DNA of 64,000 nucleotides, taken from contig CAZCYO010000003.1 of assembly GCA_964503265.1 (NCBI GenBank), forward strand, positions 23,740 to 87,739, written 5' to 3'. How positions within the stretch are numbered: position 1 is the stretch's first letter; every line of letters begins with the position of its first letter. The translations under genes were made by a program, and so were the position numbers. Source of the stretch: an uncultured Gammaproteobacteria bacterium. GTDB lineage: Bacteria; Patescibacteriota; Microgenomatia; Levybacterales; UBA12049. Under the pieces are notes generated by a model that worked only from the letters and a program-made list of their open reading frames with translations, did not search any database and was not told where the DNA came from. Positions 1 through 64,000 of the stretch are shown here, in pieces.

Positions 1-163
1 GAGGAAGTTTTTTTCCTCTCTATATACTGAACTATATTTGGAGTTTTGTGTCAAGGTAGGGTGTCCTTGATTTCGATAATGATAAGAAGTAGAATTGTAC
101 ACCTAATTTAAATTAGAAGAGTGTGAGGGTGTAAGAAAAGTTTGTACGCTTTATATAGATATG

Positions 164-253
164 TGGCGGAGAGGGCGAGATTCGAACTCGCGGTGAGCGT
201 GAACCCACAGATGTTTTCAAGACAACCGCACTAGACCACTATGCGACCTCTCC
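164..253 (-). tRNA. tRNA-Ser (anticodon UGA), long variable arm, CCA encoded
   Basis: Reverse complement reads GGAGAGGTCGCATAGTGGTCTAGTGCGG..CTTGAAA..GTTCGAATCTCGCCCTCTCCGCCA. Acceptor GGAGAGG/CCTCTCC pairs, anticodon loop CUUGAAA, T-loop GTTCGAATC, about 90 nt. Confidence 0.8.
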
Positions 254-414
254 ATGATTATTTTTTAAATCTAAATTCAGATCGTCCTGGTGAGGGCGAC
301 CTCTCCATATTGGCATATAGCGCTTGGCTAATAGCGAATAGTTGGAGTATTATAACAAATTTTTCTATGGTATGTTGCCTTGACTGACACTTCTTCCTCA
401 AGTACACTAATAGT

Positions 415-1083
415 ATGGCTGCCCCAGGTGAACATGATATAACATATCTTCCAAAAGTTGCTCTTGATCTTCCTCGTCCTGAACTCATGTTTCCAGAACC
501 TGAAGAAGAAATTCCAGCGCACGCATCATCGCTTAATCAGCATACACAGCGAGATGAAGAACATGAATATCAGAATCAATCTTCAAATGACGTAAAGACA
601 TTACTCTCATGGCATGCTCCCGGTCGGCCATTTCAGAGAAAAGGGAAAGAGTATTACGTGAATATTCTGCTTATCATGCTGCTTCTTCAGGTAGTGCTTT
701 TCCTCTTTCATGAATATTTGGCGATGTTCGTCGTGCTTTCATTTGTATTTGTCGCATTTGCTCTCGCTACTGTTCCACCGAAGGACTTTTTTTACCGAAT
801 CTCAACTGAAGGGATTATGATTGAAGACCATTTCTTTCTCTGGCAGGAGTTATATGATTTTTACTTTCGAAGGCTTCCAAATGGAGAAGACATACTACTC
901 GTTCGAACGAAAGCATATATCCCAGGGGAGTTAACGATAGTACTCGGACAACTCCATAAAGAACAGGTGAGACAGATACTTATCCCATATCTACCATTTA
1001 GAGAATACGTCAAACCCACCTTTGTCGAAAAATCAGGAGACTGGTTATCCCACAATTTTCCACTTGAGAAAACGAAACAATAG
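415..1083 (+). CDS. hypothetical membrane protein (acidic N-terminus, two TM helices)
   Basis: 222-aa ORF. Hydrophobic stretch ILLIMLLLQVVLFLF..FVVLSFVFVAFALA. No recognisable catalytic motif. Confidence 0.4.
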   Translation: MAAPGEHDITYLPKVALDLPRPELMFPEPEEEIPAHASSLNQHTQRDEEHEYQNQSSNDVKTLLSWHAPGRPFQRKGKEYYVNILLIMLLLQVVLFLFHEYLAMFVVLSFVFVAFALATVPPKDFFYRISTEGIMIEDHFFLWQELYDFYFRRLPNGEDILLVRTKAYIPGELTIVLGQLHKEQVRQILIPYLPFREYVKPTFVEKSGDWLSHNFPLEKTKQ

Positions 1084-1143
1084 TCCTCGATAGGGTTCAT
1101 TTGCTTCAAAACTCAGAATCAGTTAAAATTACAAGCGTAATAT

Positions 1144-1217
1144 GCTCTCGTAGCTCAGCTGGATAGAGCGCAACTTTGCGGAAGTTGAGGCCGTTGGTCC
1201 GAATCCAATCGAGAGCA
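1144..1217 (+). tRNA. tRNA-Arg (anticodon GCG by hand folding)
   Basis: GCTCTCG-TA-GCTC-AGCTGGATA-GAGC-G-CAACT-TTGCGGA-AGTTG-AGGCC-GTTGG-TCCGAAT-CCAAT-CGAGAGC-A. All four stems pair. Anticodon loop TTGCGGA. Confidence 0.7.
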
Positions 1218-1304
1218 CACTGTCAAACGCGGTCTCGCGTGAAGCTATATTTGTAAGTATATCGGAGGTGGGACGATCTGAGACTAGATTTAAGAAATAA
1301 TCAG

Positions 1305-1393
1305 GGAGGGATCGCATAGTGGTCTAGTGCGGCGGTTTCGAAAACCGCTGTCTCGAGTAATCGGGACCGGGAGTTCAAATCTCCCTCCCTCCG
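1305..1393 (+). tRNA. tRNA-Ser (anticodon CGA)
   Basis: GGAGGGATCGCATAGTGGTCTAGTGCG-GCGGT-TTCGAAA-ACCGC-long variable arm-GGGAG-TTCAAAT-CTCCC-TCCCTCC-G. Acceptor and T arm pair. Long extra arm as in class II tRNAs. Confidence 0.8.
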
Positions 1394-1424
1394 CAGTATT
1401 TAATCTCTTATGAAGTGAAAATTG

Positions 1425-3563
1425 TTAGTGTAGATCGAATGTTGATCCAAATGCTCCGGCAGCTCCCGTCGCTCCCATTGCTCCAGCTCCGATTGCAGCA
1501 GCTCCGGCTCCTGACGCGACAGCCAATCCGATTGGTGCTGCAACTACCATTCCTAATGCCGCAAGAATTGCTAAGATCCATTTCGCTTTTGGCGAATCTG
1601 GAACAATACCTTGTTCACGAAGTGCATTCATAACTTCAGATGATGAACCAGATTGTGCGGAAGCAAAAATTTTACTTAGATTCTCAACTCCACCAAAATT
1701 GTCATGGAGTTTTTTCCATTCATGTTCTTTAAGCGCAAGCTTTCCCATTGCTATTTCAGCTCCGAATACTCCAACAGTTCTATCTGCAGAGCCTCGTGCC
1801 ATAAAGAAGTCTGTCATTAATTTCTTTGTATAGTCTTTCCCAAATTTATCATACGCTGCTGTTAATTGATTTTGTTGTTCTTCAGTTAGTTTATCCATAA
1901 AATCTGCTCCTTCCCAATCTTTGCTATTAGTAGGGAGGATATCAAGGTCTCGAAGAATAAGTTGTTTTACTCCGTCTTCACCATTATAAATAAGATAACT
2001 CATATCGTCTTTCATTTGATCTCTATTTTTCTTTCTATTCTCTCTTCTGGTTGTTCGATCGTAGGTGATCCAATTATTCTTCATTTTATCGGCTAATTTT
2101 TTAGCATCATCTGAACCTTCCTGTTCCATTCTGGCGAGGTCAGCTTCTAAGATATCATCATACTGTTCTTCCATAATCTCGGTAATTGATAATCCCATAA
2201 TTTCTTGCATTTCTTGAATAAGCTTATTTTCCTCTCGAAGACGTGTTTGTCTTGCTTGCTCTTGAGCAGTTCCTGCTTTTGTTCCGTTTGCCGCAATCTC
2301 TCCTTCAGCAGTAGCTATCTTTCCATTACTTTCTGAGATAGCTGCTAGTGATTGTGCCATGCGACTTGTATATTTCCCGTCCACATTGGGAACTGTCATT
2401 GCATTAATTCTATCGGAAAGTGATTTTGCACTGGTAAATCGAGCAGTATCTGCTTGCATTGTTGCATAGTCAGTAAGTGTTGTAGCATGTGCTGCTTCGA
2501 GGTTAGTAATTTCGGCTGTTAAAGCTACTGCTTCGGGGGTGGTTTTATCAGTCATCGCATCAAGCTCAGCTTTTGCCCCTTCGATGTCACCTGAGGCTGT
2601 CATATAATTGTTATACAACTTCACATCAGGATTGCTATTTATAACTACGGTTCTTAGAGTATCAGAGAAGTTTTTAATATCAGCATCAGTCCCTGATGCC
2701 ATATGATCTTTGACCATCTTTTTGAGTTCGTTTTCTTTCTTTTTAATTTCTCCTTTATCAGTAAGAGGAACACCTGCTCCATCAACCATAAAACCAAGTA
2801 GTTTGGCAGATTCGATAACTTGTTTTGTTGACTGGTCAATTCTCGCTTGTTCCTGGTCAATTGTTGCACGTGCTCCTTCTGTGGCTGGATCTTCTTTAAT
2901 TTTAGGTAGTCCGTCTTTTTTCTGTGATACTTCAGAAAGTTTTTGTGAGATTTTTTTAGCCAGATCTGGTTTTGATAGAAGGGTTTGTTCAACGAATGCT
3001 CTTTTACTTTCAGCATCAGGAAACGCATTTAATGTATCACCGAATGTCTCTTGAAAATACGAAGAATTTATAAGTGAATCAAGTGTCGTTTGGCGAAATG
3101 TCGCTAGCGCTTTTCTATCGGGGATACCATGCTTGGTTAAAATATCTGGTATTTTTGCTCCAGGCTCATTTAATTCACTACGAATCTGAGAGTAACTAAG
3201 AAAACCTGTAAGCTCTGTAACAACTTTTCCTGCTTCATCTCGAGCGTCTTTAAACTCACCTCGAGGATTTTTTTCTCCATTTCCAAAAGCTTGTACGAGT
3301 GCATCTTTATTATCAGGGTCAAATTCAGGTACCTTTTTCCCTCTTTCTAAATTTTTACGAAATATTTCTCTTCCAGAAGCTTGAGGAGCGGTTTCTCGTA
3401 TATCTTTTGCACGACGTTGACCAAAATCTATCCTTCGTGCTTGTTCGGGGTTTGTTGTATCATCAATTTTGTCACGCAAATTAGACTTTACTTCACCCAT
3501 TGAAGAAAGTACTTCTCCTGCTTTATATTCTCGTGGTGCTGCTGATGGTGTTCCGTCTGCCAT
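1425..3563 (-). CDS. large (712 aa) charged coiled-coil protein with C-terminal Gly/Ala-rich (glycine-zipper) hydrophobic tail; unknown function
   Basis: Long ORF rich in K/E/D/Q heptad-like segments. The C-terminal 60 aa are WILAILAALGMVVAAPIGLAVASGAGAAAIGAGAMGATGAAGAFG. No enzymatic motif recognised. Confidence 0.5.
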   Translation of the reverse strand: MADGTPSAAPREYKAGEVLSSMGEVKSNLRDKIDDTTNPEQARRIDFGQRRAKDIRETAPQASGREIFRKNLERGKKVPEFDPDNKDALVQAFGNGEKNPRGEFKDARDEAGKVVTELTGFLSYSQIRSELNEPGAKIPDILTKHGIPDRKALATFRQTTLDSLINSSYFQETFGDTLNAFPDAESKRAFVEQTLLSKPDLAKKISQKLSEVSQKKDGLPKIKEDPATEGARATIDQEQARIDQSTKQVIESAKLLGFMVDGAGVPLTDKGEIKKKENELKKMVKDHMASGTDADIKNFSDTLRTVVINSNPDVKLYNNYMTASGDIEGAKAELDAMTDKTTPEAVALTAEITNLEAAHATTLTDYATMQADTARFTSAKSLSDRINAMTVPNVDGKYTSRMAQSLAAISESNGKIATAEGEIAANGTKAGTAQEQARQTRLREENKLIQEMQEIMGLSITEIMEEQYDDILEADLARMEQEGSDDAKKLADKMKNNWITYDRTTRRENRKKNRDQMKDDMSYLIYNGEDGVKQLILRDLDILPTNSKDWEGADFMDKLTEEQQNQLTAAYDKFGKDYTKKLMTDFFMARGSADRTVGVFGAEIAMGKLALKEHEWKKLHDNFGGVENLSKIFASAQSGSSSEVMNALREQGIVPDSPKAKWILAILAALGMVVAAPIGLAVASGAGAAAIGAGAMGATGAAGAFGSTFDLH

Positions 3564-3564
3564 A

Positions 3565-4239
3565 TTAGTTAGTTATATTAGTTAACTGATCTTGAATAGA
3601 ATCAATTTTATTTTGGTCAGCATCTGTTGTAATGTATTTCATTCCGATAGTGTTATAGATAGGCCAGCGTTCGCCAAGTTCTTTTAGGAAATTGACGAGG
3701 TCGGCTTTCGTTTGGACGGAATCTAAATGATCGAGGACGAATTGGGAAGAAGCTTCTGAATCTTCAACCTCTATCTCTCCTTTATCGAGAGCTTCCATCA
3801 TCGCATCAGCTAAGTCTTTATAGAGACTTTCTCTATCTTCCGAAGGTATCTCTCCTAGAACTGAAGCTGGGGCAGGGGAAGTGGTTGCCTGTTCAGTTGG
3901 AGCTGTCGTCACTGCAGGTTCAGGGGCTGGAGAGGTGGAAACGGGGTCGGAAACAGGAGATGGTTGCATAGGAGATGGTATATCTGTCTGGACTGGAGGA
4001 GCGAATGTGTCAGACACAGCAGGTGTCATCGGGTCTGGGATAGCTGGGATGACACTTGGAGCAGGTGGGGTGACTGGATCAGGAGACGTCTCAGGGATCG
4101 TCGGCATAGGAGATGGAACAGTTGGAGTAGGAGTAGACCATGATGATGTCGGAACGACAGGAGTGTCTGTCTGAGGTACAGGTGGAGTAGGTGTGATTGA
4201 CGAATCAACAGAAACATCTGGAGCAGCATTAGAATCCAT
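3565..4239 (-). CDS. Pro/Thr/Ser-rich low-complexity protein with small C-terminal globular domain; unknown function
   Basis: 224-aa ORF 2 nt upstream of the large coiled-coil gene, so likely co-transcribed. The first ~130 aa are PT(S)-rich linker-like sequence. Confidence 0.45.
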   Translation of the reverse strand: MDSNAAPDVSVDSSITPTPPVPQTDTPVVPTSSWSTPTPTVPSPMPTIPETSPDPVTPPAPSVIPAIPDPMTPAVSDTFAPPVQTDIPSPMQPSPVSDPVSTSPAPEPAVTTAPTEQATTSPAPASVLGEIPSEDRESLYKDLADAMMEALDKGEIEVEDSEASSQFVLDHLDSVQTKADLVNFLKELGERWPIYNTIGMKYITTDADQNKIDSIQDQLTNITN

Positions 4240-4287
4240 ATATTAACAGTATGGGAAATCTGAAATGTTGTCAATACACGAGTCTTT

Positions 4288-4698
4288 TTAGCTTTGTTTT
4301 GCGACAGAAATCGCGCCTTCGACATTACCTGCTTTAATATGTGTCGCCATGGCTGATATTTTCCGTTGTCGTTCTTCTTCTTCTATCGGTCCGGCAAATT
4401 TTACGTACAGCGCTTTCGCCTCATCGTATCTAACACTCAGTGAATTAAGTTTTTGTACCAAATCATGTTTGTCCTTGAAGGGAAGGAGGGCAAGAAATTC
4501 TTGGGAAAGTTTTTGGGCTTCTTCAACGGTTAGCTTACTTGATTCTAAATTATCGATGATATGTGCTACCAAGTCTTTCTCAACCTCCTGAGTGAGTGGA
4601 TCTGTGTATGTAGAATCGTCCTGTCCAGACGGTGGCGTTGATGAGTTTTGTGGATCCATAATCGATTCTATCATTGCCAAAAAAGCGAGAAAAGTCAA
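4288..4698 (-). CDS. hypothetical protein (first gene of a 3-gene minus-strand islet)
   Basis: 136-aa ORF co-oriented with the two downstream genes. Start codon uncertain (alternative Met at MIESIMD). Confidence 0.4.
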   Translation of the reverse strand: MTFLAFLAMIESIMDPQNSSTPPSGQDDSTYTDPLTQEVEKDLVAHIIDNLESSKLTVEEAQKLSQEFLALLPFKDKHDLVQKLNSLSVRYDEAKALYVKFAGPIEEEERQRKISAMATHIKAGNVEGAISVAKQS

Positions 4699-4785
4699 GA
4701 AAAAGGAAAGAGGGGAATGGTATAATCGTGAATGGTTATTAGTTATTGGTGATTAGTTATTAGACATTTTTTGTGAAGTGACTGT

Positions 4786-4927
4786 TACCTAATCGCTCAG
4801 GACTAATAAGGTGGGAAGGATTTGCCCTGCTTAGGCAGGACGATCCTACTATCTATAATCAAGAAATTAATCAAGGAAGGATCGCCCTCGACAGGACGAG
4901 TCCTAATTATAATTAAATAATTAATCA
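4786..4927 (+). repeat. two decayed tandem copies of a tRNA-Ser 5'-half-like unit (~55-65 bp) immediately upstream of tRNA-Ser(GGA)
   Basis: GGTGGGAAGGATTTGCCCTGCTTAGGCAGGACGATCC...AATCAAGGAAGGATCGCCCTCGACAGGACGAGTCC...AATCAAGGAAGGATCGC then the true tRNA. The motif AATCAAGGAAGGATCGC occurs twice. A shortened relative, GGTGGGACGATC...AATCAGGGAGGGATCGC, precedes tRNA-Ser(CGA) at 1268-1304. Confidence 0.6.
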
Positions 4928-5014
4928 AGGAAGGATCGCATAGTGGTCTAGTGCGCACGCTTGGAAAGCGTGTGTCGCCGCAAGGTGACCGGGGGTTCGA
5001 ATCCCCCTCCTTCC
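4928..5014 (+). tRNA. tRNA-Ser (anticodon GGA)
   Basis: GGAAGGATCGCATAGTGGTCTAGTGCG-CACGC-TTGGAAA-GCGTG-variable arm-CGGGGG-TTCGAAT-CCCCC-TCCTTCC-G. All arms pair. Confidence 0.8.
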
Positions 5015-5138
5015 GCCGCGTCGGAGCTCAGCTTAACCGTTTCGTCAGCCTGTTGGCTGATTGCACTTTTCAGTTGGTTCCTCCTCTTTAACTTAGCGTA
5101 GCAAAGTTAGAAAGAACAACTAAAACAACAAAAAGACT

Positions 5139-5166
5139 CCATATTTCAGGAGTCTTTTTTATTTGA
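5139..5166. terminator. bidirectional rho-independent terminator (AAAAAGACTCC-loop-GGAGTCTTTTTT)
   Basis: An 8-bp stem AGACTCCT/AGGAGTCT flanked by an A-run on one side and a T-run on the other. It lies between the 3' end of tRNA-Ser(GGA) (+) and the 3' end of the hsp20 gene (-). Confidence 0.7.
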
Positions 5167-5178
5167 AAGCAGTCAGAC

Positions 5179-5583
5179 TTATTTCGTCTTTACTGTGATC
5201 TTCTTGGGTTGTGTCACTGGAGATTTCGTGAAGGTTATTCGCATTACTCCATGGACACTTTCTGCCTCTGGTTCGCGGGTTAGATCTAACTCTCCGGGAA
5301 CTGCAACACGGTATGAGAAAGAACTCGTTGCCTTGCGGTAGAATTTTTTTTCTTTTTCTTCCTCAGCTATTTCACCTTTAATCCAGAGTACGCCTTTATC
5401 AAATGTTATCTCAACATGTTTCGGATCGACTCCGGGAAGCGCTGCTTCAACATATACGTGTTCGTTATCTTCTGAAACAGTAAGCCCTGTCGGTGAGGTG
5501 AAACTCATCGTATCATCCTCATCAAGAAGGGTACGAAACTGTGGAAATGTGAAGAAAGATCGTGGAAGTATATCATTGTTCAT
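5179..5583 (-). CDS. Hsp20/alpha-crystallin family small heat-shock protein
   Basis: 134 aa. Alpha-crystallin domain signature ...YVEAALPGVDPKHVEITFDKGVLWIKGE...SFSYRVAVPGELD...VHGVMRITF. Confidence 0.85.
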   Translation of the reverse strand: MNNDILPRSFFTFPQFRTLLDEDDTMSFTSPTGLTVSEDNEHVYVEAALPGVDPKHVEITFDKGVLWIKGEIAEEEKEKKFYRKATSSFSYRVAVPGELDLTREPEAESVHGVMRITFTKSPVTQPKKITVKTK

Positions 5584-5788
5584 CTATGTATCACCTCCTT
5601 TCCTAGATTAAATATCTACAATTTGTGATGTCACGATGGTAATCGGGACGCCGTTGTAACAATAATTAGCAATACTATACAACGACTGCTAATTTTTGTC
5701 AAGAGGGTGTGTCTTGAGGAGGGAGAATCAATTTCGCTATTATAACAATTGACGGGATACTATTTCTTTACTACTATCTATACAACAT

Positions 5789-6739
5789 ATGTCCGATCAA
5801 TCAGGAAAAGAGGGAGAGCAAGGAGCACATAACTTAGCTAAACAGCCAGATAGTAAGATTCCAGAAGCGTCGCAACCAGGAGAAAAGCAAGTAGATAATC
5901 TTCATGGCAGTCAAGAAGGCGAGAGTACTAATGAAGCAAGTATCTTAGCTCATGCACTTGATCCACTTGAAGTACTCGCATCTCCATTAGAAAGAGAAAA
6001 ATTACTGTATGTACTCTCAACTATTGGTCGTGCACAAGATGCTATAACAGCTGCCTTTCCACAGTTAGGAGGAGATTATCCGTATAAAGCCTTTATGAAG
6101 GTTGATCCAACTCTTAAAAAGCCTCACGCTAGTTTTCTAAATTACAGAGGAGTAAAAGTAATTGTTTTAGAAAGTCCTACAGATTACACATCGGATGGTT
6201 TTGGAGATGAGGTAGTAGCATCACCTTTTTCAGAAGAGACTCAGTATAAAAGGGATATAGTATCTCTTTATGCGATGCTTCACGAAGTGGGAGGACATCT
6301 GACGTATGACCATATCACAAATCCTGATAATCTTCCTACAACTCCAGACTATTACAATACTATTGATGCAGCAGTGAGTGAAGGATTTGCTGTTATGACA
6401 GAATTAGCAGTAGTAGATAAAATTATAAATGGAACAGTTCCAGGATTTACTGCAGAAGAAAGAGCTGCTTTGTCTCAACTACGAGCAGAAAGACTTAACA
6501 GTTCTTATCTAACCGGTCTTCATGCAAACGAAAACGCGTATGGAGAAGGGCATACTATCATGCAAAACGTGTATGAGAAAGGTGGTATGGATGGAGCGCT
6601 AGATTTTATAGGACAGTTAGATTCATACAAAACCAGAGGTGTTTCTCGTGGAGTACCTCACTATCGTCAATCACTTATTACTGGAGATTCAGAAGAATTT
6701 CTTGGCTTCTTTCAAAAACCTTCAGATGAAGAAGTATAA
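5789..6739 (+). CDS. hypothetical protein (contains HEVGGH, a non-canonical HExxxH motif)
   Basis: 316-aa ORF with an acidic, low-complexity N-terminus and no TM segment. MLHEVGGHLTYDH resembles a zincin motif but with the wrong spacing. Confidence 0.4.
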   Translation: MSDQSGKEGEQGAHNLAKQPDSKIPEASQPGEKQVDNLHGSQEGESTNEASILAHALDPLEVLASPLEREKLLYVLSTIGRAQDAITAAFPQLGGDYPYKAFMKVDPTLKKPHASFLNYRGVKVIVLESPTDYTSDGFGDEVVASPFSEETQYKRDIVSLYAMLHEVGGHLTYDHITNPDNLPTTPDYYNTIDAAVSEGFAVMTELAVVDKIINGTVPGFTAEERAALSQLRAERLNSSYLTGLHANENAYGEGHTIMQNVYEKGGMDGALDFIGQLDSYKTRGVSRGVPHYRQSLITGDSEEFLGFFQKPSDEEV

Positions 6740-6744
6740 ATACA

Positions 6745-6772
6745 AAGTGGCGGAGGAGACAGGATTTGAACC
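6745..6772 (-). repeat. orphan duplicated 3' fragment of a tRNA-Ser-like gene (T-arm plus acceptor plus CCA), candidate att-site scar
   Basis: Minus strand reads ACAGG-TTCAAAT-CCTGT-CTCCTCC-G-CCA. There is no matching 5' half (GGAGGAG...) in the flanking 100 nt. It closely resembles the 3' end of tRNA-Ser(GCT) ~670 bp away (GCAGG-TCCGAAT-CCTGT-ACCCTCC-G). Confidence 0.55.
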
Positions 6773-6800
6773 TGTGTGAGTCTTGCGACTTGGACGTATG

Positions 6801-7439
6801 TTAATCGAAGAATGATTCACTTTTTTTTAATAATTCTTCATACAATCCAATTAACTTTAACTGTAATTTAAAGTCATAATATCGTAAGCTGCATGTTCCC
6901 AGGTATGTTTTCCTGTGTTTTCCTCCTCTAATTTCTGTAATGGTAGGTTTGATAAATCTCTCGGGGGGAATAGAGAGAAGGTTACTCCAGTACTCTCTAA
7001 TCTCAGAAAAATTATGTATATTGTGAATCTGCAAATGAACTCGTAACTTTGTTTCATTAATGGAAAATGCATTTCTTAACAATGTAAGAAATAACCTAAT
7101 AAGATTGGGATCACTATTCGTAAAAATCATTTTATTGCTTGCCGGATATTTAGTTCCTTCGCACCAGTAGAGTATTGAAAGATAAATTTTTGCTTGTGTA
7201 GAAGATAAAGTAGTAATTGAATCTAGAGAAGATATTTCAGATTGTTTTATTTCAATGCGTTTTCTATCATTACTTAATAATAATGTGTCTTGTCTTGAGG
7301 TTATTGTTTCACCTTTACACCAATTGCGGATAGTAGTTGCTGGAATGCCAGTTATTTTTTGTAATTCGGCAAAAGAATATCCCTTCGCTTTTCGTAGGTC
7401 AACTGCTGAGATAATATCTGCATCTTGGTACTTCCTCAT
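6801..7439 (-). CDS. HTH-domain protein, possible LAGLIDADG-type homing endonuclease (weak call)
   Basis: N-terminal HTH GYSFAELQKITGIPATTIRNWCKG. Downstream YLSILYWCEGTKYP...LIRLFLTLLRNAF fits the LAGLIDADG helix pattern (hydrophobic-x-G-hydrophobic-hydrophobic-D/W-x-E-G). I trimmed the start to MRKYQ so the gene begins immediately after tRNA-Ser(GCT). It sits between the tRNA and its duplicated 3' fragment. Confidence 0.35.
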   Translation of the reverse strand: MRKYQDADIISAVDLRKAKGYSFAELQKITGIPATTIRNWCKGETITSRQDTLLLSNDRKRIEIKQSEISSLDSITTLSSTQAKIYLSILYWCEGTKYPASNKMIFTNSDPNLIRLFLTLLRNAFSINETKLRVHLQIHNIHNFSEIREYWSNLLSIPPERFIKPTITEIRGGKHRKTYLGTCSLRYYDFKLQLKLIGLYEELLKKSESFFD

Positions 7440-7442
7440 AAG

Positions 7443-7527
7443 CGGAGGGTACAGGATTCGGACCTGCGGACAGTTATTCACCGTCACGGCTTAGCAAGCC
7501 GCTCCATTACCACTCTGGCAACCCTCC
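7443..7527 (-). tRNA. tRNA-Ser (anticodon GCU)
   Basis: Reverse complement GGAGGGT-TG-CCAGAGTGGTAATGG...GCGGC-TTGCTAA-GCCGT-long variable arm-GCAGG-TCCGAAT-CCTGT-ACCCTCC-G. Acceptor and anticodon stems pair. The D-arm fold is less clear. Confidence 0.65.
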
Positions 7528-7587
7528 GTAAACCTATTATATTTTAAACCCTCCTGTCGAGCAATAAGGATTTGCTACACTATCTCT

Positions 7588-8280
7588 ATGCATCTTTTCG
7601 ATTTGCTGTTTCCGAAAAAGTGTGTGAGTTGTGGTTCGTTTGGGTCATATATTTGTAGCAATTGCTTTGCCAAAATATCGTTTGAAGTGGAGTCTATTTG
7701 TGTAGAGTGTAACAGAGCTGCAATCGATGGGATAACCCATCCTGGATGTAAAAAACGATATTCACTTAACGGCGTATTATCGAGCGTGAAATATAATGGT
7801 GTGATGAAAAAAGCACTGTATAGATTTAAATACGCACCATATATAAAACAAATCGAGACAGTGTTAATTGAACTTTTTTATGAAGGACTCATCCAAAAAG
7901 AATTGTTTCATACGTTGCGCCTGAAGAACGCTGTATTTGTCCCTATTCCGCTTCATCCAGAAAAACTAAAAAGTCGAGGATATAACCAGGCAGAAATTTT
8001 AGCAAATGGTATCGCAAAAGAGATGGGAATGGAGAGTAAAAACGTATTATATCGACAGAAGAAAACGCAGTCGTCATTTACGTTGACCCGCGAACAAAGG
8101 CAGAAGAATATCGATGAGGCATTTGTTATAAAAACAGATGTGGTGCTGACTCCCGATATGACGATACTGTTAGTTGATGATATCGTGACGACAGGTGCGA
8201 CGCTTAGTGAAGCGGCAAAACTACTTAAAAAGAATGGCGTAAAAAGTGTGTGGGGAGTGACGCTGGCTCATGGGAAGTAA
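7588..8280 (+). CDS. comFC: ComF family protein (ComFC-type double zinc ribbon plus phosphoribosyltransferase domain)
   Basis: N-terminal CVSCGS...CSNC...CVECN..GCKK zinc ribbons. C-terminal PRTase signature ILLVDDIVTTGATLSEA. Confidence 0.8.
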   Translation: MHLFDLLFPKKCVSCGSFGSYICSNCFAKISFEVESICVECNRAAIDGITHPGCKKRYSLNGVLSSVKYNGVMKKALYRFKYAPYIKQIETVLIELFYEGLIQKELFHTLRLKNAVFVPIPLHPEKLKSRGYNQAEILANGIAKEMGMESKNVLYRQKKTQSSFTLTREQRQKNIDEAFVIKTDVVLTPDMTILLVDDIVTTGATLSEAAKLLKKNGVKSVWGVTLAHGK

Positions 8281-9726
8281 TTATTTCCCCTGGCATTCTG
8301 TTCTCACAACAGGAATAGTATCTTTGTGTATGGCTTTGGCTAGCTTGCATGTTTTTATGATATTTATTCGTACATCGGTATTTGATGGATTTAATTTTTT
8401 GGCTTTTTGGAACTCTGTGAGTGCTTTTTCTGGCTCAAAATATACGAAGTGAATAAGACCTAATTGATTATGTTTTTCTGCACTTTCGGGAAGAAGATGA
8501 AGCTCTGTCCAGAGGGTAGGAATGTAGTTTTTCCAACTCATAAGTGCTTTAGGTGTTATAAAGGCGTAGTAGCCAAGTAAGCAAACTATACAAGATAGTC
8601 CGAGTACCTGGAAGTACCGGGCAATATATCTTCGGGGAGTACTCTTTACTAGGTGGGAAAACACTGTAGAGATCGTCAGGCTTGCTCCAAAAGATGCGAT
8701 AACTCCGTATCTTCCCCATAGCGGTTGGTTTTGGAATGCAATGCCCACAAGTGGCATGAGGCTTAGGAAAAACCAGATAATTCCAAATCCGATAAATGAT
8801 CGCCTGCGATATAGCCATACGCCAATCACAAAAAACAACAGAATAATTAGACTGTAGACAATCATATCTGGCTGAAATGGCGAAAGAGTAGGGTTTTGTG
8901 ATGTGGCAAGGGTTAGCTTTTTTTGAATAGCTTGAGCTGTGGGTTCTGAGGGGGGAAGGGGGAAAAAAGACGTCGTAATATATGATCCAGCGCCTTCAAT
9001 AATGATTGCGAACTTCTCTAAGATATGACTAAAAAAATCTCCACGATTACTCATATGCACAATTCCTTCGCGAACGATTAAATAGAAAAATGGGATAGAA
9101 ATAATAGAAGCGCCAACTCGTTTCGATATTTTTTCACTATGAAAATGAATATAGATGAAAAAAAGAAGAGGAAGACACAGTGTTATTTCGTACGTAAAGT
9201 ATGCAAGGGAAGAAAAAAAAAGTGTAAGAGAGAGAAATACTTGTGTCTTTTTTTCAAGTAATAGTTGAAAACAAAAAAATGATATAAATGCGAAAAGAAC
9301 ACCCAGTGTGTCAAAGCTAGCAGTGAGATTGGCGACATTATCGACATGCAGAGGCAGAAGTCCGTATATGAGTGCAGTCATGGCTGCTAAGAGATACGTA
9401 TCTGTAAGTTTTTTGGTGATGAAATAAACCAGAATAATACACAGAATATAGATGGATAAGGCTTGCATGTGATAAAGAAATAAATTGGTATGGAAGAGTT
9501 GGTAGCTTATAACGTATGCCAGTGCCCGCACCGGACGATACACGCCCTCATGAGTGTATGGCGCGTCACCCATGAGAAGTTGCGGAATATGGTGAACATC
9601 ATGAATCGCGTCCCACGTAAACAGAAAATCAATTTCATCATACAGAAAGGGAGTGTTAAAAAGAGGGAGGAATATAACGATCACAAAAGCACAAATCGCA
9701 ATAAGCGTGAGGATATCTTTCTTCAT
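8281..9726 (-). CDS. GT-C-type membrane glycosyltransferase-like protein (PMT/TMTC-like) with C-terminal TPR
   Basis: 481 aa, polytopic. N-terminal loop with a DE motif (FLYDEIDFLF) typical of family 39/83-like GT-C enzymes. C-terminal TPR-like LTEFQKAKKLNPSNTDVRINI. One of three paralogous GT-C/TPR proteins in the window. Confidence 0.55.
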   Translation of the reverse strand: MKKDILTLIAICAFVIVIFLPLFNTPFLYDEIDFLFTWDAIHDVHHIPQLLMGDAPYTHEGVYRPVRALAYVISYQLFHTNLFLYHMQALSIYILCIILVYFITKKLTDTYLLAAMTALIYGLLPLHVDNVANLTASFDTLGVLFAFISFFCFQLLLEKKTQVFLSLTLFFSSLAYFTYEITLCLPLLFFIYIHFHSEKISKRVGASIISIPFFYLIVREGIVHMSNRGDFFSHILEKFAIIIEGAGSYITTSFFPLPPSEPTAQAIQKKLTLATSQNPTLSPFQPDMIVYSLIILLFFVIGVWLYRRRSFIGFGIIWFFLSLMPLVGIAFQNQPLWGRYGVIASFGASLTISTVFSHLVKSTPRRYIARYFQVLGLSCIVCLLGYYAFITPKALMSWKNYIPTLWTELHLLPESAEKHNQLGLIHFVYFEPEKALTEFQKAKKLNPSNTDVRINIIKTCKLAKAIHKDTIPVVRTECQGK

Positions 9727-9785
9727 TCTACTATATTACTAGGAAAATGATTGTGGTGAGAAGGGAGACATACTTCGTCATAAAA

Positions 9786-9813
9786 AAGCCGCCGGGGTTA
9801 GCCGGCGGCGGGG
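9786..9813 (-). terminator. GC-rich rho-independent terminator for the minus-strand GC-rich cassette
   Basis: Plus strand AAAAAAGCCGCCGG-GGTTAG-CCGGCGGC. On the minus strand an 8-bp GC stem is followed by TTTTTT. Confidence 0.7.
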
Positions 9814-9845
9814 TAGACACATGTGAGGCTGTGTCTCGTGCCTTT

Positions 9846-10169
9846 TTACGGTTGTGAAGGTGGTGGTTGGACCCATGAGACTCGTACGATTTCGTCGAGT
9901 GGGAACTCGCTCGTGTACGAGACGAAGGGAGACAACCGACCTTCTAGAGACGAGATGACGAGTAATCCTGTTTCTGCTTCAATGACTTTTCCGACGTGGA
10001 TCACGTCGTCTTCGAGATTGAAGTAGAGAGCGATCGCTCCTGGAGCTGGTGTTTCCAGTTCTTCAAGTTCGCCACGTAAGAATAACCCCATGACGTGGTT
10101 ATAGTAGTATGTGGATCCGAGAGCGTAGGAAGCAGCGTCTTTATCTGCTGATGCAGATCCGTCAGTCAT
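9846..10169 (-). CDS. hypothetical protein (GC-rich cassette A, gene 3)
   Basis: 107-aa ORF. Local GC is clearly higher than the ~40% background. Confidence 0.4.
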   Translation of the reverse strand: MTDGSASADKDAASYALGSTYYYNHVMGLFLRGELEELETPAPGAIALYFNLEDDVIHVGKVIEAETGLLVISSLEGRLSPFVSYTSEFPLDEIVRVSWVQPPPSQP

Positions 10170-10294
10170 CTTGAACCTCCTGGTGTTATGAGCGCTTCGG
10201 GAACGGGATATCGCGAAGATCAGCGACCTCGCCCTTTAGGGCAGACTGCGTGATGCGGCGAACCACACTGTAGTGGTAGCCCTTCATCTGCTCT

Positions 10295-10549
10295 TCAACG
10301 ACTCCCACGCATTGTCAGGCGATACTGCCTGGAGGGCGCAGGGTTTGAAGACGTGGGGTAGTCATTGAATGGGAGTTCTTGTTGCCATGACTGCAGGTAG
10401 CCTTTCCGAACCAAACTCTCAAGCTCACTAGTCGCAAAGCGGCCGCGAATCTTCCAGTTAATGGTTCCTTCGGTGAAAGTGCCGCTATTGAAAGCAGCGT
10501 CTTGACATGCTCGGAGGACTTCTTGTTCGCCTGGTGTAAGATCATCCAT
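10295..10549 (-). CDS. hypothetical small protein with LuxR/sigma-70-region-4-like N-terminal helix-turn-helix (cassette A, gene 2)
   Basis: 84 aa. LTPGEQEVLRACQDAA resembles the LTxRExEVL HTH start of LuxR/FixJ and sigma region 4. GC-rich. Confidence 0.35.
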   Translation of the reverse strand: MDDLTPGEQEVLRACQDAAFNSGTFTEGTINWKIRGRFATSELESLVRKGYLQSWQQELPFNDYPTSSNPAPSRQYRLTMRGSR

Positions 10550-10565
10550 CGACGCCTCCTTCGTA

Positions 10566-10910
10566 CTATTGTTCGAGCAGCTTCACGGTGGAGTCTGCCC
10601 GAGCCATGATTTCTGCGTGGAAGGCTTTCGCCTCCTGCGCCGCATCGTGTTCGAGAAGAGCATCCAGCCAGAGGGGGACTGTAGCGTAGAGAATCTCACT
10701 CACTGAGAAGGGCATACGAAGTGTGGTTACATGATCGTCAATTGATTGCATCATGTGCAAGACGAAGCCGCCCACAATTCGTCCCTGTCCGGCGAGCTCT
10801 GCGAAGCGTGGGTAGAGATCATCTACCAGTTTCGTAGCAGAGATGACGCTGGTTAAGCGCCTGATCATCTCCTCCCGATCCGGAAGGATTACACGAATGT
10901 CACTTGGCAT
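10566..10910 (-). CDS. hypothetical protein (cassette A, gene 1)
   Basis: I chose the start at MPSDIRV because a GAAGGAGA Shine-Dalgarno lies 7 nt upstream. GC-rich. Confidence 0.4.
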   Translation of the reverse strand: MPSDIRVILPDREEMIRRLTSVISATKLVDDLYPRFAELAGQGRIVGGFVLHMMQSIDDHVTTLRMPFSVSEILYATVPLWLDALLEHDAAQEAKAFHAEIMARADSTVKLLEQ

Positions 10911-10957
10911 AGGGTATTTCTCCTTCTCTGATTCAGGCTTATGCGTATCCAAATGGA

Positions 10958-11046
10958 TAGCATCTTAGGTAAGAATGAATTCCTGCCCAAAATGCTATCC
11001 ACAAAGGATTTAATTATTTCCGCAAACTGTAAAAGTGCAAAAAAAA
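10958..11046 (-). promoter_or_regulatory. upstream control module of cassette A: 10-bp inverted repeat TGGATAGCAT...ATGCTATCCA plus conserved TTTGCGGAAAT and TTTTGCAC-TTTACA motifs
   Basis: Same architecture and near-identical motifs as the region upstream of cassette B (13533-13625). Confidence 0.5.
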
Positions 11047-11154
11047 GATCTATAGTACAACAAATACGCATATGTATTGAAGTACTCTAGTTATAGCGGG
11101 ATTATAGCATTATGAAAGACGCACGGTCAAACTATAGGGCTAAAGATTGCATGT

Positions 11155-11391
11155 TTATATGAAATGTTTATTTCTGAAGGCGAAGCCTGAGTTAGTTTTT
11201 AAGTAATCTTCAAATAAAACTGCTTTTTCTTTGGACTGAAAAGCAGCATAGAAAATTAAAATGAAAGGTCGTAAATTTTTTGTTGAAGCTACAGAACCTT
11301 CTGTATGAGCTTTTATGCGGTTCTTGAGATTAGAAGAATATCCATGATAAAACGTTTTATCTTTAAGTTGGAGTATGTATACATAATACAT
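11155..11391 (-). CDS. GIY-YIG nuclease family small protein
   Basis: 78 aa. MYYVYILQLKDKTFYHGYSSNLKNRIKAH is a canonical GIY-YIG module (YVYIL..YhG.T.NL..R...H). Confidence 0.8.
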   Translation of the reverse strand: MYYVYILQLKDKTFYHGYSSNLKNRIKAHTEGSVASTKNLRPFILIFYAAFQSKEKAVLFEDYLKTNSGFAFRNKHFI

Positions 11392-11399
11392 ATTCTCAG

Positions 11400-11442
11400 T
11401 GTATCAAAATGAAAAATGCCCCACTTCGTCCGCCAGTTGGCG
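11400..11442 (-). terminator. rho-independent terminator downstream of ssrA (nested hairpin plus U-run)
   Basis: Minus strand: GCCCC-UAACGUA-GUCCGCC-AACU-GGCGGAC-GAAGU-GGGGC-AUUUUUCAUUUU. Confidence 0.6.
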
Positions 11443-11540
11443 GACTACGTTAGGGGCACCCTTCGCTACTATTTTCAAGCCATTTTTTTAGGAGTGTGGC
11501 CTGCCACTCCGTAGCTCATCCCGTTAGGGTATGAGCGAAG

Positions 11541-11970
11541 GGTGGAGATGTCCGGGAGCGATCCGGAGTCCGAAATATATTTTTAAAAACATCTACAAGC
11601 GTAGTCACAATTTATAGTGTCGTCTGAAACGTGTTCGAGTGACGGAATTTTTCAGACCTAGATCTCTTAATACCACGAAAGTCGAAATCAGTCTCTCTCG
11701 CTGTTTTCCTAACTGTTTTTAGGTCGTTACTTCCACGTTAGGGAGGAAGTAGGACTGTTCAAAGAGCTCGGGTCTTAAGCAGCAAGTGCGAAAGATTGAG
11801 GTGCGAATGCACCGTCAAAAGCGGATTGAACTCCGTCAGCTGCCTTGAGGGCGAATTGACGGACGCTGCGCATTGAGTCAGCATTTATTTTTTGATAATG
11901 TTTTACGACAACTTATCAATGTCGGCTTGCAGTTTTTAAAGAACGTAAATCGTCGAATCAAATCATCCCC
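11541..11970 (-). ncRNA. ssrA: tmRNA (SsrA), ~430 nt
   Basis: The 5' end, GGGGATGATTTGATTCGACGATTTACG, is near-identical to the canonical tmRNA 5' end GGGGCUGAUUCUGGAUUCGACGGGAUUUGCG. The 3' end reads GGAC-TCCGG-ATCGCTC-CCGGA-CATCTCC-A-CC, and the acceptor GGGGATG/CATCTCC includes the G3:U70 alanine identity pair. An internal reading frame ends ...GCA CTT GCT GCT TAA (…FALAA*), the typical tag terminus. The gene lies immediately downstream of smpB. Confidence 0.8.
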
Positions 11971-12146
11971 AAGCAAAAATCAACTATGATTGTTATTTGC
12001 GAACATTGATTTTTCAAATTCGAATATCGAAATCCTAAACTCGAAACTCCACTTCGTTCAAGAACTTCGCGGAGCAGGCTTTTTTGCTTGCCACTCCGTA
12101 GCTTTAGCGAAGGGTGGTTTCGTATTTCGTGCTTTGGTATTCGGAT

Positions 12147-12590
12147 TTAATATTTTCCCTCAGTATATGCATCTTCTATCTCGCGTGCGATATCTCTATT
12201 TTTTATGGCTTCTTTCTTTTCAAAGGCTTTTTTCGATTTCGCGATACCGAGTTCTGCTTTAATGAGGAGACGTGTAGTATACACCGATATAGGCACGATT
12301 GTCAAGTTTGACCCGTCCATTTTAGCCTTGAGAGAGAGAATTTGTTTCTTATGAAGTAGCAGTTTTCGAGTCCGTTTCGGGTCGTAATTTTCCTGTCTGG
12401 AATTAACATACGGAAAGATACTCGCATTCATTAAATACGCTTCATTTCCACGAATTCTCGCAAAGCTTCCCGTCAAATCTGCATGACCATTACGGATAGA
12501 TTTTACCTCAGCCCCTGTGAGCATAATCCCAGCCTCAAAGGTTTCAAGGATTTGATAGTCGTAGGTTGCCTTTTTATTCACAATTTTCAT
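12147..12590 (-). CDS. smpB: SsrA-binding protein SmpB
   Basis: KKATYDYQILETFEAGIMLTGAEVKSIRNG...LLLHKKQI matches the SmpB signature. Confidence 0.9.
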   Translation of the reverse strand: MKIVNKKATYDYQILETFEAGIMLTGAEVKSIRNGHADLTGSFARIRGNEAYLMNASIFPYVNSRQENYDPKRTRKLLLHKKQILSLKAKMDGSNLTIVPISVYTTRLLIKAELGIAKSKKAFEKKEAIKNRDIAREIEDAYTEGKY

Positions 12591-12684
12591 GAGAGTATGA
12601 TACCTGAAAAAAGGCTAAGAGCAAAGAGGACAGCTAATGGCATAAGGCTCGCTTCTCTTTATGGCTTATGGGTATACATGAGAA

Positions 12685-12720
12685 GACCCCGCTCCGGCGA
12701 ATGCCGAGGCGGGGTCTAGG
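12685..12720 (-). terminator. GC-rich hairpin at the 3' end of cassette B (weak terminator)
   Basis: GACCCCGCTCCGG-CGAATG-CCGAGGCGGGGTC. There is no clean U-run, so the call is weak. Confidence 0.4.
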
Positions 12721-12751
12721 GTGCGCGTTACTTGCGGAAAGTATTTAGCGA

Positions 12752-12910
12752 CTTAGGAAGAAACAAACGAGCCCTGCGAGCTCGAATGGGATGGATAACA
12801 CTACGAATGTTGATCCTCCAACGAGGAGGAAAAGAAACGAGAAGAGAATGCCTGCACAGACGCACATTGCGCCGGCAGCGGTCATGCTAGATTTCCAGGC
12901 CTTCATCGAT
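12752..12910 (-). CDS. possible small membrane protein (53 aa), cassette B
   Basis: GC-rich short ORF MKAWKSSMTAAGAMCVCAGILFSFLF... This is my own translation of the minus strand. It is below the 60-aa cutoff of the ORF track. Confidence 0.25.
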
Positions 12911-12981
12911 GATCTCCTTGCCGCTTGAAAGCGGTGTTATCTATGATCTGTCGAGGATCGTCAGATGTACTCCTTCTCCCG

Positions 12982-13494
12982 CTATGCGGGCCAGTTAATG
13001 AAGTCATCGGTCCAGAGAGGGATTTTGTGTGTGAAGACCCTCCAGAAGTCCTCTTTGGTAGAATTCTCCATTTCCCTTTCCCTAGGCGTTCGAAGATCGA
13101 TCCGCCTGATCAACATAGCGTTGCTACCCCAATTGATGAACTCGCCCTGCTTTGCGATATCGTCCAGCGCGTTTAGCGCATTATGACGGGTGATCTCAAA
13201 GAAGGTTCGGCCCTCGGTTGTGCCTGAGGATGTAGCCCAAGCAATCATGGTAGCAGGGTTGTGTAGTCGCAACATACCGTAGATCGAGATGTTGTTTACA
13301 GCTTCGCACTCCTGTGCAGTGATATATGATGTTGCCACGAGCAGAGATTTCCGCTCACGGTGGGCCGCGATCACGCTGCTGGGAAACGAAATGTATCGTG
13401 CTTCTTGGCGCATGTAGCGCTGATAGGTGAGGATATCGAATCCTCGATTCACCAGGTCTGCGATGAACTCATTCCAAGGAGTTGTCGACATCTT
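12982..13494 (-). CDS. hypothetical protein (cassette B main gene)
   Basis: I chose the start at MSTTPWNEF because a GGAAGGAG Shine-Dalgarno lies upstream. GC-rich. No recognisable motif. Confidence 0.4.
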   Translation of the reverse strand, partial: KMSTTPWNEFIADLVNRGFDILTYQRYMRQEARYISFPSSVIAAHRERKSLLVATSYITAQECEAVNNISIYGMLRLHNPATMIAWATSSGTTEGRTFFEITRHNALNALDDIAKQGEFINWGSNAMLIRRIDLRTPREREMENSTKEDFWRVFTHKIPLWTDDFINWPA

Positions 13495-13532
13495 TGTGCT
13501 CCTTCCGTGATATAGGGGTTTAATAGACGACT

Positions 13533-13625
13533 TTCTAGCTTGAGTGATTATCAAGCCACAAAGTCGTCTATTAAACAATTAATTTCCGCAAATCCCGATT
13601 ACATCGGGAAAAATTGTAAACGTGC
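13533..13625 (-). promoter_or_regulatory. upstream control module of cassette B: 16-bp perfect inverted repeat TTTAATAGACGACTTT...AAAGTCGTCTATTAAA plus TTTGCGGAAAT and TTTTGCAC-G-TTTACA motifs
   Basis: Perfect 16-bp inverted-repeat arms separated by ~27 nt (which contains a smaller inverted repeat). The flanking motifs are shared with cassette A. Confidence 0.5.
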
Positions 13626-13739
13626 AAAATACAAATGTGGCTTGGGGTAGGCAGTAAATGAGCCTATCCAGGCTGCAAATGTAGAAGGGAATTGTAGCAA
13701 AAAAGAAGAGAAAAGTCAAATGCTATAGGACTATTTAAA

Positions 13740-13935
13740 TGATGGTTTTTTTACCAGATGATCTGGTGCATCTGGTGGCTTCTGGGTGTTTTGAGGCTAA
13801 ACTGGGCTTTTTCACCAGTTCATCTGGGCATCTGGATTGATCTGGTGATTTAGCCTCGGGATCTGGTGGAGTTGTGGTCATAAAAAGGGTACCAGATGGG
13901 GTTTCTGGGTGTGATTTGGTGACTGGCTATGCATG
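13740..13935. repeat. cluster of short CATCTGGTG / CACCAGATG iteron-like repeats in a ~450-bp non-coding stretch
   Basis: accagatgatctggtgcatctggtgg...caccagttcatctgggcatctggattgatctggtgatt...gggatctggtggag...accagatggggtttctgggtgtgatttggtgactgg. At least 8 copies in both orientations, including the palindrome CACCAGAT-GATCTGGTG. Confidence 0.6.
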
Positions 13936-14052
13936 TATGCGAGGATTCTTGGGAGGCTTGTCTGCTGAATCTTTGCGAAGAGGTGGAGTGGTAAAGGAGT
14001 AATCGTATAGATTCCCGATCAGGTCGGGAATGACAGTAAGTAAAGCATGAAA

Positions 14053-15966
14053 CTAGAGGGCGATTTGATAGATTTTTTTATTGATGAGGAGGTAGATTTT
14101 TTTGTCTTTCTCAGAGACGATGAAGTCTGAGGCGGATTTGATTTGGTCGGCGGTGTAGGAGGAAATATATGCGCCGGTTTTATCGAGTTTTACAACTCTG
14201 CTATTTCCATTATCGAGGACATACAGATTTTCTGTGTCAGTTGAGGTAAAGAGTTTTTTGGGATTTGAGAGGTTCGATGGGAGACCTGAGAGCGTAAATG
14301 TTTCAGATTCGCCTTTTGAGAATTTGCGAATGGTTCCGTCACTGTCGAGTAAGTACACTGAACTGTCGATACTCATGGAGATTGTGCTTTTAAGGGACGG
14401 GACAGTGTCTTTAAAATAGGTGCTTTTGCCGTAGCCGTCACTGCCAGCGACGAATTTAAGGATATTTACTCCTTTATCTAAGACATAGATGTTACTCAGA
14501 TATACAGATATCGCTTGCGGAGAAGTCCAATCAGAATCATTCGTGACGAGTATTTTCGCTTTATCATTTCCTTTATCGATTTGGCTAATTGTTTTATTCG
14601 TTATCGTATAGACATACGATGTATCTTCACTAACAGCAAGGGCATTTTCAGATAGTTCTTTTTGGAGAGCTGGTGCACTATCACTGCCTGCTTCTGTAAT
14701 CTCAACTTTCTTGGTTGCTTCAGTAGGTGCGATTCCTTGTGAATCAATTTTTTCAGCTAATTCAGAATATTTCTTTTCATCATCAGTGCCAGATTTTACA
14801 TATTGTTTGGCTTTATCAAGTGTTTCTTTGGCTTTCTTAAAGTCATCCATGGCGAGTGATTTATTGAGACTTACTAGGCCTTCTCCCTCAGCATATATTT
14901 TAGATGCTTCATCATACAGTTCCACAAAAGCAGAATGCGCTTTTGTGTCGCCTTGGTTTTGTTTGGTAGTGACGATCGTGAAGATGAGAATTGCTGCAAT
15001 GCCAATCGCAATAGTTAAGAAAAAGAGATTTTTTTTGGGGAAGGAGAAAGAAAAAGAGGGAAGAGCGAAGCGACTTTTTTTAATGACTGCCTCCGCATCA
15101 TCATCACGCTCAATAATGACGGGTTCTTGGATTCGATCTGCAAGTGTTTCTCCTTCTTCTTCCTCGACTGGAAGTGGTGTGCTCTTAAGGGGTTCTGATA
15201 CTGGAAGTACTTCTTTCTCTTCCTCTAGTGCGTCATCAGAGGCCACCTCAGGAGAGTCCTGGTTAAGTGATGGGTGAATCTCGTGCGTTTGTTTTTCTGG
15301 AAGTTGTTTTTTTTCTTTTGGTAGTTCTTCTGTCTCATCCTCAGGCTCTGCAGGTTTTGGTGCCACACTTTCTGAGCTGGCGAAGGTGATAATCGTAGCA
15401 GCGGGTGTACCGTCTTCACTTTTGTGAAGCGTAGGAGTAAGAAGTTCTGCCATATCACTTGGAAGTTGGAGCGTGAAGCTTTCAGTTAAGAGAGTTTTTG
15501 GCACAGATGTGATAAACGATGCTGTGGCAAGAAGAATAATATCACCACTTTGAAGATATCCTGAAACAGTTGCCAGCTCTGGCGAGTCTTTTCCTTCTTT
15601 GAACAGTGTTGCGGTTGTTCCACCACGAGTTAGAAGTGCTTGACCACCACCAAAGGCATAGAGATAAATAATGGAATCTTTGAGAAAAGCTATACATCCG
15701 GATAATGTGACAGTTTCTGGAACTGATTCGAGACTTTTTTTAATGGCTTGTTCAATCGTACTGAGTGTTTTTTCCTCAAGGGTAAAGAATTCTGACTGAA
15801 GGACGTTGGTTATTTGTTTTCCTTGTGCGCTTAAGGTTTCTTCAGATTCCTCAGTTCTTTTTAACGAAAATGCAGCAAAGAGATTCCCAGCATTATATGA
15901 AAGCGACCATGTAGTCGGTGTTGGAGTTGCGGCAAGCTTGGCAAACGTGATGTGTGTCGTGGGCAT
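14053..15966 (-). CDS. single-pass membrane protein with cytoplasmic N-terminal domain, acidic linker, TM helix and extracellular beta-propeller-like repeats; unknown function
   Basis: 637 aa. TM segment LFFLTIAIGIAAILIFTIVTT. C-terminal repeated YVLD/YLLDSDG/YVLDNGNSRVVKLD motifs suggest propeller blades. Confidence 0.4.
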   Translation of the reverse strand: MPTTHITFAKLAATPTPTTWSLSYNAGNLFAAFSLKRTEESEETLSAQGKQITNVLQSEFFTLEEKTLSTIEQAIKKSLESVPETVTLSGCIAFLKDSIIYLYAFGGGQALLTRGGTTATLFKEGKDSPELATVSGYLQSGDIILLATASFITSVPKTLLTESFTLQLPSDMAELLTPTLHKSEDGTPAATIITFASSESVAPKPAEPEDETEELPKEKKQLPEKQTHEIHPSLNQDSPEVASDDALEEEKEVLPVSEPLKSTPLPVEEEEGETLADRIQEPVIIERDDDAEAVIKKSRFALPSFSFSFPKKNLFFLTIAIGIAAILIFTIVTTKQNQGDTKAHSAFVELYDEASKIYAEGEGLVSLNKSLAMDDFKKAKETLDKAKQYVKSGTDDEKKYSELAEKIDSQGIAPTEATKKVEITEAGSDSAPALQKELSENALAVSEDTSYVYTITNKTISQIDKGNDKAKILVTNDSDWTSPQAISVYLSNIYVLDKGVNILKFVAGSDGYGKSTYFKDTVPSLKSTISMSIDSSVYLLDSDGTIRKFSKGESETFTLSGLPSNLSNPKKLFTSTDTENLYVLDNGNSRVVKLDKTGAYISSYTADQIKSASDFIVSEKDKKIYLLINKKIYQIAL

Positions 15967-15969
15967 TAA

Positions 15970-16206
15970 CTATAGTATAGCAAGAGCAAGGAGAAAAAGT
16001 GAAATACTTATTAGTAAATGAAAGATAGTCAAAAATTGAATCAAAGAAGAACCAAATGAATCTCCTACATAAATAATTCGGTTAAATGCTCGAGCTTGTA
16101 CAGAGATGATAATACTAAAAATAACGTATAAACCAAGCAGAATAAGCAGGCAAAATTTTAAAATGATAAGTGGAGAAATTGATAATAGTGTTGTTAAATC
16201 AAGCAT
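15970..16206 (-). CDS. small hydrophobic membrane protein
   Basis: 78 aa, two predicted TM helices. Overlaps the upstream gene's end by 8 nt, suggesting coupling. Confidence 0.35.
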   Translation of the reverse strand: MLDLTTLLSISPLIILKFCLLILLGLYVIFSIIISVQARAFNRIIYVGDSFGSSLIQFLTIFHLLISISLFLLALAIL

Positions 16207-16822
16207 TTGTTCTCCTTCCGGCTTTCGCGTCGAGAATAATATCAGTTAATAGTGCTGGTTGAGGAACTAAGAAAAATTCGAACACTTCTTTCTGACCTTC
16301 TGTCTGTGCCCGAATATTTCCGAAGTTATATAAACTTTGGAAAAACCCGTTTTGAGAGTATTTGACATCAACGATATCACGAAGATACGCAGACGCGACG
16401 TTTTGGCTAAGTACGTTTGGAGCTTCTACTTCAATAATGCGAAGATTGGTTACAATACCGATATTATAAAACCACGAGAAGAAATTTAAGAACGCATAGC
16501 CGAATACAATCTGATAATAAAAAAGGAGAAGCACAAGCACATAGAAGCTTGGAAAAGGGAAAAGAATCGTAAACTGTTGTGAGAGTGCTGTTATAAATGG
16601 CGGAATAAGCAGAAGGAGTGCGGAGATAATGACCCAGGTCAAATTAGTTGAAAAATGACGGCGAAATAAAACAAGAATTACCTCATCTGTTTCTTGATTT
16701 TCAATATGAACATTAAGAGGATTATGGATAAATGCTGAAAACAATCCCATTCCCGAATGAGAATGTGGCTTCATTGGAGGAGATGAAACAGACGAGGTCG
16801 GTGGTATAAATTCTTCAGGCAT
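16199..16822 (-). CDS. membrane protein with bacterial PH (bPH_2/YdbS-like) domain
   Basis: Two TM helices followed by ...IGIVTNLRIIEVE...YLRDIVDVKYSQNGFFQSLYNFGNIRAQTEG, typical of YdbS/YdbT-type bPH domains. Confidence 0.5.
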   Translation of the reverse strand: MPEEFIPPTSSVSSPPMKPHSHSGMGLFSAFIHNPLNVHIENQETDEVILVLFRRHFSTNLTWVIISALLLLIPPFITALSQQFTILFPFPSFYVLVLLLFYYQIVFGYAFLNFFSWFYNIGIVTNLRIIEVEAPNVLSQNVASAYLRDIVDVKYSQNGFFQSLYNFGNIRAQTEGQKEVFEFFLVPQPALLTDIILDAKAGRRTNA

Positions 16823-16865
16823 AAGCTAGCTTGATTATAGCAGAGACAAGAAAGTTTCAAAGAAA

Positions 16866-18575
16866 CTATTTGTGTTCGATATTAAAAAAAGCAAAGCCGT
16901 TTTGAGGAATTGAAAGATATCCTGGTGCTCGGAGATTATACGCAGTTTTAAAGTTACTGCCACTTAGGCGTTTTTCACCTTTATCAGTTTGGAAGATGAC
17001 TTCGTTGGTTGACCCATTTCCTTGGGAAACAGTCACACCACTGACACTTGAAATACCTCCACCGTATTTGCTCGAAACACTTCGTAAGTCATCACTACTA
17101 TATGGGTTTCCTCCCCAACATGATGGTGGTGTGACTCTGCCTGTTTCATCACCTGAGCCGCCGTTATAGAGAATGTAATAGCCGTTAATAATATCTGCCA
17201 TATCAGTACTTGTTAGCCATGGATTAGTGCGTCCACATTTCTCACTTGAGATGCTGTAGCCTTTTGTGAACCAGGCTTTATAAAACCACGGAGAACCAGC
17301 CATTTTTTCATATGCTCGATCTGAAAAATTAGATCCTCCTTGGCCATCTGTGGTATCCCAGCCAGAGGTCGATAAATAACCTCCAGAAGTTGATGAGAAA
17401 TAGGTAACGACATCTTCAAGTACCTGGCCTTTTGTGTCATCAACTGCTTGCTTCCAAGCTGCTGGAGGGTTATCTGCTTTTGATGAGGAGTAGACTTGGC
17501 ACGCTTCAGTGTTACAAATCTCCTTGCCATCTACTTTATATCGATACGCATATGTGCGAGCGGCGACTGCTTGTGCTTTTAGCGCTTCAGGATGCCAGGA
17601 TGATGGCATCTCAGCAATGCCGTAGAGATATCTTCCTTCAAAATCGATATCACCAGCACCAGTTACTTTAATCGTTCCTCCAGTATCTTTCCCAACTGGT
17701 TCTTTACCATAGTATGCTTTCAGAATCGCTTTAAAGTCTTGGCCTGCTTTGGCTCTGGCATATGCACCATACTGGCTCATGCCTTTGCGATGTGTATAGG
17801 CGCCAAATGAGAATGCTGCAAACGATCCACTTGGTGCATTATCACGAAATCCTTTAATCGAGGCATTAATATCATCTGCTTCATCACTATCTCCAATAGA
17901 TGCTGTAAAGCTTCCTGAACGAGCATTTAAAATTTCGTTTTGTTTGGCTGTTAGTGATGCGAGCTGGGTGGAGACATCTTTTTGATATGCTTTTGCACCA
18001 GTAATCACTGTTGCGAGCTTGTTTGATTGGGTGTCGAGATTTGCTCGAGCAGTAATCAGGCTGGCTTCTTCTTGTTTTAAAGCTTCACTTTTCGCCTCTA
18101 AACTAGTAATTGAAAGGGCAATGCTTGTGATAAGTGCTTTGTCTTGATCTGTTTTGGCTTTTTGGTATGCGAGTCCTTGTGTTACTTCAGAAGCGGTATC
18201 TGATGCAAGGAAAATAAGAAGTGGAGAGTTACTATATGAATCCATATAAAATTCGCGGACTGTTTTTTGGAAAAGGAGTTGTTTTTGGGCAAGATTTTTA
18301 TAGCCTGAGTCAATTTCTTTTCTTTTTTTTGTAATGTCGAGTTCGACATTTGTAATGCGATTTTTGATACTCGTTACTTGGTTTTGAAGAGCAGTCAGTT
18401 CAGATTCAAGTGGTTTAGTTGCTGCAATAGATTTATTTAATGCATCAGAAAGTTGGCTAATTTGTTTATTTAAATCTTCTAGCTCATCTGCATGAGTGCT
18501 TGGAATGTGGGTTAGTAGTGGCGTAATTAAGAGAAGCACAGCCACGATAAAAGCAAGAACATATTTGGGCATAGA
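16866..18575 (-). CDS. SpoIID/LytB domain protein with N-terminal signal peptide and coiled-coil
   Basis: C-terminal region contains KGMSQYGAYARA, EALKAQAVAARTYA and TEACQVY, which are SpoIID/LytB hallmarks. I trimmed the start to MPKYVLAFIVAVLLL (signal peptide). Confidence 0.7.
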   Translation of the reverse strand, partial: SMPKYVLAFIVAVLLLITPLLTHIPSTHADELEDLNKQISQLSDALNKSIAATKPLESELTALQNQVTSIKNRITNVELDITKKRKEIDSGYKNLAQKQLLFQKTVREFYMDSYSNSPLLIFLASDTASEVTQGLAYQKAKTDQDKALITSIALSITSLEAKSEALKQEEASLITARANLDTQSNKLATVITGAKAYQKDVSTQLASLTAKQNEILNARSGSFTASIGDSDEADDINASIKGFRDNAPSGSFAAFSFGAYTHRKGMSQYGAYARAKAGQDFKAILKAYYGKEPVGKDTGGTIKVTGAGDIDFEGRYLYGIAEMPSSWHPEALKAQAVAARTYAYRYKVDGKEICNTEACQVYSSSKADNPPAAWKQAVDDTKGQVLEDVVTYFSSTSGGYLSTSGWDTTDGQGGSNFSDRAYEKMAGSPWFYKAWFTKGYSISSEKCGRTNPWLTSTDMADIINGYYILYNGGSGDETGRVTPPSCWGGNPYSSDDLRSVSSKYGGGISSVSGVTVSQGNGSTNEVIFQTDKGEKRLSGSNFKTAYNLRAPGYLSIPQNGFAFFNIEHK

Positions 18576-18672
18576 TTCATTATAGCAAATAGACTGAAAA
18601 GATACGAAAAACGATTCATTCAACTCTTGCAAAACTAAAAACCTATGGTACACTCAATACACCTAAATTCCT

Positions 18673-19299
18673 ATGGCTCTGAAGTTCTATCGTAAAGAAT
18701 CTAATGTCTTCGATTCTGACACCACCATGGTAACTAGATCAGGCACGTCTCGTTCAAAACTTGTACTGCTTTTTCTCGTGTTACTCCTTGGTGCTGGTCT
18801 TATCTTTGCTGGTATCAGGTTTTTAAGTTTAAATAACGGAGCAAACTCATCTTCAACAACTACCGTAGGATTAACACCTACGCCTTTTGCGACGAGTGTG
18901 CCTGAAACACCTACTCCAACAGTAATCACAACCCCAACTCCAACCGGAAAGCCTGGCAAAACAACACCGACACCTACTATTTCTTCAAAAGTAACCCCAA
19001 CTCCAACTGGCTCGACAAAACCGACAACAATGAGTATCGAGATATTAAATGGTAGTGGTCAGTCTGGAGTTGCTGGTACTGCTGCATCAGCTATGAAAAA
19101 ACTTGGGTATAGTATTTCAGGAACAGGGAATGCTGACACTTTTAATTTTGTAGGGTATACTATTAAAATAAAGAAGAGTAAGAGTGCTCAACTGCCTGTA
19201 CTGAAAAAAGACGTAGCAACATTAGGAACGGTAACAGACAGTCTGACTACTCTGCCCGAGTCATCTGACGCTGATGCACAGATCATCGTCGGAAAATAA
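18673..19299 (+). CDS. LytR_C (LytR/CpsA/Psr C-terminal) domain protein, membrane-anchored with PT-rich linker
   Basis: IEILNGSGQSGVAGTAASAMKKLGYSISGTGNADTFNFVGYTIKI matches the LytR_C pattern. Confidence 0.65.
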   Translation: MALKFYRKESNVFDSDTTMVTRSGTSRSKLVLLFLVLLLGAGLIFAGIRFLSLNNGANSSSTTTVGLTPTPFATSVPETPTPTVITTPTPTGKPGKTTPTPTISSKVTPTPTGSTKPTTMSIEILNGSGQSGVAGTAASAMKKLGYSISGTGNADTFNFVGYTIKIKKSKSAQLPVLKKDVATLGTVTDSLTTLPESSDADAQIIVGK

Positions 19300-19303
19300 C
19301 TGT

Positions 19304-20293
19304 ATGTCAGATATTATTACTATTGGTAATGCCCTCATCGATGCATTTTTGCACCTCCAGGATGCAAATTCCCATGTTCATATTAATAAAGAAGAGAAAA
19401 CACTCTCTGTTGACTTCGGACAGAAGATTATGCTTGATTCCTCGGCCTTTTTACTGGGTGGAAATGCAGCTAATGTCGCTGTAGGGTTATCGCGGCTTGG
19501 GTTTGAAACATCTCTCATGGCAGAACTTGGGAATGATGAATTTGCGGATAAAATTATCCATATCTTACATAAAGAAAAAGTAAATACATCATTAATTCTT
19601 CATAGTGATTCTCAAAGTTCATTTGCGATGAACCTTACGTTTAACGGTGAGCGAACGATTTTTGTGCATCATCAGAAGCGTCCTCATCCATTTGATTTAG
19701 ATCGACTTACGACTCCTTGGATATATGTCACATCAATGGGAGAGTCGTGGAAACATGTCTATCAGGGAATCATCGCACATGCCAAACAACATCCAGAACT
19801 CAAGATCGCTTTTAATCCGGGAACGAAGCAATTAGGCCAAGGAAAAGACTTAATATGCGAACTATTACCTTTCGCACACGTATTCATCGCGAATAAAGAA
19901 GAATATATCTCACTTATTCATGGAGAACATGCGAAAAGTGACGCACACACCCCGCGAGATCTTCTTCATAGTCTTCGTAAGATGGGTGGTAAATTACTCC
20001 TATTAACAGACGGCGATCGTGGATCGTATGTACTTGATGAAGAAGGAAAGGAATATCATGGAACGATAATTCCAACAGAAACGATTGGAAAAACAGGGGC
20101 AGGAGATGCCTTCTCGACTGGATTTATCGCGAGTCTTATGAAAAATGGCAGTATTCCTGACGCTCTTCGGCTCGGAACAGCAAACGCTGCTTCAGTCGTG
20201 AGTAGTATTGGAGCACAGACTGGACTACTCCATAAAAATGACGTACACCTCTGGCATGAAAAAATGCAACATGTTATAGTTCATGAATCATAA
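19304..20293 (+). CDS. PfkB-family carbohydrate kinase (ribokinase-like)
   Basis: N-terminal ITIGNALIDAF and C-terminal GAGDAFSTGFIASL (PfkB signature 2). Confidence 0.8.
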   Translation: MSDIITIGNALIDAFLHLQDANSHVHINKEEKTLSVDFGQKIMLDSSAFLLGGNAANVAVGLSRLGFETSLMAELGNDEFADKIIHILHKEKVNTSLILHSDSQSSFAMNLTFNGERTIFVHHQKRPHPFDLDRLTTPWIYVTSMGESWKHVYQGIIAHAKQHPELKIAFNPGTKQLGQGKDLICELLPFAHVFIANKEEYISLIHGEHAKSDAHTPRDLLHSLRKMGGKLLLLTDGDRGSYVLDEEGKEYHGTIIPTETIGKTGAGDAFSTGFIASLMKNGSIPDALRLGTANAASVVSSIGAQTGLLHKNDVHLWHEKMQHVIVHES

Positions 20294-20798
20294 TATGCAA
20301 GAAACTATTTATCTTGGTACAGATCACGCAGGGTTTTCGTTAAAGGAACACATAAAAGAAGTGCTTATTAAAAAAGGATATACCGTTGAAGATTGTGGGG
20401 CATTCTCGTTTAATCCCGAGGATGATTATCCAGACTTTATCGGTCTTGCAGCAGAAAAAGTAGCAGAAGATCCTGAACATCGCCGAGGTATTATTTTTGG
20501 AGGTTCGGGTCAAGCTGAAATGATGGTCGCAAATAAATACACCGGTGTTCGGTGTGCACTTTTTTATACACCAGCTATTCCTGTTAGCCCAGCAGACGTG
20601 ACAGGACGAGAAAGTACTGATCCATTTGAAATTATTAAACTCACTCGTGAGCACAATAATGCAAATATGCTCTCACTGAGTGCACGATTTTTAACAGAAG
20701 AGGACGCAGTTAAAGCGATTTTGCTCTGGCTTGAGACTCCATTTCCTGGAGACGAACGACACATCAGAAGAATTCAGAAAATAGCTGAACTTGAATAA
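20283..20798 (+). CDS. rpiB: ribose-5-phosphate isomerase B (RpiB/LacAB family)
   Basis: IYLGTDHAGFSLKEHI...GIIFGGSGQAEMMVANK...RCAL. Confidence 0.85.
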   Translation: MNHNMQETIYLGTDHAGFSLKEHIKEVLIKKGYTVEDCGAFSFNPEDDYPDFIGLAAEKVAEDPEHRRGIIFGGSGQAEMMVANKYTGVRCALFYTPAIPVSPADVTGRESTDPFEIIKLTREHNNANMLSLSARFLTEEDAVKAILLWLETPFPGDERHIRRIQKIAELE

Positions 20799-20801
20799 CC
20801 T

Positions 20802-21455
20802 ATGGAACATGACCCCTACGAAATCATCCCTGGTATTTTAGAACAATCATGGGAAAATATTGAGAAAAAGATTCTCCAGGTAAAACCCTTTGCCAAGACA
20901 CTCCATATCGATCTTATTGATGGGAAATTTGCCGCCAACACGACATTCAGTGATCCAACTCCATTTAAAACATACAGTGAAGAATTCTTTTTAGAACTGC
21001 ATATGATGGTTGATGAGCCGATCAATTACCTCGAGCAATTTGCAGGGGCAGGGTTTAAACGATTTTTAGGTCACGTAGAACGTATGTCAGATCAGGCAGC
21101 TTTTGTTACAAAAGCCCAAGAACTAGGAGAGGTAGGACTGGTGCTTGATGGACCCACGTCACTTGATGCAGTTCAAATTCCGCTTATTGATCTTGATTGT
21201 ATGCTTTGTTACACCTCTGAAAAAGTGGGTTTCTCCGGACCACCATTTATGGAAAGCCGGCTTGAGAAGGTGTCTCAGATACGAGCGAGAACAGGAGATA
21301 TCTTTCCAATTGAAGTTGATGGTGGAGTTACTGACGAGACGATCGTTATCGCAAGAAATGCAGGAGCTACGAGATTTATTTCAACGAGTTTTCTGTTTAA
21401 CAATGACGATGTACTAGGACAATATAATCGTCTACTTCAAGCGCTTACCGCCTGA
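20802..21455 (+). CDS. rpe: ribulose-phosphate 3-epimerase
   Basis: LHIDLIDGKF...HMMVDEP...IEVDGGV motifs. Confidence 0.85.
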   Translation: MEHDPYEIIPGILEQSWENIEKKILQVKPFAKTLHIDLIDGKFAANTTFSDPTPFKTYSEEFFLELHMMVDEPINYLEQFAGAGFKRFLGHVERMSDQAAFVTKAQELGEVGLVLDGPTSLDAVQIPLIDLDCMLCYTSEKVGFSGPPFMESRLEKVSQIRARTGDIFPIEVDGGVTDETIVIARNAGATRFISTSFLFNNDDVLGQYNRLLQALTA

Positions 21456-23760
21456 AAAAACTCGAGCCTGCACTTGATGGGAAAGATGACTGACATACAG
21501 AGTTTTCAGTCCCAATCACGAAGAATTCTTGCTTCCCGTTACAAAATTTTTGGACAATGTTGCTTGGCGTACTTCTTTTTGTCTCTGGTCTGTTAGCAAC
21601 GAGGAGTTCCATAATCGAGTGCCAGATTGGGGCAGCTCCAGTAATTCCAGACGCCAAGCTTTGACTCATTGGATCGTTATTATTATTGCCAACCCACACT
21701 GCGACGACGAACTCTGGTGTGTATCCAATGGTCCAGTTATCACGTTTATAATCTGAGGTTCCTGTTTTGACTGAGACAAAGTGATTTGGAATAACGAGAG
21801 GGGAATTTGGACCAAATTCCATCATGCGGGCGTTATTATCAGCTAATATGTCAGACATAATATAACTCACGCTTTGATCAAGTACTCGCACTTTTTCAAC
21901 GTCTTTTTTCTCCTCAAGAATCTCCCCATTACTACTTGTGACTTTTAAGATAGGGTTAGGTGTGACTCGTTCACCTTGATTTGCAAGTGTCCCAAAAACC
22001 GTCGCCATATCCATAACTGTTGTCTCAGCTCCTCCAAGGGTGATCGCAAGTCCGTATTCACTTGGATCTCCCCATGATGTTATTCCCATATTCTTTCCAA
22101 GTGTCACCATTGTCGGAATTCCAACTTGTTGGAGTAATTTAACAGCTGGAATATTAAATGAGTTTCCAAGTGCAGTGCGGAGTGTGACTCTTCCATGAAA
22201 GCGACCATCGTAATTCACTGGCACATATGGTGCACTTCCTTGAATCGGAAACGCTGTAGGAGTGTCATCGATAAGTGTAGCAGCTGTCAATCCATGCTCT
22301 AGTGCGGCGCTGTAGGTAACAACCTTAATGGATGAACCAGGTTGACGAAGACTCATTGTGGCATTTACATTACCACCATTTGGATCGGAGTAATCATGAC
22401 CACCAATCATAGCGAAAATATCTCCATTTGCAGGATCTGTGACCAAGGCTGAGCCATTTGTAACATTTAAATATGCTGCATTTGTGATTTCATTTGTCAC
22501 AATTTCTTGCGCTCTTTCCTGAAGCGGAAGATCAAGTGTGGTATAGACACGAAGTCCACCTTTCTCAACGGCAGCGAGTCCATAGTGTTTTATGAGCAAT
22601 TCTTTTACATACATCACAAAATGTGGTGCGTGGAGGGGCGTTGCAGGCTTTGCAAAGTGAAGCTCTTCTTTTAGAGCATGATCTTGCTGTTTTTTCGTAA
22701 TATATCCGAGTGTTACCATATTACGCAGCACTTCCGTCTGTCTTTTTTTCCAGTACACAGATGACTCACCATAGGGTGAATATGCTGATGGTGCTGAGGT
22801 AATTCCTGCTAAGAAAGCACTTTGTGCGAGGGTTAAGTCTTTTGCATGTTTATTAAAATAGACATCAGCCGCTGCCTCAACGCCCCATGCGGTTCCACCA
22901 TAAGGGATTTGATTAAAGTACATGGCAAGAATTTCTTGTTTGGAATAGATACGCTCTGCCCAAAAAGAAAGAATAACTTCTTTGATTTTACGAACAATAC
23001 TTTTCTCTGGACTAAAAAAAGATGACTTAATGAGTTGCTGGGTGATTGTTGATGCACCTTGAGTATCTCCACCATGAATATTTGAGTTAAACGCACGAAT
23101 CATGGCGGGTACATCAAATCCAAGATGATGATAAAAATTCTTATCTTCAATCGCAAGTGTTGCTTCCTGAATGGTTAATGGGATGTCGCTCAGTGGGATA
23201 ACAGTGCGGTTTTGATTCGCATATATTTGGTAGAGAAGTGTCCCATGTCTGTCATAAATATTCGTAGTTTGCGCAATTTCTCGTGTTTTAAGTGTTTCTG
23301 GATTTGGGAGATCTCTGATAAATAGGATGCTTGCAGTTATAAAACAGAGAAAAAGCGTAAGTACTATCCCAGAGCCGAGAACACGTTTTTTATAAAAAAA
23401 TGGAGTTGGTTTTTGTTTTGTTGATTTTCTTTTTTTCTTTTTATGCTTAACAGTAATGAGTCGTTTGAGTAGAGAGCTTATTTTCCCAAAGAAACTACGT
23501 ATATGCTCTTGAGTATTACTACTGATGTTTATTATAAATGCAATGATTACAGAAATAACCGTTGAAAGTCTGGTAATGATTTTTTTATGTTTTTTAGAAA
23601 AACGTTTTAAGCGCTTATTTATGACTTTACCAAGACGATAAAAAAACGCTACCAAACGAACACCCTGCAAAAACAGGTTAACAGGGAGCTGAAGGTAAAA
23701 AGGATATGAACTATACCTCCGCGCCAAACGAGAAACGAAACGACTTTTACTCATGAACAA
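21445..23760 (-). CDS. class A penicillin-binding protein (PBP1A-type transglycosylase/transpeptidase)
   Basis: GT51 motifs EDKNFYHHLGFD, TITQQLIK. Transpeptidase SxxK (GSSIK), SxN and KTGT present. Confidence 0.85.
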   Translation of the reverse strand: MFMSKSRFVSRLARRYSSYPFYLQLPVNLFLQGVRLVAFFYRLGKVINKRLKRFSKKHKKIITRLSTVISVIIAFIINISSNTQEHIRSFFGKISSLLKRLITVKHKKKKRKSTKQKPTPFFYKKRVLGSGIVLTLFLCFITASILFIRDLPNPETLKTREIAQTTNIYDRHGTLLYQIYANQNRTVIPLSDIPLTIQEATLAIEDKNFYHHLGFDVPAMIRAFNSNIHGGDTQGASTITQQLIKSSFFSPEKSIVRKIKEVILSFWAERIYSKQEILAMYFNQIPYGGTAWGVEAAADVYFNKHAKDLTLAQSAFLAGITSAPSAYSPYGESSVYWKKRQTEVLRNMVTLGYITKKQQDHALKEELHFAKPATPLHAPHFVMYVKELLIKHYGLAAVEKGGLRVYTTLDLPLQERAQEIVTNEITNAAYLNVTNGSALVTDPANGDIFAMIGGHDYSDPNGGNVNATMSLRQPGSSIKVVTYSAALEHGLTAATLIDDTPTAFPIQGSAPYVPVNYDGRFHGRVTLRTALGNSFNIPAVKLLQQVGIPTMVTLGKNMGITSWGDPSEYGLAITLGGAETTVMDMATVFGTLANQGERVTPNPILKVTSSNGEILEEKKDVEKVRVLDQSVSYIMSDILADNNARMMEFGPNSPLVIPNHFVSVKTGTSDYKRDNWTIGYTPEFVVAVWVGNNNNDPMSQSLASGITGAAPIWHSIMELLVANRPETKRSTPSNIVQKFCNGKQEFFVIGTENSVCQSSFPSSAGSSFFRR

Positions 23761-23824
23761 AAAAGGGGGACAGACACTTTGGATTATACAAAATGAGCGT
23801 GCGTGAGGGAAGAAGGAAAAAATA

Positions 23825-25975
23825 CTACGGAGTTGGTGCTGGACTTGGATGTGGACAGGTTACGCAATATTTATTTCCAAGTGGATCAGTAATAACTCTT
23901 TCCATTCGCTCTTCAACATTTTCTGTTTGGCCTGGCTTGGCAGGGACATTTGCTGTTTTATCCCAAAATATTTTTTGTTTTCCTGGATCAACTTGTTTTG
24001 GTTCCATGCCTTTAATGAAGTATTCAAATCGGGTTGGACATTTATCAGGCGTGCCATCAGCTTGGGGAATAAGGCCAGAATCTGAACAAATGATTCTACC
24101 CACAACGTTTTGTGGTTGTTTAGGTTGTTGTGCAGTTTTTCCTTCAAGTAAGTGACTCATGAGGTCATGCCAGATTGGTGCAGCACCTGTTATACCTGAA
24201 ACAACACCATTCATCGGGGTCCTGTCATTGTTTCCAACCCAGGTGACTACAAGATATGATGGCCCATGTGTATACCCAATCGTCCAGTTATCTCGATAGT
24301 CATTTGTGGTGCCTGTTTTAACAGAGACTGGCTGATTTCCTAGTTTTAGTTCAGAATTTGGACCAAATGCTTGAAGTCGTGCTCCATTATCCATAAGAAT
24401 TTGCGAAATAATATATGCAACCCCACTTGGAATAACTTTTTTACCAAAAATTGCATTTGGTGGCGGAATATATTCCTCAAGTGTTACTCCCTTTGCGTTA
24501 GTCACTTTTAGAATTGGGTGAAGATCAATGCGATAACCGCTATTTGCAAACACTCCAAATGCCGTTGCCATATCTACCATTTTTACCTCACCACCACCGA
24601 GTGTCAGTGATAGTCCGTATCTGTCAGGCTCAGTAAAGGTCGTAATTCCCATCGCTGATGCTGTTGCGATCATGGCCTCAATACCGTTAAGTTTTAACAT
24701 TTCAACAGCTGGAATATTAAATGAATTTCCTAACGCAAATCGCATTTGGACTGCACCGTGAAATTTATTATCATAGTTTTTGGGGCAGTATGGTGGGTTT
24801 CCGCCAAAACATAATGCCTGATCGATAAATGGCGTCGCTGCTGTGTAGCCTTTAATCAGCCCCGTCGCAAAGTTAATTGGTTTAATCGATGATCCAGGTT
24901 GCAGTTTGGCTAGCGTAATATTTACGTTCCCGTTTTCACTGTCAAAGTAATCTTTACTTCCAACCATCGCTAATATTTCACCGGTACTTGGATTGGTGAT
25001 GAGTGCTGCGCCATTTCCTACATGGTTATATTTAAGACGTTCAATTTCGGCAGCTACTGTTGCTTGTGCATAGTCTTGGAGTGAGAGATCGAGGCTTGTT
25101 TTGACGATTAAGCCACCCGTTTCAACTGTTGCTTGACCGTATTTTTGAGTGAGAAGGTCTTTTACATAAAACACGAAGTGAGGAGCTTTGATCTCGTTAG
25201 TAATTTTTTTGAATTGTAACTCTTCACTCGCTGCTTCTTTTTCTTGTGCTGAGGTAATATAGCCTTGTTTTCTCATTTCACTAAGCACACTTTTTTGCCT
25301 ATCGAGTCCCTGTTCAGGATGGGTTCCGTATGGAGAAAATGAACTTGGAGATTGCGGGAGCCCTGCTAAAAATGCACTCTCGGCAAGTGATAACGCTGAA
25401 ACATCTTTTCCAAAGTATGTCCGAGCAGCAGCCTGGATACCATACGCTGTTCCACCATAGGGAACTTGGTTGAGGTACATTTCTAGAATTGAGCGCTTAC
25501 TATAGAGAACCTCTGTCGCAAAAGAGAGCAGTATCTCTTTAATTTTTCTCTGCCATGTTCGATCCTGAGTTAAAAGACTATTTTTAACGAGTTGTTGGGT
25601 GAGTGTGGAACCTCCTTGGAGTTGTTTGTTAAAAAAGGTTGAGTAAAATGCACGTACAATTCCACGGAAATCTACTGCTCCGTGTCTATAAAAATCTTTA
25701 TCCTCGATCGCAATTGTGGCGTATTGTACTGATTTAGGGACTTTGGTGAGGGGTAGAAATGTTTGATTACGAGATGCATAAATAGTATAAAGGAGAGTAT
25801 CATTCCTATCATAAATTCTGGTTGATTGAGGAAGTGAATTACTTTGTAAACGAGTAGGGGACGGAAGATCTCGAAGAATAAAATAATAAAATGCCCCAAG
25901 GGCAAGTACGAGTGGAATAAGTGCAATGTAATACACCCACTTATATTTTTTGATTCGTTTCCAGAATCGAGACAT
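23825..25975 (-). CDS. second class A penicillin-binding protein (paralog)
   Basis: EDKDFYRHGAVD, TLTQQLVK, PGSSIKP, SVKTGTT. I trimmed the start to MSRFWKRIKKYK, which precedes the TM anchor. Confidence 0.8.
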   Translation of the reverse strand: MSRFWKRIKKYKWVYYIALIPLVLALGAFYYFILRDLPSPTRLQSNSLPQSTRIYDRNDTLLYTIYASRNQTFLPLTKVPKSVQYATIAIEDKDFYRHGAVDFRGIVRAFYSTFFNKQLQGGSTLTQQLVKNSLLTQDRTWQRKIKEILLSFATEVLYSKRSILEMYLNQVPYGGTAYGIQAAARTYFGKDVSALSLAESAFLAGLPQSPSSFSPYGTHPEQGLDRQKSVLSEMRKQGYITSAQEKEAASEELQFKKITNEIKAPHFVFYVKDLLTQKYGQATVETGGLIVKTSLDLSLQDYAQATVAAEIERLKYNHVGNGAALITNPSTGEILAMVGSKDYFDSENGNVNITLAKLQPGSSIKPINFATGLIKGYTAATPFIDQALCFGGNPPYCPKNYDNKFHGAVQMRFALGNSFNIPAVEMLKLNGIEAMIATASAMGITTFTEPDRYGLSLTLGGGEVKMVDMATAFGVFANSGYRIDLHPILKVTNAKGVTLEEYIPPPNAIFGKKVIPSGVAYIISQILMDNGARLQAFGPNSELKLGNQPVSVKTGTTNDYRDNWTIGYTHGPSYLVVTWVGNNDRTPMNGVVSGITGAAPIWHDLMSHLLEGKTAQQPKQPQNVVGRIICSDSGLIPQADGTPDKCPTRFEYFIKGMEPKQVDPGKQKIFWDKTANVPAKPGQTENVEERMERVITDPLGNKYCVTCPHPSPAPTP

Positions 25976-26041
25976 GATGTTATCATAGCAAAGAGATACG
26001 GGGCTTACAAATAAGCGGCACGTATATCGTATAATAACCCT

Positions 26042-27082
26042 ATGGAAATCATTTATACTATTCGTGCTTTTTTCCTTCAATTATTAGCACCTTTTCAAAT
26101 AGGAGTGAACCTTCTGGATATTATTATTGTGGGAATTTTTGGATTTTATGCATATGAAGGATATACGATTGGACTAGCGTTGGCGTTTATGGATTTAGTG
26201 AGTTTTATTCTCTCATTTTTGATTGCACTGAAGTTTTATGGCACTCTCGCAGCTCTTTTTACTCACTTTTTTTCAATGCCGCTTGGATTTGCAAATGCAC
26301 TGGGATTTTTCTTTGCAGCTCTTATTTCAGAGATTATCTTAAACCTTCTGTTACGAAAAATTGTTTCGTTTATCCCTAAAATTCCAAGTGAAAACACATT
26401 TGAAGTGGTACTTAAAAAAACGAATCATATATTAGGTATTTTCCCAGGTATTGCCTCAGCTGCTATCATTCTTTCATTTTTATTAAGTGTCATCATTGCG
26501 CTTCCATCCTCACCAGTCCTTAAAGAATCTGTCTCGACCTCAAAAATTGGCTCGACGTTAATCGCGAATACGGCTTTTGCTGAGAAAAACTTAAATGATA
26601 TTTTTGGTGGTGCGCTGCATGAATCACTGAACTTCTTTACGATTGAGCCCAAAAGTACTGAGTCAGTACAGCTGCATTTTTCGGTAGATAATGGTTCGAT
26701 TGACCCGGTTGCTGAAGAGCAGATGATAACGATGGTAAATAATGAGCGCACCTCTCGTGGTCTCTCACCACTCACCACAGATGATTCTTTACGAAATCTT
26801 GCGAGAAGATATTCGGATGATATGTTTAAACGTGGCTATTTCTCTCACTATAATCCCGAAGGAGAATCACCCTTTGATCGTATGGAACACGCAGGCATAG
26901 CCTACTCATATGCCGGAGAGAATTTAGCACTTGCTCCAAGTACTGAGCTTGCCATGCAGGGACTTATGAACAGTCCAGGACATAAAGCGAACATTTTGAA
27001 GGCAGAATTTAAACAAATCGGGATAGGTGTCATCGATGGTGGGATTTACGGAAAAATGTTTACACAGGAGTTTACTGACTAA
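26042..27082 (+). CDS. CvpA-like membrane domain fused to C-terminal CAP/SCP (PR-1-like) domain
   Basis: N-terminal four TM helices. C-terminal YFSHYNPEGESPFDRM...GENLA...GHKANIL...IGIGV matches CAP-domain motifs. Confidence 0.6.
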   Translation: MEIIYTIRAFFLQLLAPFQIGVNLLDIIIVGIFGFYAYEGYTIGLALAFMDLVSFILSFLIALKFYGTLAALFTHFFSMPLGFANALGFFFAALISEIILNLLLRKIVSFIPKIPSENTFEVVLKKTNHILGIFPGIASAAIILSFLLSVIIALPSSPVLKESVSTSKIGSTLIANTAFAEKNLNDIFGGALHESLNFFTIEPKSTESVQLHFSVDNGSIDPVAEEQMITMVNNERTSRGLSPLTTDDSLRNLARRYSDDMFKRGYFSHYNPEGESPFDRMEHAGIAYSYAGENLALAPSTELAMQGLMNSPGHKANILKAEFKQIGIGVIDGGIYGKMFTQEFTD

Positions 27083-27131
27083 CGTATCTCTTACTTGACT
27101 CTTCAATTTATTCCTCATACTATGGTTATAT

Positions 27132-28175
27132 ATGGTAAAAGTTGCAATCAATGGATATGGAAGAATTGGGCGTGTAGCGCATCGTATCATCACACAGTGG
27201 CATGATAGTGAGATGGAGGTCGTAGCGATTAATGCTGGCTCCTCAACTGATCTGAAGGGCTGGATGTACCTTTTAAAGTACGATACCACCTATGGTCCAC
27301 TCGATATGGAAATGAGTGTGACAGAAAATACTGACGAATCTAAAAAAGATTTTCTGGGAACGATGAGTATTAATGGAAAAACTATTCAAGTCTATTCCCA
27401 AAGAGATCCGTCACTGCTTCCATGGAAAGATTTAGGCGTGGATGTCGTTATTGAATCGACGGGTGCTTTTTTAACCACTGAAAAGCTCCAACTTCATATT
27501 AATGCAGGCGCAAAAGCAGTTGTTCTCTCAGCTCCAGGAAAAGGCGATGAAGTCCCGACCTATGTTCTCTCGATTAACGATAATGAATATAAGGGAGAAA
27601 AAATTATTAGTAACGCGTCATGTACTACGAACTGCATAACTCCAGTCGCAAAGATTATTGATGAAGCATTTGGCATTGAAAAAGCGATGATGACCACAAT
27701 TCACGCGTATACCTCTGATCAAAATATTCATGATGGGGGACATAAAGACTATCGTCGAGCACGTGCTGCGGCTCAGAATATAATCCCGACCTCAAGTGGC
27801 GCGACACATGCAGCAGCCCAAGCATATCCAGCACTGAAAGATAAATTTGATGGATTAGCAATTCGAGTTCCTGTTCCTGTTGGCTCCTTGTCAGACTTCA
27901 CCTTTTTACTTAAGAGAGAGACAACTGTTGATGAGGTAAAGAAAGTGCTTAAAGATGCAGCAGCAACAGATGCATATAAGGGGATTGTTGAGATAAGTGA
28001 AGATCCGCTTGTTTCAAGTGACATCGTTGGTAACCCTCACTCATCCATTGTTGATTTGTCTTTGACACAGATTGTTGGTGGAAATATGCTTAAAGTTATT
28101 GCTTGGTACGATAATGAATACGGCTATGCAAATCGTCTTGTTGAACAGGTCCTCAGTATTTCAACCTCGTTATGA
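27132..28175 (+). CDS. gap: glyceraldehyde-3-phosphate dehydrogenase (type I)
   Basis: VKVAINGYGRIGR, ASCTTNC active-site motif. Confidence 0.9.
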   Translation: MVKVAINGYGRIGRVAHRIITQWHDSEMEVVAINAGSSTDLKGWMYLLKYDTTYGPLDMEMSVTENTDESKKDFLGTMSINGKTIQVYSQRDPSLLPWKDLGVDVVIESTGAFLTTEKLQLHINAGAKAVVLSAPGKGDEVPTYVLSINDNEYKGEKIISNASCTTNCITPVAKIIDEAFGIEKAMMTTIHAYTSDQNIHDGGHKDYRRARAAAQNIIPTSSGATHAAAQAYPALKDKFDGLAIRVPVPVGSLSDFTFLLKRETTVDEVKKVLKDAAATDAYKGIVEISEDPLVSSDIVGNPHSSIVDLSLTQIVGGNMLKVIAWYDNEYGYANRLVEQVLSISTSL

Positions 28176-28831
28176 GCGATAAGGATATCTTCTCAGAGCT
28201 CGATGCTCAAAAATCACATAGCGTATTACTTGTTTTGACAGGTCCAAGTGGGTCTGGAAAAGACACAGTTATTAGTGAACTAACGCATCTTCGTGCTGAT
28301 TTTGTCAAAATTATTACCACTACGAGTCGCCCCATGCGTGAAGGTGAGCAAGAAGGAAAACCATATCATTTTATTTCTCGAGAAGAATTTGAAACGCTTA
28401 TTTCAGAAGATGCTTTTTTTGAATGGGTAGAATTTAGAGGTGAGCTCTATGGTACACAAAATAAAACACTCACTGAAGCATTTTCAAGTGGCAACGATGT
28501 TATTTGGAAAATTGAAGCAAAAGGAATTAAAAATACGAAAGAAAAAGTAAAACGAATGATGCCTCGATCAGTATTTGTCTATTTAGGTGCACCAGATATT
28601 GAGACATTAAAAAAACGTGTATTTATCGCTGAAGGAGAACACGCGAATATCAGGTGGAATGAAGCACTTGTTCTCTGGGAAATGAAACAGTTTGATGATT
28701 GCGAATATTTAGTTATGAATAAAGATGGAGAAATTGAAAAAACAGTTGCAGCAGTTGCATCGATTATAGAAGCAAAACGAGTAGAGATCTCAGTCTCACG
28801 GGAGAAGTCACTAATTGCAAACTCGCTATAG
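28172..28831 (+). CDS. gmk: guanylate kinase
   Basis: LTGPSGSGKDTV P-loop, TTTSRPMREGEQEGKPYHFISREEF...GELYGT. Confidence 0.8.
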   Translation: MSDKDIFSELDAQKSHSVLLVLTGPSGSGKDTVISELTHLRADFVKIITTTSRPMREGEQEGKPYHFISREEFETLISEDAFFEWVEFRGELYGTQNKTLTEAFSSGNDVIWKIEAKGIKNTKEKVKRMMPRSVFVYLGAPDIETLKKRVFIAEGEHANIRWNEALVLWEMKQFDDCEYLVMNKDGEIEKTVAAVASIIEAKRVEISVSREKSLIANSL

Positions 28832-28852
28832 TTGTGCTAGCCTTCACCTAGT

Positions 28853-29410
28853 ATGAAAGCGCTTATATTAGGGTTAGTATTATTACTTCTCCTAGGCCAT
28901 GTCCCTGTTTTTGCTCAAGAAATGAGTTCAGACTCAGCTGGACTAACTACTATCGCCTCAATTGACTACACGCTTCCATATCCGGGTATTTTGCCAGATA
29001 ACCCACTCTATCCACTAAAGGCATTTCGAGATAGAGTTGTAAGCCTCTTAATCGCTGACCCCGTCAAAAAATCTCTTTTTAATTTACTCCAAGCAGACAA
29101 GCGGCTTCAGAGCGCTGTCTACTTGTTATATTCGAACGATGAGAAACATATACAACTTGCTGAAACAACGATCTCAAAAGGACAAAACTACTTTGAAGAA
29201 GCTGTTTCCCAAATAGAAACTGCTCGTAAACGTGGAAGGCATGTATCGACAGAAATTCGAGAATTGACAGTAGCTGCACAAAAACATGAAGAAGTCTTAA
29301 CTGGGCTTATCGGGCAGGTTCCAGAGAAAGAAAAACCAACTTTTATCGCATTTAAACAGCGGATACTACATCTTCAAGATATCCTCTCTCGTCTTCCTAA
29401 GACCAAATAA
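28853..29410 (+). CDS. secreted hypothetical protein (signal peptide, helical)
   Basis: MKALILGLVLLLLLGHVPVFAQ signal peptide. No catalytic motif. Confidence 0.4.
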   Translation: MKALILGLVLLLLLGHVPVFAQEMSSDSAGLTTIASIDYTLPYPGILPDNPLYPLKAFRDRVVSLLIADPVKKSLFNLLQADKRLQSAVYLLYSNDEKHIQLAETTISKGQNYFEEAVSQIETARKRGRHVSTEIRELTVAAQKHEEVLTGLIGQVPEKEKPTFIAFKQRILHLQDILSRLPKTK

Positions 29411-29469
29411 GCTTTTCAGCTAATTGTAAGAAAATTACTATAAGGAAACCCCTCACGCACGTTGATAAT

Positions 29470-29515
29470 CTTTGATATAGATAGTGACAATTGACGCTAG
29501 ACTAGTAGTGTCTTA
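29470..29515 (+). promoter_or_regulatory. candidate tandem NrdR boxes upstream of nrdR-nrdJ
   Basis: TTGATATAGATAGTGACAA and GACTAGTAGTGTC resemble the NrdR-box palindrome acaCwAtATaTwGtgt. Match is partial. Confidence 0.3.
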
Positions 29516-29608
29516 TGATTTTCTTATCACTACATACAGTGACTGCTCAGCAATCTTTGGCAGGAAGATGAGTACGACGGACTAAGAAGAAGGGAAGAGT
29601 TAGTAATC

Positions 29609-30055
29609 ATGCACTGCCCATATTGTGGAAATAGAGAATCTGAAGTAGTTGAGACACGTGATAACGTTGATCTTAACACGATTAGAAGAAGAAGAGCATG
29701 TTTGCAGTGTATTAAACGGTTTACAACGTACGAGCGGGTAGAAAATGTTTACTTGCTAGTGATAAAAAAAGACGGACGACGCGAGCAGTTTAATAGAGAA
29801 AAATTAAAAACTGGACTCTTTAGAGCTTGTGAGAAGACTCGTGTGTCGCACGATATCATTGAAAAAATTGTCAGTGATATTGAACGCGAACTTAGATGTG
29901 CAGAGTCTATTGAAGTGAAAAGTGATGAAATCGGTGAGCGAGTCGCAAGTAAATTAAAACTTGTCGATAAAGTCGCCTATATTCGCTTCTCAAGTGTCTT
30001 TAAACACTTTGTTGCAGTTGAAGATTTTGAAAAAAAAGTAAAGGAATTACAATAA
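29609..30055 (+). CDS. nrdR: transcriptional repressor NrdR
   Basis: MHCPYCG...ETRDN...RRRRAC..C N-terminal zinc ribbon plus ATP-cone. Confidence 0.9.
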   Translation: MHCPYCGNRESEVVETRDNVDLNTIRRRRACLQCIKRFTTYERVENVYLLVIKKDGRREQFNREKLKTGLFRACEKTRVSHDIIEKIVSDIERELRCAESIEVKSDEIGERVASKLKLVDKVAYIRFSSVFKHFVAVEDFEKKVKELQ

Positions 30056-30056
30056 T

Positions 30057-32525
30057 ATGGCACAACAATTAGACGGACTGAGAAAAAAAGTATTTTTAGA
30101 TCGATATGCGCTTAAAGGCGAAGATGGTGGCTTACTTGAAAGTACTCCTGAAGAGATGTGGAGACGCGTCGCGAAAGGAATTGCTGTCACAGAGAAAAAA
30201 GCCGATCGCAAGAAATGGGAAAAAGAATTCTACCGTGTCATGGAAGATTTCAAATTTGTTCCAGCAGGTCGTATCCTCTCTGGTGCGGGAACCGGATACC
30301 AGGTCACCTACTTTAATTGTTTCGTTATCCCATCTCCTCAAGATTCACGTCACGGAATTTTAGAAGCACTTGGTCAACTCGTTGAGATTCAGGCTCGCTC
30401 AGGTGGCGTTGGACTTAATCTTTCATCCCTTCGACCTAAAGGTGCGCGCGTTAAGAAAGTAAATGGTACGTCATCTGGGCCTGTGAACTGGGCGACGCTT
30501 TTCTCAGTTGCTACGCATGATATCGTTCAACAAGGTGGATCACGTCGTGGCGCAACCATGCTTATGCTCTGGGATTGGCATCCAGATATTGAAGAGTTTA
30601 TTACCGTTAAACAGGATCTATCAAAAATTAATGGTGCTAATCTCTCTGTTTGTGTATCTGATGGCTTTATGGAAGCTGTTAAAAATGATCGTGATTGGGA
30701 ACTTGTGTATCCAGATATTACTGATCCACGATACGACGATGAATGGAGAGGAGATCTGCCAAAGTGGAAAGAAATGGGTGGGCAAGTTATAGTCTATAAA
30801 ACTGTTAAAGCTCGATATCTTTGGGATTTGATTTGTGAAGCTGCATGGAGATCTGCAGAACCTGGCCTTCATTTCATGGAGCGATCAAACAAAAGAAGTA
30901 ACACTTGGTATTTTGAACGTCTCGTTGCGACAAATCCATGCGGCGAACAGCCACTTGGGCCATGGGCTGTGTGTAATCTTGGTGCCATGAATTTAAGTGC
31001 GTATGTTAAAGGCGGTGACCTTGCAAGTGAAAAACCAGGAGTGTTTGATTATGAAGAATTTGCAAAAGACACACGAACTGCGCTAAGACTTCTCGATAAT
31101 GTCATTGATCAAACATATTACTTTTTTAAAGAAAATGAAAAATGTGCGAAAGATATTCGACGAACTGGCCTTGGGGTTATGGGCGTAGGTGATGCTTTAA
31201 TAAAAATGAATATTAAATACGGATCTGAAGAATCTCTTCCCGTGCTTGATAAGATTTTTAAAACACTTCGTGATAATGCATACGAAGCATCGACAGAAAT
31301 TGCCGTTGAAAAAGGCGCATTCCCGATGTTTGATAAAGAAAAATACATGCAGGGATATCATATTCAGAATCTCTCAGCTGAAACACGAAAGCATATTGAA
31401 GAGCGTGGTATTCGAAATGCAGTATTGTTAACAATTGCTCCGACAGGGACGACATCACTCGTCTCAGGTGTATCAAGTGGTATTGAGCCAGTCTACGAAT
31501 TCTCCTTCCTTCGTCGCTGGAGAGGTGGAGAAGAGATTGTGTATCATCCATTATTTGAAGAGTGGAAAAAAGCACATCCTGACACAGAAGAACGACCAGA
31601 GTACTTTGTTGGCGCAAATGATTTAACTCCACTTGAGCATGTTAGTGTCCAGGCCGTAGCGCAGCAATACATTGATTCTTCTATCTCAAAAACGGTAAAT
31701 GCTCCTAACGCTCATGCGATTGATGATGTTAAAACACTCTATATGATGGCATATGATATGGGTCTTAAAGGGGTTACGTATATGAGAGATGGTTCACGTG
31801 TGGGAGTACTCGAGCGTGTTGAAGAAAAGAAAGAAGTAAAAGTAGAGGAATCAAAACCAATTATTCCAGTGACGCCTCGCGTTTCACGTCCGATGATGCT
31901 TGAGGGAACGACATATAAATCTGAAAGCCCAAGTGGAAAAATGTATGTAACGATAAATCATGATGAGAACAACCAACCATTTGAAGTCTTTATTAATAAT
32001 GGAAAATCAGGGTCAGACGTTATGGCGATGGCTGATGCGCTTGGCCGTATGATCTCATTTGTGCTTCGTATTCATAGTACTGTCCCACAGAGGGAGCGAA
32101 TTCGAGAAATTGTGTCAGAACTCACAGGTCTTGGTGGCGCGCGAAGTATAGGATTTGGTGAAAACCGTGTTCGGTCACTTCCTGATGCTGTTGCAAAAGT
32201 ACTTTCTCGTCATTTTGACTTTAGAGTAAATGGGAAAGTAGAAGATCGAGTTATTCTTCCAATCACAGCAGACGCTGTAGCTGCAGAAAGTGCTGCTCCG
32301 GTCGTTGAATCTACTACACACATAAATGGTAATGCAAATGGACATAGTAGTACTGCTGTAAATACTCCTGGACAAATGGCAATTTTGCATACAGATGTAC
32401 CAGAAAAGTCAGCTTCCTATGCTTCTACAAGTCTTTTTGATATCTGCCCCGAATGCGGCTCTGCTACGCTTGCGTATGAAGAAGGTTGTCGAAAATGCTA
32501 TAGCTGTGGACACTCAGAGTGCTAG
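30057..32525 (+). CDS. nrdJ: class II (adenosylcobalamin-dependent) ribonucleotide reductase with C-terminal zinc ribbon
   Basis: 822 aa. NPCGEQPL active-site motif. C-terminal CPECGS...CRKCYSCGHSEC. Confidence 0.85.
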   Translation: MAQQLDGLRKKVFLDRYALKGEDGGLLESTPEEMWRRVAKGIAVTEKKADRKKWEKEFYRVMEDFKFVPAGRILSGAGTGYQVTYFNCFVIPSPQDSRHGILEALGQLVEIQARSGGVGLNLSSLRPKGARVKKVNGTSSGPVNWATLFSVATHDIVQQGGSRRGATMLMLWDWHPDIEEFITVKQDLSKINGANLSVCVSDGFMEAVKNDRDWELVYPDITDPRYDDEWRGDLPKWKEMGGQVIVYKTVKARYLWDLICEAAWRSAEPGLHFMERSNKRSNTWYFERLVATNPCGEQPLGPWAVCNLGAMNLSAYVKGGDLASEKPGVFDYEEFAKDTRTALRLLDNVIDQTYYFFKENEKCAKDIRRTGLGVMGVGDALIKMNIKYGSEESLPVLDKIFKTLRDNAYEASTEIAVEKGAFPMFDKEKYMQGYHIQNLSAETRKHIEERGIRNAVLLTIAPTGTTSLVSGVSSGIEPVYEFSFLRRWRGGEEIVYHPLFEEWKKAHPDTEERPEYFVGANDLTPLEHVSVQAVAQQYIDSSISKTVNAPNAHAIDDVKTLYMMAYDMGLKGVTYMRDGSRVGVLERVEEKKEVKVEESKPIIPVTPRVSRPMMLEGTTYKSESPSGKMYVTINHDENNQPFEVFINNGKSGSDVMAMADALGRMISFVLRIHSTVPQRERIREIVSELTGLGGARSIGFGENRVRSLPDAVAKVLSRHFDFRVNGKVEDRVILPITADAVAAESAAPVVESTTHINGNANGHSSTAVNTPGQMAILHTDVPEKSASYASTSLFDICPECGSATLAYEEGCRKCYSCGHSEC

Positions 32526-32624
32526 AGGCATCCGAATTGCTACGAATTATATTCGAATACATTGATGTAATTAGTAGAAATTAGGATATCTTTAGTTATT
32601 CGAAATTATTCGTAGCTAGGTACT

Positions 32625-32800
32625 GTGTTGGAAAAGTATAGGAAATCACGATGAAATTTCGTGACTGTGCCGCAACTGTGAAAGTCAGAAAACTATACTT
32701 AAGTCGTTTCATTCCCGAGCAGGAGTATTCAAGTATAGTAATCTTGTAATCCTTCTTAGGAATTGTTTTTTCTAAAGAAGGATTTTTTGTAAGAATTCTC
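32625..32800 (+). promoter_or_regulatory. cobalamin riboswitch-like leader (compact variant) with intrinsic terminator, upstream of pduO-type gene
   Basis: GGAAATCACGATGAAATTTCGTGACTGTGCCGCAACTGTGAAAGTCAGAAAAC contains the CCGCaACUGU core and an AGUCAG B12-box-like element. Followed by the terminator TCCTTCTTAG...CTAAAGAAGGATTTTTT (32757-32797). Confidence 0.5.
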
Positions 32801-32840
32801 CTTTTCGAAAAAATCTCGTTAGTATACTGCCTCATACGTT

Positions 32841-33410
32841 ATGCCAATTTATACAAAAACAGGAGATCGTGGCCAAACCTCACTTATGGGTGGAGTTCGC
32901 ACGTCAAAATCAAGCTTACGTGTCGAGACATACGGTACTGTCGATGAACTGAATAGTATTGTTGGCGTGGTTATTGCACATTTACCCGCTAAAAACACAC
33001 CATTTGAGGAAGCCCTTGAAGCGATTCAGCATGATTTACTTGAAATCGGTGCAAGCCTGGCAAATCCACAATCAGCTCCATTAACATATTTATTTGATCG
33101 AGTAACAGAGTTTGAAAAAATGATTGATGAATTTACGACAAATCTTCCTGAACTAACTCATTTTATTTTGCCAGGTGGAGGCGTGACAGGTGCATCGCTT
33201 CATCACGCACGTACGATTTGTCGCCGACTTGAACGAGTGCTTGTACGACTTCAAGACAAAGAGCCTATTGATGCAACGATTGTGATGTATGTTAATAGGT
33301 TATCTGACCTCTTTTTCACTATGGCGCGATTTACGAATCATCTGACAGGAGAAAAAGAAACAGTATGGATCTCACGAAAACAATCTATTACTAGTAAAAA
33401 AAGTAAATAA
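32841..33410 (+). CDS. PduO-type ATP:cob(I)alamin adenosyltransferase
   Basis: MPIYTKTGDRGQTSLMGG...RVETYGTVDELNS matches the PduO/MMAB N-terminal signature. Confidence 0.85.
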   Translation: MPIYTKTGDRGQTSLMGGVRTSKSSLRVETYGTVDELNSIVGVVIAHLPAKNTPFEEALEAIQHDLLEIGASLANPQSAPLTYLFDRVTEFEKMIDEFTTNLPELTHFILPGGGVTGASLHHARTICRRLERVLVRLQDKEPIDATIVMYVNRLSDLFFTMARFTNHLTGEKETVWISRKQSITSKKSK

Positions 33411-33414
33411 CCTG

Positions 33415-33550
33415 GTGAATCTGGTGTAATTCCAGAACTGTGCCGCAACTGTGAAGTCCCGATCTCTATCGGGAATAAGTCAGATCCCGATGTGAATCTT
33501 CCGAGCAGAAGTAGATTTTTCTACACTCCTTGGAAGCAAGGAGTTTTTTT
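33415..33550 (+). promoter_or_regulatory. cobalamin riboswitch (core GGUG.AA.UCC...GCCGCAACUGU...AGUCAG) with terminator/SD-sequestering hairpin
   Basis: CTGGTGAATCTGGTGTAATTCCAGAACTGTGCCGCAACTGTGAAGTCCCGATCTCTATCGGGAATAAGTCAGATCCCG. Expression platform CTCCTTG-GAAG-CAAGGAG + TTTTTTT ends 1 nt before the ATG, and the AAGGAG Shine-Dalgarno lies inside the hairpin. Confidence 0.6.
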
Positions 33551-34912
33551 ATGCCTGTAGAAGTATTACAACAATTATCCGAAGCAGAACGAGTAAGTCC
33601 ATCAAAGATAAAAACAGATGAGGCACATGATTTTCTTGGAGAAAAAAAGCAGCAACCATATCTTCAAAAACAAGATATGTATGAATCTGAAGTTATAAAG
33701 GTGCAACCAAAGACACTTAAAGAATATGTTGCGTTTTTTGATAAAGAAATGCGGTCATCGGAGCTACCCTGGTATACGTTAGATAATAAAGTTGGATTTA
33801 GTATGAAATCACAAATGCAATTACTTGATATGAAAGATACGTCTTCTGTGGATAGATGGGCTGTTCAAACCAAACAAGATTTACTTGGGTTTTGTCTCGA
33901 ATATTTATCAGATAAGTTAGTCTATCCGTATAAATATGAAGAGGTAACATTACCAAATGGCGAAGCATCTCTTCGTGATACAAAATATGGTAAAGACATT
34001 CTTGAAACGACATCAGCTAAAGAACGAAATGGAAGTGTACTTGATGCACTTAAAGAAGTAAAAACGTTTTTTGTTAGGGAGGCTGGAGATACAGAAAAGC
34101 CATCAGGGAAAGCTGAGCAATCTATTGCTGTTATGTGTAGTCCTCTTGGACCAAGTGGGCTTGAAACAGATAATGGAGAATCGATTCATTACCCTGATTC
34201 GTATTGGTTTATTTTTGAAAGAAAAGGAAAGGAAATTCGGGGTGTTACGATACGAACGGATTTTACGATAACAGAATGTCGTGAAGCTTTGCGTATGTTA
34301 ACAGGAAAAGTTCTTCCCGAAGGTTCACTTCTTGAAGATTATGCGAGAGCTTTGACATGTATCCCTGGCGAAAAACAAAAAACCGCATTTGATATTGTTG
34401 ATACATTACGACAAGCTCGGGCACATGTGACAGAAAATACGAAAACTGTATTTGGTGATAAAAAATGGGACGAAGTTATATCCGACATGAAACAAGGGCA
34501 ATCACTCTATGAATTTAACGATAAGACTAAAGATGTCATAAAAGAATTTGAAGAGTATGTTACGACGAACCAGCTTTCACAGTTAGACATTCAAAAAGCA
34601 CTTGCTGCCACATTCTTACGACTTTCAAAGCTGTTTATCCTGTCAGAAGAAGATCAGGAATCGCTTACTGAAAATGGCGAGTTATTTGAGGAAATTCTTA
34701 CTCGAGTAGCATCAATTCCTGGATGTGCGGGTGGAGGCGGTGGAGTGACCGCTGTTGAATCTGCGGGTGGAATTCGGTTAGGAATGTTACAAGAAAAAAC
34801 ACTTAAATGTAAAGAATGCCCGTTATGTAAAGAGAAAGATATTGTTGCTACCATTTCAAATGGAAAAATAACCTGCCCAAAATGTGGCAAGTCTGCTCCG
34901 TATGATTGCTAG
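33551..34912 (+). CDS. hypothetical protein with C-terminal CxxC...CxxC zinc ribbon; riboswitch-controlled
   Basis: I chose the start at MPVEVL, after the riboswitch terminator. The C-terminus is GGGGG linker then CKECPLC...CPKCGK. No other motif recognised. Confidence 0.45.
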   Translation: MPVEVLQQLSEAERVSPSKIKTDEAHDFLGEKKQQPYLQKQDMYESEVIKVQPKTLKEYVAFFDKEMRSSELPWYTLDNKVGFSMKSQMQLLDMKDTSSVDRWAVQTKQDLLGFCLEYLSDKLVYPYKYEEVTLPNGEASLRDTKYGKDILETTSAKERNGSVLDALKEVKTFFVREAGDTEKPSGKAEQSIAVMCSPLGPSGLETDNGESIHYPDSYWFIFERKGKEIRGVTIRTDFTITECREALRMLTGKVLPEGSLLEDYARALTCIPGEKQKTAFDIVDTLRQARAHVTENTKTVFGDKKWDEVISDMKQGQSLYEFNDKTKDVIKEFEEYVTTNQLSQLDIQKALAATFLRLSKLFILSEEDQESLTENGELFEEILTRVASIPGCAGGGGGVTAVESAGGIRLGMLQEKTLKCKECPLCKEKDIVATISNGKITCPKCGKSAPYDC

Positions 34913-34961
34913 GAAGGAGGGATTCATTGTTTGAAGGCAGCGGCCGTGATAAGATAACATT

Positions 34962-35480
34962 ATGGATAATACTGCTCAAAACCAAGCTCAAACAGTACCA
35001 GTTGCGTCTCAGCCCTCCCAACCGGTGACGCCTGTTGCTCAGCCACAAGCAGAATCAATTACTCAGCCAGTAGCGCTTGATCAACCCCAGACACAGGTTC
35101 AAGCGACTCCTATAGCTCCTGTTAGTCTTCCGCATCGTGAAGCAGGACCTGGACTTGGACGAATGAATGAACTTATGATGCCGAGTGAGGTTGCGCCTGT
35201 ACTTTCAGCTGAAGTAAAAGCAGCAGGAGTTGAGGTGTCTGCAGACCGTGAGCAACCAGTTGTTCCAGCAGACGTGGCTCAGGCTGGTGTTCAGCCTGCT
35301 AAAGCTGCAGTCCCAATGCACACTGTAACAGGATCAAACGTACAATATATTACGAATGCACCATTTGGTCCTGAAGAAGCAATAAAATTCGAAAAATCGA
35401 CACGAGCTTCTGATAGTATACGGTGGCTCGCAACTTTTTTATTGAGACAAGTAAAAAAAGTAGCGATTTTTGGAAAATAA
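34962..35480 (+). CDS. Pro/Gln/Ala-rich low-complexity protein, unknown function
   Basis: 172 aa. Overlaps the start of the downstream ATPase gene by 11 nt. Confidence 0.35.
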   Translation: MDNTAQNQAQTVPVASQPSQPVTPVAQPQAESITQPVALDQPQTQVQATPIAPVSLPHREAGPGLGRMNELMMPSEVAPVLSAEVKAAGVEVSADREQPVVPADVAQAGVQPAKAAVPMHTVTGSNVQYITNAPFGPEEAIKFEKSTRASDSIRWLATFLLRQVKKVAIFGK

Positions 35481-37857
35481 TATGGAAAGTGTCATTAGCT
35501 CATCTCAAACATTTATGTTGGCTCTTTTTATAGGAGTTATTGTGATTGGGATACTGCTGTTACTAGGGTATGGGTTAGGATATTTCTTGCTGTTATGGTT
35601 TCGTAATAGAAAACGCGAGTCGGACTCTCTTAATTCCACACTGTTACAAGTGGCAGTCTCACGCGATAATGAAGTTAAAATCGATGCCGCAGAGCAACTA
35701 TTTACGAGCCTTGCATCGATTCGGAAAACAAATAAAATGGCATATTTTGGTGCTCAGCCACATATTTCATTTGAAATTGTCGGTACTCCTGGAGACATAC
35801 GATTTTATGTCAATGTTCCAAATAAATTACGTGACTTTGTGGAAAAGCAGATTAATGGAGCCTACCCTGATGCCGATATCATGCCAGTCTCAGATCCAGC
35901 TGCAAAACAGCGAGCAAATAATATTTTAGGGAGTGAATATAATATTTTTTCTGAGAAGGGGAAAGTGGCGTTTGCCTCGCTTTATCTAAAAGGCGCACCG
36001 TATATGCCAATTAAGGTGTTTAAAGATTTTCCTGTTGATCCATTAGCATCTATTACGTCTATTTTGGCGAAAATGAGCGAGGGGGAGGGAGCTGCAATTC
36101 AAATCTTAATACGCCCTGCAGATCCTAAATGGAGAAGTATAGGTAAAAGTTATATTTCAAAAACAAAAAAAGGTGAAGCTAATCCTGAAACAGCTAAATA
36201 CTCAACAGATGCAAAAGAAATGGAAGGGGTGGAAAATAAAACCAATAAAGCTGGGTTTGATTGTACCGTTCGACTTGTTGTCTCAAGTAGTTCTCACGAG
36301 GCAGCAGAAGCACATTTATCAAATATGGTGCAAGCGTACAGTCAATATAACGGAGCAAATTCATTTAAGAAAAATAAACACCGCTTTTTTAAAGGAAGTT
36401 TCATCACTGACTTTATTTATCGTTATTTTCCACTTTTTGGACATACGTCGCTTCTTAATAGTGAAGAGTTGGCGACACTGTTCCATTTTCCAAATAAAAG
36501 TATTACCACTCCTGGTATTTACTGGGTAACATCAAAACGTTCTCCTGCACCTGCGAATATTCCAACTGATGGTTTATATTTAGGAAAAAGTACCTACCGG
36601 GGTATTTCACGTCCAATTCATATTTCAGATGACGATAGACGTCGACACATGTACATCATCGGAAAGACTGGAACTGGTAAGTCAGAATTTCTGAAACAAA
36701 TGATTATGCAGGATATTAAAAATGGAAAAGGACTAGCTGTGATTGATCCTCATGGAGATTTAGTCGAGGATGTTCTTCAGATGATGCCACCAGAACGTGC
36801 CGAAGACGTTATTCTTTTTGATCCAGCAGACACGTCTCGCCCGATGAGTTTAAACATGCTTGAGGCAGAGACAGAGGAACAGAAGCACTATGTTGTATCA
36901 TCTCTGATTGGACTGATGTATAAATTATTTGATCCGAATAAAACTGGTATCATCGGTCCACGATTTGAGCATGCGATTCGAAATGCGATGTTAACAGTTA
37001 TGTACGCAAAAGGCAGTACTCTTATTGAACTTGTCCGCGCCCTCACAGACCAAGCCTTTGTCCAAGAAATTTTGCCACTTGTCGATGATCCAATTATCAG
37101 ACGTTACTGGACTGATCAAATCGCACAAACGTCAGATTTTCATAAATCAGAAGTACTTGATTACATTGTGTCCAAATTTGGCCGTTTTGTTACGAATAAA
37201 ATGATTCGAAATATCATCGGGCAGTCAGATAGTTCATTTAACTTTAGAAAAGTAATGGATGAAGGAAAAATCATTCTCGTTAACTTATCAAAAGGAAAAA
37301 TTGGAGAAGAGAACTCAAGTTTCTTAGGGTTAGTGCTTGTGCCAAAGATTTTAACTGCAGCGATGAGTCGACAGAATATCCCACAGTCAGAACGCCGGGA
37401 TTTTTATCTCTATGTGGATGAGTTTCAGAATTTTGCGACACCTGATTTCGCACAGATTCTATCTGAGGCTCGAAAATATCGCTTGAATCTTATCGTTGCG
37501 AATCAGTTTATTGGACAAATGGATGAAGAAGTGAAAAATGCTATTTTTGGAAATGTAGGAACAATCGCGTCATTTCGTGTCGGCGTTACTGATGCAAATT
37601 ATATTCAGCACGAATTCCAACCGACGTTTAGTGAAGCAGATTTAATTAATGTTGATCGTTTTAATTGCTACATGAAGACACTCGTGAACGGTGAACCAGC
37701 ACCACCATTCTCACTTGATACGACCAAAAACATTGAAGAAGAGAAGAAATTGATGAATCCACGGGTCGCAGAACTCGTTAAAGAGCTTTCAAAATTAAAA
37801 TATGGCCGTGATGTCCATCTCGTTGAAGCAGAGATTACTCAACGTGCGAAGCTCTAA
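35470..37857 (+). CDS. membrane-anchored FtsK/HerA-superfamily ATPase, VirB4/VirD4 (type IV secretion / DNA-uptake)-like
   Basis: N-terminal TM hairpin. Walker A YIIGKTGTGKSEF at about aa 397, Walker B LYVDEFQNFAT, and a conserved C-terminal block ANQFIGQMD. Confidence 0.55.
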   Translation: MENNMESVISSSQTFMLALFIGVIVIGILLLLGYGLGYFLLLWFRNRKRESDSLNSTLLQVAVSRDNEVKIDAAEQLFTSLASIRKTNKMAYFGAQPHISFEIVGTPGDIRFYVNVPNKLRDFVEKQINGAYPDADIMPVSDPAAKQRANNILGSEYNIFSEKGKVAFASLYLKGAPYMPIKVFKDFPVDPLASITSILAKMSEGEGAAIQILIRPADPKWRSIGKSYISKTKKGEANPETAKYSTDAKEMEGVENKTNKAGFDCTVRLVVSSSSHEAAEAHLSNMVQAYSQYNGANSFKKNKHRFFKGSFITDFIYRYFPLFGHTSLLNSEELATLFHFPNKSITTPGIYWVTSKRSPAPANIPTDGLYLGKSTYRGISRPIHISDDDRRRHMYIIGKTGTGKSEFLKQMIMQDIKNGKGLAVIDPHGDLVEDVLQMMPPERAEDVILFDPADTSRPMSLNMLEAETEEQKHYVVSSLIGLMYKLFDPNKTGIIGPRFEHAIRNAMLTVMYAKGSTLIELVRALTDQAFVQEILPLVDDPIIRRYWTDQIAQTSDFHKSEVLDYIVSKFGRFVTNKMIRNIIGQSDSSFNFRKVMDEGKIILVNLSKGKIGEENSSFLGLVLVPKILTAAMSRQNIPQSERRDFYLYVDEFQNFATPDFAQILSEARKYRLNLIVANQFIGQMDEEVKNAIFGNVGTIASFRVGVTDANYIQHEFQPTFSEADLINVDRFNCYMKTLVNGEPAPPFSLDTTKNIEEEKKLMNPRVAELVKELSKLKYGRDVHLVEAEITQRAKL

Positions 37858-37901
37858 TTCCTTCTTTTTCGTTCTTTTTTTTGCTACAATCAAACTCATT
37901 C

Positions 37902-37975
37902 GGGTGTGTAGCTCAGTGGTAGAGCGCGACTCTTATAAAGTCGATGTCCTTGGTCCGATCCCAAGCACACCCACC
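37902..37975 (+). tRNA. tRNA-Ile (anticodon UAU by hand folding)
   Basis: GGGTGTG-TA-GCTC-AGTGGTA-GAGC-G-CGACT-CTTATAA-AGTCG-ATGTC-CTTGG-TCCGATC-CCAAG-CACACCC-A-CC. All stems are Watson-Crick. Positions 34-36 read TAT. Confidence 0.65.
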
Positions 37976-37980
37976 TCATT

Positions 37981-38733
37981 ATGAAAAAATCTTCAGATCA
38001 CGTTTTACTTGCTGTTGGTGCACATCCAGACGATATGGACTTTGGGGCATCTGGGACAATTGCAAAATTTGCTTCAGAAGGATGGGACGTTTACTATGTT
38101 TTGTGCACTGATGGATCGCGAGGTTCTGATGAACCACAGATGACACATGCGAAACTTGCCGAGATTCGACGTCGTGAACAACTCAAAGCCGGAAAAATTC
38201 TTGGCGTGAAAGACATTTTCTTTTTAGATCACCCAGATACACAACTTGAAGCAAATCTTGAGTTAAAAGAGGAGATCGTACGGATTATTCGTCGTATAAA
38301 ACCTAACATCGTGATTACGATGGATCCAACATTTTATTTTTCTAAAGAACCTCTTTTTTCAGGATTTCATTTTATCAATCATACTGATCATCGAGCTGCG
38401 GCTCTTGCGACGATGGATGCAGTTTTCCCACTTTCTCGTGATCGGCTTATTTTCCCAGAACACGAAAAAGAAGGACTTGGACTCCATGCAGTTGAAGAAT
38501 TATGGATGACGTGTTTTGAGGAGAAACGGCATACTGTTGATATAACTGACTTTCTTCCTAAAAAACTTGAAGCAATTGCAGCGCATAAAAGTCAGTATGA
38601 TGATTTCCCTTCAATCAAAGAGAGAATCACTGCTCGTGCCGCAGAATTTGCCAAAGAAGAGCACTATCACTTTGCTGAGAATTTTACTCGACTAGTGTTG
38701 CCTCCGCATAGAAATCGTTTTCAGAAAAAGTAA
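37981..38733 (+). CDS. PIG-L/LmbE family deacetylase
   Basis: LAVGAHPDDMDFGASGT...YVLCTDG...HTDH motifs. Confidence 0.75.
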   Translation: MKKSSDHVLLAVGAHPDDMDFGASGTIAKFASEGWDVYYVLCTDGSRGSDEPQMTHAKLAEIRRREQLKAGKILGVKDIFFLDHPDTQLEANLELKEEIVRIIRRIKPNIVITMDPTFYFSKEPLFSGFHFINHTDHRAAALATMDAVFPLSRDRLIFPEHEKEGLGLHAVEELWMTCFEEKRHTVDITDFLPKKLEAIAAHKSQYDDFPSIKERITARAAEFAKEEHYHFAENFTRLVLPPHRNRFQKK

Positions 38734-38759
38734 TCTTGCAATTATTAGCGATGTAATGC

Positions 38760-40046
38760 ATGATATGTACCATGTCAGATAAAATAAAAAAACTAGCATT
38801 AATCCATCCATTTTCACTTATTGACTTAGCTTGGCAAGATTATCTTAAGAAAACTTCCTTTTTTACGAGACTTGTACTTCCACCAACACTGTTTTATTTG
38901 CTTCTTGATACGCTTTCTTATGTGTCTCTTCATGGTGTATCGGGTCATCCTCTTGTCGTTTTTGCTCAAATAATTGAGCGTACCGTTCCACTGACAATTC
39001 TTTTATATAGCATAGCCCTTATCCTCCAAACTTTCACTACAGCAGCACTTCTCTCGGCGATAACTGATACAAAAATAACCACGGTACATGGTGCATATCA
39101 AGTTGGTTCGAAAAAAATACTATCACTTTGGTGGGTGACTATCCTCTCGTTCTTGATTGTTGGTGGTGGTTTTTTGCTTTTTGTTATTCCAGGGATACTC
39201 TTTAGTGTTTGGTTTACGTTTTCTCAATATGTTCTTTTTACTGAGAAAAAAAAGGGAATGGACGCGCTGCTTACCAGTCGAGAGTATGTGCGAGGATATT
39301 TTTGGCAAATTGCAATTCGAATTATTTTTATCGCATTAATTGCGGCAGCTTTATCCAGCATTGCAGGGTATATTTCACTTCTTTTCCAAAATGGGTTAGT
39401 CTCTCAGATAGCTCAAAGTATCGTTTCGTTAATTACTATTCCACTCGTGATGCTTTTTCAATATAAGCTATATGAAAATGTACGATCAGCCACCCCAGAT
39501 ATAACGATAAAACAGAAAACATGGTGGATGTATCTTATTGGTTCACTTATCCCATTTGTGCTAATTATTTGTGCGATTACTGCAGCTGTATTTATAAAAC
39601 CCATGCGAGTATCAGGCGATGCAATGCTACCAGTCTACAAGAATAATGCGTTTATTCTCTGGGGCACGTTTCCAGTAAGTAATTTTCCATCAAGTGAGCC
39701 GCTTGTCTATAAAAAAAATAATGAACTGACTATTCGGAGAGTTTTTGCAGGCCCTGGGGATACGATTGAGAAAAAAGGAAATACACTTGTTCGTCACGGC
39801 AAGAATTCTCCTGTACCTCCTGCTATGCGCCCAGCTAATCCATTACTTGTAGAATTATCCTTGTCACGATTTTCTCCTCCTTTTTCGATACTGGGTGATA
39901 AAAATACCTATGTTCTTAAAAACGATGAGTATTTAATGGTTGCAGATACTATGCAAAGCGTAACACCCAACTGGGAGATGGTTAAGAAGGAACAGGTAGT
40001 AGGAGAGCCTTATTTTTGTCTGTGGAATTGTACTGGGAAGGAATAA
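38760..40046 (+). CDS. polytopic membrane domain fused to a signal peptidase I (S26)-like domain that lacks the catalytic Ser/Lys
   Basis: VSGDAMLPV aligns to the S26 box B (SGSMxPTL) with Ala at the nucleophile position. RRVFAGPGDTIE aligns to box D (KRVIGLPGDTV) with Arg replacing the catalytic Lys. Confidence 0.45.
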   Translation: MICTMSDKIKKLALIHPFSLIDLAWQDYLKKTSFFTRLVLPPTLFYLLLDTLSYVSLHGVSGHPLVVFAQIIERTVPLTILLYSIALILQTFTTAALLSAITDTKITTVHGAYQVGSKKILSLWWVTILSFLIVGGGFLLFVIPGILFSVWFTFSQYVLFTEKKKGMDALLTSREYVRGYFWQIAIRIIFIALIAAALSSIAGYISLLFQNGLVSQIAQSIVSLITIPLVMLFQYKLYENVRSATPDITIKQKTWWMYLIGSLIPFVLIICAITAAVFIKPMRVSGDAMLPVYKNNAFILWGTFPVSNFPSSEPLVYKKNNELTIRRVFAGPGDTIEKKGNTLVRHGKNSPVPPAMRPANPLLVELSLSRFSPPFSILGDKNTYVLKNDEYLMVADTMQSVTPNWEMVKKEQVVGEPYFCLWNCTGKE

Positions 40047-40067
40047 CGAAGAAAAAAAACGATAAAA

Positions 40068-40970
40068 TTACAGTTCTGACAGGTGACTTGTGTCTTTTGC
40101 TCGGTCTTTTACAAATTCCAGATAGCGTTCAGTTGTTGAAATTCTTTTATGTCCTAAAATCTTTGAAAGAAGGACGAGTGAAACTCCATGTTTTAAATGA
40201 TGTGCGACGAATGTATGTCGAAGATCGTTTACTTTTGCATTTTCGATTTCAGCAAGTCTAAAATATCGTTCAATTGCGGTTCTAATATTTCGAACGAGGA
40301 ACGGTTTGCCTGATTTGGTAACGAAAATATGATTATCTGTTACTTGTGGACGACCTTTGAGATAGCGGCTAAGCGCTTCTTTAGCTGAACGATTAAGTGG
40401 AACGACTCGTTCTTCATGTTTTTCCATTGGGCGAATTCGAAGCGTTTCACCTTCGATATCTGTTAAACGAAGTTCGGCGAGTTCTCCAATTCTAATTCCT
40501 GTTTGAAGAAGTAGTTCGATAATAGCAAACATTCTTGGATCATTTCGTGCAGCGTCTCTAAGTGCTCGATATTCTGTCGGTTTAAGGATTCGTGGAGGAG
40601 CTAGTTCGTATTTTGGATGAGAAACAAGAAGCGATGGATCGTCAGTAATAATTTCATTTACTTTTAGATAACGATAAAAAGTACGTGTTGAGTTCAATTT
40701 ACGAGAAACTGACTTAGGAGTATATCCTTTATCTGCCATTGTTGCTAAAAAGGCTTGAAGATCTTCCGTTTTAACATCATGAACATTATGCTTTTCAAGC
40801 TCAGAAAGAAAAGAACTTAACTGCTCTATATCTTTTCCATATGCTAGAATAGTAGCACTGGAGTGCTTCTTGCTTTTTAAAAAGTCAATAAATTTTGCGT
40901 GCGCGTCTCGAATTTTGATCGGTTCTGACATACTATATCCCATAATATCAATAAATTCATGATTCGTCAA
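40068..40970 (-). CDS. tyrosine recombinase XerC/XerD family
   Basis: N-terminal SAM-like core-binding domain. C-terminal R...HTFVAHHL...GH..ISTTERYL with catalytic Tyr. Confidence 0.8.
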   Translation of the reverse strand: MTNHEFIDIMGYSMSEPIKIRDAHAKFIDFLKSKKHSSATILAYGKDIEQLSSFLSELEKHNVHDVKTEDLQAFLATMADKGYTPKSVSRKLNSTRTFYRYLKVNEIITDDPSLLVSHPKYELAPPRILKPTEYRALRDAARNDPRMFAIIELLLQTGIRIGELAELRLTDIEGETLRIRPMEKHEERVVPLNRSAKEALSRYLKGRPQVTDNHIFVTKSGKPFLVRNIRTAIERYFRLAEIENAKVNDLRHTFVAHHLKHGVSLVLLSKILGHKRISTTERYLEFVKDRAKDTSHLSEL

Positions 40971-41020
40971 CCCTTTTTATTGAGCAAAATAGGGGATAAT
41001 CGGGAGGAAAACGGAAAAAA

Positions 41021-41359
41021 ATGAAGAAAATAGCGTTTTTTATTATACTTATTCTTTCACTATTAATTATAAATAATCTTGTGCGTTCTATTTATAACTT
41101 GTGGCAAAAGCAGGATTTGCTAACAAAAGCAAAGAATGAAGTTGTTCGTGAGAAACGTCAAAATGATGAATTGAAGAAGCAACTCTCAGTCGTCTCAGCG
41201 CCAGAGTATGTCGAAGAGGAAGCAAGAAATAAACTGTTACTCCGTCGAAATGGGGAGAAAATAGTACTTATTCCATCTATTTCACCAACTCAACAAAAAA
41301 ATGAAAATCAGTTCAAAAAAGAACCTAACTGGAAACAGTGGATAGGATTGTTCTTCTAA
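41021..41359 (+). CDS. ftsB: septum formation initiator FtsB/DivIC family protein
   Basis: N-terminal TM, coiled-coil, and YVEEEARNKLLLRRNGEKIVLIP, the DivIC/FtsB C-terminal hallmark. Confidence 0.75.
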   Translation: MKKIAFFIILILSLLIINNLVRSIYNLWQKQDLLTKAKNEVVREKRQNDELKKQLSVVSAPEYVEEEARNKLLLRRNGEKIVLIPSISPTQQKNENQFKKEPNWKQWIGLFF

Positions 41360-41743
41360 TTACATGTCGATTTGGGGAGTATCCCTCCAAGGCCAACCAT
41401 AAGTAGTCTTTTGTATGAGAAAACAGCCATACATTTGTATTACGCTCTCTTTAAAAGACTTTCTCTGAAGAAATTGCACTACTTTTGTCGTAGCTACGAA
41501 AAGTAAGATGTGTGGGTCCGTGTTACAGGTATGATCTTTTTTTCGATGACTTATTTTTCTGAGTTGTAGTCTTCTAGTAGTAAGTCGTATTGATAGACAC
41601 TGAAAAACATAGTCACTGGCAAAACATCTCTATCCTCGAGCTATAGCATATTTTCTTAGACGTGTGTATCTCCATTCAGCTGTATGTTGAGGAGATGCCT
41701 GCTGCCCAATCTAACTATACATGAAGTAAATAAAATCAATATC

Positions 41744-44107
41744 TTATAGTTCTAGATGAAGGAGTGCTCGAAGCTCTGGAATTAAGGTGATAAGGAGTTG
41801 TAGAACAATTGTACTTAAGATCATAAAAAGAAAAAGTGTACTATTCTTTAAGGAAAATTTCCCACGAAGGAGATAGGCAATGAGCATATGAGAGAAAATA
41901 AGGACATTAAAGACAATTGTTCGAGATACATTTTCAGAGAAATAATGCATACTTGTGACAAATGTCAAAAGAAAGACTGAACACAACCCAAATCCAATAC
42001 TAATAATAAGTGTGGCTCTTCCTTTATCTAGAATAGGCGTACGTGGATCACGTGGTGGCTGTTTGATGATACGATGAGAGGTTCCTTCACTTGCAAGTGC
42101 GATAGCTGGCAAGCCATCAGTTATTAAATTTATCCACAAGATTTGAGTTGGGAGAAGGGGAGTTGGGAGATTAAGCATGGCTGCGAAAAAAACGAATAAT
42201 AGCTCTGAAAAATTACTTGCCAGGAGATACGTTATCGCGGTGCGGATGTTATGGTAAATAGTTCTTCCCTCAATAATGGCTGTAATAATAGACGAGAAAT
42301 TATCATCAGAAATGATCATATCACTAGCTTCCTTTGCAACCTCTGTTCCTGATTTACCCATCGCGACACCGACATCTGCTTTCTTAAGTGCTAGCGAATC
42401 ATTTACTCCATCTCCAGTAACTCCTACGACAAATCCTTGATCTTTAAGAAGTGATACTAGTCGCAGTTTATCTTCAGGTTGTGATCTCGCAAAAATACGA
42501 ATCTTTGGCAGGATATCTATGATCTCTTTATCTGTCATTGTTTTGAGTTCGTCACCCGTTATTACGTCTTCTTCTTGTTCAATAAGTCCAATTTCTCGAG
42601 CGATAGCAAGTGCTGTAAGCTCACTATCTCCTGTGACCATGATTGTGCGAATACCTGCATGTTTAGCTATTTGCAGAGAATGGCGCACTTCCATTCGGGG
42701 GGGATCATAAATACCAACAATTCCTAGAAAATGAAGTGCTGTTTCAGCTTCAATTCTACTTAGTTTTTTTACGTGGCCTTCTTTTTTAGCACCGAATGCG
42801 ATAACACGTAATCCTTCTGTTGCATAAGCCTGGATTTCTTTTTCAACTATTTTTTTGTCTTTTTCACTAAGAGTGCATTTTGCAAGTATTGCTTCAGGAG
42901 CACCTCGTACATAGACAACTGTTTGACTGTGCTCGTTAATGACTGTCGTAATTGTTTTAAATTCAGTATCAAAAACATATTCATCGAGAATCTTTCCGCG
43001 GCTAATGTCTGCGTGAATATTCTCATTCTCTTTTTCAGCAAAAAGAAGTAACGATCCATCAGTTTTATCGCCTGCAATGTCGAAGTGATGTGGAGAACCT
43101 TTTCGAATAAGTGAAGCCGTATTACCCAGGACACATGCTTTAAGAAGAGAGGGGAGGTCTCCTTTATCATGTAACCAATGTTTTTTAACTCGCATCGTGT
43201 TTTGGGTGAGCGTTCCTGTTTTATCTACAAGAATGTACTGCATGGCGCCAAGCGTTTCAACTGCAGGCATTTTTCTAATAATCGCACGTTTTCTCGCCAT
43301 TTTCGTGGTCCCAATAGCAAGTGCGATCGTAATAATGACAGGTAAGGATTCTGGAATAGCGGACACACAGATACTCATGACGATTAATAGTAGTGGTGCA
43401 AGCGCTCTCCCATACAAAAGTCCAAAAGGAATAATAAGGAGTGATAAGACAATAACAAACGCTGTGATAATTTTCCCTAAGTCGTTGATTTGTTTTTGTA
43501 GGGGTGCTTGTTCATCTTCTATACTTGAAAGAGTTTGGGCAATCTTTCCAAATTTAGTTTCCATGCCGATCGCTGTTATACTACATCTGCCATTGCCTTT
43601 AGTAATAAGCATCCCCATATATACAGGGTCGTTTTTATCTTTTATGACGGCAACTGACTCACCAGTTAACAGTGACTCATCACTTTCCAAATGGTGTGAC
43701 TCAAGTAATACTCCATCTGCTGGTATCCTATCTCCTTCAGAAAGCACGACGATATCCCCTGGAACCAAATCAACTGAAGAGAGCTCTTGTTCATGATTAT
43801 TACGAATGACTCGAACAACTGGCGAGGTATATGCTTTTAATTTTTCAAGTGATTTTTCTGCTTTATATTCTTGAATAAATCCAATAACTGCATTTAAGAG
43901 AATGACAGCGATAATGAAAACGCTATCGACGATATCACTAATAAAAAACGAAACAGTTGCCGCAGTGAGTAAAATGCCGTTAATGAGGGTTAGAAATTGA
44001 GAAACAAAGAGTGAAACAGCCGAGAAAGAAGATTCTACACTGATAGTGTTTTTTCCATATTTTTTTTGTTGTGCAATAACATCAGCAGTAGAGAGACCGT
44101 ATTCCAT
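41744..44107 (-). CDS. P-type cation-transporting ATPase (type II, Ca2+/Mg2+-like)
   Basis: DKTGTLTQN phosphorylation motif, TGDGVNDSLALKKADVGVAMG hinge motif, ~10 TM helices. Confidence 0.85.
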   Translation of the reverse strand: MEYGLSTADVIAQQKKYGKNTISVESSFSAVSLFVSQFLTLINGILLTAATVSFFISDIVDSVFIIAVILLNAVIGFIQEYKAEKSLEKLKAYTSPVVRVIRNNHEQELSSVDLVPGDIVVLSEGDRIPADGVLLESHHLESDESLLTGESVAVIKDKNDPVYMGMLITKGNGRCSITAIGMETKFGKIAQTLSSIEDEQAPLQKQINDLGKIITAFVIVLSLLIIPFGLLYGRALAPLLLIVMSICVSAIPESLPVIITIALAIGTTKMARKRAIIRKMPAVETLGAMQYILVDKTGTLTQNTMRVKKHWLHDKGDLPSLLKACVLGNTASLIRKGSPHHFDIAGDKTDGSLLLFAEKENENIHADISRGKILDEYVFDTEFKTITTVINEHSQTVVYVRGAPEAILAKCTLSEKDKKIVEKEIQAYATEGLRVIAFGAKKEGHVKKLSRIEAETALHFLGIVGIYDPPRMEVRHSLQIAKHAGIRTIMVTGDSELTALAIAREIGLIEQEEDVITGDELKTMTDKEIIDILPKIRIFARSQPEDKLRLVSLLKDQGFVVGVTGDGVNDSLALKKADVGVAMGKSGTEVAKEASDMIISDDNFSSIITAIIEGRTIYHNIRTAITYLLASNFSELLFVFFAAMLNLPTPLLPTQILWINLITDGLPAIALASEGTSHRIIKQPPRDPRTPILDKGRATLIISIGFGLCSVFLLTFVTSMHYFSENVSRTIVFNVLIFSHMLIAYLLRGKFSLKNSTLFLFMILSTIVLQLLITLIPELRALLHLEL

Positions 44108-44136
44108 GGGCAGAGTTCTATTGTATCAGAATGATT

Positions 44137-45870
44137 TTAACGGCAAAATAGATCGAAGCGTTGCATATAGATAGTTGCTGTTTGATCTTGTTGTTGTGTT
44201 AGTAATGAAATCAAGAACGACAGTACTTGGCAATTGTTTGGATCTTTCTGAAGAATTGCTTGAGCTGTCGATATCTCTTGTGCTGGTAATTGTACTGTTA
44301 TATAAAAATTCATTAGCTGGAGGAGTTCTTGGTGTGAGTATGTTTCCATCTGTGATACAAAAAACGTGTTAGGGCTCATACCAAATTTCTTAATAAGTGA
44401 CTCATGTTCAGGAATATTTTTAACTAAAATAATCACATCATGGTCGAGGTAAATAGGCACCCAGGTTTTGTTTTGTATGATTGATTGTAAGAACGTCTTT
44501 GCCCATGGCGTTTGATCAGTATGTGCAAAAAAAAGTGTTTTAAACTGATATTTCTTATCAATTGAACTAAATACTGCAGGATCTTCTTGCATGGGAATAT
44601 AAGTTTTTTGAATAAATGACGAAGGGTATGCTTCAGGTCTTCCATCGATAAATACACGTTGTGTTGGGAAAATGCGGTATTCGAGATAACTGCCAATATC
44701 AAAATTATTAAATACTGGTCCTGAGAGTTTATTTTTACTATAAAAATCAGCTGCTTTTTCTGCACCTGTTATTTTCCCAAATCCAAATCCTCGTTGTGAA
44801 ACAGTAGAAGGTATTGTCCATAAGAAAAGACATACGAGAAGGTAGGGAGTTATGATAAGTGTCAATTTTGTAAAAGATGAGGTTGGAAGGAGTGGCTTTA
44901 TCCAGTTGAACACTGCAGAAAGCGCAAGAGATGCTGGGATAATAGTCGCAAGAACAAAAAGAGGGAAGTTGCGAACAGCACTTGCACCAAGATACGTAAA
45001 CGTAATTGCGAGTAACCAGTCGATTGGTCTTGTCTTTTTGATGACAGAAAAGAGTGAAATAAACAGTAGCAAAACAGATATTTTGAAATAGGGGATAGTA
45101 GGCTTTGCAAATAAGCTTTCAAGCAAGAAAATAGTTTGATTTTCCTCTACTGTGTATCCATAATTTTGGAAAATATGAAACGGATAGAGTGCACCTATAA
45201 TGCCATTTGGATTTAGTAGTGTAACTAGCGTTGAGAAAACTACAACAAAAAGGAGTAGTAACGTACTCGGATTATATAATTTTTTGCGATTATTCAGTAC
45301 ATTATCAATAAAAAATAAACCAAGTACGACAATTCCAATAATAAATGAAATATGAAGTTGTACCCATAATAGTTCGAGTGGAATTAGCAATAAAATCCAT
45401 TTCGTGTAGTTCTCTCGATAATGATACAAACTAACGAGAAAAATACTCAGTAATAAATAGCCAAACATTTCAGGTCTAATGTCTGTTCGTTCAAACAATA
45501 CTCTCAGATAAAAAAATGAAAGAAGACTTGTTGGAATAATACGTGCTTTTTTAGCACTATAGAAAAAAACGAGGCCAAATGCGATAACCACGATACTCGT
45601 CATCAGTAGCAGTAGTCCGTTTTCACCAGCCAAACCATAAAACAGATAGAAAAGTACTTCAGAGAGATAATGATGGTTAATAAATGGGAACGTCGGATAC
45701 GTATATGAGAGAAGATTTATACTCGGGACGGAGTGATTTATAAGAATCTGTTGTCCCATGAGAAGATGTCTACCCAGATCTTGAGTAAAAGCAGTAATAG
45801 GATGGAAGAACCCTGCAACAAGAAGTGAAAAAACGCTTAGACTGAGTAGCCACCATACAAAAGATTTCAT
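44137..45870 (-). CDS. large polytopic membrane protein, possible GT-C-fold glycosyltransferase
   Basis: 577 aa with more than 10 TM helices and a periplasmic loop. No definitive motif. Confidence 0.35.
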   Translation of the reverse strand: MKSFVWWLLSLSVFSLLVAGFFHPITAFTQDLGRHLLMGQQILINHSVPSINLLSYTYPTFPFINHHYLSEVLFYLFYGLAGENGLLLLMTSIVVIAFGLVFFYSAKKARIIPTSLLSFFYLRVLFERTDIRPEMFGYLLLSIFLVSLYHYRENYTKWILLLIPLELLWVQLHISFIIGIVVLGLFFIDNVLNNRKKLYNPSTLLLLFVVVFSTLVTLLNPNGIIGALYPFHIFQNYGYTVEENQTIFLLESLFAKPTIPYFKISVLLLFISLFSVIKKTRPIDWLLAITFTYLGASAVRNFPLFVLATIIPASLALSAVFNWIKPLLPTSSFTKLTLIITPYLLVCLFLWTIPSTVSQRGFGFGKITGAEKAADFYSKNKLSGPVFNNFDIGSYLEYRIFPTQRVFIDGRPEAYPSSFIQKTYIPMQEDPAVFSSIDKKYQFKTLFFAHTDQTPWAKTFLQSIIQNKTWVPIYLDHDVIILVKNIPEHESLIKKFGMSPNTFFVSQMETYSHQELLQLMNFYITVQLPAQEISTAQAILQKDPNNCQVLSFLISLLTQQQDQTATIYMQRFDLFCR

Positions 45871-45875
45871 TGAGA

Positions 45876-47405
45876 TTATATCGTCTCGTAGCGCGGGCGA
45901 AATTGCAATGCTTCAGCGATATGATTTGGGGCGATCATATGCGTATTTTCTAAATCAGCGATTGTTCGTGCGAGCTTAATGATGCGATGATACGATCTGC
46001 CAGAAAGTTTAAATGTCGTGATTGCTTTACGAAGCAAATCAGTACATTCAGGTGTAAGTTCGCAAAACTCTTTCATGGTTTTGCTACTAATTTCGCTATT
46101 TGATGAAATCGGCGTGTTTGCAAAGCGTTTTGTCTGGATATCACGTGCTTTTTGAACACGAGCTCGAATTATAGCGGATGTTTCGTTTTGAGAAAGGTCT
46201 TCTTCTGTTAACTTACTCACTTCAACTGCTGGAACCTCAAGGTGAATATCTATGCGATCAAGTAGTGGTCCAGAAATTTTTTTCTGATAGCGTGAAATTT
46301 GCATGGGGTTACATGAACATTCGTGCGATTTATCTGTCAAATAGCCACACGGGCAAGGATTTTGTGCGACAACAAGCATACATTTGGCTGGGAACGTAGT
46401 TTTTCCACTCGCTCTTGAAATATGAACCATGCCGTCTTCAATTGGTTGTCGAAGCGCTTCTAAGATTTGTCTTGGGAATTCAGGAAATTCATCGAGAAAC
46501 AGGACACCCCGATGTGCAAGCGTTATTTCTCCTGGACGAGGGTTACTACTTCCACCAATCAATCCGACCAGTGACGTAGTGTGATGCGGGGAACGAAATG
46601 GGCGAGTTGTGATAAATGCTTCTCGATCAAGTAACCCAGAAATACTATAAATCTTCGTGACATCAACCGCTTCGTCAAATGTGAGTCGGGGCAGAATAGA
46701 TGGAAGCGTTCGAGCAAGTAATGTTTTGCCGGCGCCTGGTGGTCCTGAAAAACGCATATTATGTCCGCCCGCTGCTGCTATTTCACATGCACGCTTAGCC
46801 TGGTGCTGCCCTTTAATATCTTTCATATCGAATTCAAATGTTTCAAACTGTTTCTTTTCACTGATATTTGTATGTTCGATTTGTGAAAGGATGTGTTGTT
46901 TTGATAGATGTCTAAAAAGTGATAGTAAGCTATTTACTCCGTACATCGTTACACCTTGTATAATCGATGCTTCTGTCCCGTTATCTTCTGGAATAAAGAC
47001 TTCACTAATCTCGTACTTCTTACTCATGAGAATTTGGGGAAGAATGCCACTCGCTTTTCTCACACGACCATCAAGTGACAGCTCGCCAACGACTAATGTA
47101 TTCGCAAGGTCTGCTTTGACTTGTTCTGAAGCGAGAAGAATTCCGATAGCGATTGGTAAATCATAGTAAGGTCCTTCTTTGGGAAGATCGGCAGGAGCGA
47201 GATTAATCGTAATACGACGAGCGGGAAAATCAGCGCCTGAATTGCGAATTGCAGATCTAACGCGTTCTTTAGCCTCTTCAACGGCTTTATCAGGAAGACC
47301 GACGATCGTGAAGGAGGGAAGACCCTGTGAGGCAATATCGATCTCTACCTCAATTGGTACAGCATCAAGTCCCACTACAGCGGCCGAAAGAACCTTAGCG
47401 AGCAT
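45876..47405 (-). CDS. comM: YifB/ComM family Mg-chelatase-like AAA+ ATPase
   Basis: Lon-like N-domain, IKGQHQAKRACEIAAAGGHNMRFSGPPGAGKT Walker A, ChlI-type C-terminal region. I trimmed the start to MLAKVLSA. Confidence 0.8.
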   Translation of the reverse strand: MLAKVLSAAVVGLDAVPIEVEIDIASQGLPSFTIVGLPDKAVEEAKERVRSAIRNSGADFPARRITINLAPADLPKEGPYYDLPIAIGILLASEQVKADLANTLVVGELSLDGRVRKASGILPQILMSKKYEISEVFIPEDNGTEASIIQGVTMYGVNSLLSLFRHLSKQHILSQIEHTNISEKKQFETFEFDMKDIKGQHQAKRACEIAAAGGHNMRFSGPPGAGKTLLARTLPSILPRLTFDEAVDVTKIYSISGLLDREAFITTRPFRSPHHTTSLVGLIGGSSNPRPGEITLAHRGVLFLDEFPEFPRQILEALRQPIEDGMVHISRASGKTTFPAKCMLVVAQNPCPCGYLTDKSHECSCNPMQISRYQKKISGPLLDRIDIHLEVPAVEVSKLTEEDLSQNETSAIIRARVQKARDIQTKRFANTPISSNSEISSKTMKEFCELTPECTDLLRKAITTFKLSGRSYHRIIKLARTIADLENTHMIAPNHIAEALQFRPRYETI

Positions 47406-47514
47406 ATAAAAATATAGTAGCAAAAGTATCAAGAGTATCAAAGGTATCAGGAGTATTGTAGAAAACACGTCATCCTGGAGCGAAGCAATAAGAGCTCATA
47501 AGGAGAGTTTGGGT

Positions 47515-47548
47515 GTAGGTTTCGGGATCGAACTAAATCGATCCCGAA
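47515..47548. other. perfect 14-bp stem hairpin GGTTTCGGGATCGA-ACTAAA-TCGATCCCGAAACC
   Basis: Lies between the 3' end of the 47573-47983 gene and the comM start. There is no U-run, so it is not a classical terminator. Confidence 0.5.
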
Positions 47549-47572
47549 ACCAGGGAATGTGTCTTGCGAATG

Positions 47573-47983
47573 TCAGCTTAGGACGACCTCCTTTACTAAG
47601 GGGAAAATAATGTCTTTAATCCATTCTAGTGGCTCGCACTCATCATCTCCCGCACAAGTGTGAAGAACCCCATTAAATATGGGATCTTCCCAGCTAGCCG
47701 GAAACGGACGAAGTTCTGATCGTAGAGCATCGAAGACGACTTGGACTCCGATTCGAATGCCGATTAAGATGAAATTCTCGACAGGTGTCTGAATAGATCC
47801 CATAGCGTCAACCCAAGAGTCAGAGTCTTCTCCACGTCCTGTGATGAGCTGTTCGATCTGCCACCCCTCCATCACCATATGGAGAAGTAGGTCCGCATGG
47901 ATTTCTTGGTACCTCTTGATTTCCTTGATGATGATCGCTCGTTCTTCCTCGTTTAGGAGAGGAAGAATTGTTGAGATGGCCAT
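47573..47983 (-). CDS. hypothetical protein
   Basis: I chose the start at MAISTILP. Moderately GC-enriched. No motif. Confidence 0.35.
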   Translation of the reverse strand: MAISTILPLLNEEERAIIIKEIKRYQEIHADLLLHMVMEGWQIEQLITGRGEDSDSWVDAMGSIQTPVENFILIGIRIGVQVVFDALRSELRPFPASWEDPIFNGVLHTCAGDDECEPLEWIKDIIFPLVKEVVLS

Positions 47984-48008
47984 GGATTTATTCCTCTCTG
48001 TCTGAAGC

Positions 48009-48368
48009 TTACTTTTCCGACTGGACTTCAGCCGGAATGTCACTGAGATGGATCGATGTCGCACCAGACTCTTGGGCATCTCGGTAAGTAAGAAGAGACA
48101 TAGATGCCACTCCTTCTTTATTTGAGATAGCCCTGTAGACTACGAGGTCGCCTTTTTTGAGTGTGATACAGAAGTCTTTGACCATAAAACCGTCGCGTGG
48201 GAAAGTTAGATAAAAGTTTAGTACGAAGTCGTTGAGATTAACTTCCCATGTGAGCCTATACTCCTGGCCATGGAAGCTAATGGGTATCGATGTTTTAGGT
48301 GGTTCGTTGCCAAATTCCTCTATTTTCATCCCAACCTCCATGATTTTCATGTGATCCTCCAGAAACAA
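48009..48368 (-). CDS. hypothetical protein
   Basis: 119-aa ORF upstream of and co-oriented with the 47573-47983 gene. Confidence 0.35.
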   Translation of the reverse strand: MFLEDHMKIMEVGMKIEEFGNEPPKTSIPISFHGQEYRLTWEVNLNDFVLNFYLTFPRDGFMVKDFCITLKKGDLVVYRAISNKEGVASMSLLTYRDAQESGATSIHLSDIPAEVQSEK

Positions 48369-48401
48369 TCTCTTTAACCATCCGTAACCACTACGGGGTC
48401 A

Positions 48402-48460
48402 GTAGAGATCGACGAGAAAGAAGGGGAGTGGAACTTCCTTCTCGTCGATCTCTACAGTAT
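48402..48460. other. long near-perfect inverted repeat (at least 17-bp arms) GTAGAGATCGACGAGAA...TTCTCGTCGATCTCTAC
   Basis: Read directly from the sequence. Located ~35 nt upstream of the start of the 48009-48368 minus-strand gene. Confidence 0.6.
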
Positions 48461-48725
48461 TCGCAAGTTATTAACGTGCAAGACACAAAAACTGTGAATG
48501 AAAAAGTTTTCAGAAACGCATATGTTTTTGAAGCTATTTCAATGGAAGTATGATAGCAGATCAATCGAACAAGGTCAAACTATAAGACTTGATAGAGGAG
48601 GGCAGGGGAGAATGGATAGTGTATGACTGTCTCAGATGTATCTATGTAAAGAAAAAAAATAAAATAAAGTATGTAATCTACATATGTATTGTCTATAGAA
48701 AGAAACGTAACTAGGGGAGAGTGGG

Positions 48726-48754
48726 GGAGAAAATTGACACAATTTTAATTACTC
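48726..48754 (+). promoter_or_regulatory. sigma-70-type promoter TTGACA-17 nt-TAGAAT
   Basis: ttgacacaattttaattactcactagaat. Consensus -35 and near-consensus -10 with 17-nt spacing, ~15 nt upstream of the 48770 ORF. Confidence 0.55.
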
Positions 48755-48769
48755 ACTAGAATAGGCCAC

Positions 48770-49375
48770 ATGCAAAAAGGTGAAATCATTCACATGAGTG
48801 AATTTAGAGCGAGACAACACAAAGTACCTGATGAAGGTGAAAGAGCTAACGTAACCGATCTTACAACTGCACGAAGACGCGGAAGACTTGATCTTTATTT
48901 GCCGAGAGAAGAACGAGGTGTGTATAACGGTGTACAGATACCAAGTAGGGATGCATTGTATGACGAAAGCGTTATGCGAATTGGTGAAAAAACAGTCGCA
49001 GATGTAACCACAGAATATCAAGAAAGGGAGTATCCCAATGATTCGATTCGAAATGAAGCGTTATTATCATTACAGGAACGACTTTTTATCGCTCGATCAC
49101 AATATATTGCTGGTAATCTAGGAAGAAGTAGGAGGCAGCCTGCGATGATTGAATTGGCTAACTATACCTGGGGAGTAGGAAGGGAAGATGGTCTACCTGG
49201 TCTGAAAGGTATAGTCGCTACCAAATTAATAGATATGTATGGAGTACAAACTGCTGAACAAATACAAGCAGCGTTGAAGCTGCTCGATACAATATACGAA
49301 AATGAAAAAAAAAGACAAGCACAAATTCCTGCAGCTCCAATAGTATCAAGAAGTGGGTTAACTCGAATAAAATAG
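48770..49375 (+). CDS. hypothetical protein
   Basis: 201-aa ORF. No motif recognised. Confidence 0.4.
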   Translation: MQKGEIIHMSEFRARQHKVPDEGERANVTDLTTARRRGRLDLYLPREERGVYNGVQIPSRDALYDESVMRIGEKTVADVTTEYQEREYPNDSIRNEALLSLQERLFIARSQYIAGNLGRSRRQPAMIELANYTWGVGREDGLPGLKGIVATKLIDMYGVQTAEQIQAALKLLDTIYENEKKRQAQIPAAPIVSRSGLTRIK

Positions 49376-49586
49376 ATTATATAAAGGGGAAGAGGAGAGA
49401 GGGAAATTGATATAGTTTGATATGATACACAATGATATAGTTATAGTAATACGAAAAAAATACGAATGACTTTTCACGACTTTTCACAGGATTACGCATT
49501 TGAGGCTAAATGTGGATAACTTAACAGAATCAACTGATGACTGCTAACTCCTTGACACCTCGCCTGGGACTGCGATACCATATATT

Positions 49587-50735
49587 ATGGAGTCACCAAA
49601 AAAATCTTTTGCACAAGCGCTCACATTTGATGACATCTTATTGCTCCCCTCTTATAGCGATTTTAATAGGGGGGACATTACTCTCAAAACTCGCCTCACC
49701 CGAAAAATTGATCTCACACTCCCCTTTCTCTCCTCTCCTATGGATACGGTTACTGAATGGAAATTAGCTGTCAGTTTAGGAAAGCTTGGCGGTATCGGTT
49801 TTCTTCATCGCAACCTCTCTGTTCCCCAGCAAGCAACGCAAGTAACACGTGTTAAACAAAAAGGAGTGCTCGTGGGAGCTGCAGTTGGTGCCAGTAGTGG
49901 TGTAGAAAAGCGTATAGAGGCTTTGGTGACGTCGGGTGTGGATGTACTTCTTATTGATTCGGCACATGGATATACGAAGAGCGTTATAGAGACACTTTCT
50001 TGGATTAAAAAGAAGTATCCATCGATGCAAGTAATAGCTGGAAGCGTCGCAACATTCGACGGCGCGAAAACACTGATCGCTGCTGGTGCAGATGCGCTGC
50101 GTGTGGGTATGGGGCCAGGTGCGATATGTACGACTCGAATAATCTCAGGGATGGGTGTGCCCCAAGTGACGGCGATTCAGGAAACAGTCAGGGCATCCAT
50201 GTCGCACAATATCCCAGTAATTGCTGATGGGGGCATAAAGTATTCTGGCGATATGGTAAAAGCGTTAGCTCTTGGTGCAAGTAGTGTGATGATGGGAAGT
50301 TTTTTTGCGTCAAGTAAAGAATCTCCAGGAAAAAAAGTGGTTTTAGAACGCTCTCATGTCCCCCATCGGTTTTTAAGTATCTTTGATCCAAAGAAAAAAA
50401 CGATGATGTTTAAAGCATATCGAGGAATGGGATCTGTTGGTGCGATGAAACAAGGAGCGAAAGTAAAATCTGAAGATGAGTTTCATGGGAAAAGTTACTA
50501 TAAGGAAAAAACTTTAGTAGCTGAAGGCGTTGAGGGTCTCGTTCCAATTCGTGGTACCGTTGAGGAGCTCATCGCACAAGCGGTAGGTGGAATTACGTCA
50601 GGGATGTTTTATGTCGGAGCACGAACGATTGAGGAATTACAACAAAAAGCCCAGTTCGTTCAGATCACCCAAGCATCTCTCATCGAATCCCATCCTCACG
50701 ACATTATTGTTACAAATCCTGGTGAAAATTATTAA
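49587..50735 (+). CDS. guaB: IMP dehydrogenase / GMP reductase family protein lacking the CBS subdomain
   Basis: Catalytic loop [11 protein letters not shown], and GGIKYSGD. Only 382 aa, so no CBS pair. GuaB versus GuaC cannot be resolved by eye. Confidence 0.7.
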
Positions 50736-50845
50736 CGTATAAATTCGAATATCGAAGCACGAAATCCGAAAGAGTTCAAAGTTTTCCCTCTGAGCGAAGT
50801 CGAAGTGGCAATCTTATTTCGAGTTTCGAAAATCGGACTTCGAAT

Positions 50846-51886
50846 TTAGAGGTAAGCGTTTAACCCTCCTTTCGGGACAAATGTTGAAGCAAATGCAATC
50901 TTATTGCAGCGTTTTAATTCTTGTTCTGTGAGCATTTTTGTATCAAGCAAATACTGGAACTGAGAGCGTAGATGTGCGTGTTTAATCATCTCTGGCCAGT
51001 CTGTGTTGATTGTAAAAAGTACCTTATTTTCGATAAGTGTTCGTAAGATAAAGCATAACTCGTCTTCATTTTCTATCGCTTTTGTTGCGAGATTAGACAT
51101 TGGACAGACTTCAAGAATTATGTCTCTTTTTACGAGTTCTTTCATAAGCGTCTTGTCATACGCAGCTTGAACACCATGCCCGATTCTTGTTGGATGAATA
51201 AATTCTAATGCATCCCACATATCGTTCACTTCTTTGAGTTCTCCTGAATGGGATGTGACTTTTAGACCTGCTTTTTTCGCTTTTGTCATGAGTTTTGTGT
51301 AATCTTTAAAGTGAAAACCTTTTGATTTGGGTCCGGCAAAATCAATTCCGACTACTCCCCTTCTATGATACTTAATTGCTTTATCGACAATAATTTCATT
51401 GAGTTCATATGGGAATTCACGAGCAAGGCAGAAAATGAGACCGGCAGAGAGGTCCGTATATTCCAGGAGTGCTCGCTCCATCCCCCGAAGCATCGCCATA
51501 ATGATGTGGTCAAGATCGACAATCCCACCATTATTATGTTTCATAGGATTATTTCTAAGCTCGATTAGGGTAATATAATTAGCCCTATAGGCGCCACTCA
51601 TGATTTCATAGGTTGCACGTTCAACTGCATAGGTTCCAGAGCTAAGTGGATCGAGAAGCGGGTGATAAATTTCGGCAAAGTAGTCATTTATTGATTTAGT
51701 TTTTGTCGCTGAGATCGTAATATATTCGATAAACTCATGATACCCTTTTTTGGGTAGTTTAAATCCCTGATCATGTGCTATTTGCCAATAAATAGATGGA
51801 TGAATTGATGCACCTAAATGAGCATGCAAATCTGCTAAAGGAAAAGAAGGAAAATGAGATGAAGGTGAGAAGCGGACAGGCTCCAT
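50846..51886 (-). CDS. adenosine/AMP deaminase family metallohydrolase
   Basis: LADLHAHLGAS N-terminal metal-binding motif, HSGE, and C-terminal INTDWPEM in place of the SxNTDDP motif. Confidence 0.6.
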   Translation of the reverse strand: MEPVRFSPSSHFPSFPLADLHAHLGASIHPSIYWQIAHDQGFKLPKKGYHEFIEYITISATKTKSINDYFAEIYHPLLDPLSSGTYAVERATYEIMSGAYRANYITLIELRNNPMKHNNGGIVDLDHIIMAMLRGMERALLEYTDLSAGLIFCLAREFPYELNEIIVDKAIKYHRRGVVGIDFAGPKSKGFHFKDYTKLMTKAKKAGLKVTSHSGELKEVNDMWDALEFIHPTRIGHGVQAAYDKTLMKELVKRDIILEVCPMSNLATKAIENEDELCFILRTLIENKVLFTINTDWPEMIKHAHLRSQFQYLLDTKMLTEQELKRCNKIAFASTFVPKGGLNAYL

Positions 51887-51916
51887 AATCTAGTGTATCA
51901 CGAAAAAAACGAGTTG

Positions 51917-53560
51917 TTAAGCAGGGTTATTTCCAGGGAATTCGAGAAAGTTATCTCGCTTAGGGCCGGTGGTCGCAGCCACAATCGGTACACCAGTCCG
52001 CGCTTGGATAAATGCAAGGTATTTCTTTGCATTTTCAGGTAAAGAATCAAAGGTTGTAGCGTTTTGAGCTGCTTCACCATCCCAGCCTGGTAACTCTACG
52101 TATTGTGCTGTAAGAGTGTTTAAGTAGCGTAGGTCTGGTCGATAACCAACATCATTTCCATTACTATCTTTGTAATGAGTGGCTACTCTAATTGGTTGAT
52201 CTGCTTTAGCGACATCCAGATGTGTAATCGCTAAGCTATTAACTCCCCCAACTTTAAGATTAAAAGAAAGTGCTGCTAAGTCTAAATGATTCATATCTCT
52301 CCAGCGTCCAGTTGTCGTACCTCGTTCATTTGCTACGTCGCGCACCCAAGCTCCGTATTTTTGTTCCGACGTCGCATCCGGCGGGAGATCATTTGTGTTT
52401 CTCGGGAGGTCTATATGTGTTGGCATATGTCTAGCTCCCACACTTGAAGGGTTATGTTTAATAACTGCCATTCGTTTTTGTGTTTGATCAATGGTCCAGA
52501 ATCCTTGTGTACCCTCTGTAATACCATGTGCTGTGGTATTAGAAGCTGTAACATCAGGATATGTTCCAAGCCATGCATGAAGTCCGACTGCTTGTGCACC
52601 TTCAAAAACTACTCCTTTTTGGACATCTCTGAGTGTTTCTTCATGGATAGTCCATGTTTCTCGTACCATATTACGGCTTTCAAGCCATGATCTTGCATCT
52701 GAGAGACGGTCAATAAATTCATCTTTTGTACCTACTGTTCGTTTCTGGGCTTTTCCTTCTTTCACTGTGGCTGCAAAATCTGGTACTTCGACTGTTGCCA
52801 GGTCGCGACCATGTACTGCAGTGAGCATCCTACTGAGCTGATCATATTTTTTGCCAAGAGTATCTTTCCACGCATCACTCATAAAATCATGAATTTTTAA
52901 GCCTGTACGGTCATAGTGTCCGGCATATGAAGGGCCAATACCTCTACTTGTTCCGCCTGATGCATTATGTGTCAGAAGTGTATTCGCCCATTCCATAACA
53001 CGCTCCAAGTCCGTATTGAGAATTGCATTCTCCGAAACATATAGTTTATCTCTGATATCTCCAATACTTGGTTCAGCTTCAACGTATCCTACTTCTGTTC
53101 TTAAATCTTCTGGATTTACAACGACACCACTATCTATGATTCCAACAGCTTCTGGATACATAACACCAGACGGAACGACGTGAAGTGCTAGTTTTACTTC
53201 TCGTTTGACACCGTCTTCTTCAATTTCTTTTTGGATAGTATGTCCTGCGTTATTCCCTCCCTGGTATCTGATGACATTGACGCGTTTTGCTTTTCTCAGT
53301 TGCAGCATTGAGTCGATTTCGTTGTCGACAAGTCTTCCTTTCCCTTCATCCCCTAATTGCCCACCGATGATAATACTGCGAGATGACTCTGTCGCGAGGC
53401 GTGTAAATAATTGTTGTGCGAGCTCAGGAGATCCTACGATTGTTTCGCCGTGTTTATAAATTTTATCGTAATCTTCAGTAACGTTTTCCCATGGTTGGAG
53501 TGCTCGACTGTTAAGAAGATCTGAATTTGGTGCAGATGACCGAGTCTCAATGTGAGGCAT
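51917..53560 (-). CDS. purA: adenylosuccinate synthetase (long form with insertions)
   Basis: IIGGQLGDEGKGRL and GGNNAGHTI motifs. 547 aa, versus ~430 typical. Confidence 0.75.
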   Translation of the reverse strand: MPHIETRSSAPNSDLLNSRALQPWENVTEDYDKIYKHGETIVGSPELAQQLFTRLATESSRSIIIGGQLGDEGKGRLVDNEIDSMLQLRKAKRVNVIRYQGGNNAGHTIQKEIEEDGVKREVKLALHVVPSGVMYPEAVGIIDSGVVVNPEDLRTEVGYVEAEPSIGDIRDKLYVSENAILNTDLERVMEWANTLLTHNASGGTSRGIGPSYAGHYDRTGLKIHDFMSDAWKDTLGKKYDQLSRMLTAVHGRDLATVEVPDFAATVKEGKAQKRTVGTKDEFIDRLSDARSWLESRNMVRETWTIHEETLRDVQKGVVFEGAQAVGLHAWLGTYPDVTASNTTAHGITEGTQGFWTIDQTQKRMAVIKHNPSSVGARHMPTHIDLPRNTNDLPPDATSEQKYGAWVRDVANERGTTTGRWRDMNHLDLAALSFNLKVGGVNSLAITHLDVAKADQPIRVATHYKDSNGNDVGYRPDLRYLNTLTAQYVELPGWDGEAAQNATTFDSLPENAKKYLAFIQARTGVPIVAATTGPKRDNFLEFPGNNPA

Positions 53561-53631
53561 ATATGAACTGACGGCAGTATAAAGTCTTGAAAAAGAGTAG
53601 TCAAGTGGAGCTTTTTTATATATACTAAGTT

Positions 53632-55206
53632 ATGGTAGTCGTCATCGACTTTGGTTCCCAGACAGCACATCTTATTGAGCGCCGCTTAAAATCTCTTCAT
53701 GTCGAAACTGCTTTTGTAACACCTGATAACGCACTTCCCTACATAAAATCTCACTCCGTTTCTGGAATCGTATTTTCTGGTGGCCCTGCATCTGTATATG
53801 CAAAAAACTCACCGAAAATTGATCCAGAAATTTTAACCCTCGGCACTCCCCTGCTCGCGATTTGTTATGGAGCGCAGTTGACTATGCAGATGCTTGGTGG
53901 AACTGTGGTTGCTGGAAAAAAAGAATATGGACCAGCATCCTTGAAAATAAAACCCGAAGCACGAAATCAGAAATCCGAAAAAGAAGGTTTCGAGATTCGA
54001 GATTCGAAATTCGAGATTACCGAAGGTATGCCTGAAGAATCTGTTGTCTGGATGAGTCATGGGGATGAGATTGAATCACTACCTGTGGGGTTTACTGTAC
54101 TAGGCGAGACACTATATGCGAAAAATGCATTTAGTTTTAATGAAGAAAAGAAGATAGTGGCGGCACTTTTCCATCCAGAAGTAGAGCATAGTGAAATAGG
54201 AATGCAGCTACTTGAAAACTTCGTGAATTATATAGGAGCGGCGAAAAAAGTACATACCATAGATAGTGCGTTACTGGAGAAACAGATAAAAGAGAAAGTG
54301 GGAGATAAAATAGTAATCGGAGCAGTTTCCGGTGGTGTGGATTCGACTGTAGCTGCTGCGTTAACCGCTCGTGCTATCGGGAAACAGTTTATCCCTTTTT
54401 ATGTTGATAATGGCTTAATGCGTGAAGGAACGACAGAATTTGTGACGAGCATTTTTAACAATATAGGTATTCCTGTCACGATTCTTACGGTTGAGAAAGA
54501 GATGCTTAAACGGCTTAAAGGAGTGATTGATCCTGAGAAGAAACGAAAAATTATTGGAGCATATTATATAGAGCTTTTTGAAAAGGAGATGGAGAAGTTA
54601 CTTAAAAAAGGAATAGATGTAGCCTTTCTTCTCCAAGGAACCATCTATTCTGATGTTATTGAAAGTAAAGGAACAAAACACGCCAGTAAAATTAAAAGTC
54701 ATCACAATGTCGGAGGGCTGCCGAAGCATATGAAATTAAAGCTTCTAGAGCCTCTTAGAACGTTTTATAAGGACGAAGTGCGTCATATTGGGGCCACGCT
54801 TGGATTGCCAGAGGAGTTCGTACATAAACAGCCCTTTCCAGGCCCTGGATATGGAATTAGAATCCGCGGGGAAGTGACGAAACAGCGTTTAGAGAAAGAG
54901 CGATTAGCAGATAGCATTGTGCTTGAAGAAATTGAAAAAGCTGGACTGATGCGAGACGTATTCCTCTCTTTTGCTATCATGTCTGGTGCACAGTCAACTG
55001 CGGTTAAAGGAGACGGACGATTTTTTGGAGAAGTCGTAGCAGTACGTGTCGTTAATTCTCAGGATGTGATGACATCGACCTGGACACAACTCCCCTACTC
55101 TGTACTTCAATCAATCTCAAGTCGAATTATTAATGAGGTTCCAGGGATCTCAAGAGTGGTTTATGATATTACGACGAAACCCCCTGCAACGATGGAATGG
55201 GAGTGA
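53632..55206 (+). CDS. guaA: GMP synthase (glutamine-hydrolysing)
   Basis: N-terminal class I GATase (ICYGAQL), PP-loop SGGVDSTVAAAL, and the conserved C-terminal dimerisation domain. Confidence 0.9.
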   Translation: MVVVIDFGSQTAHLIERRLKSLHVETAFVTPDNALPYIKSHSVSGIVFSGGPASVYAKNSPKIDPEILTLGTPLLAICYGAQLTMQMLGGTVVAGKKEYGPASLKIKPEARNQKSEKEGFEIRDSKFEITEGMPEESVVWMSHGDEIESLPVGFTVLGETLYAKNAFSFNEEKKIVAALFHPEVEHSEIGMQLLENFVNYIGAAKKVHTIDSALLEKQIKEKVGDKIVIGAVSGGVDSTVAAALTARAIGKQFIPFYVDNGLMREGTTEFVTSIFNNIGIPVTILTVEKEMLKRLKGVIDPEKKRKIIGAYYIELFEKEMEKLLKKGIDVAFLLQGTIYSDVIESKGTKHASKIKSHHNVGGLPKHMKLKLLEPLRTFYKDEVRHIGATLGLPEEFVHKQPFPGPGYGIRIRGEVTKQRLEKERLADSIVLEEIEKAGLMRDVFLSFAIMSGAQSTAVKGDGRFFGEVVAVRVVNSQDVMTSTWTQLPYSVLQSISSRIINEVPGISRVVYDITTKPPATMEWE

Positions 55207-55212
55207 TAATGA

Positions 55213-55965
55213 CTAAGAGTTAAGAATAAATTTCTCAATCACATGTGATAATCCATCGTCATCTACACTTGGTGCGACGTAGTCTGCAATTGCTTTTAGA
55301 TCGTCAGACGCATTTCCCATCGCAATTTTCAGTCCACACGCCATGAGAAGTGGGAAATCGTTACCACCGTCCCCGACCCCAATTATCTCTGACGGATCGA
55401 TATTCAGGATGTTAGCTACTTCATAAATCCCATATTGTTTGGTCGCTGCTGTGTGAGAAAAAAGTATTTGATGCATGCCGGGTGTCCATGAATGTACTTT
55501 ATGTGTGATGATACTTGGATGTCCTATTAGTCGGTCATGAAATCTATCTGCTTCTTCTTCTGTGATGGGGCCTGAAAAAAGTCCAAGTGCTTTTAGTGAT
55601 AAAGCATCTTTTGTAAATGTTACTTCCTCATCACCTGAGTCAATAATAAGAGGAATATGTTCTTCCTTACTTATCGAAAGTATATATTCACAATCTTCAG
55701 GAAGCATTGCTTGTTCGTGAAGCACTGCTCCATCTGAGAGATTGATTACTCGTGCACCTCCTTGGACGACTGCGGGACCTGTTAAGCCAAGTGAATGAGC
55801 AATTGGGAGAACTAAGTACGGTGGTCTTCCTGTTGCAATACCTACATGAATATAGTCTTTTGCTTTCATGACAGCTTCAGTGACACGAGGCGTTGGAATG
55901 GCTTCACGATCCAGGGGTAAGAGCGTCCCGTCCATATCTGTCATGAGTGCTTTATATTTGATCAT
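55213..55965 (-). CDS. Cof-type HAD-IIB family hydrolase
   Basis: MTDMDGTLL motif I and GDGGNDFPLL motif IV. Confidence 0.8.
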   Translation of the reverse strand: MIKYKALMTDMDGTLLPLDREAIPTPRVTEAVMKAKDYIHVGIATGRPPYLVLPIAHSLGLTGPAVVQGGARVINLSDGAVLHEQAMLPEDCEYILSISKEEHIPLIIDSGDEEVTFTKDALSLKALGLFSGPITEEEADRFHDRLIGHPSIITHKVHSWTPGMHQILFSHTAATKQYGIYEVANILNIDPSEIIGVGDGGNDFPLLMACGLKIAMGNASDDLKAIADYVAPSVDDDGLSHVIEKFILNS

Positions 55966-56035
55966 AACTTCTCATTCTACTGCAAATGCTTATGCGTTGC
56001 AAAGTAAGTACCACATGTTACAATGACTCTGCTCT

Positions 56036-57805
56036 ATGGACCAAGTTTCCCAAATTCGTGATGCAGTTGATATCGTGGCGCTTATCGGTGAATATATTTC
56101 GCTTAAAAAAGCAGGTCGAAATTTTAAGTCGCCTTGTCCCTTTCATAATGAAAAATCTCCTTCTTTTGTCGTATCCCCTGAACGGCAAATTTGGCACTGT
56201 TTTGGGTGTGGAAAAGGTGGAGATTGTTATACATTCCTCATGGAGTATGAGCATTTAGAATTTCCTGAAGCACTTCGAGCACTTGCGAAACGAACAGGAG
56301 TTGAGTTGCATCAAAGTGAGTTTGAATCATCCACAAGTTCAAAAAAAGAGTCTATTTATCATTTAAATAAATTAGCAGCAGAGTTTTATCACTTTATTCT
56401 TATGAACCATAAAGCTGGTGAGAAGGCACGGGAGTATCTAAAGAGTCGAAATGTAAGTGAGAAGGTACTGAATTCATTTCTTATTGGGTATGCTCCAAGT
56501 GGTGCTGCGTTGACGACGTATTTGCTTCAGAAAAAAAAAGTTAATAAAGAGGAGCTCATTGAAAGTGGCCTTGTGACAGATCGTGGATATCAGGTGAAAG
56601 ACTTTTTCTGGGATCGAATTATGTTTCCTCTTTTTGATCATAGGGATAATATCGTTGGATTTTCAGGGAGAATTTTAACTGAGGAAGCCAATGGACCCAA
56701 ATATATTAACACGCGAGAAACCCTCGTATACCACAAAGGTGATATGTTTTTTGGTCTAAATATGACGAAAGAAGCGATTAAAAAGGAAAACCAAGCGCTT
56801 CTCGTTGAAGGAGAGTTTGACGTGTTATCGTGTTTTCAGAACGGTGTACCAAATGTCGTGGCTGTCAAAGGAACTGCGCTTACTGAACGCCAGGTCGCAC
56901 TGCTGGGTCGTTTCGCGCAGAAACTAACTGTTTGTTTTGATGGAGATCGTGCTGGTCAGGACGCGATCAAACGAAGTCTCCCAATCATCGAGAAAAAAGG
57001 ATTAACTACGACAGTTGTCGTTATCCCAGGCGGAAAAGATCCAGATGAATCGATAAAGAATGATCCAACAGCATTTAAAATAGCGGTAAAAAACGATAGT
57101 GGTATTTATGATTATCTTCTTTCAAGTGCGCTTAAAAATTACGACAAGTCATCACTTGATGGGAAGAAAAAAATTTCAGAAGATCTCCTCCCTATTTTTT
57201 CAAGTATCCAGAATGAAATTATTAAAGAGCATTATTTAAAGAAAGTAAGTCAAGAACTTGATACGACGTATGAAAGTATCTTGAGAGAACTTGAGCGAAT
57301 GCAAAAAAGAGAAACTCCTCGGGTTGAAGAAAGTATTATTCCACGAGCGAAAAATTCACCGATTGAAAGTCGCGAAGAATATTTGCTTTCGCTAATCATT
57401 CAATCAGATGTACCGAAAGTGACGCTTGAGAAAGCAGTGAGTATTTTGTCAGAAGCACTGGGAAAAGAGCGTGCGTATCAGAAAATTTTGCACCATCTTC
57501 TCTCTTACTTTGAAACCATACAGGAATTTAATAGTCAGCAATTTGGTAACTCTCTTCCTACAGAGCTTGCACCCGCGTATGATAAATCACTCCTTTTTCC
57601 ACTGTCTTCAGCCTTAACTGGTGAGATGCGAATCAAGGAAGTCATTAAAGTAGCGACACATCTGAAAGAAATGTATCTTAAAGAGCGCATAAAGTATTTA
57701 ACTGACGAGATAAATAAAAAAGAATCTGAAGGGGCAGCAGAAGAAGAAGTTAATTTACTTAAAGGACAATTCTCTCAAACAGCGGCACTTCTTCAGAAAA
57801 TTTAA
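56036..57805 (+). CDS. dnaG: DNA primase DnaG
   Basis: Zinc ribbon CPFHNEKSPSFVVSPERQIWHCFGCGKGGD and TOPRIM EGEFDVLS...DGDRAGQ. Confidence 0.9.
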   Translation: MDQVSQIRDAVDIVALIGEYISLKKAGRNFKSPCPFHNEKSPSFVVSPERQIWHCFGCGKGGDCYTFLMEYEHLEFPEALRALAKRTGVELHQSEFESSTSSKKESIYHLNKLAAEFYHFILMNHKAGEKAREYLKSRNVSEKVLNSFLIGYAPSGAALTTYLLQKKKVNKEELIESGLVTDRGYQVKDFFWDRIMFPLFDHRDNIVGFSGRILTEEANGPKYINTRETLVYHKGDMFFGLNMTKEAIKKENQALLVEGEFDVLSCFQNGVPNVVAVKGTALTERQVALLGRFAQKLTVCFDGDRAGQDAIKRSLPIIEKKGLTTTVVVIPGGKDPDESIKNDPTAFKIAVKNDSGIYDYLLSSALKNYDKSSLDGKKKISEDLLPIFSSIQNEIIKEHYLKKVSQELDTTYESILRELERMQKRETPRVEESIIPRAKNSPIESREEYLLSLIIQSDVPKVTLEKAVSILSEALGKERAYQKILHHLLSYFETIQEFNSQQFGNSLPTELAPAYDKSLLFPLSSALTGEMRIKEVIKVATHLKEMYLKERIKYLTDEINKKESEGAAEEEVNLLKGQFSQTAALLQKI

Positions 57806-57806
57806 T

Positions 57807-59588
57807 TTATGGCGTTACCTCAAGTGGTTGTTTTGTTTCAATAATGGCAGATATTCGTAACGTTTTTTCATCTGATTTGATTGCTATCGCTTTTTTTGCC
57901 GCCACAAGTGCTGCTTCGTGGTGACTAAGCAGATATTCACTCTGGGCAAGCTGTATCCATAAGTCATGATCATTTGGATATTGTTTTAATCCTTCTAAAC
58001 AAATACGTCGTGCATTTTCTGCATCGTGTAGTAATAAATACATAAAACTTAAACGAATATAGGTAAAAGAAAGTCGTTTTTTTGGATTAAGATAAAAACT
58101 TCGAGCATGTAAGGCTTTACGATAGTACATTTCAGCTTCCTTGAAATTTCCTTTCCACTCTGAAAAAAGCCCTAAATTATCGTAATTAGCTTCATTTGGG
58201 GAAAGTGCGACGGATTTTTTGTAGTGGGTAAGGGTTTTATCTAACTCCCCGATGACTCCATAGGCTGAGCCTAAATTTAACTCCAGTTCATAATTGGTTT
58301 CTATTTGAATATCATGTGAATACAGCGAAATTTCATTCACAAAATTTGCATTACGCATCATTGTGCGAACAGAAAAAATGATAAGAAGGAGAACAGCAGT
58401 TGTGACCAGTATCGAATGTGCTTTTTTGCGTATCAGAAACTGGTCTACTAGCACACCTATCATGCCGAGTAATCCGATTATTGGAAAGTAGAACCATCGA
58501 TCAGCGACAGTCATATCAAGAGGTACGATCTGCATATGCATACCAAGTCCGATGAGAAACCACACTCCAAAAAATACGTAGCTCTTAAGAGCAGTACTTT
58601 TTATACGATGTAAATACCAAGCAAAGAAAAAAAGAATTCCAAAAAAGAGAAGTGAACAGAGAAGCGGTAGATAAAATGTTTTGAGTGTTAGCGTTGTTAT
58701 CACCCATGTCTGGTCTACTGCAAGTCTGACTGGATAGAAAAATGTTTTAATATAATACAGTAGAATACTGGGAATCATAGAGAGTCTCTCTATAAAAGAC
58801 AGTTCCATAATCGGAACAAACCTTCCATCTGACACTGTCGTTCCTGACCCTAAAAAACTGGTTTCAAATGATGAAAAAAATACTTTCCCGATACCTACTC
58901 TGAGATACAGATACACAATAAAAACGATAGCTTGTGAAAAAAGCAGTTTTAAAAGAGAAGCTCTCTTATATAAACATGTATAGGCAAGTGTTATAAGAAA
59001 AAAGAGAATCCCCCCCTCTTTGGTTAGTAATGAGAGAAATAGTAAGCATGCAATAGCGAAAGTCGAGATAGTTGAAAGCGTTTTTTTCGTGATACACACT
59101 AGCAAAGCACTGAGTCCAAAGAGGACATATAAAGGGCTTATGGTCGCGCCGATAAATGCCACTGATTCAACATTCATTGGGTGGACTAGAAAAAAAAGTG
59201 CTGCGATGAGAGATACTTCTTTGCGGAAAAAATAGGTAAACAGTCTAAAAATAAGTACAGTATTTATCAAATGAATTGTTATTTGAACGAAGTGATAAAA
59301 AAAAGCCTGATCTTTAAAGAATGCATAGAGCATGGAGAAATAAAAAGCTGGGAATGGTCGATAATACCCATCTTTATTAAAATAGCTGCTCCCAATTATT
59401 TTAGTGAGTGAAAACTGATGGATATCAGGATTATTAAGAATATAGGACTTATCATCCCATACGAATCCATTGTATAGTGCATTAAAAAAAACGACTATTC
59501 CAACCAGAACGATAATACTTAGTGCCTTTTTATTTGTTAGTGGAATGAATAATTGTTTGAAAGAAAAATCGTCTTCGATTTCACGCAT
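57807..59588 (-). CDS. GT-C-type membrane glycosyltransferase-like protein with C-terminal TPR (paralog of 8281-9726)
   Basis: N-terminal loop FVWDDKSYIL (DD/DE motif), ~11 TM helices, C-terminal TPR repeats. Confidence 0.55.
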   Translation of the reverse strand: MREIEDDFSFKQLFIPLTNKKALSIIVLVGIVVFFNALYNGFVWDDKSYILNNPDIHQFSLTKIIGSSYFNKDGYYRPFPAFYFSMLYAFFKDQAFFYHFVQITIHLINTVLIFRLFTYFFRKEVSLIAALFFLVHPMNVESVAFIGATISPLYVLFGLSALLVCITKKTLSTISTFAIACLLFLSLLTKEGGILFFLITLAYTCLYKRASLLKLLFSQAIVFIVYLYLRVGIGKVFFSSFETSFLGSGTTVSDGRFVPIMELSFIERLSMIPSILLYYIKTFFYPVRLAVDQTWVITTLTLKTFYLPLLCSLLFFGILFFFAWYLHRIKSTALKSYVFFGVWFLIGLGMHMQIVPLDMTVADRWFYFPIIGLLGMIGVLVDQFLIRKKAHSILVTTAVLLLIIFSVRTMMRNANFVNEISLYSHDIQIETNYELELNLGSAYGVIGELDKTLTHYKKSVALSPNEANYDNLGLFSEWKGNFKEAEMYYRKALHARSFYLNPKKRLSFTYIRLSFMYLLLHDAENARRICLEGLKQYPNDHDLWIQLAQSEYLLSHHEAALVAAKKAIAIKSDEKTLRISAIIETKQPLEVTP

Positions 59589-59759
59589 AGAGATAGCTTA
59601 GATTACCTCGTGTTGTATTTCAACTGACGCGATACTTTACTTTCTGTTTATGCTTGGCGATCGATGTATAATGTGTTATACTGTTAGTCACACTGACCCA
59701 CTGTTGACTCGTAAAAGAGTATAAATGACAGGAGGGTTTGTGTTTGTTGTATTTATCTT

Positions 59760-60842
59760 ATGAAGCAAAAGCTGCCAACTATTCTTACTGACATTGTTGC
59801 CTCTGCGAAGAAACGCGGATATATTACCCAAGAAGAAATCTTAGGTATTTTCTCCAAACCTGAAGAACACATCGAAGAACTCGATACTCTCTACGACAAG
59901 CTCATGACCTCTGCTATCGACGTATTTGAGAGTGTTGCTAAAGAAACCGAAGACGCAAAACCTATTGAAGACCTCGAGAAAGAACTTGAAGCACTAACCG
60001 TTCTTACTGAAGGAACAGTTTCAGATCCAGTTAGAATGTACTTAAAAGAAATTGGACGTATACCACTTCTCACGTTTGATCAAGAAATTGAACTTGCAAA
60101 ACGAGTTGAAGAAGGTGACATGACTGCCAAACAAACCCTCATTAACTCTAACTTGCGACTTGTGGTATCTATTGCGAAGAAATATATCGGTCGTGGCCTT
60201 TCACTTCTCGATTTAATCCAAGAAGGAAATCAAGGACTCATCCGAGCAGTTGAGAAATATGACTGGCGAAGAGGATATAAATTCTCCACGTATGCGACGT
60301 GGTGGATTCGTCAATCAGTAACTCGTGCTATTGCTGATCAAGCCCGAACCATTCGTATTCCAGTTCACATGGTCGAGAATATTAACAGATTCCTTCGAAC
60401 GAGTCGTAAACTCATGCAGGAATTAGGTCGTGAGCCAACTCCTGAAGAAGTGGCAGCAGTACTTGGAATTGAGCCAGAAAAAGCACTTGAGATCATTAAG
60501 ATTTCACAAAATCCAGCCTCACTGGAATCTCCTGTAGGAGACGAAGAAGATAGTCGTCTTGGAGATTTTATTCATGATACATCAGCACCGACTCTTTTTG
60601 ACTCAGCATCACGAGAGCTTCTTAAAGAACAGGTAGAGGAAGTACTTGCAACACTTTCAGATCGTGAACGAAAAGTGCTTGAAGAGCGATTTGGTCTAAA
60701 AGATGGACGTCCAAAGACACTTGAGGAAGTTGGACGACTGTTCGTCGTAACTCGAGAACGTATCCGACAGATTGAAGCAAAAGCACTTAGAAAACTTCGC
60801 CATCCATCTCGTGGTAATAAACTTCGAGATTATCTCGGATAA
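59760..60842 (+). CDS. rpoD: RNA polymerase sigma factor RpoD (sigma-70)
   Basis: Region 2 [27 protein letters not shown]. Region 4 [15 protein letters not shown]...[25 protein letters not shown]. Confidence 0.9.
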
Positions 60843-60860
60843 CCTCATTTCTTTCTCTTT

Positions 60861-61274
60861 TTGTCATTAGAGTTGCAATTTCATTCATTTTTTCTTATTG
60901 TAGTAAGTATGAAACGAATTATTAGTGAAGCAGTAGTTGCGGCTCTGCTTCTTATCATAGGCATAATTCAAGTGAGTAAGCATATATTCTCTGTGCTTGA
61001 GAACACGAATCCGTGGCCAATTATTATTGGTCTAGCATTTCTAATGCTTGGTTTCGCATTTCTTATCATGACATTCAAATCAATTTTTGTGTACCTAGCT
61101 GCTCAGAAGGAAAAAGAAGAACGTGGTATGACTGATGTGGTAGTCGTATCGGAGAGTAATTTACTAAAGCGAAATAACGAAATGGTAAGTACTTGGGAAA
61201 AAACGAACGAAGCTCGTGAACGATTAAAAATGCTTCAGATGGAAGCATCGAGTAAAGAAGAGCCTGCCGCTTGA
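60861..61274 (+). CDS. small membrane protein, unknown function
   Basis: Two TM helices then a charged C-terminus. Confidence 0.35.
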   Translation: MSLELQFHSFFLIVVSMKRIISEAVVAALLLIIGIIQVSKHIFSVLENTNPWPIIIGLAFLMLGFAFLIMTFKSIFVYLAAQKEKEERGMTDVVVVSESNLLKRNNEMVSTWEKTNEARERLKMLQMEASSKEEPAA

Positions 61275-61368
61275 GATCTCAGTTAGAAAAACCCTAGATT
61301 TCTTCCTCAGTAAATGTTAGAATAATCCAACGTTCGAGATCAGATACAGTATTTGATGCAGAACATAC

Positions 61369-61440
61369 TCCGCGATAGCTCAGCGGTAGAGCAGGTCGCT
61401 GTTAACGACAAGGTCCTAGGTTCAAATCCTAGTCGCGGAG
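61369..61440 (+). tRNA. tRNA-Asn (anticodon GUU)
   Basis: TCCGCGA-TA-GCTC-AGCGGTA-GAGC-A-GGTCG-CTGTTAA-CGACA-AGGTC-CTAGG-TTCAAAT-CCTAG-TCGCGGA-G. Confidence 0.75.
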
Positions 61441-61451
61441 CTCATAAAAAA

Positions 61452-61490
61452 ATACCATCCACTAGGGTGGTTTTTTTATGAGTTTCCAGA
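61452..61490 (+). terminator. rho-independent terminator after tRNA-Asn
   Basis: CCATCCACTAGGGTGG hairpin followed by TTTTTTT. Confidence 0.55.
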
Positions 61491-61619
61491 TAGGTTTTGT
61501 GCTTCAGCTCGAATCTCGCAACGAACGAAGTGTGTGGAGATCCCCGAAGGGAGCTAGTCGCGGAATAACATATTTTCAGCCTCAATTTTCATATACCCCC
61601 GAATAGGACGGTTTAACCT

Positions 61620-61829
61620 TTATTTGTCTTTATGCTCTACTTTTAGAATGATATTTGGTTTAACTTCAGCAACAGCGGGTAGGAGGTGATTTAAAATTTG
61701 TTCAGCTGTCATTCTGAATTCTTTTCCTTTTGCAGATATCTTTACCCAACCCTTTTCATCTTTATAGTATCTTTCGGTAAAGTTTTTGGTTCCCATCAAG
61801 ATTACGTAATTTTCATTTTTCAAATTCAT
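61620..61829 (-). CDS. hypothetical small protein
   Basis: 69-aa ORF. Confidence 0.3.
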   Translation of the reverse strand: MNLKNENYVILMGTKNFTERYYKDEKGWVKISAKGKEFRMTAEQILNHLLPAVAEVKPNIILKVEHKDK

Positions 61830-61926
61830 AACCGAATTCTAGCATAATAGTTTCTGACATTTTCTATTAGGTAGAGCCAAATTAAAGCTCTTTATCAAAT
61901 TAATTTAATTTGCTATCATATAATCT

Positions 61927-62352
61927 ATGAGAACAATACATCCTTGGATTAACTTCAACGGTAATGCAGAAGAAGCATTTACATTTTATAAATCAGTATT
62001 CGGTGGAGAATTTACGAAAGTAGTGCGGTTTAAAGACCTCTCGAGCGCTGAATACCAAGTACCAGAAAAAGAGGAAAATAAAACAATGTATATTGCGTTA
62101 CCTATCGCTCCAGGTACTACGCTGATCGCAAATGATGTTCCAGAAATCCTGGGAAGAGTAAATGAGCGTGAAAATAGAAGCAAGATTTTAGTAAATACGG
62201 AAAGTAAAGAAGAGGCAGAGCGATTATTTACTGGGCTCTCTAGCGGCGGAGAAGTAGAAGGACCTATGGGAGACAGTCCATGGGGCTCATATGCGGGTAT
62301 GTTTCGAGATAAATACGGTATTGAGTGGATAATAGAATTTACATCTGAATAA
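61927..62352 (+). CDS. VOC (glyoxalase/PhnB-like) family protein
   Basis: IHPWINFNGNAEEAFTFYKSVFGG...DKYGIEWII pattern of PhnB-like VOC proteins. Confidence 0.6.
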   Translation: MRTIHPWINFNGNAEEAFTFYKSVFGGEFTKVVRFKDLSSAEYQVPEKEENKTMYIALPIAPGTTLIANDVPEILGRVNERENRSKILVNTESKEEAERLFTGLSSGGEVEGPMGDSPWGSYAGMFRDKYGIEWIIEFTSE

Positions 62353-62357
62353 ATAAC

Positions 62358-62858
62358 ATGAGTAAACTAATTACATGCATCTGGTTTGCGGGCAATGACG
62401 GAGAAGAGGCAATACATTACTACATAGACACGTTTAAATCAGCCCCTGGTAATCATGATGCAAAACTTGGAGATATTACAAAAGCACCTAAGGCATCTGA
62501 AGAAGTTTCTGGTAGACCTGAGGGGTCCGTTCTGACAGTTGAGTGCGACCTTGATGGAATTAGTTTTATGGCTCTTAACGGAGGCCCTGTTGATCAATTC
62601 AAGCTTAATGGGTCTACCTCTTTTATCGTTGAGTGCGAAACACAAGAAGAAATTGATTTCTTCTGGGAAAAACTTTCAGCAGTCCCTGAAGCTGAACAGT
62701 GCGGATGGTGCACAGACAAATTTGGTGTCACATGGCAGATAGTACCAAGGATTTTGGATGAAATGATGCGTGACCCTCAAAAAACGGAGGCAGTAACAAA
62801 AGTCTTCCTGCCAATGAAAAAACTTGATCTTGAAGCAATCCGAAAAGCTGGCGAATAA
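62358..62858 (+). CDS. VOC (PhnB / 3-demethylubiquinone-9 methyltransferase-like) family protein, tandem paralog
   Basis: ITCIWFAGNDGEEAIHYY...CGWCTDKFGVTWQIVP hallmark. Confidence 0.65.
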   Translation: MSKLITCIWFAGNDGEEAIHYYIDTFKSAPGNHDAKLGDITKAPKASEEVSGRPEGSVLTVECDLDGISFMALNGGPVDQFKLNGSTSFIVECETQEEIDFFWEKLSAVPEAEQCGWCTDKFGVTWQIVPRILDEMMRDPQKTEAVTKVFLPMKKLDLEAIRKAGE

Positions 62859-63028
62859 AGATACAGCCAAAAAAACTTTTCCTGTTTTTCCCAAACTCAA
62901 TTAGCTTAATTTCATAAATTAGGATCTCATACTGTCTCATCCTCTGAACATATAGAGTTCTCTACAGATTTCTTCGTTGGTTATCTATTACCACATTCCT
63001 TTTGAAAGTAATTTGCTAGAATAACGAT

Positions 63029-63640
63029 ATGAGTAATATAAAAGTTTCCGCTGGGATGGCTATTTCTCTGGATGGGTTTACGGCTGGGGTGAATCAAAGT
63101 TTTGAAAAACCGTTTGGAGATAATTTCGATACGGATTTATTGGATCGTTGGATGTTTGCTGAGCCTGAGAAACACAAACATAAAAAAGAAATAGACGCTA
63201 TTTTAGATGCTGGTGCATTCATTATGGGGAGTAATATGTTTGGACCGAAAGACAGGAGAGATTCACCGGAATGGAAAGGGTGGTGGGGAGACAATCCTCC
63301 ATATCATGCTCCCGTTTTCGTGCTCTCTCATACAGAGCGGGAACCGATAGAAATGGAGGGCGGGACGACATTTTTCTTCGTAACTGACGGCATTGAGTCA
63401 GCACTTTCAAAGGCGAAAGAAGTAGCAGGAAATCGAGATGTGAAGATTAACGGAGGAGCACATACTCTCAATCAATATTTAGCGGCTGGACTTGTTGACG
63501 AATTGTGGCTACATATAGTTCCTGTAACTATTGGAGAGGGAACACGACTGTTTGAAGGAGTACCACATCTTAATCTCCAACCGATCGAAGTGAGTGGAAC
63601 TAGTTTCGTGACACATATTAGATACACTGTTTTACAATAG
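63029..63640 (+). CDS. dihydrofolate reductase-like / RibD C-terminal domain family protein
   Basis: VSAGMAISLDGFTAGVN...INGGAHTLNQYLAAGLVDELWLHIVPVTIGEGTRLF pattern. Confidence 0.65.
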   Translation: MSNIKVSAGMAISLDGFTAGVNQSFEKPFGDNFDTDLLDRWMFAEPEKHKHKKEIDAILDAGAFIMGSNMFGPKDRRDSPEWKGWWGDNPPYHAPVFVLSHTEREPIEMEGGTTFFFVTDGIESALSKAKEVAGNRDVKINGGAHTLNQYLAAGLVDELWLHIVPVTIGEGTRLFEGVPHLNLQPIEVSGTSFVTHIRYTVLQ

Positions 63641-63766
63641 ATGCTGATTATTTCTACCAGCTGACTTACAATCTCATAGTTTGATACCCCACTTCTTTCT
63701 TGGTATAATCCTTTTCGTAAGATCTCCAGAAACTGATCTGGGGATTACGAGTATAAGGAGGTTCAT

Positions 63767-63967
63767 ATGGCAACCTACCCTCTCTACCGTGTTCGGACGA
63801 TTATCAATCCGAACGATGAAGAACTAACTACTTTGCTCAACACTATGAGTAAAGAAGGATATCACCTTCTTAAAACGGTAGTGTTGCGTGAGCAAGGCGT
63901 TCGCGACCAACCACTGGCCAAAGTACAGTACATCTTTCTGCATAGTGCAGTAGACAGTGGCAGGTAA
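63767..63967 (+). CDS. hypothetical small protein
   Basis: 66-aa ORF preceded by an AAGGAGG Shine-Dalgarno. Confidence 0.35.
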   Translation: MATYPLYRVRTIINPNDEELTTLLNTMSKEGYHLLKTVVLREQGVRDQPLAKVQYIFLHSAVDSGR

Positions 63968-64000
63968 GAACTGACTTCAATGTCAGTCTAAACGACTCGA

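Follow-up and report, generated by a model that had tools for sequence, protein, structure and literature searches.

Repeat motifs beside the ssrA gene of a Patescibacteria genome as probable parts of a palindromic element associated with a GIY-YIG nuclease gene

We analyzed the sequence motif recurring around the tmRNA gene ssrA in a 64,000-nucleotide stretch of DNA (the window) and found that its copies are probably parts of two copies of a palindromic Patescibacteria element that resembles the REP/REPIN repeats, is likely to be mobile and is coupled to a GIY-YIG nuclease gene. An earlier note on this DNA had taken the copies for integration scars at an att site. That reading was largely refuted: the tmRNA 3' end is not duplicated within the 64 kb, and no integrase was found in the open reading frames (ORFs) tested.

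Results

Motif Copies around ssrA

The motif copies lie within and beside the following features.

12147..12590, minus strand: smpB, 147 aa (Pfam SmpB, E 1.7e-48; syntenic with relatives)
12047..12117, minus strand: copy B, a degenerate doublet of 71 nt between smpB and ssrA (exact motif matches)
11540..11970, minus strand: ssrA (tmRNA), full length (Rfam RF00023, 105.8 bits)
11414..11548, minus strand: copy A, a full composite trailer of ~130 nt that starts in the last tmRNA bases (covariance model R1, 110 bits)

The motif had been reported at three sites near ssrA, and all three are present approximately where they had been placed. In the sense of ssrA, CCACCCTTCGCT…AGCTACGGAGTGGC runs 11545→11499 and 12117→12086; an inverted half of the motif, 12 nt long, is found at 11457-11468. 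By pattern search, AGCGAAGGGTGG has exact plus-strand matches at 11534-11545 and 12106-12117 and an opposite-strand match with one mismatch at 11456-11467; with a shift of one base, the inverted site (11457-11468) matches copy B (12105-12116) exactly over 12 nt in inverted orientation. Similarly, GCCACTCCGTAGCT is found exactly at 11503-11516 and 12090-12103, and the wider direct repeat (11499-11516 and 12086-12103) agrees at 17 of 18 positions. As only ~0.008 exact 12-mer matches are expected in 64 kb on both strands (2 x 64000 / 4^12), the repeats are not due to chance. Neither the pattern search nor the covariance model recovered further copies in the 64-kb window.

The description of the repeat as the tmRNA 3'-terminal sequence did not hold: according to the Rfam model, only CCACC(C) at 11545-11540 lies within the tmRNA, which makes the repeat the 3' flank, or trailer, of the gene. 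The acceptor 3' strand CATCTCC runs into A-CC and then C at 11540, and the CCA is thus not encoded in ssrA. The gene, missed by ARAGORN, is 87.6-88.7% identical to those of two close relatives (L001 and L007). The inverted copy reported downstream of ssrA does exist, but as one half-site only; it lies just upstream of a terminator-like hairpin and pairs within that hairpin in the window's own predicted fold. The short copy, said to be missing 17 nt, has 2 nt (AA) in place of the 17-nt inner stem-loop of the long copy.

A Composite Trailer with a Conserved Fold

One unit of ~130 nt (11545→11414) takes in both the long copy and the inverted one. It opens with CCAC from the tmRNA 3' end and continues through hairpin M1 and a further hairpin, GTGGC/GCCAC, into a linker rich in A/U; then come the box GAAGGGTG, whose pairing partner is the earlier CACCCTTC, and hairpin M2.

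11534..11544, minus strand: 5' strand of helix P1, CACCCTTCGCT, the M1 5' arm; takes in tmRNA positions 72-76
11504..11533, minus strand: variable stem-loop inside M1, CATACCC-TAAC-GGGATG (closing stem GCTC/GAGC), and M1 3' arm CTACGGAGTGG
11496..11507, minus strand: small hairpin P3, GTGGC-AG-GCCAC (100% paired in 11/11 sequences)
11457..11467, minus strand: box AGCGAAGGGTG, the 3' strand of P1 and the inverted copy of the earlier note
11406..11456, minus strand: hairpin M2, CCCC-TAACGTAG-[TCCGCC AACT GGCGGA]-CGAAG-T-GGGG, resembling an inverted M1

For the fold analysis, we aligned copy A with 10 other composites (n=11) and combined RNAalifold with manual pair counts. Read directly from the sequence, the two strands of P1 (11534-11544 and 11457-11467) are complementary over 11 bp. 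In the alignment of 11 sequences, the eight core pairs form in 100% of cases, and one pair covaries through three Watson–Crick states (CG:6, AU:3, UA:2), with the box matching the base that varies in the 5' strand, as GAAGGGTG, GAAGTGTG or GAAGAGTG. The inner part of M1 is different at every locus and almost always self-complementary, and pairs 15-38 and 16-37 have changed on both sides. The GTGG common to P3 and the M1 3' arm makes P3 an alternative pairing; a P3-type site occurs once in the window. Stem pairs of M2 covary as well (UA:7/CG:4, plus others), and the likeness between M2 and the reverse complement of M1 is found in all composites (CCAC-T-CCGTAGCT…AGCGAAG-GGTGG versus CCCC-T-AACGTAGT…GACGAAG-TGGGG). 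After M2 come CA and TTTTTCATTTT, which give it the look of a terminator, and the window's M2 ends in a U-run; it was not listed by a simple terminator scan, presumably owing to its internal loop.

Over the whole fold, 97.8% of the cells are paired in comparison with 36-49% in slid controls. RNAalifold independently produced the same structure, and the fold of 11400-11580 is stable (z = -5.1). Most helix positions are invariant, and the covariation support therefore comes from few columns; the compensated pairs are all Watson–Crick, which fits RNA folding and a conserved DNA inverted repeat alike. Among curated RNA families (Rfam 15, 11300-12200, E up to 1), we found the tmRNA only, plus a sub-threshold permuted tmRNA. 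A remnant of a permuted or two-piece tmRNA was rejected, the score being 19.3 bits against a cut-off of 47 and the match explained by the hairpin after CCACC.

Copy B consists of a minimal M1 hairpin at 12117→12091, CCACCCTTCGCT-AA-AGCTACGGAGTGG, and an M2-like hairpin at 12074→12047, CTCC-GCGAAG-TTCTTGAA-CGAAG-T-GGAG, with no box; its covariance-model match is weak (12042-12120, 13.9 bits, E 0.63). One close relative, L008, has a 65-nt AT-rich stretch at the same place, between conserved flanks, and M1-like single hairpins are also found in the smpB-ssrA spacers of L048 and L054.

Presence and Absence among Close Relatives

Comparison with the three closest relatives, whose SmpB proteins are 92, 86 and 80% identical to that of the window, places a 397-nt difference downstream of ssrA.

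11143..11539, minus strand: segment of 397 nt, composite plus GIY-YIG gene, absent from L007, L001 and L008 (alignment, BLAST)
11155..11391, minus strand: single-domain GIY-YIG nuclease gene, 78 aa, UPF0213 type (Pfam PF01541, E 3.8e-15)
11023..11142, minus strand: counterpart of the L007 ssrA terminator and cassette promoter/leader (73% identical to L007 6996-7115, E 2e-11)
9779..10952, minus strand: GC-rich cassette (GC 0.51-0.55) whose genes have no known relatives, with a strong terminator at its end

The proposal that the ssrA 3' end is a junction was borne out, the indel beginning exactly at the tmRNA 3' end. In all three relatives, the tmRNA runs directly into a simple terminator, and L016 and others likewise have the tmRNA and then a plain terminator with no unit. 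The counterpart of the L007 terminator lies beyond the GIY-YIG gene in the window and has lost its hairpin complementarity. Both flanks of smpB-ssrA are hypervariable among relatives.

We rejected the idea that the cassette came in the same insertion as the repeat: L007 has the same cassette frame, with the promoter/leader and the last gene, behind ssrA with neither repeat nor GIY-YIG gene, and the GC-rich cassette is therefore independent of the repeat. Over its last ORF and terminator, the cassette shares 77% identity with L007 7666-8075. The cassette proteins have no match in Pfam, PHROG or NCBIfam; the 107-aa protein has a single database homologue, and the homologues of the 114/128-aa protein are all remote, unannotated and about 100 aa long.

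The GIY-YIG Gene

The nearest solved structures to the 78-aa protein are the UPF0213 proteins 1zg2 and 1ywl (96-107 aa). Homologues 67-78% identical to it are encoded behind smpB-ssrA and a composite in L048, L049, L051, L053, L054 and L055-L064, and the order smpB-ssrA-trailer-GIY-YIG recurs in many lineages, including one complete Roizmanbacteria genome. Among loci found through the motif or the GIY-YIG gene, a unit behind a tmRNA is always followed by the 78-aa UPF0213 gene, and a composite precedes the gene of this subfamily at every locus examined; the composites linked to tRNA-Ala have no GIY-YIG gene. By eye, the catalytic residues Tyr, Tyr-x-Gly, Arg, Glu and Asn are conserved in eight homologues, and the protein is strongly constrained. 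Its relationships do not match those of SmpB: genomes with SmpB only 38% identical share a GIY-YIG protein 69% identical, and in L055 and L057 the block of ssrA, trailer and GIY-YIG gene is 99% identical beside smpB genes 81% identical.

Spread of the Element Family

Identical 25-nt arms around a variable, self-complementary center were found at 28 genome loci, most of them labeled Patescibacteria and spread over several classes; the center is variable but self-complementary in most of ~40 copies. The arms are identical across classes in which SmpB is only 38-65% identical. One metagenome-assembled genome has at least six copies on six contigs, in comparison with two units in the 64 kb of the window.

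Full composites directly follow the tmRNA in six lineages (at the loci window, L048, L049, L051, L053, L054, L055-57) and about six tRNA-Ala genes of diverse Patescibacteria (L017, L033, L038, L043, L013/L028 and a convergent tRNA-Ala in L020), some of the latter inside rRNA operons. None was found behind the other tRNAs, roughly 20 in number, of the loci examined; these loci were collected through the motif or the GIY-YIG gene, an ascertainment bias on both the alanine specificity and the GIY-YIG linkage. The composites are always in sense and in register with the acceptor 3' end, with P1 beginning at positions 72-74. Solo hairpins are dispersed in other genomes in either orientation, in intergenic regions and some within ORFs, and in L052 a unit with a GIY-YIG gene lies away from any tmRNA or tRNA. 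Solo M1 copies are numerous in some genomes, DeMMO3_36 among them.

A phage origin was considered and rejected: the motif had no match in IMG/VR viral contigs, the trailer no similarity to GenBank phages, and the GIY-YIG and cassette proteins no match in PHROG. We found no prior description of the element in Rfam 15 or in the literature searched, which covered GIY-YIG proteins with tmRNA/tRNA in Patescibacteria, REP/MITE elements in Patescibacteria, and YhbQ/UPF0213.

Resemblance to Known Systems

The closest parallels are with the GTAG-tagged repetitive extragenic palindromes known as REP/REPIN (Di Nocera et al. 2013, PMC3733652). As in that class, the units are short imperfect palindromes (20-40 bp class), M1 and M2 both folding as hairpins; they are often paired in inverted orientation, M1 with M2; they lie mostly downstream of genes, where they are plausibly transcribed, with occasional copies in genes; and the associated gene is flanked by repeats. 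At the foot of the inner stem, the window has ACGTAG in M2 and, complementary to M1, CCGTAG, reminiscent of the (C)GTAG tag; in other lineages this place is taken by GAAG, GCAG or GAAA. Unlike REP/REPIN, the element is low-copy here (two units in 64 kb), has an additional outer stem and a long-range helix, forms a composite strictly registered on the 3' end of a tmRNA or tRNA-Ala, keeps its arms identical across bacterial classes and is linked to a UPF0213 GIY-YIG gene instead of a RAYT (Y1; IS200/IS605-type) transposase.

With Rickettsia palindromic elements and MITEs, the element shares the character of a selfish hairpin palindrome that tolerates genes and RNA-gene neighborhoods and varies in presence between relatives, but in the loci examined it prefers alanine-acceptor 3' ends. 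Its 11-bp inverted repeat, unlike that of MITEs, is internal to a larger fold, and no target-site duplication was seen: nothing is repeated between the junctions CCACCC|TTCGCT and GCAATCTT|TAGCCC. Islands targeting tRNA or tmRNA genes similarly begin exactly at the ssrA 3' end and have a variable downstream region; here, however, the insert is 397 nt, the repeats lie outside the gene, nothing internal to the gene is duplicated and the ORFs tested contain no integrase. Free-standing GIY-YIG homing genes, such as segB of T4 in a tRNA cluster (PMC2330249), also lie beside RNA genes, show presence/absence polymorphism and may bring a co-conversion tract. The protein here differs in consisting of the 78-aa catalytic domain only (UPF0213/YhbQ-like).

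Discussion

We favor a REP/REPIN-type selfish element that would settle, at the DNA level, at the 3' ends of alanine-accepting RNA genes (tmRNA and tRNA-Ala). The unit is likely to be co-transcribed as the 3' trailer of the tmRNA, and copy B to be transcribed behind smpB; the trailer fold may set or protect the transcript 3' end. M2 with its U-run would replace the ancestral terminator and seems, in addition, to carry the promoter of the adjoining leaderless GIY-YIG gene. We propose that the unit and the UPF0213 gene are gained, lost or exchanged by recombination, which would account for their absence from the closest relatives.

An integrase-driven island in the ssrA 3' end, with the motif copies as duplications of the att core (attL, attR and relics), appears highly improbable. 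tmRNA genes are well-known targets of integration, the DNA absent from the relatives does start exactly at the tmRNA 3' end and the region downstream of ssrA differs in all three of them. Nevertheless, the repeat overlaps the tmRNA by only 5-6 nt (CCACC(C)), and searches of the 64 kb with a 20-mer (≤3 mismatches) and a 14-mer (≤2 mismatches) found no credible second tmRNA 3' end. No integrase or recombinase domain was found in the nine ORFs examined up to about 6 kb from ssrA, and Pfam scans of 17 larger ORFs from 415 to 18653 gave no integrase, only SmpB, GIY-YIG, TPR, ComF-like, HSP20, SpoIID or nothing. The direct copies bracket ssrA itself and not an island, the inverted copy supplies the 3' strand of a helix conserved in lineages with other neighbors, and units are also found behind tRNA-Ala within rRNA operons; the lack of matches in viral contigs and phages points the same way. 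The earlier note had named genome-wide abundance of the repeat, with relatives of unchanged size, as the pattern to speak against scars; the family does spread over Patescibacteria, in agreement with part of that pattern.

The wide conservation of the smpB-ssrA-trailer-GIY-YIG order would be compatible, too, with vertical descent and losses within the clade of the window. In that case, the trailer would be a functional part of alanine-accepting RNA precursors, serving in 3' processing, quality control or termination, with the GIY-YIG gene as its operon partner and both lost from the relatives. The invariable sense orientation and register, the covarying P1 starting at positions 72-74, the restriction of composites to tmRNA and tRNA-Ala in the loci examined, the recurrence of the gene order across lineages and the constraint on GIY-YIG with its catalytic residues kept are all consistent with this. 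We nonetheless consider it unlikely, as the unit is dispensable in three close relatives, L016 and elsewhere, and solo hairpins are scattered in either orientation, some in ORFs. Arms identical across classes, the discord between GIY-YIG and SmpB, the 99% identical block of L055/L057 beside its diverged smpB and the remote unit of L052 also argue against it. A further alternative is a homing cassette, in which the UPF0213 protein would cut empty alanine-acceptor 3' ends or the hairpin DNA and break repair would copy the trailer and GIY-YIG gene with co-conversion of ssrA, leaving the solo hairpins as decayed or hitch-hiking derivatives. In its favor are a presence/absence polymorphism whose junction is clean and falls at a highly conserved target, a composite before every GIY-YIG gene of the subfamily examined, the discordant relationships, the intact catalytic residues and the L055/L057 pattern, which resembles co-conversion. 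The protein, however, is a single domain of 78 aa with no separate DNA-binding domain, the composites linked to tRNA-Ala lack the gene, the common target would be only about 6 nt (TCCACC) and the L055/L057 block might have arisen by ordinary homologous exchange. To our knowledge, no UPF0213 protein is a homing enzyme, and we know of no site-specific activity of UPF0213/YhbQ-like proteins; we regard this explanation as quite unlikely. The REP/REPIN-like element coupled to GIY-YIG remains our preferred reading. More tentatively, and with some doubt, we suggest that the composite and the 78-aa GIY-YIG protein might form an undescribed system of Patescibacteria specific to alanine-accepting RNA genes, either a REP-like element that homes to tmRNA and tRNA-Ala 3' ends and is driven by GIY-YIG in place of a RAYT transposase, or a precursor trailer with a dedicated nuclease in tmRNA maturation or trans-translation.

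The results indicate that what looks like an att scar beside ssrA can be a structured repeat, and programs that search for islands at tRNA and tmRNA ends should not call such cases. The element itself combines 25-nt arms that are identical over Patescibacteria classes with a position locked to the 3' ends of tmRNA and tRNA-Ala. If its coupling to the GIY-YIG gene is functional, the element would provide the first testable substrate for UPF0213 proteins, and it would represent either a new mechanism mobilizing REP-like DNA or a new maturation step of tmRNA and tRNA-Ala in bacteria with reduced RNase repertoires.

Repeat Copies around ssrA

The smpB and ssrA genes of the window are followed by a short GIY-YIG gene and lie between GC-rich cassettes:

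13740-12600: GC-rich cassette
12590..12147, minus strand: smpB (Pfam SmpB)
11970..11540, minus strand: ssrA (tmRNA; Rfam, full length, 105.8 bits)
11391..11155, minus strand: single-domain GIY-YIG ORF, 78 aa (Pfam)
11142-9779: GC-rich cassette

The tmRNA, missed by ARAGORN, ends in …GGACATCTCC-A-CC; since C follows at 11540, its CCA is not encoded. Its tag-coding region contains ~71 extra nt and, by eye, appears to encode an unusually long tag (~35 aa, ending …FALAA). The repetition of a motif around ssrA is real: AGCGAAGGGTGG matches exactly at 11534-11545 and 12106-12117, GCCACTCCGTAGCT does so at 11503-11516 and 12090-12103, and the 12-nt half-site CACCCTTCGCTA (11457-11468) matches the spacer copy exactly in inverted orientation, with an arithmetic chance expectation of ~0.008 per exact 12-mer in the window. 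In the ssrA sense, the copy behind ssrA (copy A) reads CCACCCTTCGCT(CATACCCTAACGGGATG)AGCTACGGAGTGGCAGGC and the copy in the smpB–ssrA spacer (copy B) CCACCCTTCGCT(AA)AGCTACGGAGTGGCAAGC.

The earlier note had taken these copies for tmRNA 3'-terminal sequence, possibly left as integration scars at an att site. Repeat and tmRNA share only CCACC(C), and no second credible tmRNA 3' end was found in the window (last 20 nt with ≤3 mismatches; last 14 nt with ≤2). Domain scans of 17 ORFs between 415 and 18653 detected no recombinase, and it is ssrA itself that lies between the two direct copies. On these grounds we rejected an att duplication by an integrase.

Among the loci from other genomes and contigs (L numbers), one (L024, 4740-5020) carries a tRNA 3' end (CCCGAGGAGCCA) in three direct copies, adjoining a tRNA with an intron, a GIY-YIG gene, and an M1 hairpin (described below) in inverted orientation; nothing in the window looks as much like a true att-type duplication as these. 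Elsewhere (L016, 1326-1506), a tRNA-Ser 3' end (GAATCCCACCTCCTCCG) is duplicated ~70 nt downstream of its gene and continues directly into CCA and a solo M1.

Comparison with the Closest Relatives

Orthologous loci were found via SmpB homologues at three levels of identity (L001-L006, 92%; L007, 86%; L008, 80%). In all three, the tmRNA ends in …CATCTCCAC(C/A)C, directly followed by a simple terminator, and the motif is absent. By BLAST and MAFFT, the 397 nt at window 11539..~11143 have no counterpart in the relatives; the ssrA terminator and promoter/leader of L007 (6996-7115) align to window 11142..11023, beyond the GIY-YIG gene, where the complementarity of the terminator hairpin has been lost. 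Copy B and its M2-like tail (12117→12047, 71 nt) stand in place of 65 AT-rich nt of L008, with conserved spacer flanks. Compared with the nearest relatives, the ssrA unit and GIY-YIG gene constitute an indel, and to that extent the insertion proposed in the earlier note stood; an att-type duplication was absent from the window and an integrase from the 17 ORFs scanned. An AT-rich palindrome (…CGAAATACGAAA / TTTCGAGTTTAGGATTTCGATATTCGAA…) lies on both sides of copy B (12118-12146 and 12016-12046), recurs in L008 (1150-1290) and resembles sequence in a 23S rRNA insertion (L033, 4860-4960); it looks like a second repeat family.

The GC-rich cassette, which the earlier note had mentioned alongside, lies outside this indel: behind ssrA, L007 has its leader, and its last gene plus terminator (window 10186-9779 versus L007 7666-8075, 77%), without the 397-nt segment. 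A similar cassette lies upstream of smpB in the window, L007, and L008. The cassettes (GC 0.50-0.55 versus ~0.40; also L007 4869-5870 and 6996-8075, L008 1-660) have in common a promoter/leader (TTGCACnTTTACA…TTTGCGGAAATwA, a long hairpin, and GGAGG) and strong terminators, and their ORFs vary from relative to relative. Their proteins had no Pfam, PHROG, or NCBIfam matches, and one of 107 aa had a single homologue among 5.8 billion. The 128-aa cassette ORF contains two 11-mers similar to the 5' arm of M1 (CCACACTTCGT, 10716-10726; CCACGCTTCGC, 10801-10811; minus strand); such matches number six across the window versus 0.4 expected from shuffles. Unrelated loci repeatedly show a small CCCGAT-nnnn-ATCGGG hairpin in their leaders and spacers (window ~13590-13610 and ~14020-14040; L007 ~5005 and ~5050; L017 ~620-640; L020 ~455 and ~515).

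The next syntenic gene downstream is ComF-like (7588-8280). The interval between it and the cassette encodes a TPR-repeat membrane protein of 481 aa (8281-9726, minus strand), without a counterpart there in L007 or L001, the latter having a GH16 gene instead. The window also contains an AdoCbl-II riboswitch (32626-32703) and a tRNA-Ile with anticodon UAU (37902-37975).

A Composite Unit behind Alanine-Acceptor Genes

Further copies, whose search the earlier note had proposed, were lacking in the 64-kb window (pattern search and covariance model). In 185,579 species-representative genomes, 28 loci matched the two arms separated by 0-30 unconstrained bases. Patescibacteria labels predominate (Saccharibacteria, Uhr-, Woese-, Berkel-, Nomurabacteria, and others); we suspect binning errors behind the labels of about six loci (Gammaproteobacteria, Pseudomonadales, or Weeksellaceae). 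One metagenome-assembled genome has six copies. A metagenome scan with AGCTACGGAGTGGCAGGCC added 10 loci, and IMG/VR viral contigs contained none. Copies are mostly intergenic, in either orientation to the neighboring genes, with a few inside long ORFs. The motif center differs in each of the 28 loci and is nearly always self-complementary; the arms are therefore the base of a hairpin, M1.

Where the "CAGGCC" form has a downstream partner, the layout is always that of the window: […TCCAC]C-CTTCGCT-[hairpin]-AGCTACGGA-GTGG-CAGGCCAC – A/T-rich linker – GAAGGGTG – YCCC-TAACGTAG-[hairpin]-CGAAG-TGGGR. M2, the final module, is similar to the reverse complement of M1. The window's three copies belong to two units, members of a conserved family of structured repeats. 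The composite directly follows these genes:

tRNA-Ala (UGC), inside the 16S–23S spacer: L017/L037, L033
tRNA-Ala (CGC): L038/L046, L013/L028
tRNA-Ala (GGC): L043
convergent tRNA-Ala (GGC): L020
tmRNA: window, L048, L049, L051, L053, L054, L055-57

The same loci also encode roughly 20 tRNAs other than tRNA-Ala, and none of these is followed by a composite. In the three loci encoding CCA (L033, L013, L028), the unit begins after it (TCCACCA, then CCCTTCGC), so the CCAC of M1 always comes from the acceptor end. The unit keeps a fixed register to the 3' ends of alanine-acceptor genes.

Predicted Fold of the Composite

We aligned 11 composites from lineages with SmpB 38-69% identical. A long-range model paired at 97.8%, versus 36-49% in slid controls. 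Its helix P1 (CACNCTTC / GAAGNGTG) is paired in 11/11, with a variable position that is C–G (6), A–U (3), or U–A (2); the GTGGC/GCCAC hairpin is likewise paired in all, and the M2 stem covaries. RNAalifold on its own gave the same fold, in which eight pairs keep double changes. Pairing reaches 89% in the alternative M1 hairpin, which shares strands with the long-range fold and so excludes it. In the window, P1 has 11 bp (11544-11534 with 11457-11467), and the inverted copy once read as a scar is the box GAAGGGTG of this helix, the complement of CACCCTTC. The 181-nt trailer region has a fold z of −5.1, and TTTTTCATTTT follows M2. The unit would be transcribed as a trailer, M2 and its U-run serving as the present ssrA terminator. 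The compensations, all Watson–Crick, may reflect RNA folding or conservation of a DNA inverted repeat alike and cannot tell the two apart.

The GIY-YIG Gene

The gene encodes a single-domain nuclease-family protein without a DNA-binding domain, its nearest structures being UPF0213 (1zg2, 1ywl). Wherever upstream sequence was available (L048, L049, L051, L053, L054, and 6 of the 10 contigs L055-L064), its homologues (67-78% identity) stand in the order smpB–ssrA–composite–GIY-YIG, at a distance of 550-720 nt downstream from smpB. TAnnnT boxes seen by eye 6-7 nt before the ATG/GTG, just after M2, suggest leaderless expression. The linkage also occurs elsewhere: L052 has composite, GIY-YIG, and an additional M1 at a site lacking any tmRNA, the whole set between direct repeats of TTTCYGAAATGT-CCAC…, and L020 has composite, GIY-YIG, and the convergent tRNA-Ala trailer, in that order. 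The tRNA-Ala-linked composites have no GIY-YIG gene.

GIY-YIG is far more conserved than SmpB between the window and L054 (69 versus 38%), and the relationships of the two proteins differ (L052–L054, 78 versus 42%). A 956-nt block of ssrA, trailer, and GIY-YIG is 98.8% identical in L055 and L057 (951-1906 in both) and 99.4% in L056 and L057, while the adjacent smpB genes of L055 and L057 are 81% identical and their smpB–ssrA spacers unrelated. The L055/L057 block also covers part of the next gene, and the L055 spacer holds a tandem array of AAAGTCAT. These patterns fit a transfer of the block by recombination; the same figures may also come from strong constraint combined with ordinary exchange.

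Likeness to Known Repeats

The unit is absent from Rfam 15, and our literature search found no paper describing it. The nearest described class is REP/REPIN, GTAG-tagged palindromes, often inverted dimers, found downstream of and sometimes inside genes (PMC3733652). The composite differs in its low copy number in the window, its long-range helix, its strict register to the ends of tmRNA and tRNA-Ala, and its partner, a GIY-YIG protein in place of the RAYT transposase. The family may spread as REP/REPIN-like selfish DNA, with the GIY-YIG protein linked to its maintenance or movement.

Follow-up and report, generated by a model that had tools for sequence, protein, structure and literature searches.

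A very probably functional standard-form tmRNA with atypical loops and a putative long tag beside smpB in a Patescibacteria (Microgenomates) bacterium

Two questions arise from the DNA that follows smpB in this contig: whether it encodes a functional tmRNA (ssrA), and whether the oddities of that RNA reflect damage or descent. A first-pass annotation of the window, by which we mean the whole 64-kb stretch of DNA analysed here, had placed a tmRNA at 11541-12146 and described a long RNA with a non-canonical T-loop and a tag of ambiguous length. We examined the locus with covariance models, with ARAGORN, and by comparison with related loci. Taken together, these sequence comparisons make it very probable that a functional tmRNA of standard form, paired with the adjacent SmpB, is encoded on the minus strand from 11970 to 11541 in this Patescibacteria (Microgenomates) bacterium.

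The Rfam tmRNA model RF00023, the check that the first-pass annotation had proposed, matches the minus strand from 11970 to 11540 with a score of 105.8 bits (E = 2.5e-40; gathering threshold, 47), which is far beyond chance. The alignment runs end to end (model positions 1-374 of 374), is not truncated, and establishes that this ssrA belongs to a thoroughly known family; its oddities are real yet lineage-wide. The match begins at 11970, where the 5' end had already been placed, and the sequence from there reads GGGGATGATTTGATTCGACGATTTACG (in a longer reading, GGGGATGATTTGATTCGACG...). The 3' end, GGAC-TCCGG-ATCGCTC-CCGGA-CATCTCC-A-CC(C), terminates at 11541/11540, and the tRNA-like acceptor noted earlier is borne out: GGGGAUG pairs with CAUCUCC, and the G3:U70 pair is invariant in 32 of 32 relatives. 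Since the genome encodes ACC followed by C, so that CCA is not fully encoded, the terminal A must be added after transcription; most relatives likewise lack an encoded CCA. At 431 nt as matched by RF00023, the RNA is indeed as long as the earlier estimate of about 430 nt. The annotated interval does contain it but also takes in the 176-nt smpB-ssrA spacer, the RNA itself being confined to 11540/11541-11970. The Rfam scan found no second tmRNA in the 64-kb window, and around ssrA it returned no other RNA family at E up to 1 beyond a sub-threshold tmRNA_permuted match, which is an echo of the T-arm of this same tmRNA.

The partner gene is equally clear. The open reading frame from 12590 to 12147 encodes SmpB, matching Pfam PF01668 over profile positions 3-141 of 143 with E = 1.7e-48. 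The tmRNA gene, which had been described as lying immediately downstream of smpB, follows this intact gene on the same strand after 176 nt. The gene order in the window, [637-aa protein]-smpB-ssrA-GIY-YIG-ComF-tRNA-Ser, is kept in relatives. The features of the locus are collected in Table 1.

Table 1. Features assigned at the smpB-ssrA locus, in window positions
Feature	Position	Strand	Basis or remark
smpB, 147 aa, tmRNA protein partner	12147..12590	(-)	Pfam PF01668
Structured hairpin element, upstream copy, in the 176-nt smpB-ssrA spacer	12036..12122	(-)	Fold -28.4 kcal/mol, z = -2.35
Candidate sigma-70-like ssrA promoter, TTGAAA-17-AACAAT	11989..12017	(-)	Consensus scan, 9/12 matches
tmRNA (ssrA), standard one-piece form	11540..11970	(-)	Rfam RF00023
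Acceptor stem, 5' strand, GGGGAUG	11964..11970	(-)	Pairs with 11544-11550
Reduced D-loop analogue, AUUUGAUUC, single G	11955..11963	(-)	Sequence and clade comparison
Helix 2, 5' strand	11925..11954	(-)	cmscan alignment
Pseudoknot 1 (PK1; helices 3 and 4)	11892..11924	(-)	Covariation
Putative tag reading frame, 35 codons	11778..11882	(-)	Translation and comparative data
Tag stop UAA, helix 5 region	11775..11777	(-)	Aligns with relatives' stops just before PK2
Helix 5, 3' part, and pseudoknot ring PK2-PK4 (approximate bounds)	11601..11771	(-)	cmscan alignment
Helix 2, 3' strand, with conserved GCUUGUAG and GGAC	11568..11600	(-)	Alignments
T-arm UCCGG/CCGGA with 7-nt loop AUCGCUC (loop 11556-11562)	11551..11567	(-)	Sequence
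Acceptor stem, 3' strand CAUCUCC, discriminator A, CC	11541..11550	(-)	Sequence
3'-trailer hairpin element, downstream copy	11452..11546	(-)	Fold -38.3 kcal/mol, z = -4.5
Strong hairpin followed by a U-rich run (probable terminator)	11405..11470	(-)	Fold -35.0 kcal/mol, z = -6.4

SmpB-based searches gave 141 related loci, 61 from species-representative genomes and 80 from metagenomes. The closest SmpB relatives, at 61-71% identity, come from Patescibacteria MAGs labelled Levy-/Gottesmanbacteria or Microgenomates. The searched collections hold no near-identical relative, and the metagenome scan returned none above ~70% SmpB identity. Rfam detects a full-length tmRNA in 17 of the 20 closest smpB loci, where the gene mostly follows smpB directly and in three cases lies on the opposite strand; among 40 more distant loci it detects 22. 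An nhmmer profile added about 50 further tmRNAs from metagenome loci. The tmRNA of the window groups by sequence with those of its closest SmpB relatives. From this material we drew 84 unique Patescibacteria tmRNAs for the loop statistics (46 non-canonical, the window included, and 38 canonical), an alignment of 32 clade tmRNAs for covariation, and 17 relatives with tags of 24-40 aa for the long-tag frame test.

To the 32-sequence alignment we applied the acceptor stem, T-arm, helix 2 and PK1 as given by the Rfam alignment of the window. With this structure imposed, 87.4% of cells are paired, against 36-48% in controls with the structure slid along the alignment; compensatory changes occur in 25 of the 44 imposed pairs, and none of 500 shuffles reached the observed values. 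The T-stem is 100% paired with compensatory changes in all five pairs, and helix 3 of PK1 has them in three of four pairs (96.9% of cells paired). Helices 2a-2c show covariation; helix 2d is invariant. An independent RNAalifold prediction again contains helix 2, PK1 and stems in the PK2-PK4 region; compensatory changes occur in 37 of its 51 pairs and are numerous in the PK2-PK4 stems. Covariation of this strength among 32 relatives establishes the secondary structure and indicates that the ssrA of the window is not a pseudogene. Some relatives carry insertions of their own. A hairpin, CTCCGAT-NNAA-ATCGGAG, flanked by AAA/TAAA, is inserted at different sites in two related tmRNAs, in the PK1 loop of one (L074:3507-3885, minus strand) and between the PK3 and PK4 regions of the other (L016:3442-3840, minus strand), and two more (L017 and L092) have a different insertion of ~42 nt in PK1.

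The T-loop was correctly flagged as non-canonical. AUCGCUC, read as A54 U55 C56 G57 C58, is without U54 and A58, and the D-loop contains a single G, so that the RNA departs from the consensus U54-U55-C56-R57-A58 and from the D-loop GG, both of which are typical of tmRNAs but not strictly defining. This pattern is shared by 46 unique tmRNAs of Levy-/Gottesmanbacteria-type Microgenomates. All 46 have U55 and C56, an invariance which indicates that selection still acts on the loop. A purine occupies position 57 (A in 44, G in 2), position 54 accepts any base, position 58 varies among C, A and U, and U54 and A58 never occur together. The D-loop GG is absent from all 46, with a single G kept, and present in 36 of the 38 tmRNAs with canonical T-loops. 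Those 38 keep UUCRA; Woesebacteria- and Shapirobacteria-type sequences, which have the classical GGGUUCGAUUCCC arm, are among them. Exceptions to the typical loops are already documented, in the Reclinomonas mitochondrion and in Caulobacter (PMC1168896). D- and T-loop interactions have been reported as necessary for SmpB binding (PMC3968760). Given the other criteria, the atypical loops are a lineage variant and no ground for exclusion from the tmRNA family; across the relatives compared, they and the long tag are inherited lineage traits and not damage. That both loops changed jointly while U55 and C56 were retained suggests that the elbow contact is reduced rather than abolished. Because position 54 is A, this RNA cannot carry the usual m5U54 modification. 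No SmpB column separated the two T-loop classes at an 80%/80% criterion (39 versus 32 unique proteins); thus, there is no evidence of simple co-evolution between loop and protein.

The tag region accounts for the length of the RNA, which is due to a 72-nt insertion relative to the Rfam consensus that falls wholly within the tag frame. Translation from the GCU at tmRNA nt 89 (window 11882-11880), which aligns with the resume position of the Rfam model, gives the 35-residue ADSMRSVRQFALKAADGVQSAFDGAFAPQSFALAA; the frame ends, as first read by eye, in GCA CTT GCT GCT TAA (...FALAA*), and its stop lies at 11777-11775. The GCT at about nt 89 had been offered as a possible resume codon, and two results favor it. 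Throughout the clade the context AAAUAAAU|GCU is kept immediately behind PK1, at nt 86-92, for tags as short as 11 and as long as 40 residues, and ARAGORN picks nt 89 as the resume position once an edited gene becomes detectable. In the window alone, frame +1 likewise runs through the tag region without a stop, so the frame assignment rests on comparative data and the resume context. In the 17 long-tag relatives (24-40 aa), frame 0 is open from the homologous resume codon to the homologous stop in every case, and the other two frames hold stops in 16 of 17 and 17 of 17. Clade tags range from 11 to 40 aa in many lengths, all in frame between the homologous resume and stop codons, and end in YAYA/ALAA-type motifs. 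Of the ambiguous span of 11 to 35 aa first proposed, the conserved context and frame favor the upper value, and we consider it likely that the tag comprises 35 encoded residues. The first-pass reading had been made to depend on conservation of the acceptor stem and the tag frame in orthologs, and both are conserved (G3:U70 in 32/32, frame 0 open in 17/17).

Known tags have 8-35 residues and known tmRNAs 230-400 nt (review, PMC3968760), and the commonest tag length is 10 aa (PMC11915505); the window tmRNA thus stands at or above both quoted upper limits. Two relatives have tags longer than the quoted range, of 37 residues (L001:3527-3954) and 40 residues (L010:3481-3917). Several long tags, AKSSIEQELLAKIAKAQAKLDALRALKEQPAYAGAYALAA for example, look amphipathic-helical by eye ahead of the usual YA/LAA end. 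An apparent internal duplication in the tag (QFALKAA resembling QSFALAA by eye) was dropped after a direct-repeat search and Tandem Repeats Finder were negative at the DNA level.

ARAGORN called no tmRNA in the window. Its performance differs sharply between the two loop classes, with 2 of 46 unique non-canonical clade tmRNAs detected versus 28 of 38 canonical ones. Single in-silico repairs of the window gene (T-loop, whole T-arm, D-loop GG, CCA end or shorter tag) gave no call. The T-loop alone was therefore rejected as the cause, its restoration by itself being insufficient. A call was obtained when the 72-nt tag deletion was combined with either a canonical T-loop or a D-loop GG; the miss thus depends on the long tag region together with the atypical loops. 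For annotation, this is a real ssrA gene that ARAGORN-based pipelines would miss. The public tmRNA Website database, which holds 97,179 sequences, draws chiefly on ARAGORN and BLASTN candidates, supplemented by an Rfam-based rescue of under-represented taxa; it lists 5,275 tmRNAs for 6,765 Patescibacteria genomes (PMC11915505). Given that rescue and that number of entries, tmRNAs of this type are probably already catalogued there.

The flanks of ssrA carry candidate expression signals and a pair of repeats. The sequence TTGAAA-17-AACAAT is a weak candidate for the ssrA promoter; it would leave a leader of ~12 nt, to be removed by RNase P. Downstream, the strong predicted hairpin at 11405..11470 is followed by AUUUUUCAUUUU, and together they form a probable intrinsic terminator. 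Two homologous structured hairpin elements bracket the gene as direct repeats (12117->12036 and 11546->11452). Both contain CCACCCTTCGCT and AGCTACGGAGTGGCA(A/G)GC, a 32-nt near-identical core, as well as an A-run and CTTGAA. In each, CGAAG(G/T)GG pairs with CCACCCTTCG to close the element. An additional 15-nt hairpin distinguishes the downstream copy, which begins with the terminal CCACC of the tmRNA. There are no further copies in the 64-kb window, and the motifs are absent from the 61 related loci, from viral contigs and from Rfam. The pair may act in termination or processing, may represent a dispersed repeat, or may be scars of recombination.

A gene for a stand-alone GIY-YIG protein of 78 aa (11155-11391, minus strand) comes immediately after the probable ssrA terminator. 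A homologue lies near ssrA in 28 related loci, with 64-71% identity for the best matches shown, and this small gene is a conserved ssrA neighbor. The otherwise conserved order around smpB-ssrA is interrupted by a TPR/membrane protein ORF (8281-9726) and by GC-rich blocks at 9800-11000 and 12600-13600 (GC 0.50-0.54 versus a background of 0.35-0.42). The blocks contain orphan ORFs at 10566-10952, 10295-10549, 9846-10169 and 12982-13578, none of which has a Pfam or PHROG match; neither they nor the TPR gene have homologues among the 141 related loci. Four tRNA-Ser genes (UGA, CGA, GGA and GCU anticodons) and a tRNA-Arg (GCG) are clustered nearby at 164-7527, and tRNA-Ser/Arg clusters also flank smpB-ssrA in many related loci. 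Elsewhere in the window, a tRNA-Ile with a genomically encoded UAU anticodon (37902-37975, plus strand) has the T-loop UCCGAUC, with C rather than U at position 55, and an AdoCbl-II (cobalamin) riboswitch aptamer lies at 32626-32703 (plus strand; 52.8 bits, gathering score 36.5).

Could the gene nevertheless be a decaying or non-functional copy, its aberrant loops the product of degeneration? Such a reading would draw on the loss of U54, A58 and one D-loop G, on the silence of ARAGORN, and on an Rfam score below the 130-183 bits of canonical Patescibacteria tmRNAs. Yet 46 unique sequences, drawn from many MAGs, share this loop pattern, and all of them retain U55, C56 and R57; compensatory substitutions maintain the helices, the tag frame is intact, an intact smpB is adjacent, and no second tmRNA exists in the window. 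Decay is thus scarcely credible. A milder alternative accepts a real tmRNA but has translation resume at a downstream codon, giving a tag much shorter than 35 aa. The 72-nt insertion in the tag region, the prevalence of 10-aa tags (PMC11915505) and the normal short-tag appearance of the C-terminal PQSFALAA all lend themselves to this idea, which nevertheless conflicts with the rule that the sequence immediately upstream determines the resume codon (PMC3968760), here the AAAUAAAU|GCU conserved at nt 86-92. It also conflicts with the frame kept between homologous resume and stop codons in tags of 11 to 40 aa and with the choice of nt 89 by ARAGORN in the edited gene. We regard a short tag as very unlikely.

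It may also be asked whether ssrA belongs to a mobile element or arrived on one, with the flanking repeats as recombination scars and the GC-rich orphans as cargo. tmRNA genes are often integration sites for genomic islands (PMC11915505). Here, direct repeats with a 32-nt core flank ssrA and occur nowhere else in the 64 kb, and GC-rich blocks, whose ORFs have no homologue in the 141 related loci, lie on both sides of the smpB-ssrA-GIY-YIG unit. Set against this, the order smpB-ssrA-(GIY-YIG)-ComF-tRNA-Ser is conserved in relatives, a synteny that speaks against ssrA itself having a mobile origin, as does the grouping of the tmRNA with those of the closest SmpB relatives. Moreover, the neighboring ORFs include no integrase and have no PHROG match, the tmRNA 3' end is not duplicated elsewhere in the window, the tmRNA has no match in phage genomes and the repeat core none in viral contigs, and the repeats fold as hairpins, which is at least as compatible with a role in termination or processing. 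We consider a mobile origin highly unlikely and retain the functional tmRNA as the very probable reading.

A bolder proposal is that Levy-/Gottesmanbacteria-type Microgenomates carry a remodelled, functionally rewired tmRNA subclass, with a changed elbow and, in a subgroup, expanded tags. We offer it tentatively, as possible but rather doubtful. If it held, loss of the U54-A58 pair and of one of the two D-loop Gs would have reduced the loop-loop contact to one possible G-C56-type pair, and SmpB would carry more of the elbow architecture. The subgroup tags would have expanded to 25-40 residues, beyond the published 8-35, and such long, partly helical-looking tags could bring a different recognition of tagged proteins, as in Mycoplasma/Lon. 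It would also explain why ARAGORN systematically under-detects tmRNA in these genomes. We found no literature discussing the elbow or tag length of the tmRNAs of this clade. The clade is a natural experiment in how much of the T-loop/D-loop elbow tmRNA-SmpB can spare, and some of its tags (35 aa in the window, 37 and 40 aa in relatives) are among the longest seen.

Nothing about this gene calls the accepted mechanism of trans-translation into question. By analogy with established tmRNA biology, ssrA would be expressed as a precursor trimmed at its 5' end by RNase P and at its 3' end by 3' nucleases, and the 3'-terminal A would be added post-transcriptionally to the ACC end. AlaRS would charge the RNA with alanine via G3:U70, and Ala-tmRNA-SmpB would enter the empty A site of a stalled ribosome. 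Translation would resume on the GCU at nt 89, append the 35-residue tag and terminate at UAA, releasing the ribosome and a product presumably marked for proteolysis by its hydrophobic ...FALAA end, which a protease would read.

Compared with the standard one-piece tmRNA (RF00023), of which the E. coli SsrA/10Sa RNA is the archetype, the window tmRNA shares the G3:U70 acceptor stem, a T-arm with a 5-bp stem and 7-nt loop, a reduced D-loop ending in UCGAC, a long helix 2, and PK1 upstream of an Ala resume codon. It also shares an internal reading frame with a hydrophobic ...LAA-type end and a UAA at helix 5, three further pseudoknot regions, and an adjacent smpB. It differs in its size (431 versus 230-400 nt), in a putative tag of 35 codons versus the usual 10, at the top of the 8-35 range (PMC3968760), in a T-loop reading AUCGCUC rather than UUCRAnU, in one D-loop G instead of GG, and in a CCA end that is not fully encoded. 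Other Patescibacteria tmRNAs (Woesebacteria-, Shapirobacteria-type and others; for example L021, L023, L042 and L046) resemble it in their smpB-adjacent order, overall architecture, A-rich resume context and AT-rich helix 2. Unlike it, they have the canonical GGGUUCGAUUCCC T-arm and GGUUUCGAC D-loop, score 130-183 bits, mostly encode tags of 10-17 aa, and are usually found by ARAGORN (28/38). The Mycoplasma/Mesoplasma tmRNAs, whose long ssrA tags are read by Lon, offer a further parallel: they too belong to a genome-reduced lineage and have tags much longer than usual. The Mesoplasma florum Lon/ssrA pair is a well-used system, and Gur and Sauer in 2008 reportedly described a Mycoplasma tag of 27 aa where ClpXP is absent. 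These systems may serve as a precedent for long tags going with a different protease, whereas their tags have no sequence similarity to the window tag, which still ends in a ClpX-like ...ALAA.

Follow-up and report, generated by a model that had tools for sequence, protein, structure and literature searches.

Why should a dense array of short, partly inverted repeats be found in the non-coding DNA of a CPR bacterium, and does it act as a replication origin, as a landing site for a regulatory protein, or is it a by-product of the exchange of genes at this position? The array lies in a 64-kb stretch of DNA (64,000 nucleotides, referred to throughout as the window), and the original prediction offered the first two of these answers, likening the repeats to the replication origins of plasmids and phages and to multi-site regulator binding. 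To our knowledge almost nothing has been established about gene regulation in the CPR (Patescibacteria), and few transcription factors are recognisable in them. The array is phased, partly conserved and situated beside a textbook promoter, and is a concrete bait with which to look for a DNA-binding protein in a member of this group that is uncultured.

Results

Genomic context of the array

The host is a member of Candidatus Levybacteria (CPR), and homologues of the membrane protein p637, encoded beside the array, come from Candidatus Levybacteria/Levyibacteriota and other Microgenomates. The window is ordinary chromosomal DNA, with genes for GAPDH, guanylate kinase, NrdR and ribonucleotide reductase, purine biosynthesis and salvage, DnaG, RpoD and an Xer-like recombinase. 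All of the genes around the array are on the minus strand, and their coordinates are listed with those of the array in Table 1. As predicted, the array sits between the membrane/propeller gene and cassette B in a non-coding gap; the predicted length of this gap, 450 bp, is approximate, and we find 558 bp (13495-14052) when it is counted from the ATG at 13494 and 474 bp when it is counted from a TTG at 13578.

Table 1. Positions in the window of the array, its units, and the neighbouring promoter, leader and genes
Feature	Position	Strand	Basis
Whole array: 13 boxes with CTGG/CCAG cores, and phased A/T tracts	13744-13935		Motif counts, position weight matrix
Unit U1: T7 tract, inverted box core 13754, direct boxes 13763/13772/13782, distal box 13802	13744-13804	+	Unit alignment; unit HMM, E = 9e-7
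Unit U2: T5 tract, inverted box 13815, direct boxes 13824/13832/13842, distal box 13863	13805-13872	+	Unit alignment, unit HMM
Unit U3, degenerate: A5 tract, inverted box 13892, direct boxes 13905/TTGG at about 13916/13923	13879-13935	+	Unit alignment; HMM, E = 5e-4
Near-perfect 7-1-7 palindrome, ACCAGAT-G-ATCTGGT (TACCAGAT-G-ATCTGGTG)	13752-13768		U1 inverted box plus first direct box
Perfect 9-bp inverted repeat bracketing U2: GAGGCTAAA 13793-13801, TTTAGCCTC 13849-13857	13793-13857		Repeat search
Promoter P1: CCTATAG 13729-13723, -35 TTGACT 13719-13714, 17-nt spacer, TGn plus TACAAT 13699-13691	13691-13729	-	Sequence match
Leader elements: TTGCACGTTTACA 13627-13615, small hairpin TCCCGATGTAATCGGGA 13609-13593, TTTGCGGAAAT 13592-13582	13582-13627	-	Conserved blocks
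Hairpin with 26-nt arms, between leader and cassette-B ribosome-binding site	13518-13576		92% complementary
Cassette-B ORF, 170 aa, GC about 0.52, Shine-Dalgarno before ATG 13494	12982-13494	-	ORF and family search
53-aa hydrophobic ORF with Shine-Dalgarno, putative second gene of cassette B, followed by GC-rich hairpin 12685-12716	12745-12906	-	ORF call
p637: 637-aa membrane protein with NHL/propeller-like C-terminus	14053-15966	-	Domain search
smpB	12147-12590	-	Domain search
tmRNA (ssrA)	11540-11970	-	RF00023, 105.8 bits

Genome contigs were scanned for p637 homologues with an 8-sequence alignment as the query. In about 35 of about 50 genomes smpB lies 60-190 nt after the p637 homologue, and the remainder have unrelated small inserts at this point. 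Because most genomes have so short a gap, the 1.46 kb found in the window constitutes inserted material at a recurrent hotspot, and the array marks this hotspot, beside smpB-ssrA, in which foreign ORFan cassettes are swapped. The GC content of the cassette-B patch is 0.50-0.52 compared with 0.40 for the genome, and on the far side of the tmRNA is another patch of this kind, cassette A (9780-11140); cassette B is a horizontally acquired segment that was inserted between p637 and smpB-ssrA. Its protein is a member of an unnamed family with about 20 remote homologues, and has no recognisable Rep or DNA-binding fold. No integrase is present in these ORFan cassettes.

We note several other features of this hotspot. 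The inserts between p637 homologues and smpB (L005-L053) include a Phd/RelE-like toxin-antitoxin pair (L044), ORFans of about 190 aa (L007, L023, L045) and a membrane protein of 480-510 aa (L005, L011, L025). High-GC ORFan cassettes (0.50-0.55 against 0.40 for the genome) flank smpB-ssrA on both sides in the window (9780-11140 and 12680-13640), and equivalent ones are seen in the related loci L002 (11960-12960 and 14100-15160), L116 (3550-4280) and L117 (2430-3140). The cassettes have leader modules composed of a CCTATAG-TTGAC promoter, TTGCACnTTTACA, often TTTGCGGAAAT, a cassette-specific hairpin with arms of 23-26 nt and a ribosome-binding site; the cargo varies among close relatives, and the same leader is found beside tRNA or tmRNA genes in other Microgenomates. 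The tmRNA gene directly downstream of smpB was found with the Rfam model and was not reported by ARAGORN.

Thirteen boxes in three phased units

There are 13 boxes with CTGG/CCAG cores, at core positions 13754-13926, of which ten are on the plus strand and three are inverted; the box consensus is (C/G)ATCTGGTG. The prediction of at least eight copies of an 8-9-mer in both orientations is borne out both by these boxes and by the nine copies of ATCTGGTG with at most one mismatch, which lie on both strands at 13752-13921, and the palindromes that some copies were thought to form are present, one of them nearly perfect (Table 1) and a second, at 13812-13827, imperfect. Exact copies of ATCTGGTG number six in the 64-kb window against an expectation of 1.6 (none of 100 shuffles gave six), with four of the six inside 13761-13868. 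In a position weight matrix derived from the 13 boxes CTGG accounts for most of the information, the AT before it for less and the TG after it for little; of the 154 matches of this matrix in the window, 13 are within the array.

The density of CTGG/CCAG in the array is 13 per 200 nt, about twice the maximum of 7 found elsewhere in the window, and that of TCTGG/CCAGA is 10 per 200 nt against 4. When boxes are counted per 150 nt across 1.2 Mb of related and unrelated loci the array ranks at the top with 11, and the runner-up, with 10, is an unrelated Bacillota locus. Tandem Repeats Finder does not call the array, because the copies are too degenerate and are broken up by inverted ones; a tandem repeat or minisatellite was rejected on this null result, and the inverted copies argue against slippage. 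We also rejected a coding remnant, the sole ORF over the array (48 aa, 13735-13881, minus strand) having no ribosome-binding site and no conservation in the sister-species locus L004.

The boxes are arranged as a 60-77-bp unit that is repeated three times in tandem, and in every copy a single inverted box is accompanied by three to four direct boxes. Every unit has an A/T tract at the same point, followed by an inverted box abutting a direct box, two direct boxes at intervals of 8-10 bp, and another box about 20 bp further on. U1 and U2 have in common a 23-nt repeat that is 83% identical, and U3 overlaps a weak terminator-like hairpin on the minus strand (13908-13892), in which a 5-bp stem is followed by TACCCTTTTT. 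When U1, U2, U3 and the unit of L004 are aligned with MAFFT, 11 columns are invariant, every one of them inside a box core, and the spacers vary; the spacers between boxes are of mixed composition (TGCAT and TGGCTT, for example), and the centre-to-centre distances are 8-10 bp, mostly 9-10 bp. Successive direct boxes are separated by 9, 10, 20, 22, 8, 10, 21, 42 and 18 bp, which is to say by 8-10 bp or by multiples of about 10 bp, and they therefore share one face of the helix. The period is 10.0-10.25 bp (Rayleigh R = 0.83, with p = 0.010 relative to boxes placed at random without overlap), the p-value being modest and the boxes having been selected by their core.

A conserved promoter beside the array

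P1, which drives cassette B, is a near-consensus sigma-70 promoter with 10 of 12 consensus matches and an extended -10, and the genes of the window include rpoD. Judging from the promoter elements, transcription probably starts near 13684, relative to which the array spans about -70 to -240. P1 is conserved in four other loci (L002, L004, L116 and L117). The leader blocks recur in cassette A (11016-11040) and in L002, and the hairpin between the leader and the cassette-B ribosome-binding site also has its counterpart in L002, with the lower stem conserved and an upper stem that differs yet pairs.

The heptamer CCTATAG (or CTTATAG) is found directly 5' of a -35 TTGAC at 13723-13729, 11132-11138 and 48580-48586 in the window, and in L047, L050, L086, L087, L116 and L117, at promoters that are strong and sigma-70-like; these CPR bacteria may thus use it as an upstream promoter element specific to their lineage. 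Because CCTATAG-TTGAC promoters recur at other genes, P1 is to be regarded as a general promoter form and not as part of the array. A 27-nt direct repeat, 74% identical between 13593-13619 and 14013-14039, brackets the array together with P1 and contains a TCCCGA...TCGGGA hairpin in both copies. This repeat could be a trace of the duplication or insertion that made the array spacer. The stop codon of p637 is followed by a hairpin, ATTCCCGA/TCGGGAAT, at 14011-14031.

Conservation among relatives

Two loci, L001 and L003, are of the same species as the window. The contig of L003, a 96%-identical strain, ends 20 nt short of the array (L003 3370-3382 corresponds to about 13958 of the window), and this may be an assembly break arising either from the repeats or from strain variation in the number of units. 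The L004 type, represented by seven loci that are identical across the region and in which the p637 homologue is 74% identical, has a single array unit, followed by P1 and a decayed cassette. The unit that it retains is U2, and 35 of 48 positions (73%) are identical between 13857-13811 of the window (minus strand) and L004 1801-1848. Of the 9-bp inverted repeat, L004 conserves the 13849-13857 arm (GAGGCTAAA when read on the minus strand); it also keeps each of the three direct CCAG cores, the inverted CTGG and the spacing of all these elements. The bases adjacent to the cores differ, with CCAGAT in the window as against CCAGGT, CCAGCT or CCAGGA in L004. Elsewhere the identity is lower, at 43% (essentially random) for the spacer that separates the unit from the stop codon, 58% for P1 and 57% for the leader, and the distance from unit to P1 is not conserved. 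In this comparison of two lineages, selection on the box cores and on their spacing appears to be visible. The original prediction had considered that the region might simply be an AT-rich promoter with no conserved repeat spacing in homologues, and this is not the case, because the cores and spacing are conserved in L004, the sole homologue bearing the element.

L002, in which the protein is 69% identical, has P1 and the leader about 25 nt past the stop codon, no array, and different cassette genes. The array is thus absent from this third relative, and likewise from about 50 more distant Levybacteria, and the distant relatives that have inserts between p637 and smpB carry no comparable repeat arrays. 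A profile HMM of the unit finds no further copy in 1.3 Mb of Levybacteria loci, and there is therefore no regulon backing a dedicated factor. When metagenome contigs were scanned for exact occurrences of the P1 promoter pattern no match was obtained, and a protein-guided metagenome scan recovered only homologues that are 31-52% identical in their best segment, and mostly 31-42%. Remote homologues of the cassette-B protein are encoded behind the same P1, leader and hairpin beside a tRNA in L116 and beside smpB-tmRNA in L117, neither of which has the array. The co-occurrence with cassette-B-like genes that had been suggested as a check is thus not seen; the gene without the array in L116 and L117 and the array without the gene in L004 indicate that the array does not travel with the cassette gene.

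The replication-origin interpretation

Iteron origins contain at least three direct repeats, usually of 17-22 bp and spaced by helical turns, together with a cognate rep gene, DnaA boxes and an AT-rich element at which the DNA unwinds; the iterons of satellite phage P4 are known to be octamers. The array resembles the iteron origins of pPS10, P1 and lambda, and the P4 octamers, in that its motifs are short, repeated, helically phased, in part inverted and near an A/T-rich stretch, and it is also located within horizontally acquired high-GC DNA, as might be expected of the iterons or centromere of a plasmid or phage replicon that has integrated or become defunct. In contrast to these origins, however, it has no cognate initiator gene, DnaA box, skew switch or mobile-element similarity, and its repeat is much shorter, at 8-9 bp with a 4-bp invariant core and a helical phase of 10.0-10.25 bp.

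The GC skew rises steadily across the whole window in cumulative form, without the switch at the array that had been proposed as a check, and no DnaA box (TTATCCACA, at most one mismatch) is found between 12583 and 16722. Genes for Rep, DnaA, dnaN, ParA or ParB are present neither nearby nor in a Pfam scan of roughly 50 window ORFs, in which genes related to replication are confined to those for the housekeeping primase (dnaG) and the Xer-like recombinase, at a distance of more than 26 kb. Searches of 50,697 phage and 72,556 plasmid records with the intergenic DNA and the cassette-B protein gave no matches, and viral contigs do not contain the array pattern; a looser pattern gave hits that were discarded as chance matches in GC-rich coding DNA. 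The sole A/T-rich stretch by the array is the promoter P1, and loci that have no array conserve it as well. With no skew switch, DnaA box, rep or par gene, or phage or plasmid match, the origin that was originally predicted is unsupported, and the main practical result of this analysis is that the array should not be annotated as one. We regard a replicon remnant of any of these kinds as the least probable of the explanations considered here.

Discussion

A candidate protein-docking array

The degenerate boxes with an invariant core, their mixed orientation and one-turn spacing, the position upstream of a promoter and the signs of selection argue for a cooperative protein-binding array. The explanation that we favor, at slightly less than even odds (a probability of roughly 0.45), is that the array is a lineage-specific protein-docking platform, bound cooperatively and acting as an operator or upstream site for P1. 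The multi-site regulator binding of the original prediction fits well with this anatomy, in which phased boxes lie directly upstream of a conserved promoter and have cores conserved across species. We infer from it the binding of a protein, the type of that protein, and the directions that regulation might take. A small oligomerising DNA-binding protein would coat the boxes cooperatively, with one dimer per box along one helix face. Because the array spans about -70 to -240 from P1, the complex would influence cassette B from upstream, whether as operator, silencer or activator, and it could also insulate P1 from p637 read-through. Ribbon-helix-helix, AbrB/MraZ-like and response-regulator-type factors bind in such a cooperative fashion, and searches with Pfam, NCBIfam, PHROGs and PADLOC show no DNA-binding domains in the nearby ORFs and no candidate among the roughly 50 window ORFs scanned. 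The finding that L002 carries the same P1 without any array counts against a docking role, as do the search for a binding protein, which gave no candidate, the altered distance from unit to P1 in L004, the lack of a second copy that would point to a regulon, the modest p-value of the phasing, and the restriction of the conservation to two lineages.

As a phased multi-box binding array, the element would be a lineage-restricted new example of a type that is already known. Upstream of parFG in plasmid TP228 there are 20 degenerate ACTC tetramer boxes, in direct and inverted orientations and each bound by one dimer of the ribbon-helix-helix protein ParG, and these boxes form both an operator (OF) and a centromere (parH) (PMC3130281). 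The ParG arrays, of 12 and 8 boxes, and the 13-box array described here are alike in their degeneracy, 4-bp core, mixture of direct and inverted copies, regular short spacing and location just upstream of a promoter (PMC3130281). They differ in that the core here is CTGG and not ACTC, the period is 9-10 bp and not 8 bp, and the spacers are not uniformly AT-rich; moreover, the present array is chromosomal, in a CPR bacterium, and has no parF- or parG-like genes adjacent to it, with no RHH, ParA or ParB domain in any nearby ORF. The array is not in the ParG family, and we propose by analogy that it may work in the same way. Direct repeats about one helical turn apart are also a property of MraZ GTGGG repeats, PhoB/PhoP boxes, omega-protein heptads and the Fis sites at rrn P1, all of which are upstream of, or overlap, a promoter and are bound cooperatively, although the box motif matches none of their consensus sequences and no regulator of these kinds was found here. 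A single locus, shared by two lineages and with no binding partner found for it, the array is at present of limited general importance.

Alternative explanations

A more neutral explanation would be that a short palindromic segment, such as an old terminator, a REP-like hairpin or a cassette-boundary remnant, was triplicated locally and is now decaying, with no dedicated binding partner. Three tandem units in a hotspot of frequent sequence insertion or replacement are what such a process might leave, and the same can be said of the leader hairpin region, which recurs in degenerate form immediately past the stop codon of p637 (within the 27-nt repeat), of the same promoter in L002 without the array, and of the failure to find either a binding protein or a second locus. 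Simple decay, however, is not expected to produce 10-bp phasing, nor does replication slippage make inverted copies; furthermore, the differences between units avoid the cores, and cores and spacing have been kept across species (73%) while the flanking spacer has been randomised (43%). We consider this origin for the array to be unlikely, if by no means negligible. It is rather improbable that the boxes are accessory sites for recombination, binding a recombinase or architectural protein that promotes cassette exchange in the manner of the arm-type sites by att, cer and attI. The array does edge a segment, next to smpB-ssrA, that is wholly different among close relatives, its boxes point both ways, the cassettes have short inverted TTTGCGGAAAT / TTTCCGCAA motifs on either side, and homologous cassettes adjoin a tRNA in L116 and a tmRNA in L117. 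Yet there is no integrase or recombinase gene in or near the cassettes, the only tyrosine recombinase being the Xer-like one 26 kb off; L002, L116 and L117 carry cassettes without the array; thirteen sites greatly exceed the known arm-site sets; and the conserved flanks (P1 and leader on one hand, and the pre-smpB sequence on the other) suffice for replacement by homologous recombination. A combination of docking and exchange, with the array as the binding platform of an undescribed CPR-specific DNA-binding protein that controls the ORFan cassettes around smpB-ssrA, or helps to exchange them, would seem somewhat less probable again; if true, it would amount to a small, integrase-less system for cassette capture and silencing, made up of a CCTATAG-type promoter and a leader, both conserved, with a cassette-specific hairpin and variable cargo.

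Finally, the array could act in RNA, as part of the p637 3' untranslated region, being either a C-rich, G-poor rut site or a terminator/stabiliser on the minus-strand transcript. The plus-strand GC skew is 0.42-0.48 over 13700-14150, and the minus-strand RNA is therefore strongly biased to C over G; the region comes directly after the p637 stop codon, and the folding z-scores are -3.0 and -4.7, the latter for the minus strand. In a test for terminators on the minus strand U3 alone matches, and weakly (its 5-bp stem being followed by TACCCTTTTT), U1 and U2 being followed by A-runs. But the inverted boxes make stable hairpins, at odds with an unstructured rut site, the main hairpins have no U-tract behind them, and the 9-bp outer stem is not conserved in L004. 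The low folding energies are due to the inverted repeats and would be expected of any such set. No Rfam match was found in 13580-14100 even at E <= 10, and a known RNA family or riboswitch was rejected, the only nearby Rfam match being a spurious miRNA on the 13518-13576 hairpin. We hold an RNA-level function to be very unlikely.

Two further classes of element were compared and rejected. A pair of the boxes read TCTGGTGG, with 7 of the 8 bases of E. coli Chi (GCTGGTGG), and most boxes are in one orientation by a recombination-prone region; Chi, by contrast, occurs as dispersed single sites, whereas here there is a 180-bp cluster with inverted copies. Outside of the array CTGGTG, TCTGGTG and CTGGTGG are at or below Markov expectation on both strands (in 64 kb of the source genome), and with no enrichment or strand skew there, and no other copy found by the unit HMM in 1.3 Mb, a dispersed signal of the Chi, DNA-uptake or REP type was set aside. 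An integron attI/attC platform was set aside as well, the only integrase-like gene being the Xer-like one at 40068-40970, with none near the array; the cassette hairpins are 5' of the ORFs and have the ends GTT...AAC, as opposed to the AAC...GTT of attC.

Other observations

CTAG is strongly avoided across the whole window, with 85 copies observed and 231 expected (0.37), and GATC occurs as often as expected; three of the array boxes read GATCTGG and hence contain GATC. A second, small group of array-type boxes (ACCTGGTGAATCTGGTGTAATTCCAGAAC) is present at 33410-33474, just past the cob(I)alamin adenosyltransferase gene, and is followed by a TCCCGATctctATCGGGA hairpin, similar to which are the TCCCGA...TCGGGA hairpins that adjoin the main array at 14011-14031 and 13593-13609. 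The adenosyltransferase gene (32841-33410) has an AdoCbl-II riboswitch upstream, at 32626-32703, and just upstream of the riboswitch are the B12-related NrdR and ribonucleotide reductase genes (29609-32525). A chromosomal gene for a VirD4/TrwB-like coupling-protein ATPase (35470-37857) adjoins a tRNA-Ile gene (37902-37975), and the gene for the Xer-like tyrosine recombinase lies 2 kb beyond this tRNA.

Follow-up and report, generated by a model that had tools for sequence, protein, structure and literature searches.

Two cobalamin riboswitch subtypes flank a pduO gene and are predicted to control it and an uncharacterized protein family by transcription termination

Introduction

Why should one adenosyltransferase gene lie between two RNA leaders that share a stretch of identical sequence, and do both leaders sense cobalamin? 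This question is raised by a locus in a 64,000-nt stretch of DNA (the window), where the gene order is nrdR, nrdJ, leader 1 (RS1), pduO, leader 2 (RS2), a gene for an uncharacterized protein (X), a 172-aa open reading frame (ORF), and an ATPase gene (Table 1). Cobalamin riboswitches of candidate-phyla-radiation bacteria were the subject of no paper that our literature search found. Here, the leaders were compared across an orthologue set of 13 related loci from such bacteria (Levybacteria-like), of which four genome and two metagenome loci came from a 10-member alignment and the others are contigs encoding homologues; the comparison covers 20 riboswitches, 8 of subtype 1 and 12 of subtype 2, with RS1 and RS2 of the window included in the counts.

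Table 1. Features of the nrdJ-pduO-X locus; positions are those of the window, and the features from nrdJ onward lie on the + strand
Feature	Position	Description and evidence
nrdR	29609-30055	just upstream of nrdJ
nrdJ, adenosylcobalamin-dependent class II ribonucleotide reductase	30057-32525	Pfam Ribonuc_red_lgC E 2e-120 plus TSCPD; NCBIfam TIGR02504 NrdJ_Z 577.6 bits vs cut-off 400
RS1 aptamer (subtype 1)	32634-32700	compact four-way junction; RF01689, helix table, covariation
RS1 P3	32634-32641 / 32693-32700	perfect 8-bp continuous helix, AAGUAUAG/CUAUACUU
RS1 J3/4	32642-32646	GAAAU
RS1 P4/L4	32647-32663	L4 = UGAAAUU
RS1 P5/L5	32666-32674	L5 UGCCG at 32668-32672
RS1 P6/L6	32676-32688	L6 = 7 nt; without P6 hairpin
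RS1 J6/3	32689-32692	AAAA
RS1 P13 hairpin	32711-32726	AUUCC / GGAGU; loop L13 CGAGCA at 32716-32721; also 5' half of the predicted antiterminator
Second copy of P3 5' strand	32731-32738	AAGUAUAG; able to pair with P3 3' strand
RS1 intrinsic terminator	32748-32788	arms 32748-32762 / 32770-32784, U6 32783-32788; -13.0 kcal/mol; inverted repeat
pduO, PduO-type cob(I)alamin adenosyltransferase, 189 aa	32841-33410	PF01923 E 1e-56; TIGR00636 187.9 bits vs cut-off 108
RS2 aptamer (subtype 2)	33413-33489	starts 2 nt past pduO stop codon
RS2 P3	33413-33415 / 33487-33489	about 3 bp in the window
RS2 J3/4	33416-33419	UGAA
RS2 P4/L4	33420-33436	
RS2 P5/L5	33439-33447	L5 at 33441-33445
RS2 P6	33449-33451 / 33481-33483	single inserted 18-nt hairpin at 33457-33474
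RS2 J6/3	33484-33486	AUC
RS2 P13, then small hairpin P14	33498-33524	P13 CUUC / GAAG; L13 CGAGCA at 33502-33507; P14 at 33511-33524
RS2 intrinsic terminator	33525-33550	stem 33525-33544 (8 bp), U7 33544-33550; terminator scan, folds
X, uncharacterized 453-aa protein	33551-34912	directly behind RS2; PAS-like sheet, helical bundle, conserved GCAGGG loop, C-terminal CxxC..CxxC zinc ribbon
172-aa ORF, then 795-aa VirD4/TraD/CedD-like ATPase	34962-37857	ORF without family match; ATPase: Pfam TrwB_AAD_bind, DUF87, T4SS-DNA_transf; NCBIfam TraD and CedD-like matches

Results

The leader upstream of pduO

The first-pass annotation suggested that the PduO adenosyltransferase gene may be preceded by a minimal cobalamin riboswitch of a compact, Cbl-II-like type, and this holds: RS1 (match at 32626-32703) scores 52.8 bits with the Rfam model RF01689 (AdoCbl-II) against a gathering score of 36.5 (E 5e-10, whole window), the highest score among all subtype-1 copies, covariation supports its four helices, none of which is broken, and the gene behind it is assigned by PF01923 and TIGR00636. 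The GGUG.AA.UCC-like element described there, GATGAAATTTCG at 32650-32661, is present and forms the P4/L4 hairpin; it had been called degenerate, but the swap of the loop-closing G-C pair of P4 for A-U is a compensated change and not decay. Further downstream, the terminator has a stem of 14 pairs that is A+U-rich, and it displays the stem-loop and U-run of an intrinsic terminator; a simple terminator scan overlooked it because the stem is G+C-poor.

The output of RS1 could be weaker than that of its orthologues, given (i) the second copy of the P3 5' strand, which is engaged in the unconstrained minimum-free-energy fold and is window-specific, being absent from the seven orthologous subtype-1 leaders, and (ii) a 52-nt spacer without Shine-Dalgarno sequence between the terminator and the pduO ATG, unlike the leaders of six related loci (L002, L004, L007, L008, L011, and L014), where the U-run abuts the start codon. 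The same features, the duplicated strand competing with aptamer closure in the minimum-free-energy fold, can be read as signs that RS1 is a decaying or nonfunctional pseudo-riboswitch, a relic of a time when it still controlled, as it does in related genomes, DUF4430-DUF6580 uptake genes that have since been lost; tblastn found no homologue of either gene in the window. We regard this as very improbable, since RS1 scores at the top of the subtype-1 copies and has kept a perfect P3, a compensated A-U in P4, and intact L5, L13, antiterminator, and terminator.

Sequence blocks shared by the two leaders

An exact 19-nt repeat, ACTGTGCCGCAACTGTGAA, is found at 32664-32682 and 33437-33455, both copies on the + strand and spaced by 773 nt; the first-pass annotation had seen this identity correctly, its length (20 nt) and coordinates (32661-32685 and 33438-33458, off by 1 to 3 nt) being amended here. 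The surrounding repeat reaches 31 nt at 84% identity, copy 1 comprises J4/5, P5/L5, J5/6, the 5' strand of P6, and the start of L6, and 12 of the 20 compared riboswitches carry the core CUGUGCCGCAACUGU unchanged. A second block common to both leaders, CCGAGCAG[G/A]AGTA at 32715-32727 and 33501-33513, contains L13. The possibility that the block has no tie to B12, as a dispersed repeat (named beforehand, together with failure of the covariance models, as the outcome that would overturn the riboswitch reading) or as a mobile-element remnant, has next to no probability left and was rejected: the 64-kb window holds just these two matches even at up to three mismatches (0.01 expected by chance), the motif in the 13 related loci is confined to cobalamin-riboswitch matches upstream of the same genes, and RF01689 recognizes RS1. 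As far as the sequences tell, what has kept the 19 nt identical is purifying selection on the core that serves the ligand and the kissing loop, and the identity is no sign of a recent duplication.

The leader behind pduO

RS2 lies below every Rfam gathering score and is missing from a gathering-threshold scan of the window; RF01482 matches it at 33388-33523 with 36.7 bits, short of the 50 set as its gathering score (E 8.7e-5, 1.3-kb search). In the covariance-model check suggested earlier, RS1 therefore lies above threshold and RS2 below. The assignment of RS2 as a cobalamin riboswitch is supported by covariation across 11 orthologous copies directly upstream of X homologues. Each copy of the shared block had been placed in a leader ending with a hairpin and a T-run, and both terminators were indeed located. 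In RS2, P14 caps the antiterminator helix, the 3' arm of the terminator includes the Shine-Dalgarno sequence of X (AAGGAG, 33538-33543), and the ATG of X (33551) follows at once; a U-run followed immediately by AUG or UUG is the layout of all 12 subtype-2 leaders.

Aptamer fold, kissing loop, and antiterminator

The helices were aligned with the conserved motif as anchor and with trimming by hand, and in these alignments the four-way junction P3-P4-P5-P6 of RS1 and RS2 is backed by compensatory changes. For P4, P5, and P6 in 20 sequences, 98.9% of the cells are paired (slid controls, at most 56%) and 8 of 10 pairs have changes on both sides, and for subtype 1, including the 8-bp P3, the values are 94.4% and 13 of 18 pairs; in both cases, none of 500 shuffles scored as high. 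P3 of subtype 2 has 3 to 6 bp and varies between G-C/U-A/U-G and C-G/U-A/A-U, and 19 of the 20 compared sites matched a model of clan CL00101.

The L5 sequence UGCCG is invariant and complementary to L13, CG(A)GCA, in 20/20 riboswitches, an invariance that leaves no covariation signal to score; L13 reads CGAGCA in 15/20, and the variants change just the bulge while CG..GCA is kept. Such complementarity with a bulged A agrees with a rule given for cobalamin riboswitches, whose kissing loop always contains one or more unpaired nucleotides (Polaski 2016, PMC5028336), and from env8 and other solved cobalamin riboswitches we infer that the two loops function in this manner.

Expression platforms were assessed by per-sequence folds. 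The antiterminator duplex, formed by the P13 region and the 5' arm of the terminator, was compared with shuffled sequences, and its z averages -2.6 over 20 leaders; in 13 of these leaders no more than 5% of the shuffles are as stable as the real duplex (15 at 6%), and when nascent transcripts were folded, the antiterminator came out as the minimum-free-energy structure in 13/13 leaders tested (-9.6 to -18.9 kcal/mol). In RS1, the duplex has -12.8 kcal/mol (z -3.7) and the nascent-transcript minimum-free-energy fold -14.3 kcal/mol; in RS2, CUUCCGAG pairs with CUUGGAAG at -15.6 kcal/mol in the nascent-transcript fold (duplex z -3.9). In thermodynamic folds of the full-length window leaders, both terminators appear even when no ligand is present, and control must therefore be kinetic; since unconstrained whole-leader folds always show the terminator and do not give the aptamer fold, thermodynamic folding alone is insufficient to show switching. 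RNAalifold, applied to a MAFFT alignment of the subtype-2 platforms, recovered P13 alone, as P14 and the terminator vary and are misaligned.

Two subtypes and their spread

The comparison indicates that RS1 and RS2 are old paralogous subtypes, neither of them a recent or a decayed duplicate. Over a 35-nt core, RS1 shares 83 to 91% identity with five of seven subtype-1 orthologues vs 74% with RS2 of its own genome, and recent duplication was rejected because the RS1 core is nearer to these subtype-1 copies of other genomes than to RS2. At J3/4, subtype 1 has G-N-A-A-U/G and subtype 2 has U-G-A-A; at J6/3, AAAA is found in 8/8 and A-[U/G/C]-C in 12/12 copies. The "decayed duplicate" offered in the first-pass annotation as another reading of RS1 is not supported, in view of this proximity and of the junction signature that RS1 shares with all subtype-1 copies (8/8).

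Subtype 1 precedes either pduO or a DUF4430-DUF6580-pduO operon, standing before DUF6580-pduO in L002, L004, L008, L011, and L014 with the DUF4430 gene first except in L002 (DUF6580 of the related loci is ECF-S-like); subtype 2 always directly precedes the X family. The two occur side by side in 6/13 loci, so that two riboswitches bracketing one adenosyltransferase gene, an arrangement correctly described before as present but deemed unusual, are common in this lineage. In either subtype, the P6 hairpin may be present or absent: it is carried by RS2 and most orthologues of both subtypes, including the subtype-1 copies L002_1, L007_1, L008_1, L011_1, and L014_1. Orthologues also change models, L011_1 (subtype 1) matching RF01482 with 51.3 bits and L009_2 (subtype 2), alone among the subtype-2 copies in reaching a gathering score, matching RF01689 with 43.4 bits.

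Gene X

X belongs to no Pfam or NCBIfam family, and its AlphaFold2 model (pLDDT 80) has no match among solved structures; 61 homologues were found, and at the 50% level the family has 374 or more representatives. An NrdD-like or other B12-independent reductase was rejected as an identity for X, as no matching family, domain, or fold was among the hits. The order X, 172-aa ORF, ATPase is kept in most related loci, a terminator scan found no + strand terminator after X, and the ORF and ATPase gene are probably cotranscribed with X.

Discussion

Both leaders are most likely B12-dependent transcription-termination OFF switches. We have good, if not complete, confidence that RS1 (32634-32788) acts as a class-II-like OFF switch on pduO and that RS2 (33413-33550), a paralogous subtype, does the same on X, the two probably gating in series. 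The predicted mechanism has the following steps: (i) the four-way junction P3-P6 would, by its family membership, bind a corrinoid; (ii) the bound ligand would stabilize a kissing loop between L5 (UGCCG) and L13 (CG-A-GCA), with five Watson-Crick pairs and one bulged A; (iii) the kissing loop would keep the L13 region inside the small P13 hairpin; (iv) when ligand is absent, these nucleotides would instead be taken up in a helix with terminator sequence (5' arm and loop), giving the antiterminator seen computationally; and (v) when ligand is present, the terminator would form and transcription would stop. Abundant cobalamin, in the case of RS1 most probably adenosylcobalamin (AdoCbl), would in this way cause premature termination and repress the PduO adenosyltransferase gene; RS2 would impose the same termination control on X and probably its operon, with a terminator stem that would also hide the Shine-Dalgarno sequence of X. 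Since RS2 starts directly behind pduO, expression of X probably depends on two successive gates, RS1 first and RS2 second; alternatively, transcription may start from a promoter within the 3' end of this gene.

The retention of both subtypes could also mean that the aptamers sense different forms of cobalamin, for example hydroxo- or methylcobalamin in RS1 (env8-like) and AdoCbl in RS2, so that the adenosyltransferase would sit between a substrate sensor and a product sensor. The subtypes keep distinct J3/4 and J6/3 junctions and are maintained together in six loci, and J3/4 reportedly contributes to selectivity. J6/3, with J1/3, has been named a selectivity determinant (PMC6158498), and the best model for RS1 is RF01689, whose crystallized env8 prefers HyCbl/MeCbl (PMC7367189). 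However, in RS1 and its orthologues P3 is continuous over 6 to 12 bp and lacks the T-loop in J1/3 by which Cbl-IIa is defined and which touches the ligand pocket, the P6 hairpin is dispensable in either subtype with L011_1 and L009_2 switching models, and class II members cover the whole selectivity range (PMC6158498). Moreover, it would make little regulatory sense to repress the adenosyltransferase when its substrate is abundant, and nrdJ, the sole evident B12-dependent enzyme at the locus, uses AdoCbl. We therefore regard the sensing of different forms as unlikely and retain the reading of two termination switches in series.

The kind of RNA is already known, namely, a class-II-like cobalamin riboswitch, and the mechanism follows known principles. 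RF01689 (formerly "AdoCbl-variant"; class Cbl-II; env8, PDB 4FRN/4FRG) resembles RS1 in its P3-P6 four-way junction without P2 arm and without P7-P11 extension, in L4 UGAAAUU, and in an L5-L13 kissing loop with an unpaired nucleotide (predicted here). It differs in that env8 has an internal T-loop in J1/3 and sequesters the ribosome-binding site in L13, whereas here P3 is one continuous helix, L13 is CGAGCA and not a Shine-Dalgarno sequence, and an intrinsic terminator/antiterminator control is predicted. The J1/3 T-loop contacting J6/3 that defines Cbl-IIa is replaced by a continuous helix of 8 bp in RS1 and 6 to 12 bp in the orthologues, and the P1 of the covariance model gives two nonstandard pairs and a shortened J1/3 on RS1; nor do the leaders have the P2 module and P7-P11 extension of Cbl-I, L6 of RS1 being 7 nt long, RS2 holding one 18-nt hairpin, and neither having a P2 arm. 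Cbl-IIb, the AdoCbl-selective class II, has a paired or short J1/3 and a small P6 hairpin (PMC7367189, Fig. 1). Compared by this published definition, the leaders resemble it in a J1/3 that is paired or absent and a P6 that is a loop or short hairpin; RS2 has both features, and RS1 the first without the P6 hairpin.

In Bacillus subtilis, the cobalamin riboswitch of btuFCDR (yvrC-yvrB-yvrA-yvqK) is an OFF switch for a corrinoid uptake and adenosyltransferase operon and responds to AdoCbl in vivo (PMC9600662; PMC7367189). Subtype 1 likewise stands before uptake-candidate and adenosyltransferase operons; the B. subtilis aptamer, however, has a P2 arm, the transporter is BtuFCD, and no second switch follows the adenosyltransferase gene btuR (yvqK), whereas here that gene is followed by a second riboswitch. 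The proposed series on one transcript is comparable to tandem riboswitches as PMC9600662 cites them from Sudarsan et al. 2006, where two ligand-sensing terminator switches stand in series and the distal gene needs double read-through, but RS1 and RS2 are parted by a complete gene, the proximal gene is under one switch, and the two switches come from a single clan.

The chief new lead is X, an uncharacterized protein family under the predicted control of RS2. Linkage to a riboswitch is a classic route to the function of unknown genes, and with X standing behind a cobalamin riboswitch in 13/13 loci, the family is a tangible candidate for a B12-related protein not recognized before. Its candidate roles, both speculative, include (i) a corrinoid-handling partner of PduO, for example a reductase or chaperone on the basis of the PAS-like domain and Cys4 ribbon, and (ii) together with the VirD4/CedD-like ATPase, a B12-independent deoxynucleotide supply when NrdJ is without cofactor. 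We give little weight, as a speculative extension, to the idea that the two subtypes differ in ligand response (upper-ligand form or affinity), in series round the adenosyltransferase gene, and that the distal one controls an unrecognized B12-related function of X.

To conclude, the window holds two cobalamin riboswitches, of which a standard Rfam scan reports one, and because orthologues alternate between RF01689 and RF01482 or miss both, depending on the optional P6 hairpin, the lineage is under-annotated. The B12 use of these small-genome bacteria appears to be limited to NrdJ, and cobalamin control appears to cover the uptake candidates DUF4430 and DUF6580, the adenosyltransferase, and the widespread family X.

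Detection of the riboswitches and their relatives

At Rfam gathering thresholds the window yields one riboswitch, an AdoCbl-II match (RF01689) in leader 1, upstream of pduO, at 52.8 bits against a threshold of 36.5, while a permissive scan of 32400-33700 adds an AdoCbl match (RF01482) over leader 2, upstream of the uncharacterised gene X, at 36.7 bits (E 8.7e-5), short of the threshold of 50. The first-pass annotation had described two cobalamin-riboswitch-like leaders around pduO; the covariance models bear this out for leader 1 and reach only a sub-threshold score for leader 2. RS1, the riboswitch of leader 1, belongs to a known kind, the class-II-like cobalamin riboswitches, and RS2, that of leader 2, is a relative that scores below threshold and was recovered through the comparative evidence.

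Related loci (prefix L) were reached through 61 homologues of X, all unnamed, and 13 distinct ones were found in Levybacteria-like and other Patescibacteria assemblies, with the recurring gene order nrdR-nrdJ-...-pduO-X-small ORF-ATPase. The core motif GTGCCGCAACTGT is located there at exactly two kinds of place: (i) 5' of pduO or of a DUF4430-DUF6580-pduO operon (subtype 1, 8 copies including RS1) and (ii) immediately 5' of X (subtype 2, 12 copies including RS2). Both switches are present in the window, L002, L007, L008, L011 and L014; L001 and L004 have subtype 1 only, with pduO abutting X; L009 and L013 have subtype 2 only; in L010 and L012, X with subtype 2 lies apart from pduO and nrdJ; and L003 and L005 are truncated upstream. 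X follows a cobalamin riboswitch at every one of the 13 loci. Of the 20 sites, 19 matched a model from the cobalamin clan (CL00101), and no more than 5 reached a gathering score. The label depends on an optional hairpin inserted in L6: the subtype-1 copy of L011, which has it, scores as RF01482 (51.3 bits), and the subtype-2 copy of L009, without it, as RF01689 (43.4 bits). Because orthologous sites change model with this hairpin, the Rfam family label fails to separate the two subtypes.

Coordinates of features in the window and in related loci (G+C-rich hairpin positions approximate)
Sequence	Feature	Position	Strand
Window	tmRNA	11540-11970	-
Window	nrdR	29609-30055	+
Window	nrdJ, adenosylcobalamin-dependent class II ribonucleotide reductase	30057-32525	+
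Window	Leader 1, 315 nt	32526-32840	+
Window	Inverted repeat	32539-32616	
Window	RF01689 match	32626-32703	
Window	RS1	32634-32788	
Window	GAUGAAAUUUCG	32650-32661	
Window	ACTGTGCCGCAACTGTGAA, two copies	32664-32682; 33437-33455	
Window	Second common block	32715; 33501	
Window	Second AAGUAUAG copy	32731-32738	
Window	Spacer	32789-32840	
Window	pduO, PduO-type cob(I)alamin adenosyltransferase	32841-33410	+
Window	RF01482 match	33388-33523	
Window	Leader 2, 140 nt	33411-33550	+
Window	RS2	33413-33550	
Window	X, 453-aa ORF, without family match	33551-34912	+
Window	172-aa ORF, without family match	34962-35480	+
Window	VirD4/TraD-like ATPase	35470-37857	+
L002	DUF6580 gene	3507-4034	
L004	Candidate uptake genes	4231-5283	
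L008	Candidate uptake genes	1087-4283	
L011	Candidate uptake genes	3348-4289	
L014	Candidate uptake genes	3161-4118	
L008	G+C-rich hairpins	4896-4913; 4929-4946	
L009	G+C-rich hairpin	4896-4917	
L011	G+C-rich hairpin	4919-4936	
L013	G+C-rich hairpin	4896-4917	
L014	G+C-rich hairpins	4872-4889; 4900-4917	
L013	nrdJ	455-4039	
L005	Group I intron match	7092-7277	

Aptamer structure, class and ligand

The 20 sequences were parsed on the conserved core, and pairs were counted on gap-free trimmed alignments. Across helices P4, P5 and P6, 98.9% of cells are paired and both sides change in 8 of 10 pairs; 0 of 500 shuffles reach these values, and sliding the partner cuts pairing to 26-56%. For subtype 1, with its 8-bp closing helix included, the figures are 94.4% and 13 of 18 pairs. 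The GGUG.AA.UCC-like element of RS1, initially taken for degenerate, is intact: GAUGAAAUUUCG forms P4/L4, in which both partners of the loop-closing pair have changed, from G-C to A-U. RS1 closes with an uninterrupted helix of 8 bp (AAGUAUAG/CUAUACUU), and its orthologues with uninterrupted helices of 6-12 bp; RS1 and the orthologues therefore lack the T-loop in J1/3 by which Cbl-IIa is defined (PMC6158498; PMC7367189). Neither leader is Cbl-I, since both are without the P2 arm and the P7-P11 extension. Cbl-IIb, described as AdoCbl-selective (PMC7367189), pairs J1/3 and carries no more than a short hairpin on P6; RS1 and RS2 resemble it in these structural traits, a likeness of architecture only.

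The junctions are subtype-specific, J3/4 being G-N-A-A-U/G and J6/3 AAAA in 8 of 8 subtype-1 copies, and UGAA and A-[U/G/C]-C, respectively, in 12 of 12 subtype-2 copies; P13 stems and terminator sequences follow the same division. J3/4 is said, in 2017 work by Polaski, to be a further contributor to upper-ligand selectivity. For class II, J6/3 with J1/3 has been named as a determinant (PMC6158498), so that the two subtypes might differ in ligand response; we consider this improbable, given that the Cbl-IIa hallmark is missing, that selectivity is not readable from class, and that AdoCbl is the cofactor of the sole B12-dependent enzyme in the locus.

Subtype-2 leaders also carry short inserted G+C-rich hairpins, CCCCGAUUYAAUCGGGG (L008, L011, L014) or CCCCCAAGAAUAYAGGGGG (L009, L013), in the aptamer-P13 linker (all five loci), in L6 (L008) and inside P13 (L014). 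These hairpins have the appearance of a small mobile or repeated element.

Kissing loop and expression platform

The block common to the two leaders, first reported as 20 nt, is real: ACTGTGCCGCAACTGTGAA occurs as two exact copies only in the 64 kb, where no further copy with up to 3 mismatches exists (chance expectation 0.01), and the similarity reaches 31 nt at 84% identity. These 19 nt comprise J4/5, P5/L5, J5/6, the P6 5' strand and the start of L6. A second common block, CCGAGCAG[G/A]AGTA, is a small hairpin 10-40 nt 3' of the aptamer (about 80 nt in the subtype-2 copy of L013), with a subtype-specific stem (UCC/GGA in subtype 1, CUUC/GAAG in subtype 2). L5 is UGCCG in 20 of 20 sequences, flanked by two covarying P5 pairs (UG/CA, AG/CU, UA/UA); L13, the loop of the small hairpin (P13), is CGAGCA in 15 of 20, and the variants CGCGCA, CGGAGCA, CGAGUCA, CGAGCAA and CGAGCCA alter the loop middle only. 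UGCCG is complemented by CG-A-GCA, with one A bulged. In solved structures, bound cobalamin stabilises an L5-L13 kissing loop in which at least one nucleotide is always unpaired (PMC5028336; PMC7367189); the complementarity matches this arrangement and suggests the same function here. Since the identical blocks match the kissing-loop elements, the identity between leaders probably marks the core of the switch that is under functional constraint. Recent duplication is excluded as their origin because the 35-nt core of RS1 is 83-91% identical to 5 of 7 subtype-1 orthologues of other genomes, versus 74% to RS2.

Every leader closes with a stem-loop and a U-run, in agreement with the terminators originally proposed for both. 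In subtype 2, the start codon lies directly 3' of the U-run, the terminator 3' arm is the Shine-Dalgarno sequence, GAGGAG (AAGGAG in RS2), and a small hairpin, P14, caps the antiterminator helix. P13/L13 can pair with the terminator 5' arm and loop (mean z -2.6 versus shuffles), with at most 5% of shuffles reaching the observed energy in 13 of 20 leaders (15 of 20 at 6%); the duplex has -12.8 kcal/mol (z -3.7) in RS1 and -11.5 kcal/mol (z -3.9) in RS2. Folded up to the terminator loop, the nascent transcript has the antiterminator as its minimum-free-energy structure in 13 of 13 leaders tested (-9.6 to -18.9 kcal/mol), and most of them fold into the terminator once the 3' arm is added. Ligand binding would then act as follows: (i) in its absence, the L13 nucleotides would be taken up by the antiterminator, leading to read-through, and (ii) with ligand, the L5-L13 kissing loop would keep them in P13 and the terminator would form. 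As terminators form in full-length thermodynamic folds regardless of ligand, control must be kinetic.

Genomic context

The P3 5' strand, AAGUAUAG, is repeated once more in leader 1, and in the unconstrained fold this additional copy is base-paired to the P3 3' strand. Between the RS1 terminator and the pduO ATG lies a 52-nt spacer without Shine-Dalgarno sequence; the spacer of L001 is similar and starts with a mini-ORF, AUG-UGA. The extra copy and the spacer may be scars of uptake-gene loss. In five related loci a DUF6580 gene, weakly resembling an ECF-transporter S component (E 0.001), lies ahead of pduO under subtype-1 control. A confirmed DUF4430 gene precedes it in L008, L011 and L014, a small ORF that is DUF4430-like by eye, without Pfam match, in L004, and none was identified at L002; L008 encodes a 566-aa protein with DUF4430 and an alpha/alpha-toroid domain. 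All of these genes are candidates for corrinoid capture and uptake, and the 64-kb window has no homologue of them.

The stretch from the nrdJ stop codon to RS1 includes an A+T-rich inverted repeat (GCTACGAATTAT/ATTATTCGTAGC, 54 nt apart), which yields a weak, spurious mir-3140 match and is possibly a structure at the nrdJ 3' end. The L013 nrdJ product (1194 aa) has a LAGLIDADG domain, probably an intein, and L005 has a group I intron match (RF00028, 70.6 bits) near tRNA genes. Compared with its model, the window's tmRNA (RF00023, 105.8 bits) has about 70 extra nt inserted just 3' of the tag-template start, and several of seven tRNA matches have long variable arms or inserts.

Downstream of X, synteny of the 172-aa ORF and the VirD4/TraD/CedD-like ATPase, which carries a DUF8128 annotation elsewhere among the related loci, is kept in about 10 loci. 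No + strand terminator was detected between X, this ORF and the ATPase (34962-37857), and both genes may be part of an RS2-controlled operon.

Class-II-like aptamers are established, as are L5-L13 kissing loops and terminator platforms, and in B. subtilis a cobalamin riboswitch is already known over corrinoid uptake and adenosyltransferase genes (btuFCDR) (PMC7367189; PMC9600662); for candidate-phyla-radiation bacteria, no paper on such riboswitches was found in the literature searched. Less ordinary are the Rfam under-detection, family X, and the two subtypes placed in series around one gene. Proteins of family X are about 430-540 aa long. The family, with 374 representatives at 50% identity, matches no Pfam or NCBIfam family and conserves VGFSMKxQM, ERNG, SPxGxxGLxTDxG..YPDSY, IPGCAGGG and a C-terminal CxxC..CxxC ribbon; its AlphaFold2 model is confident (pLDDT 80), and the predicted fold has no solved structural neighbours other than for its PAS-like sheet and its zinc ribbon of eL43-like type. 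RS2 starts 2 nt past the pduO stop codon, a spacing repeated in L005, L007, L008 and L011. X may have an internal promoter, but more probably its transcription depends on read-through from pduO, and both switches would then gate it in turn.
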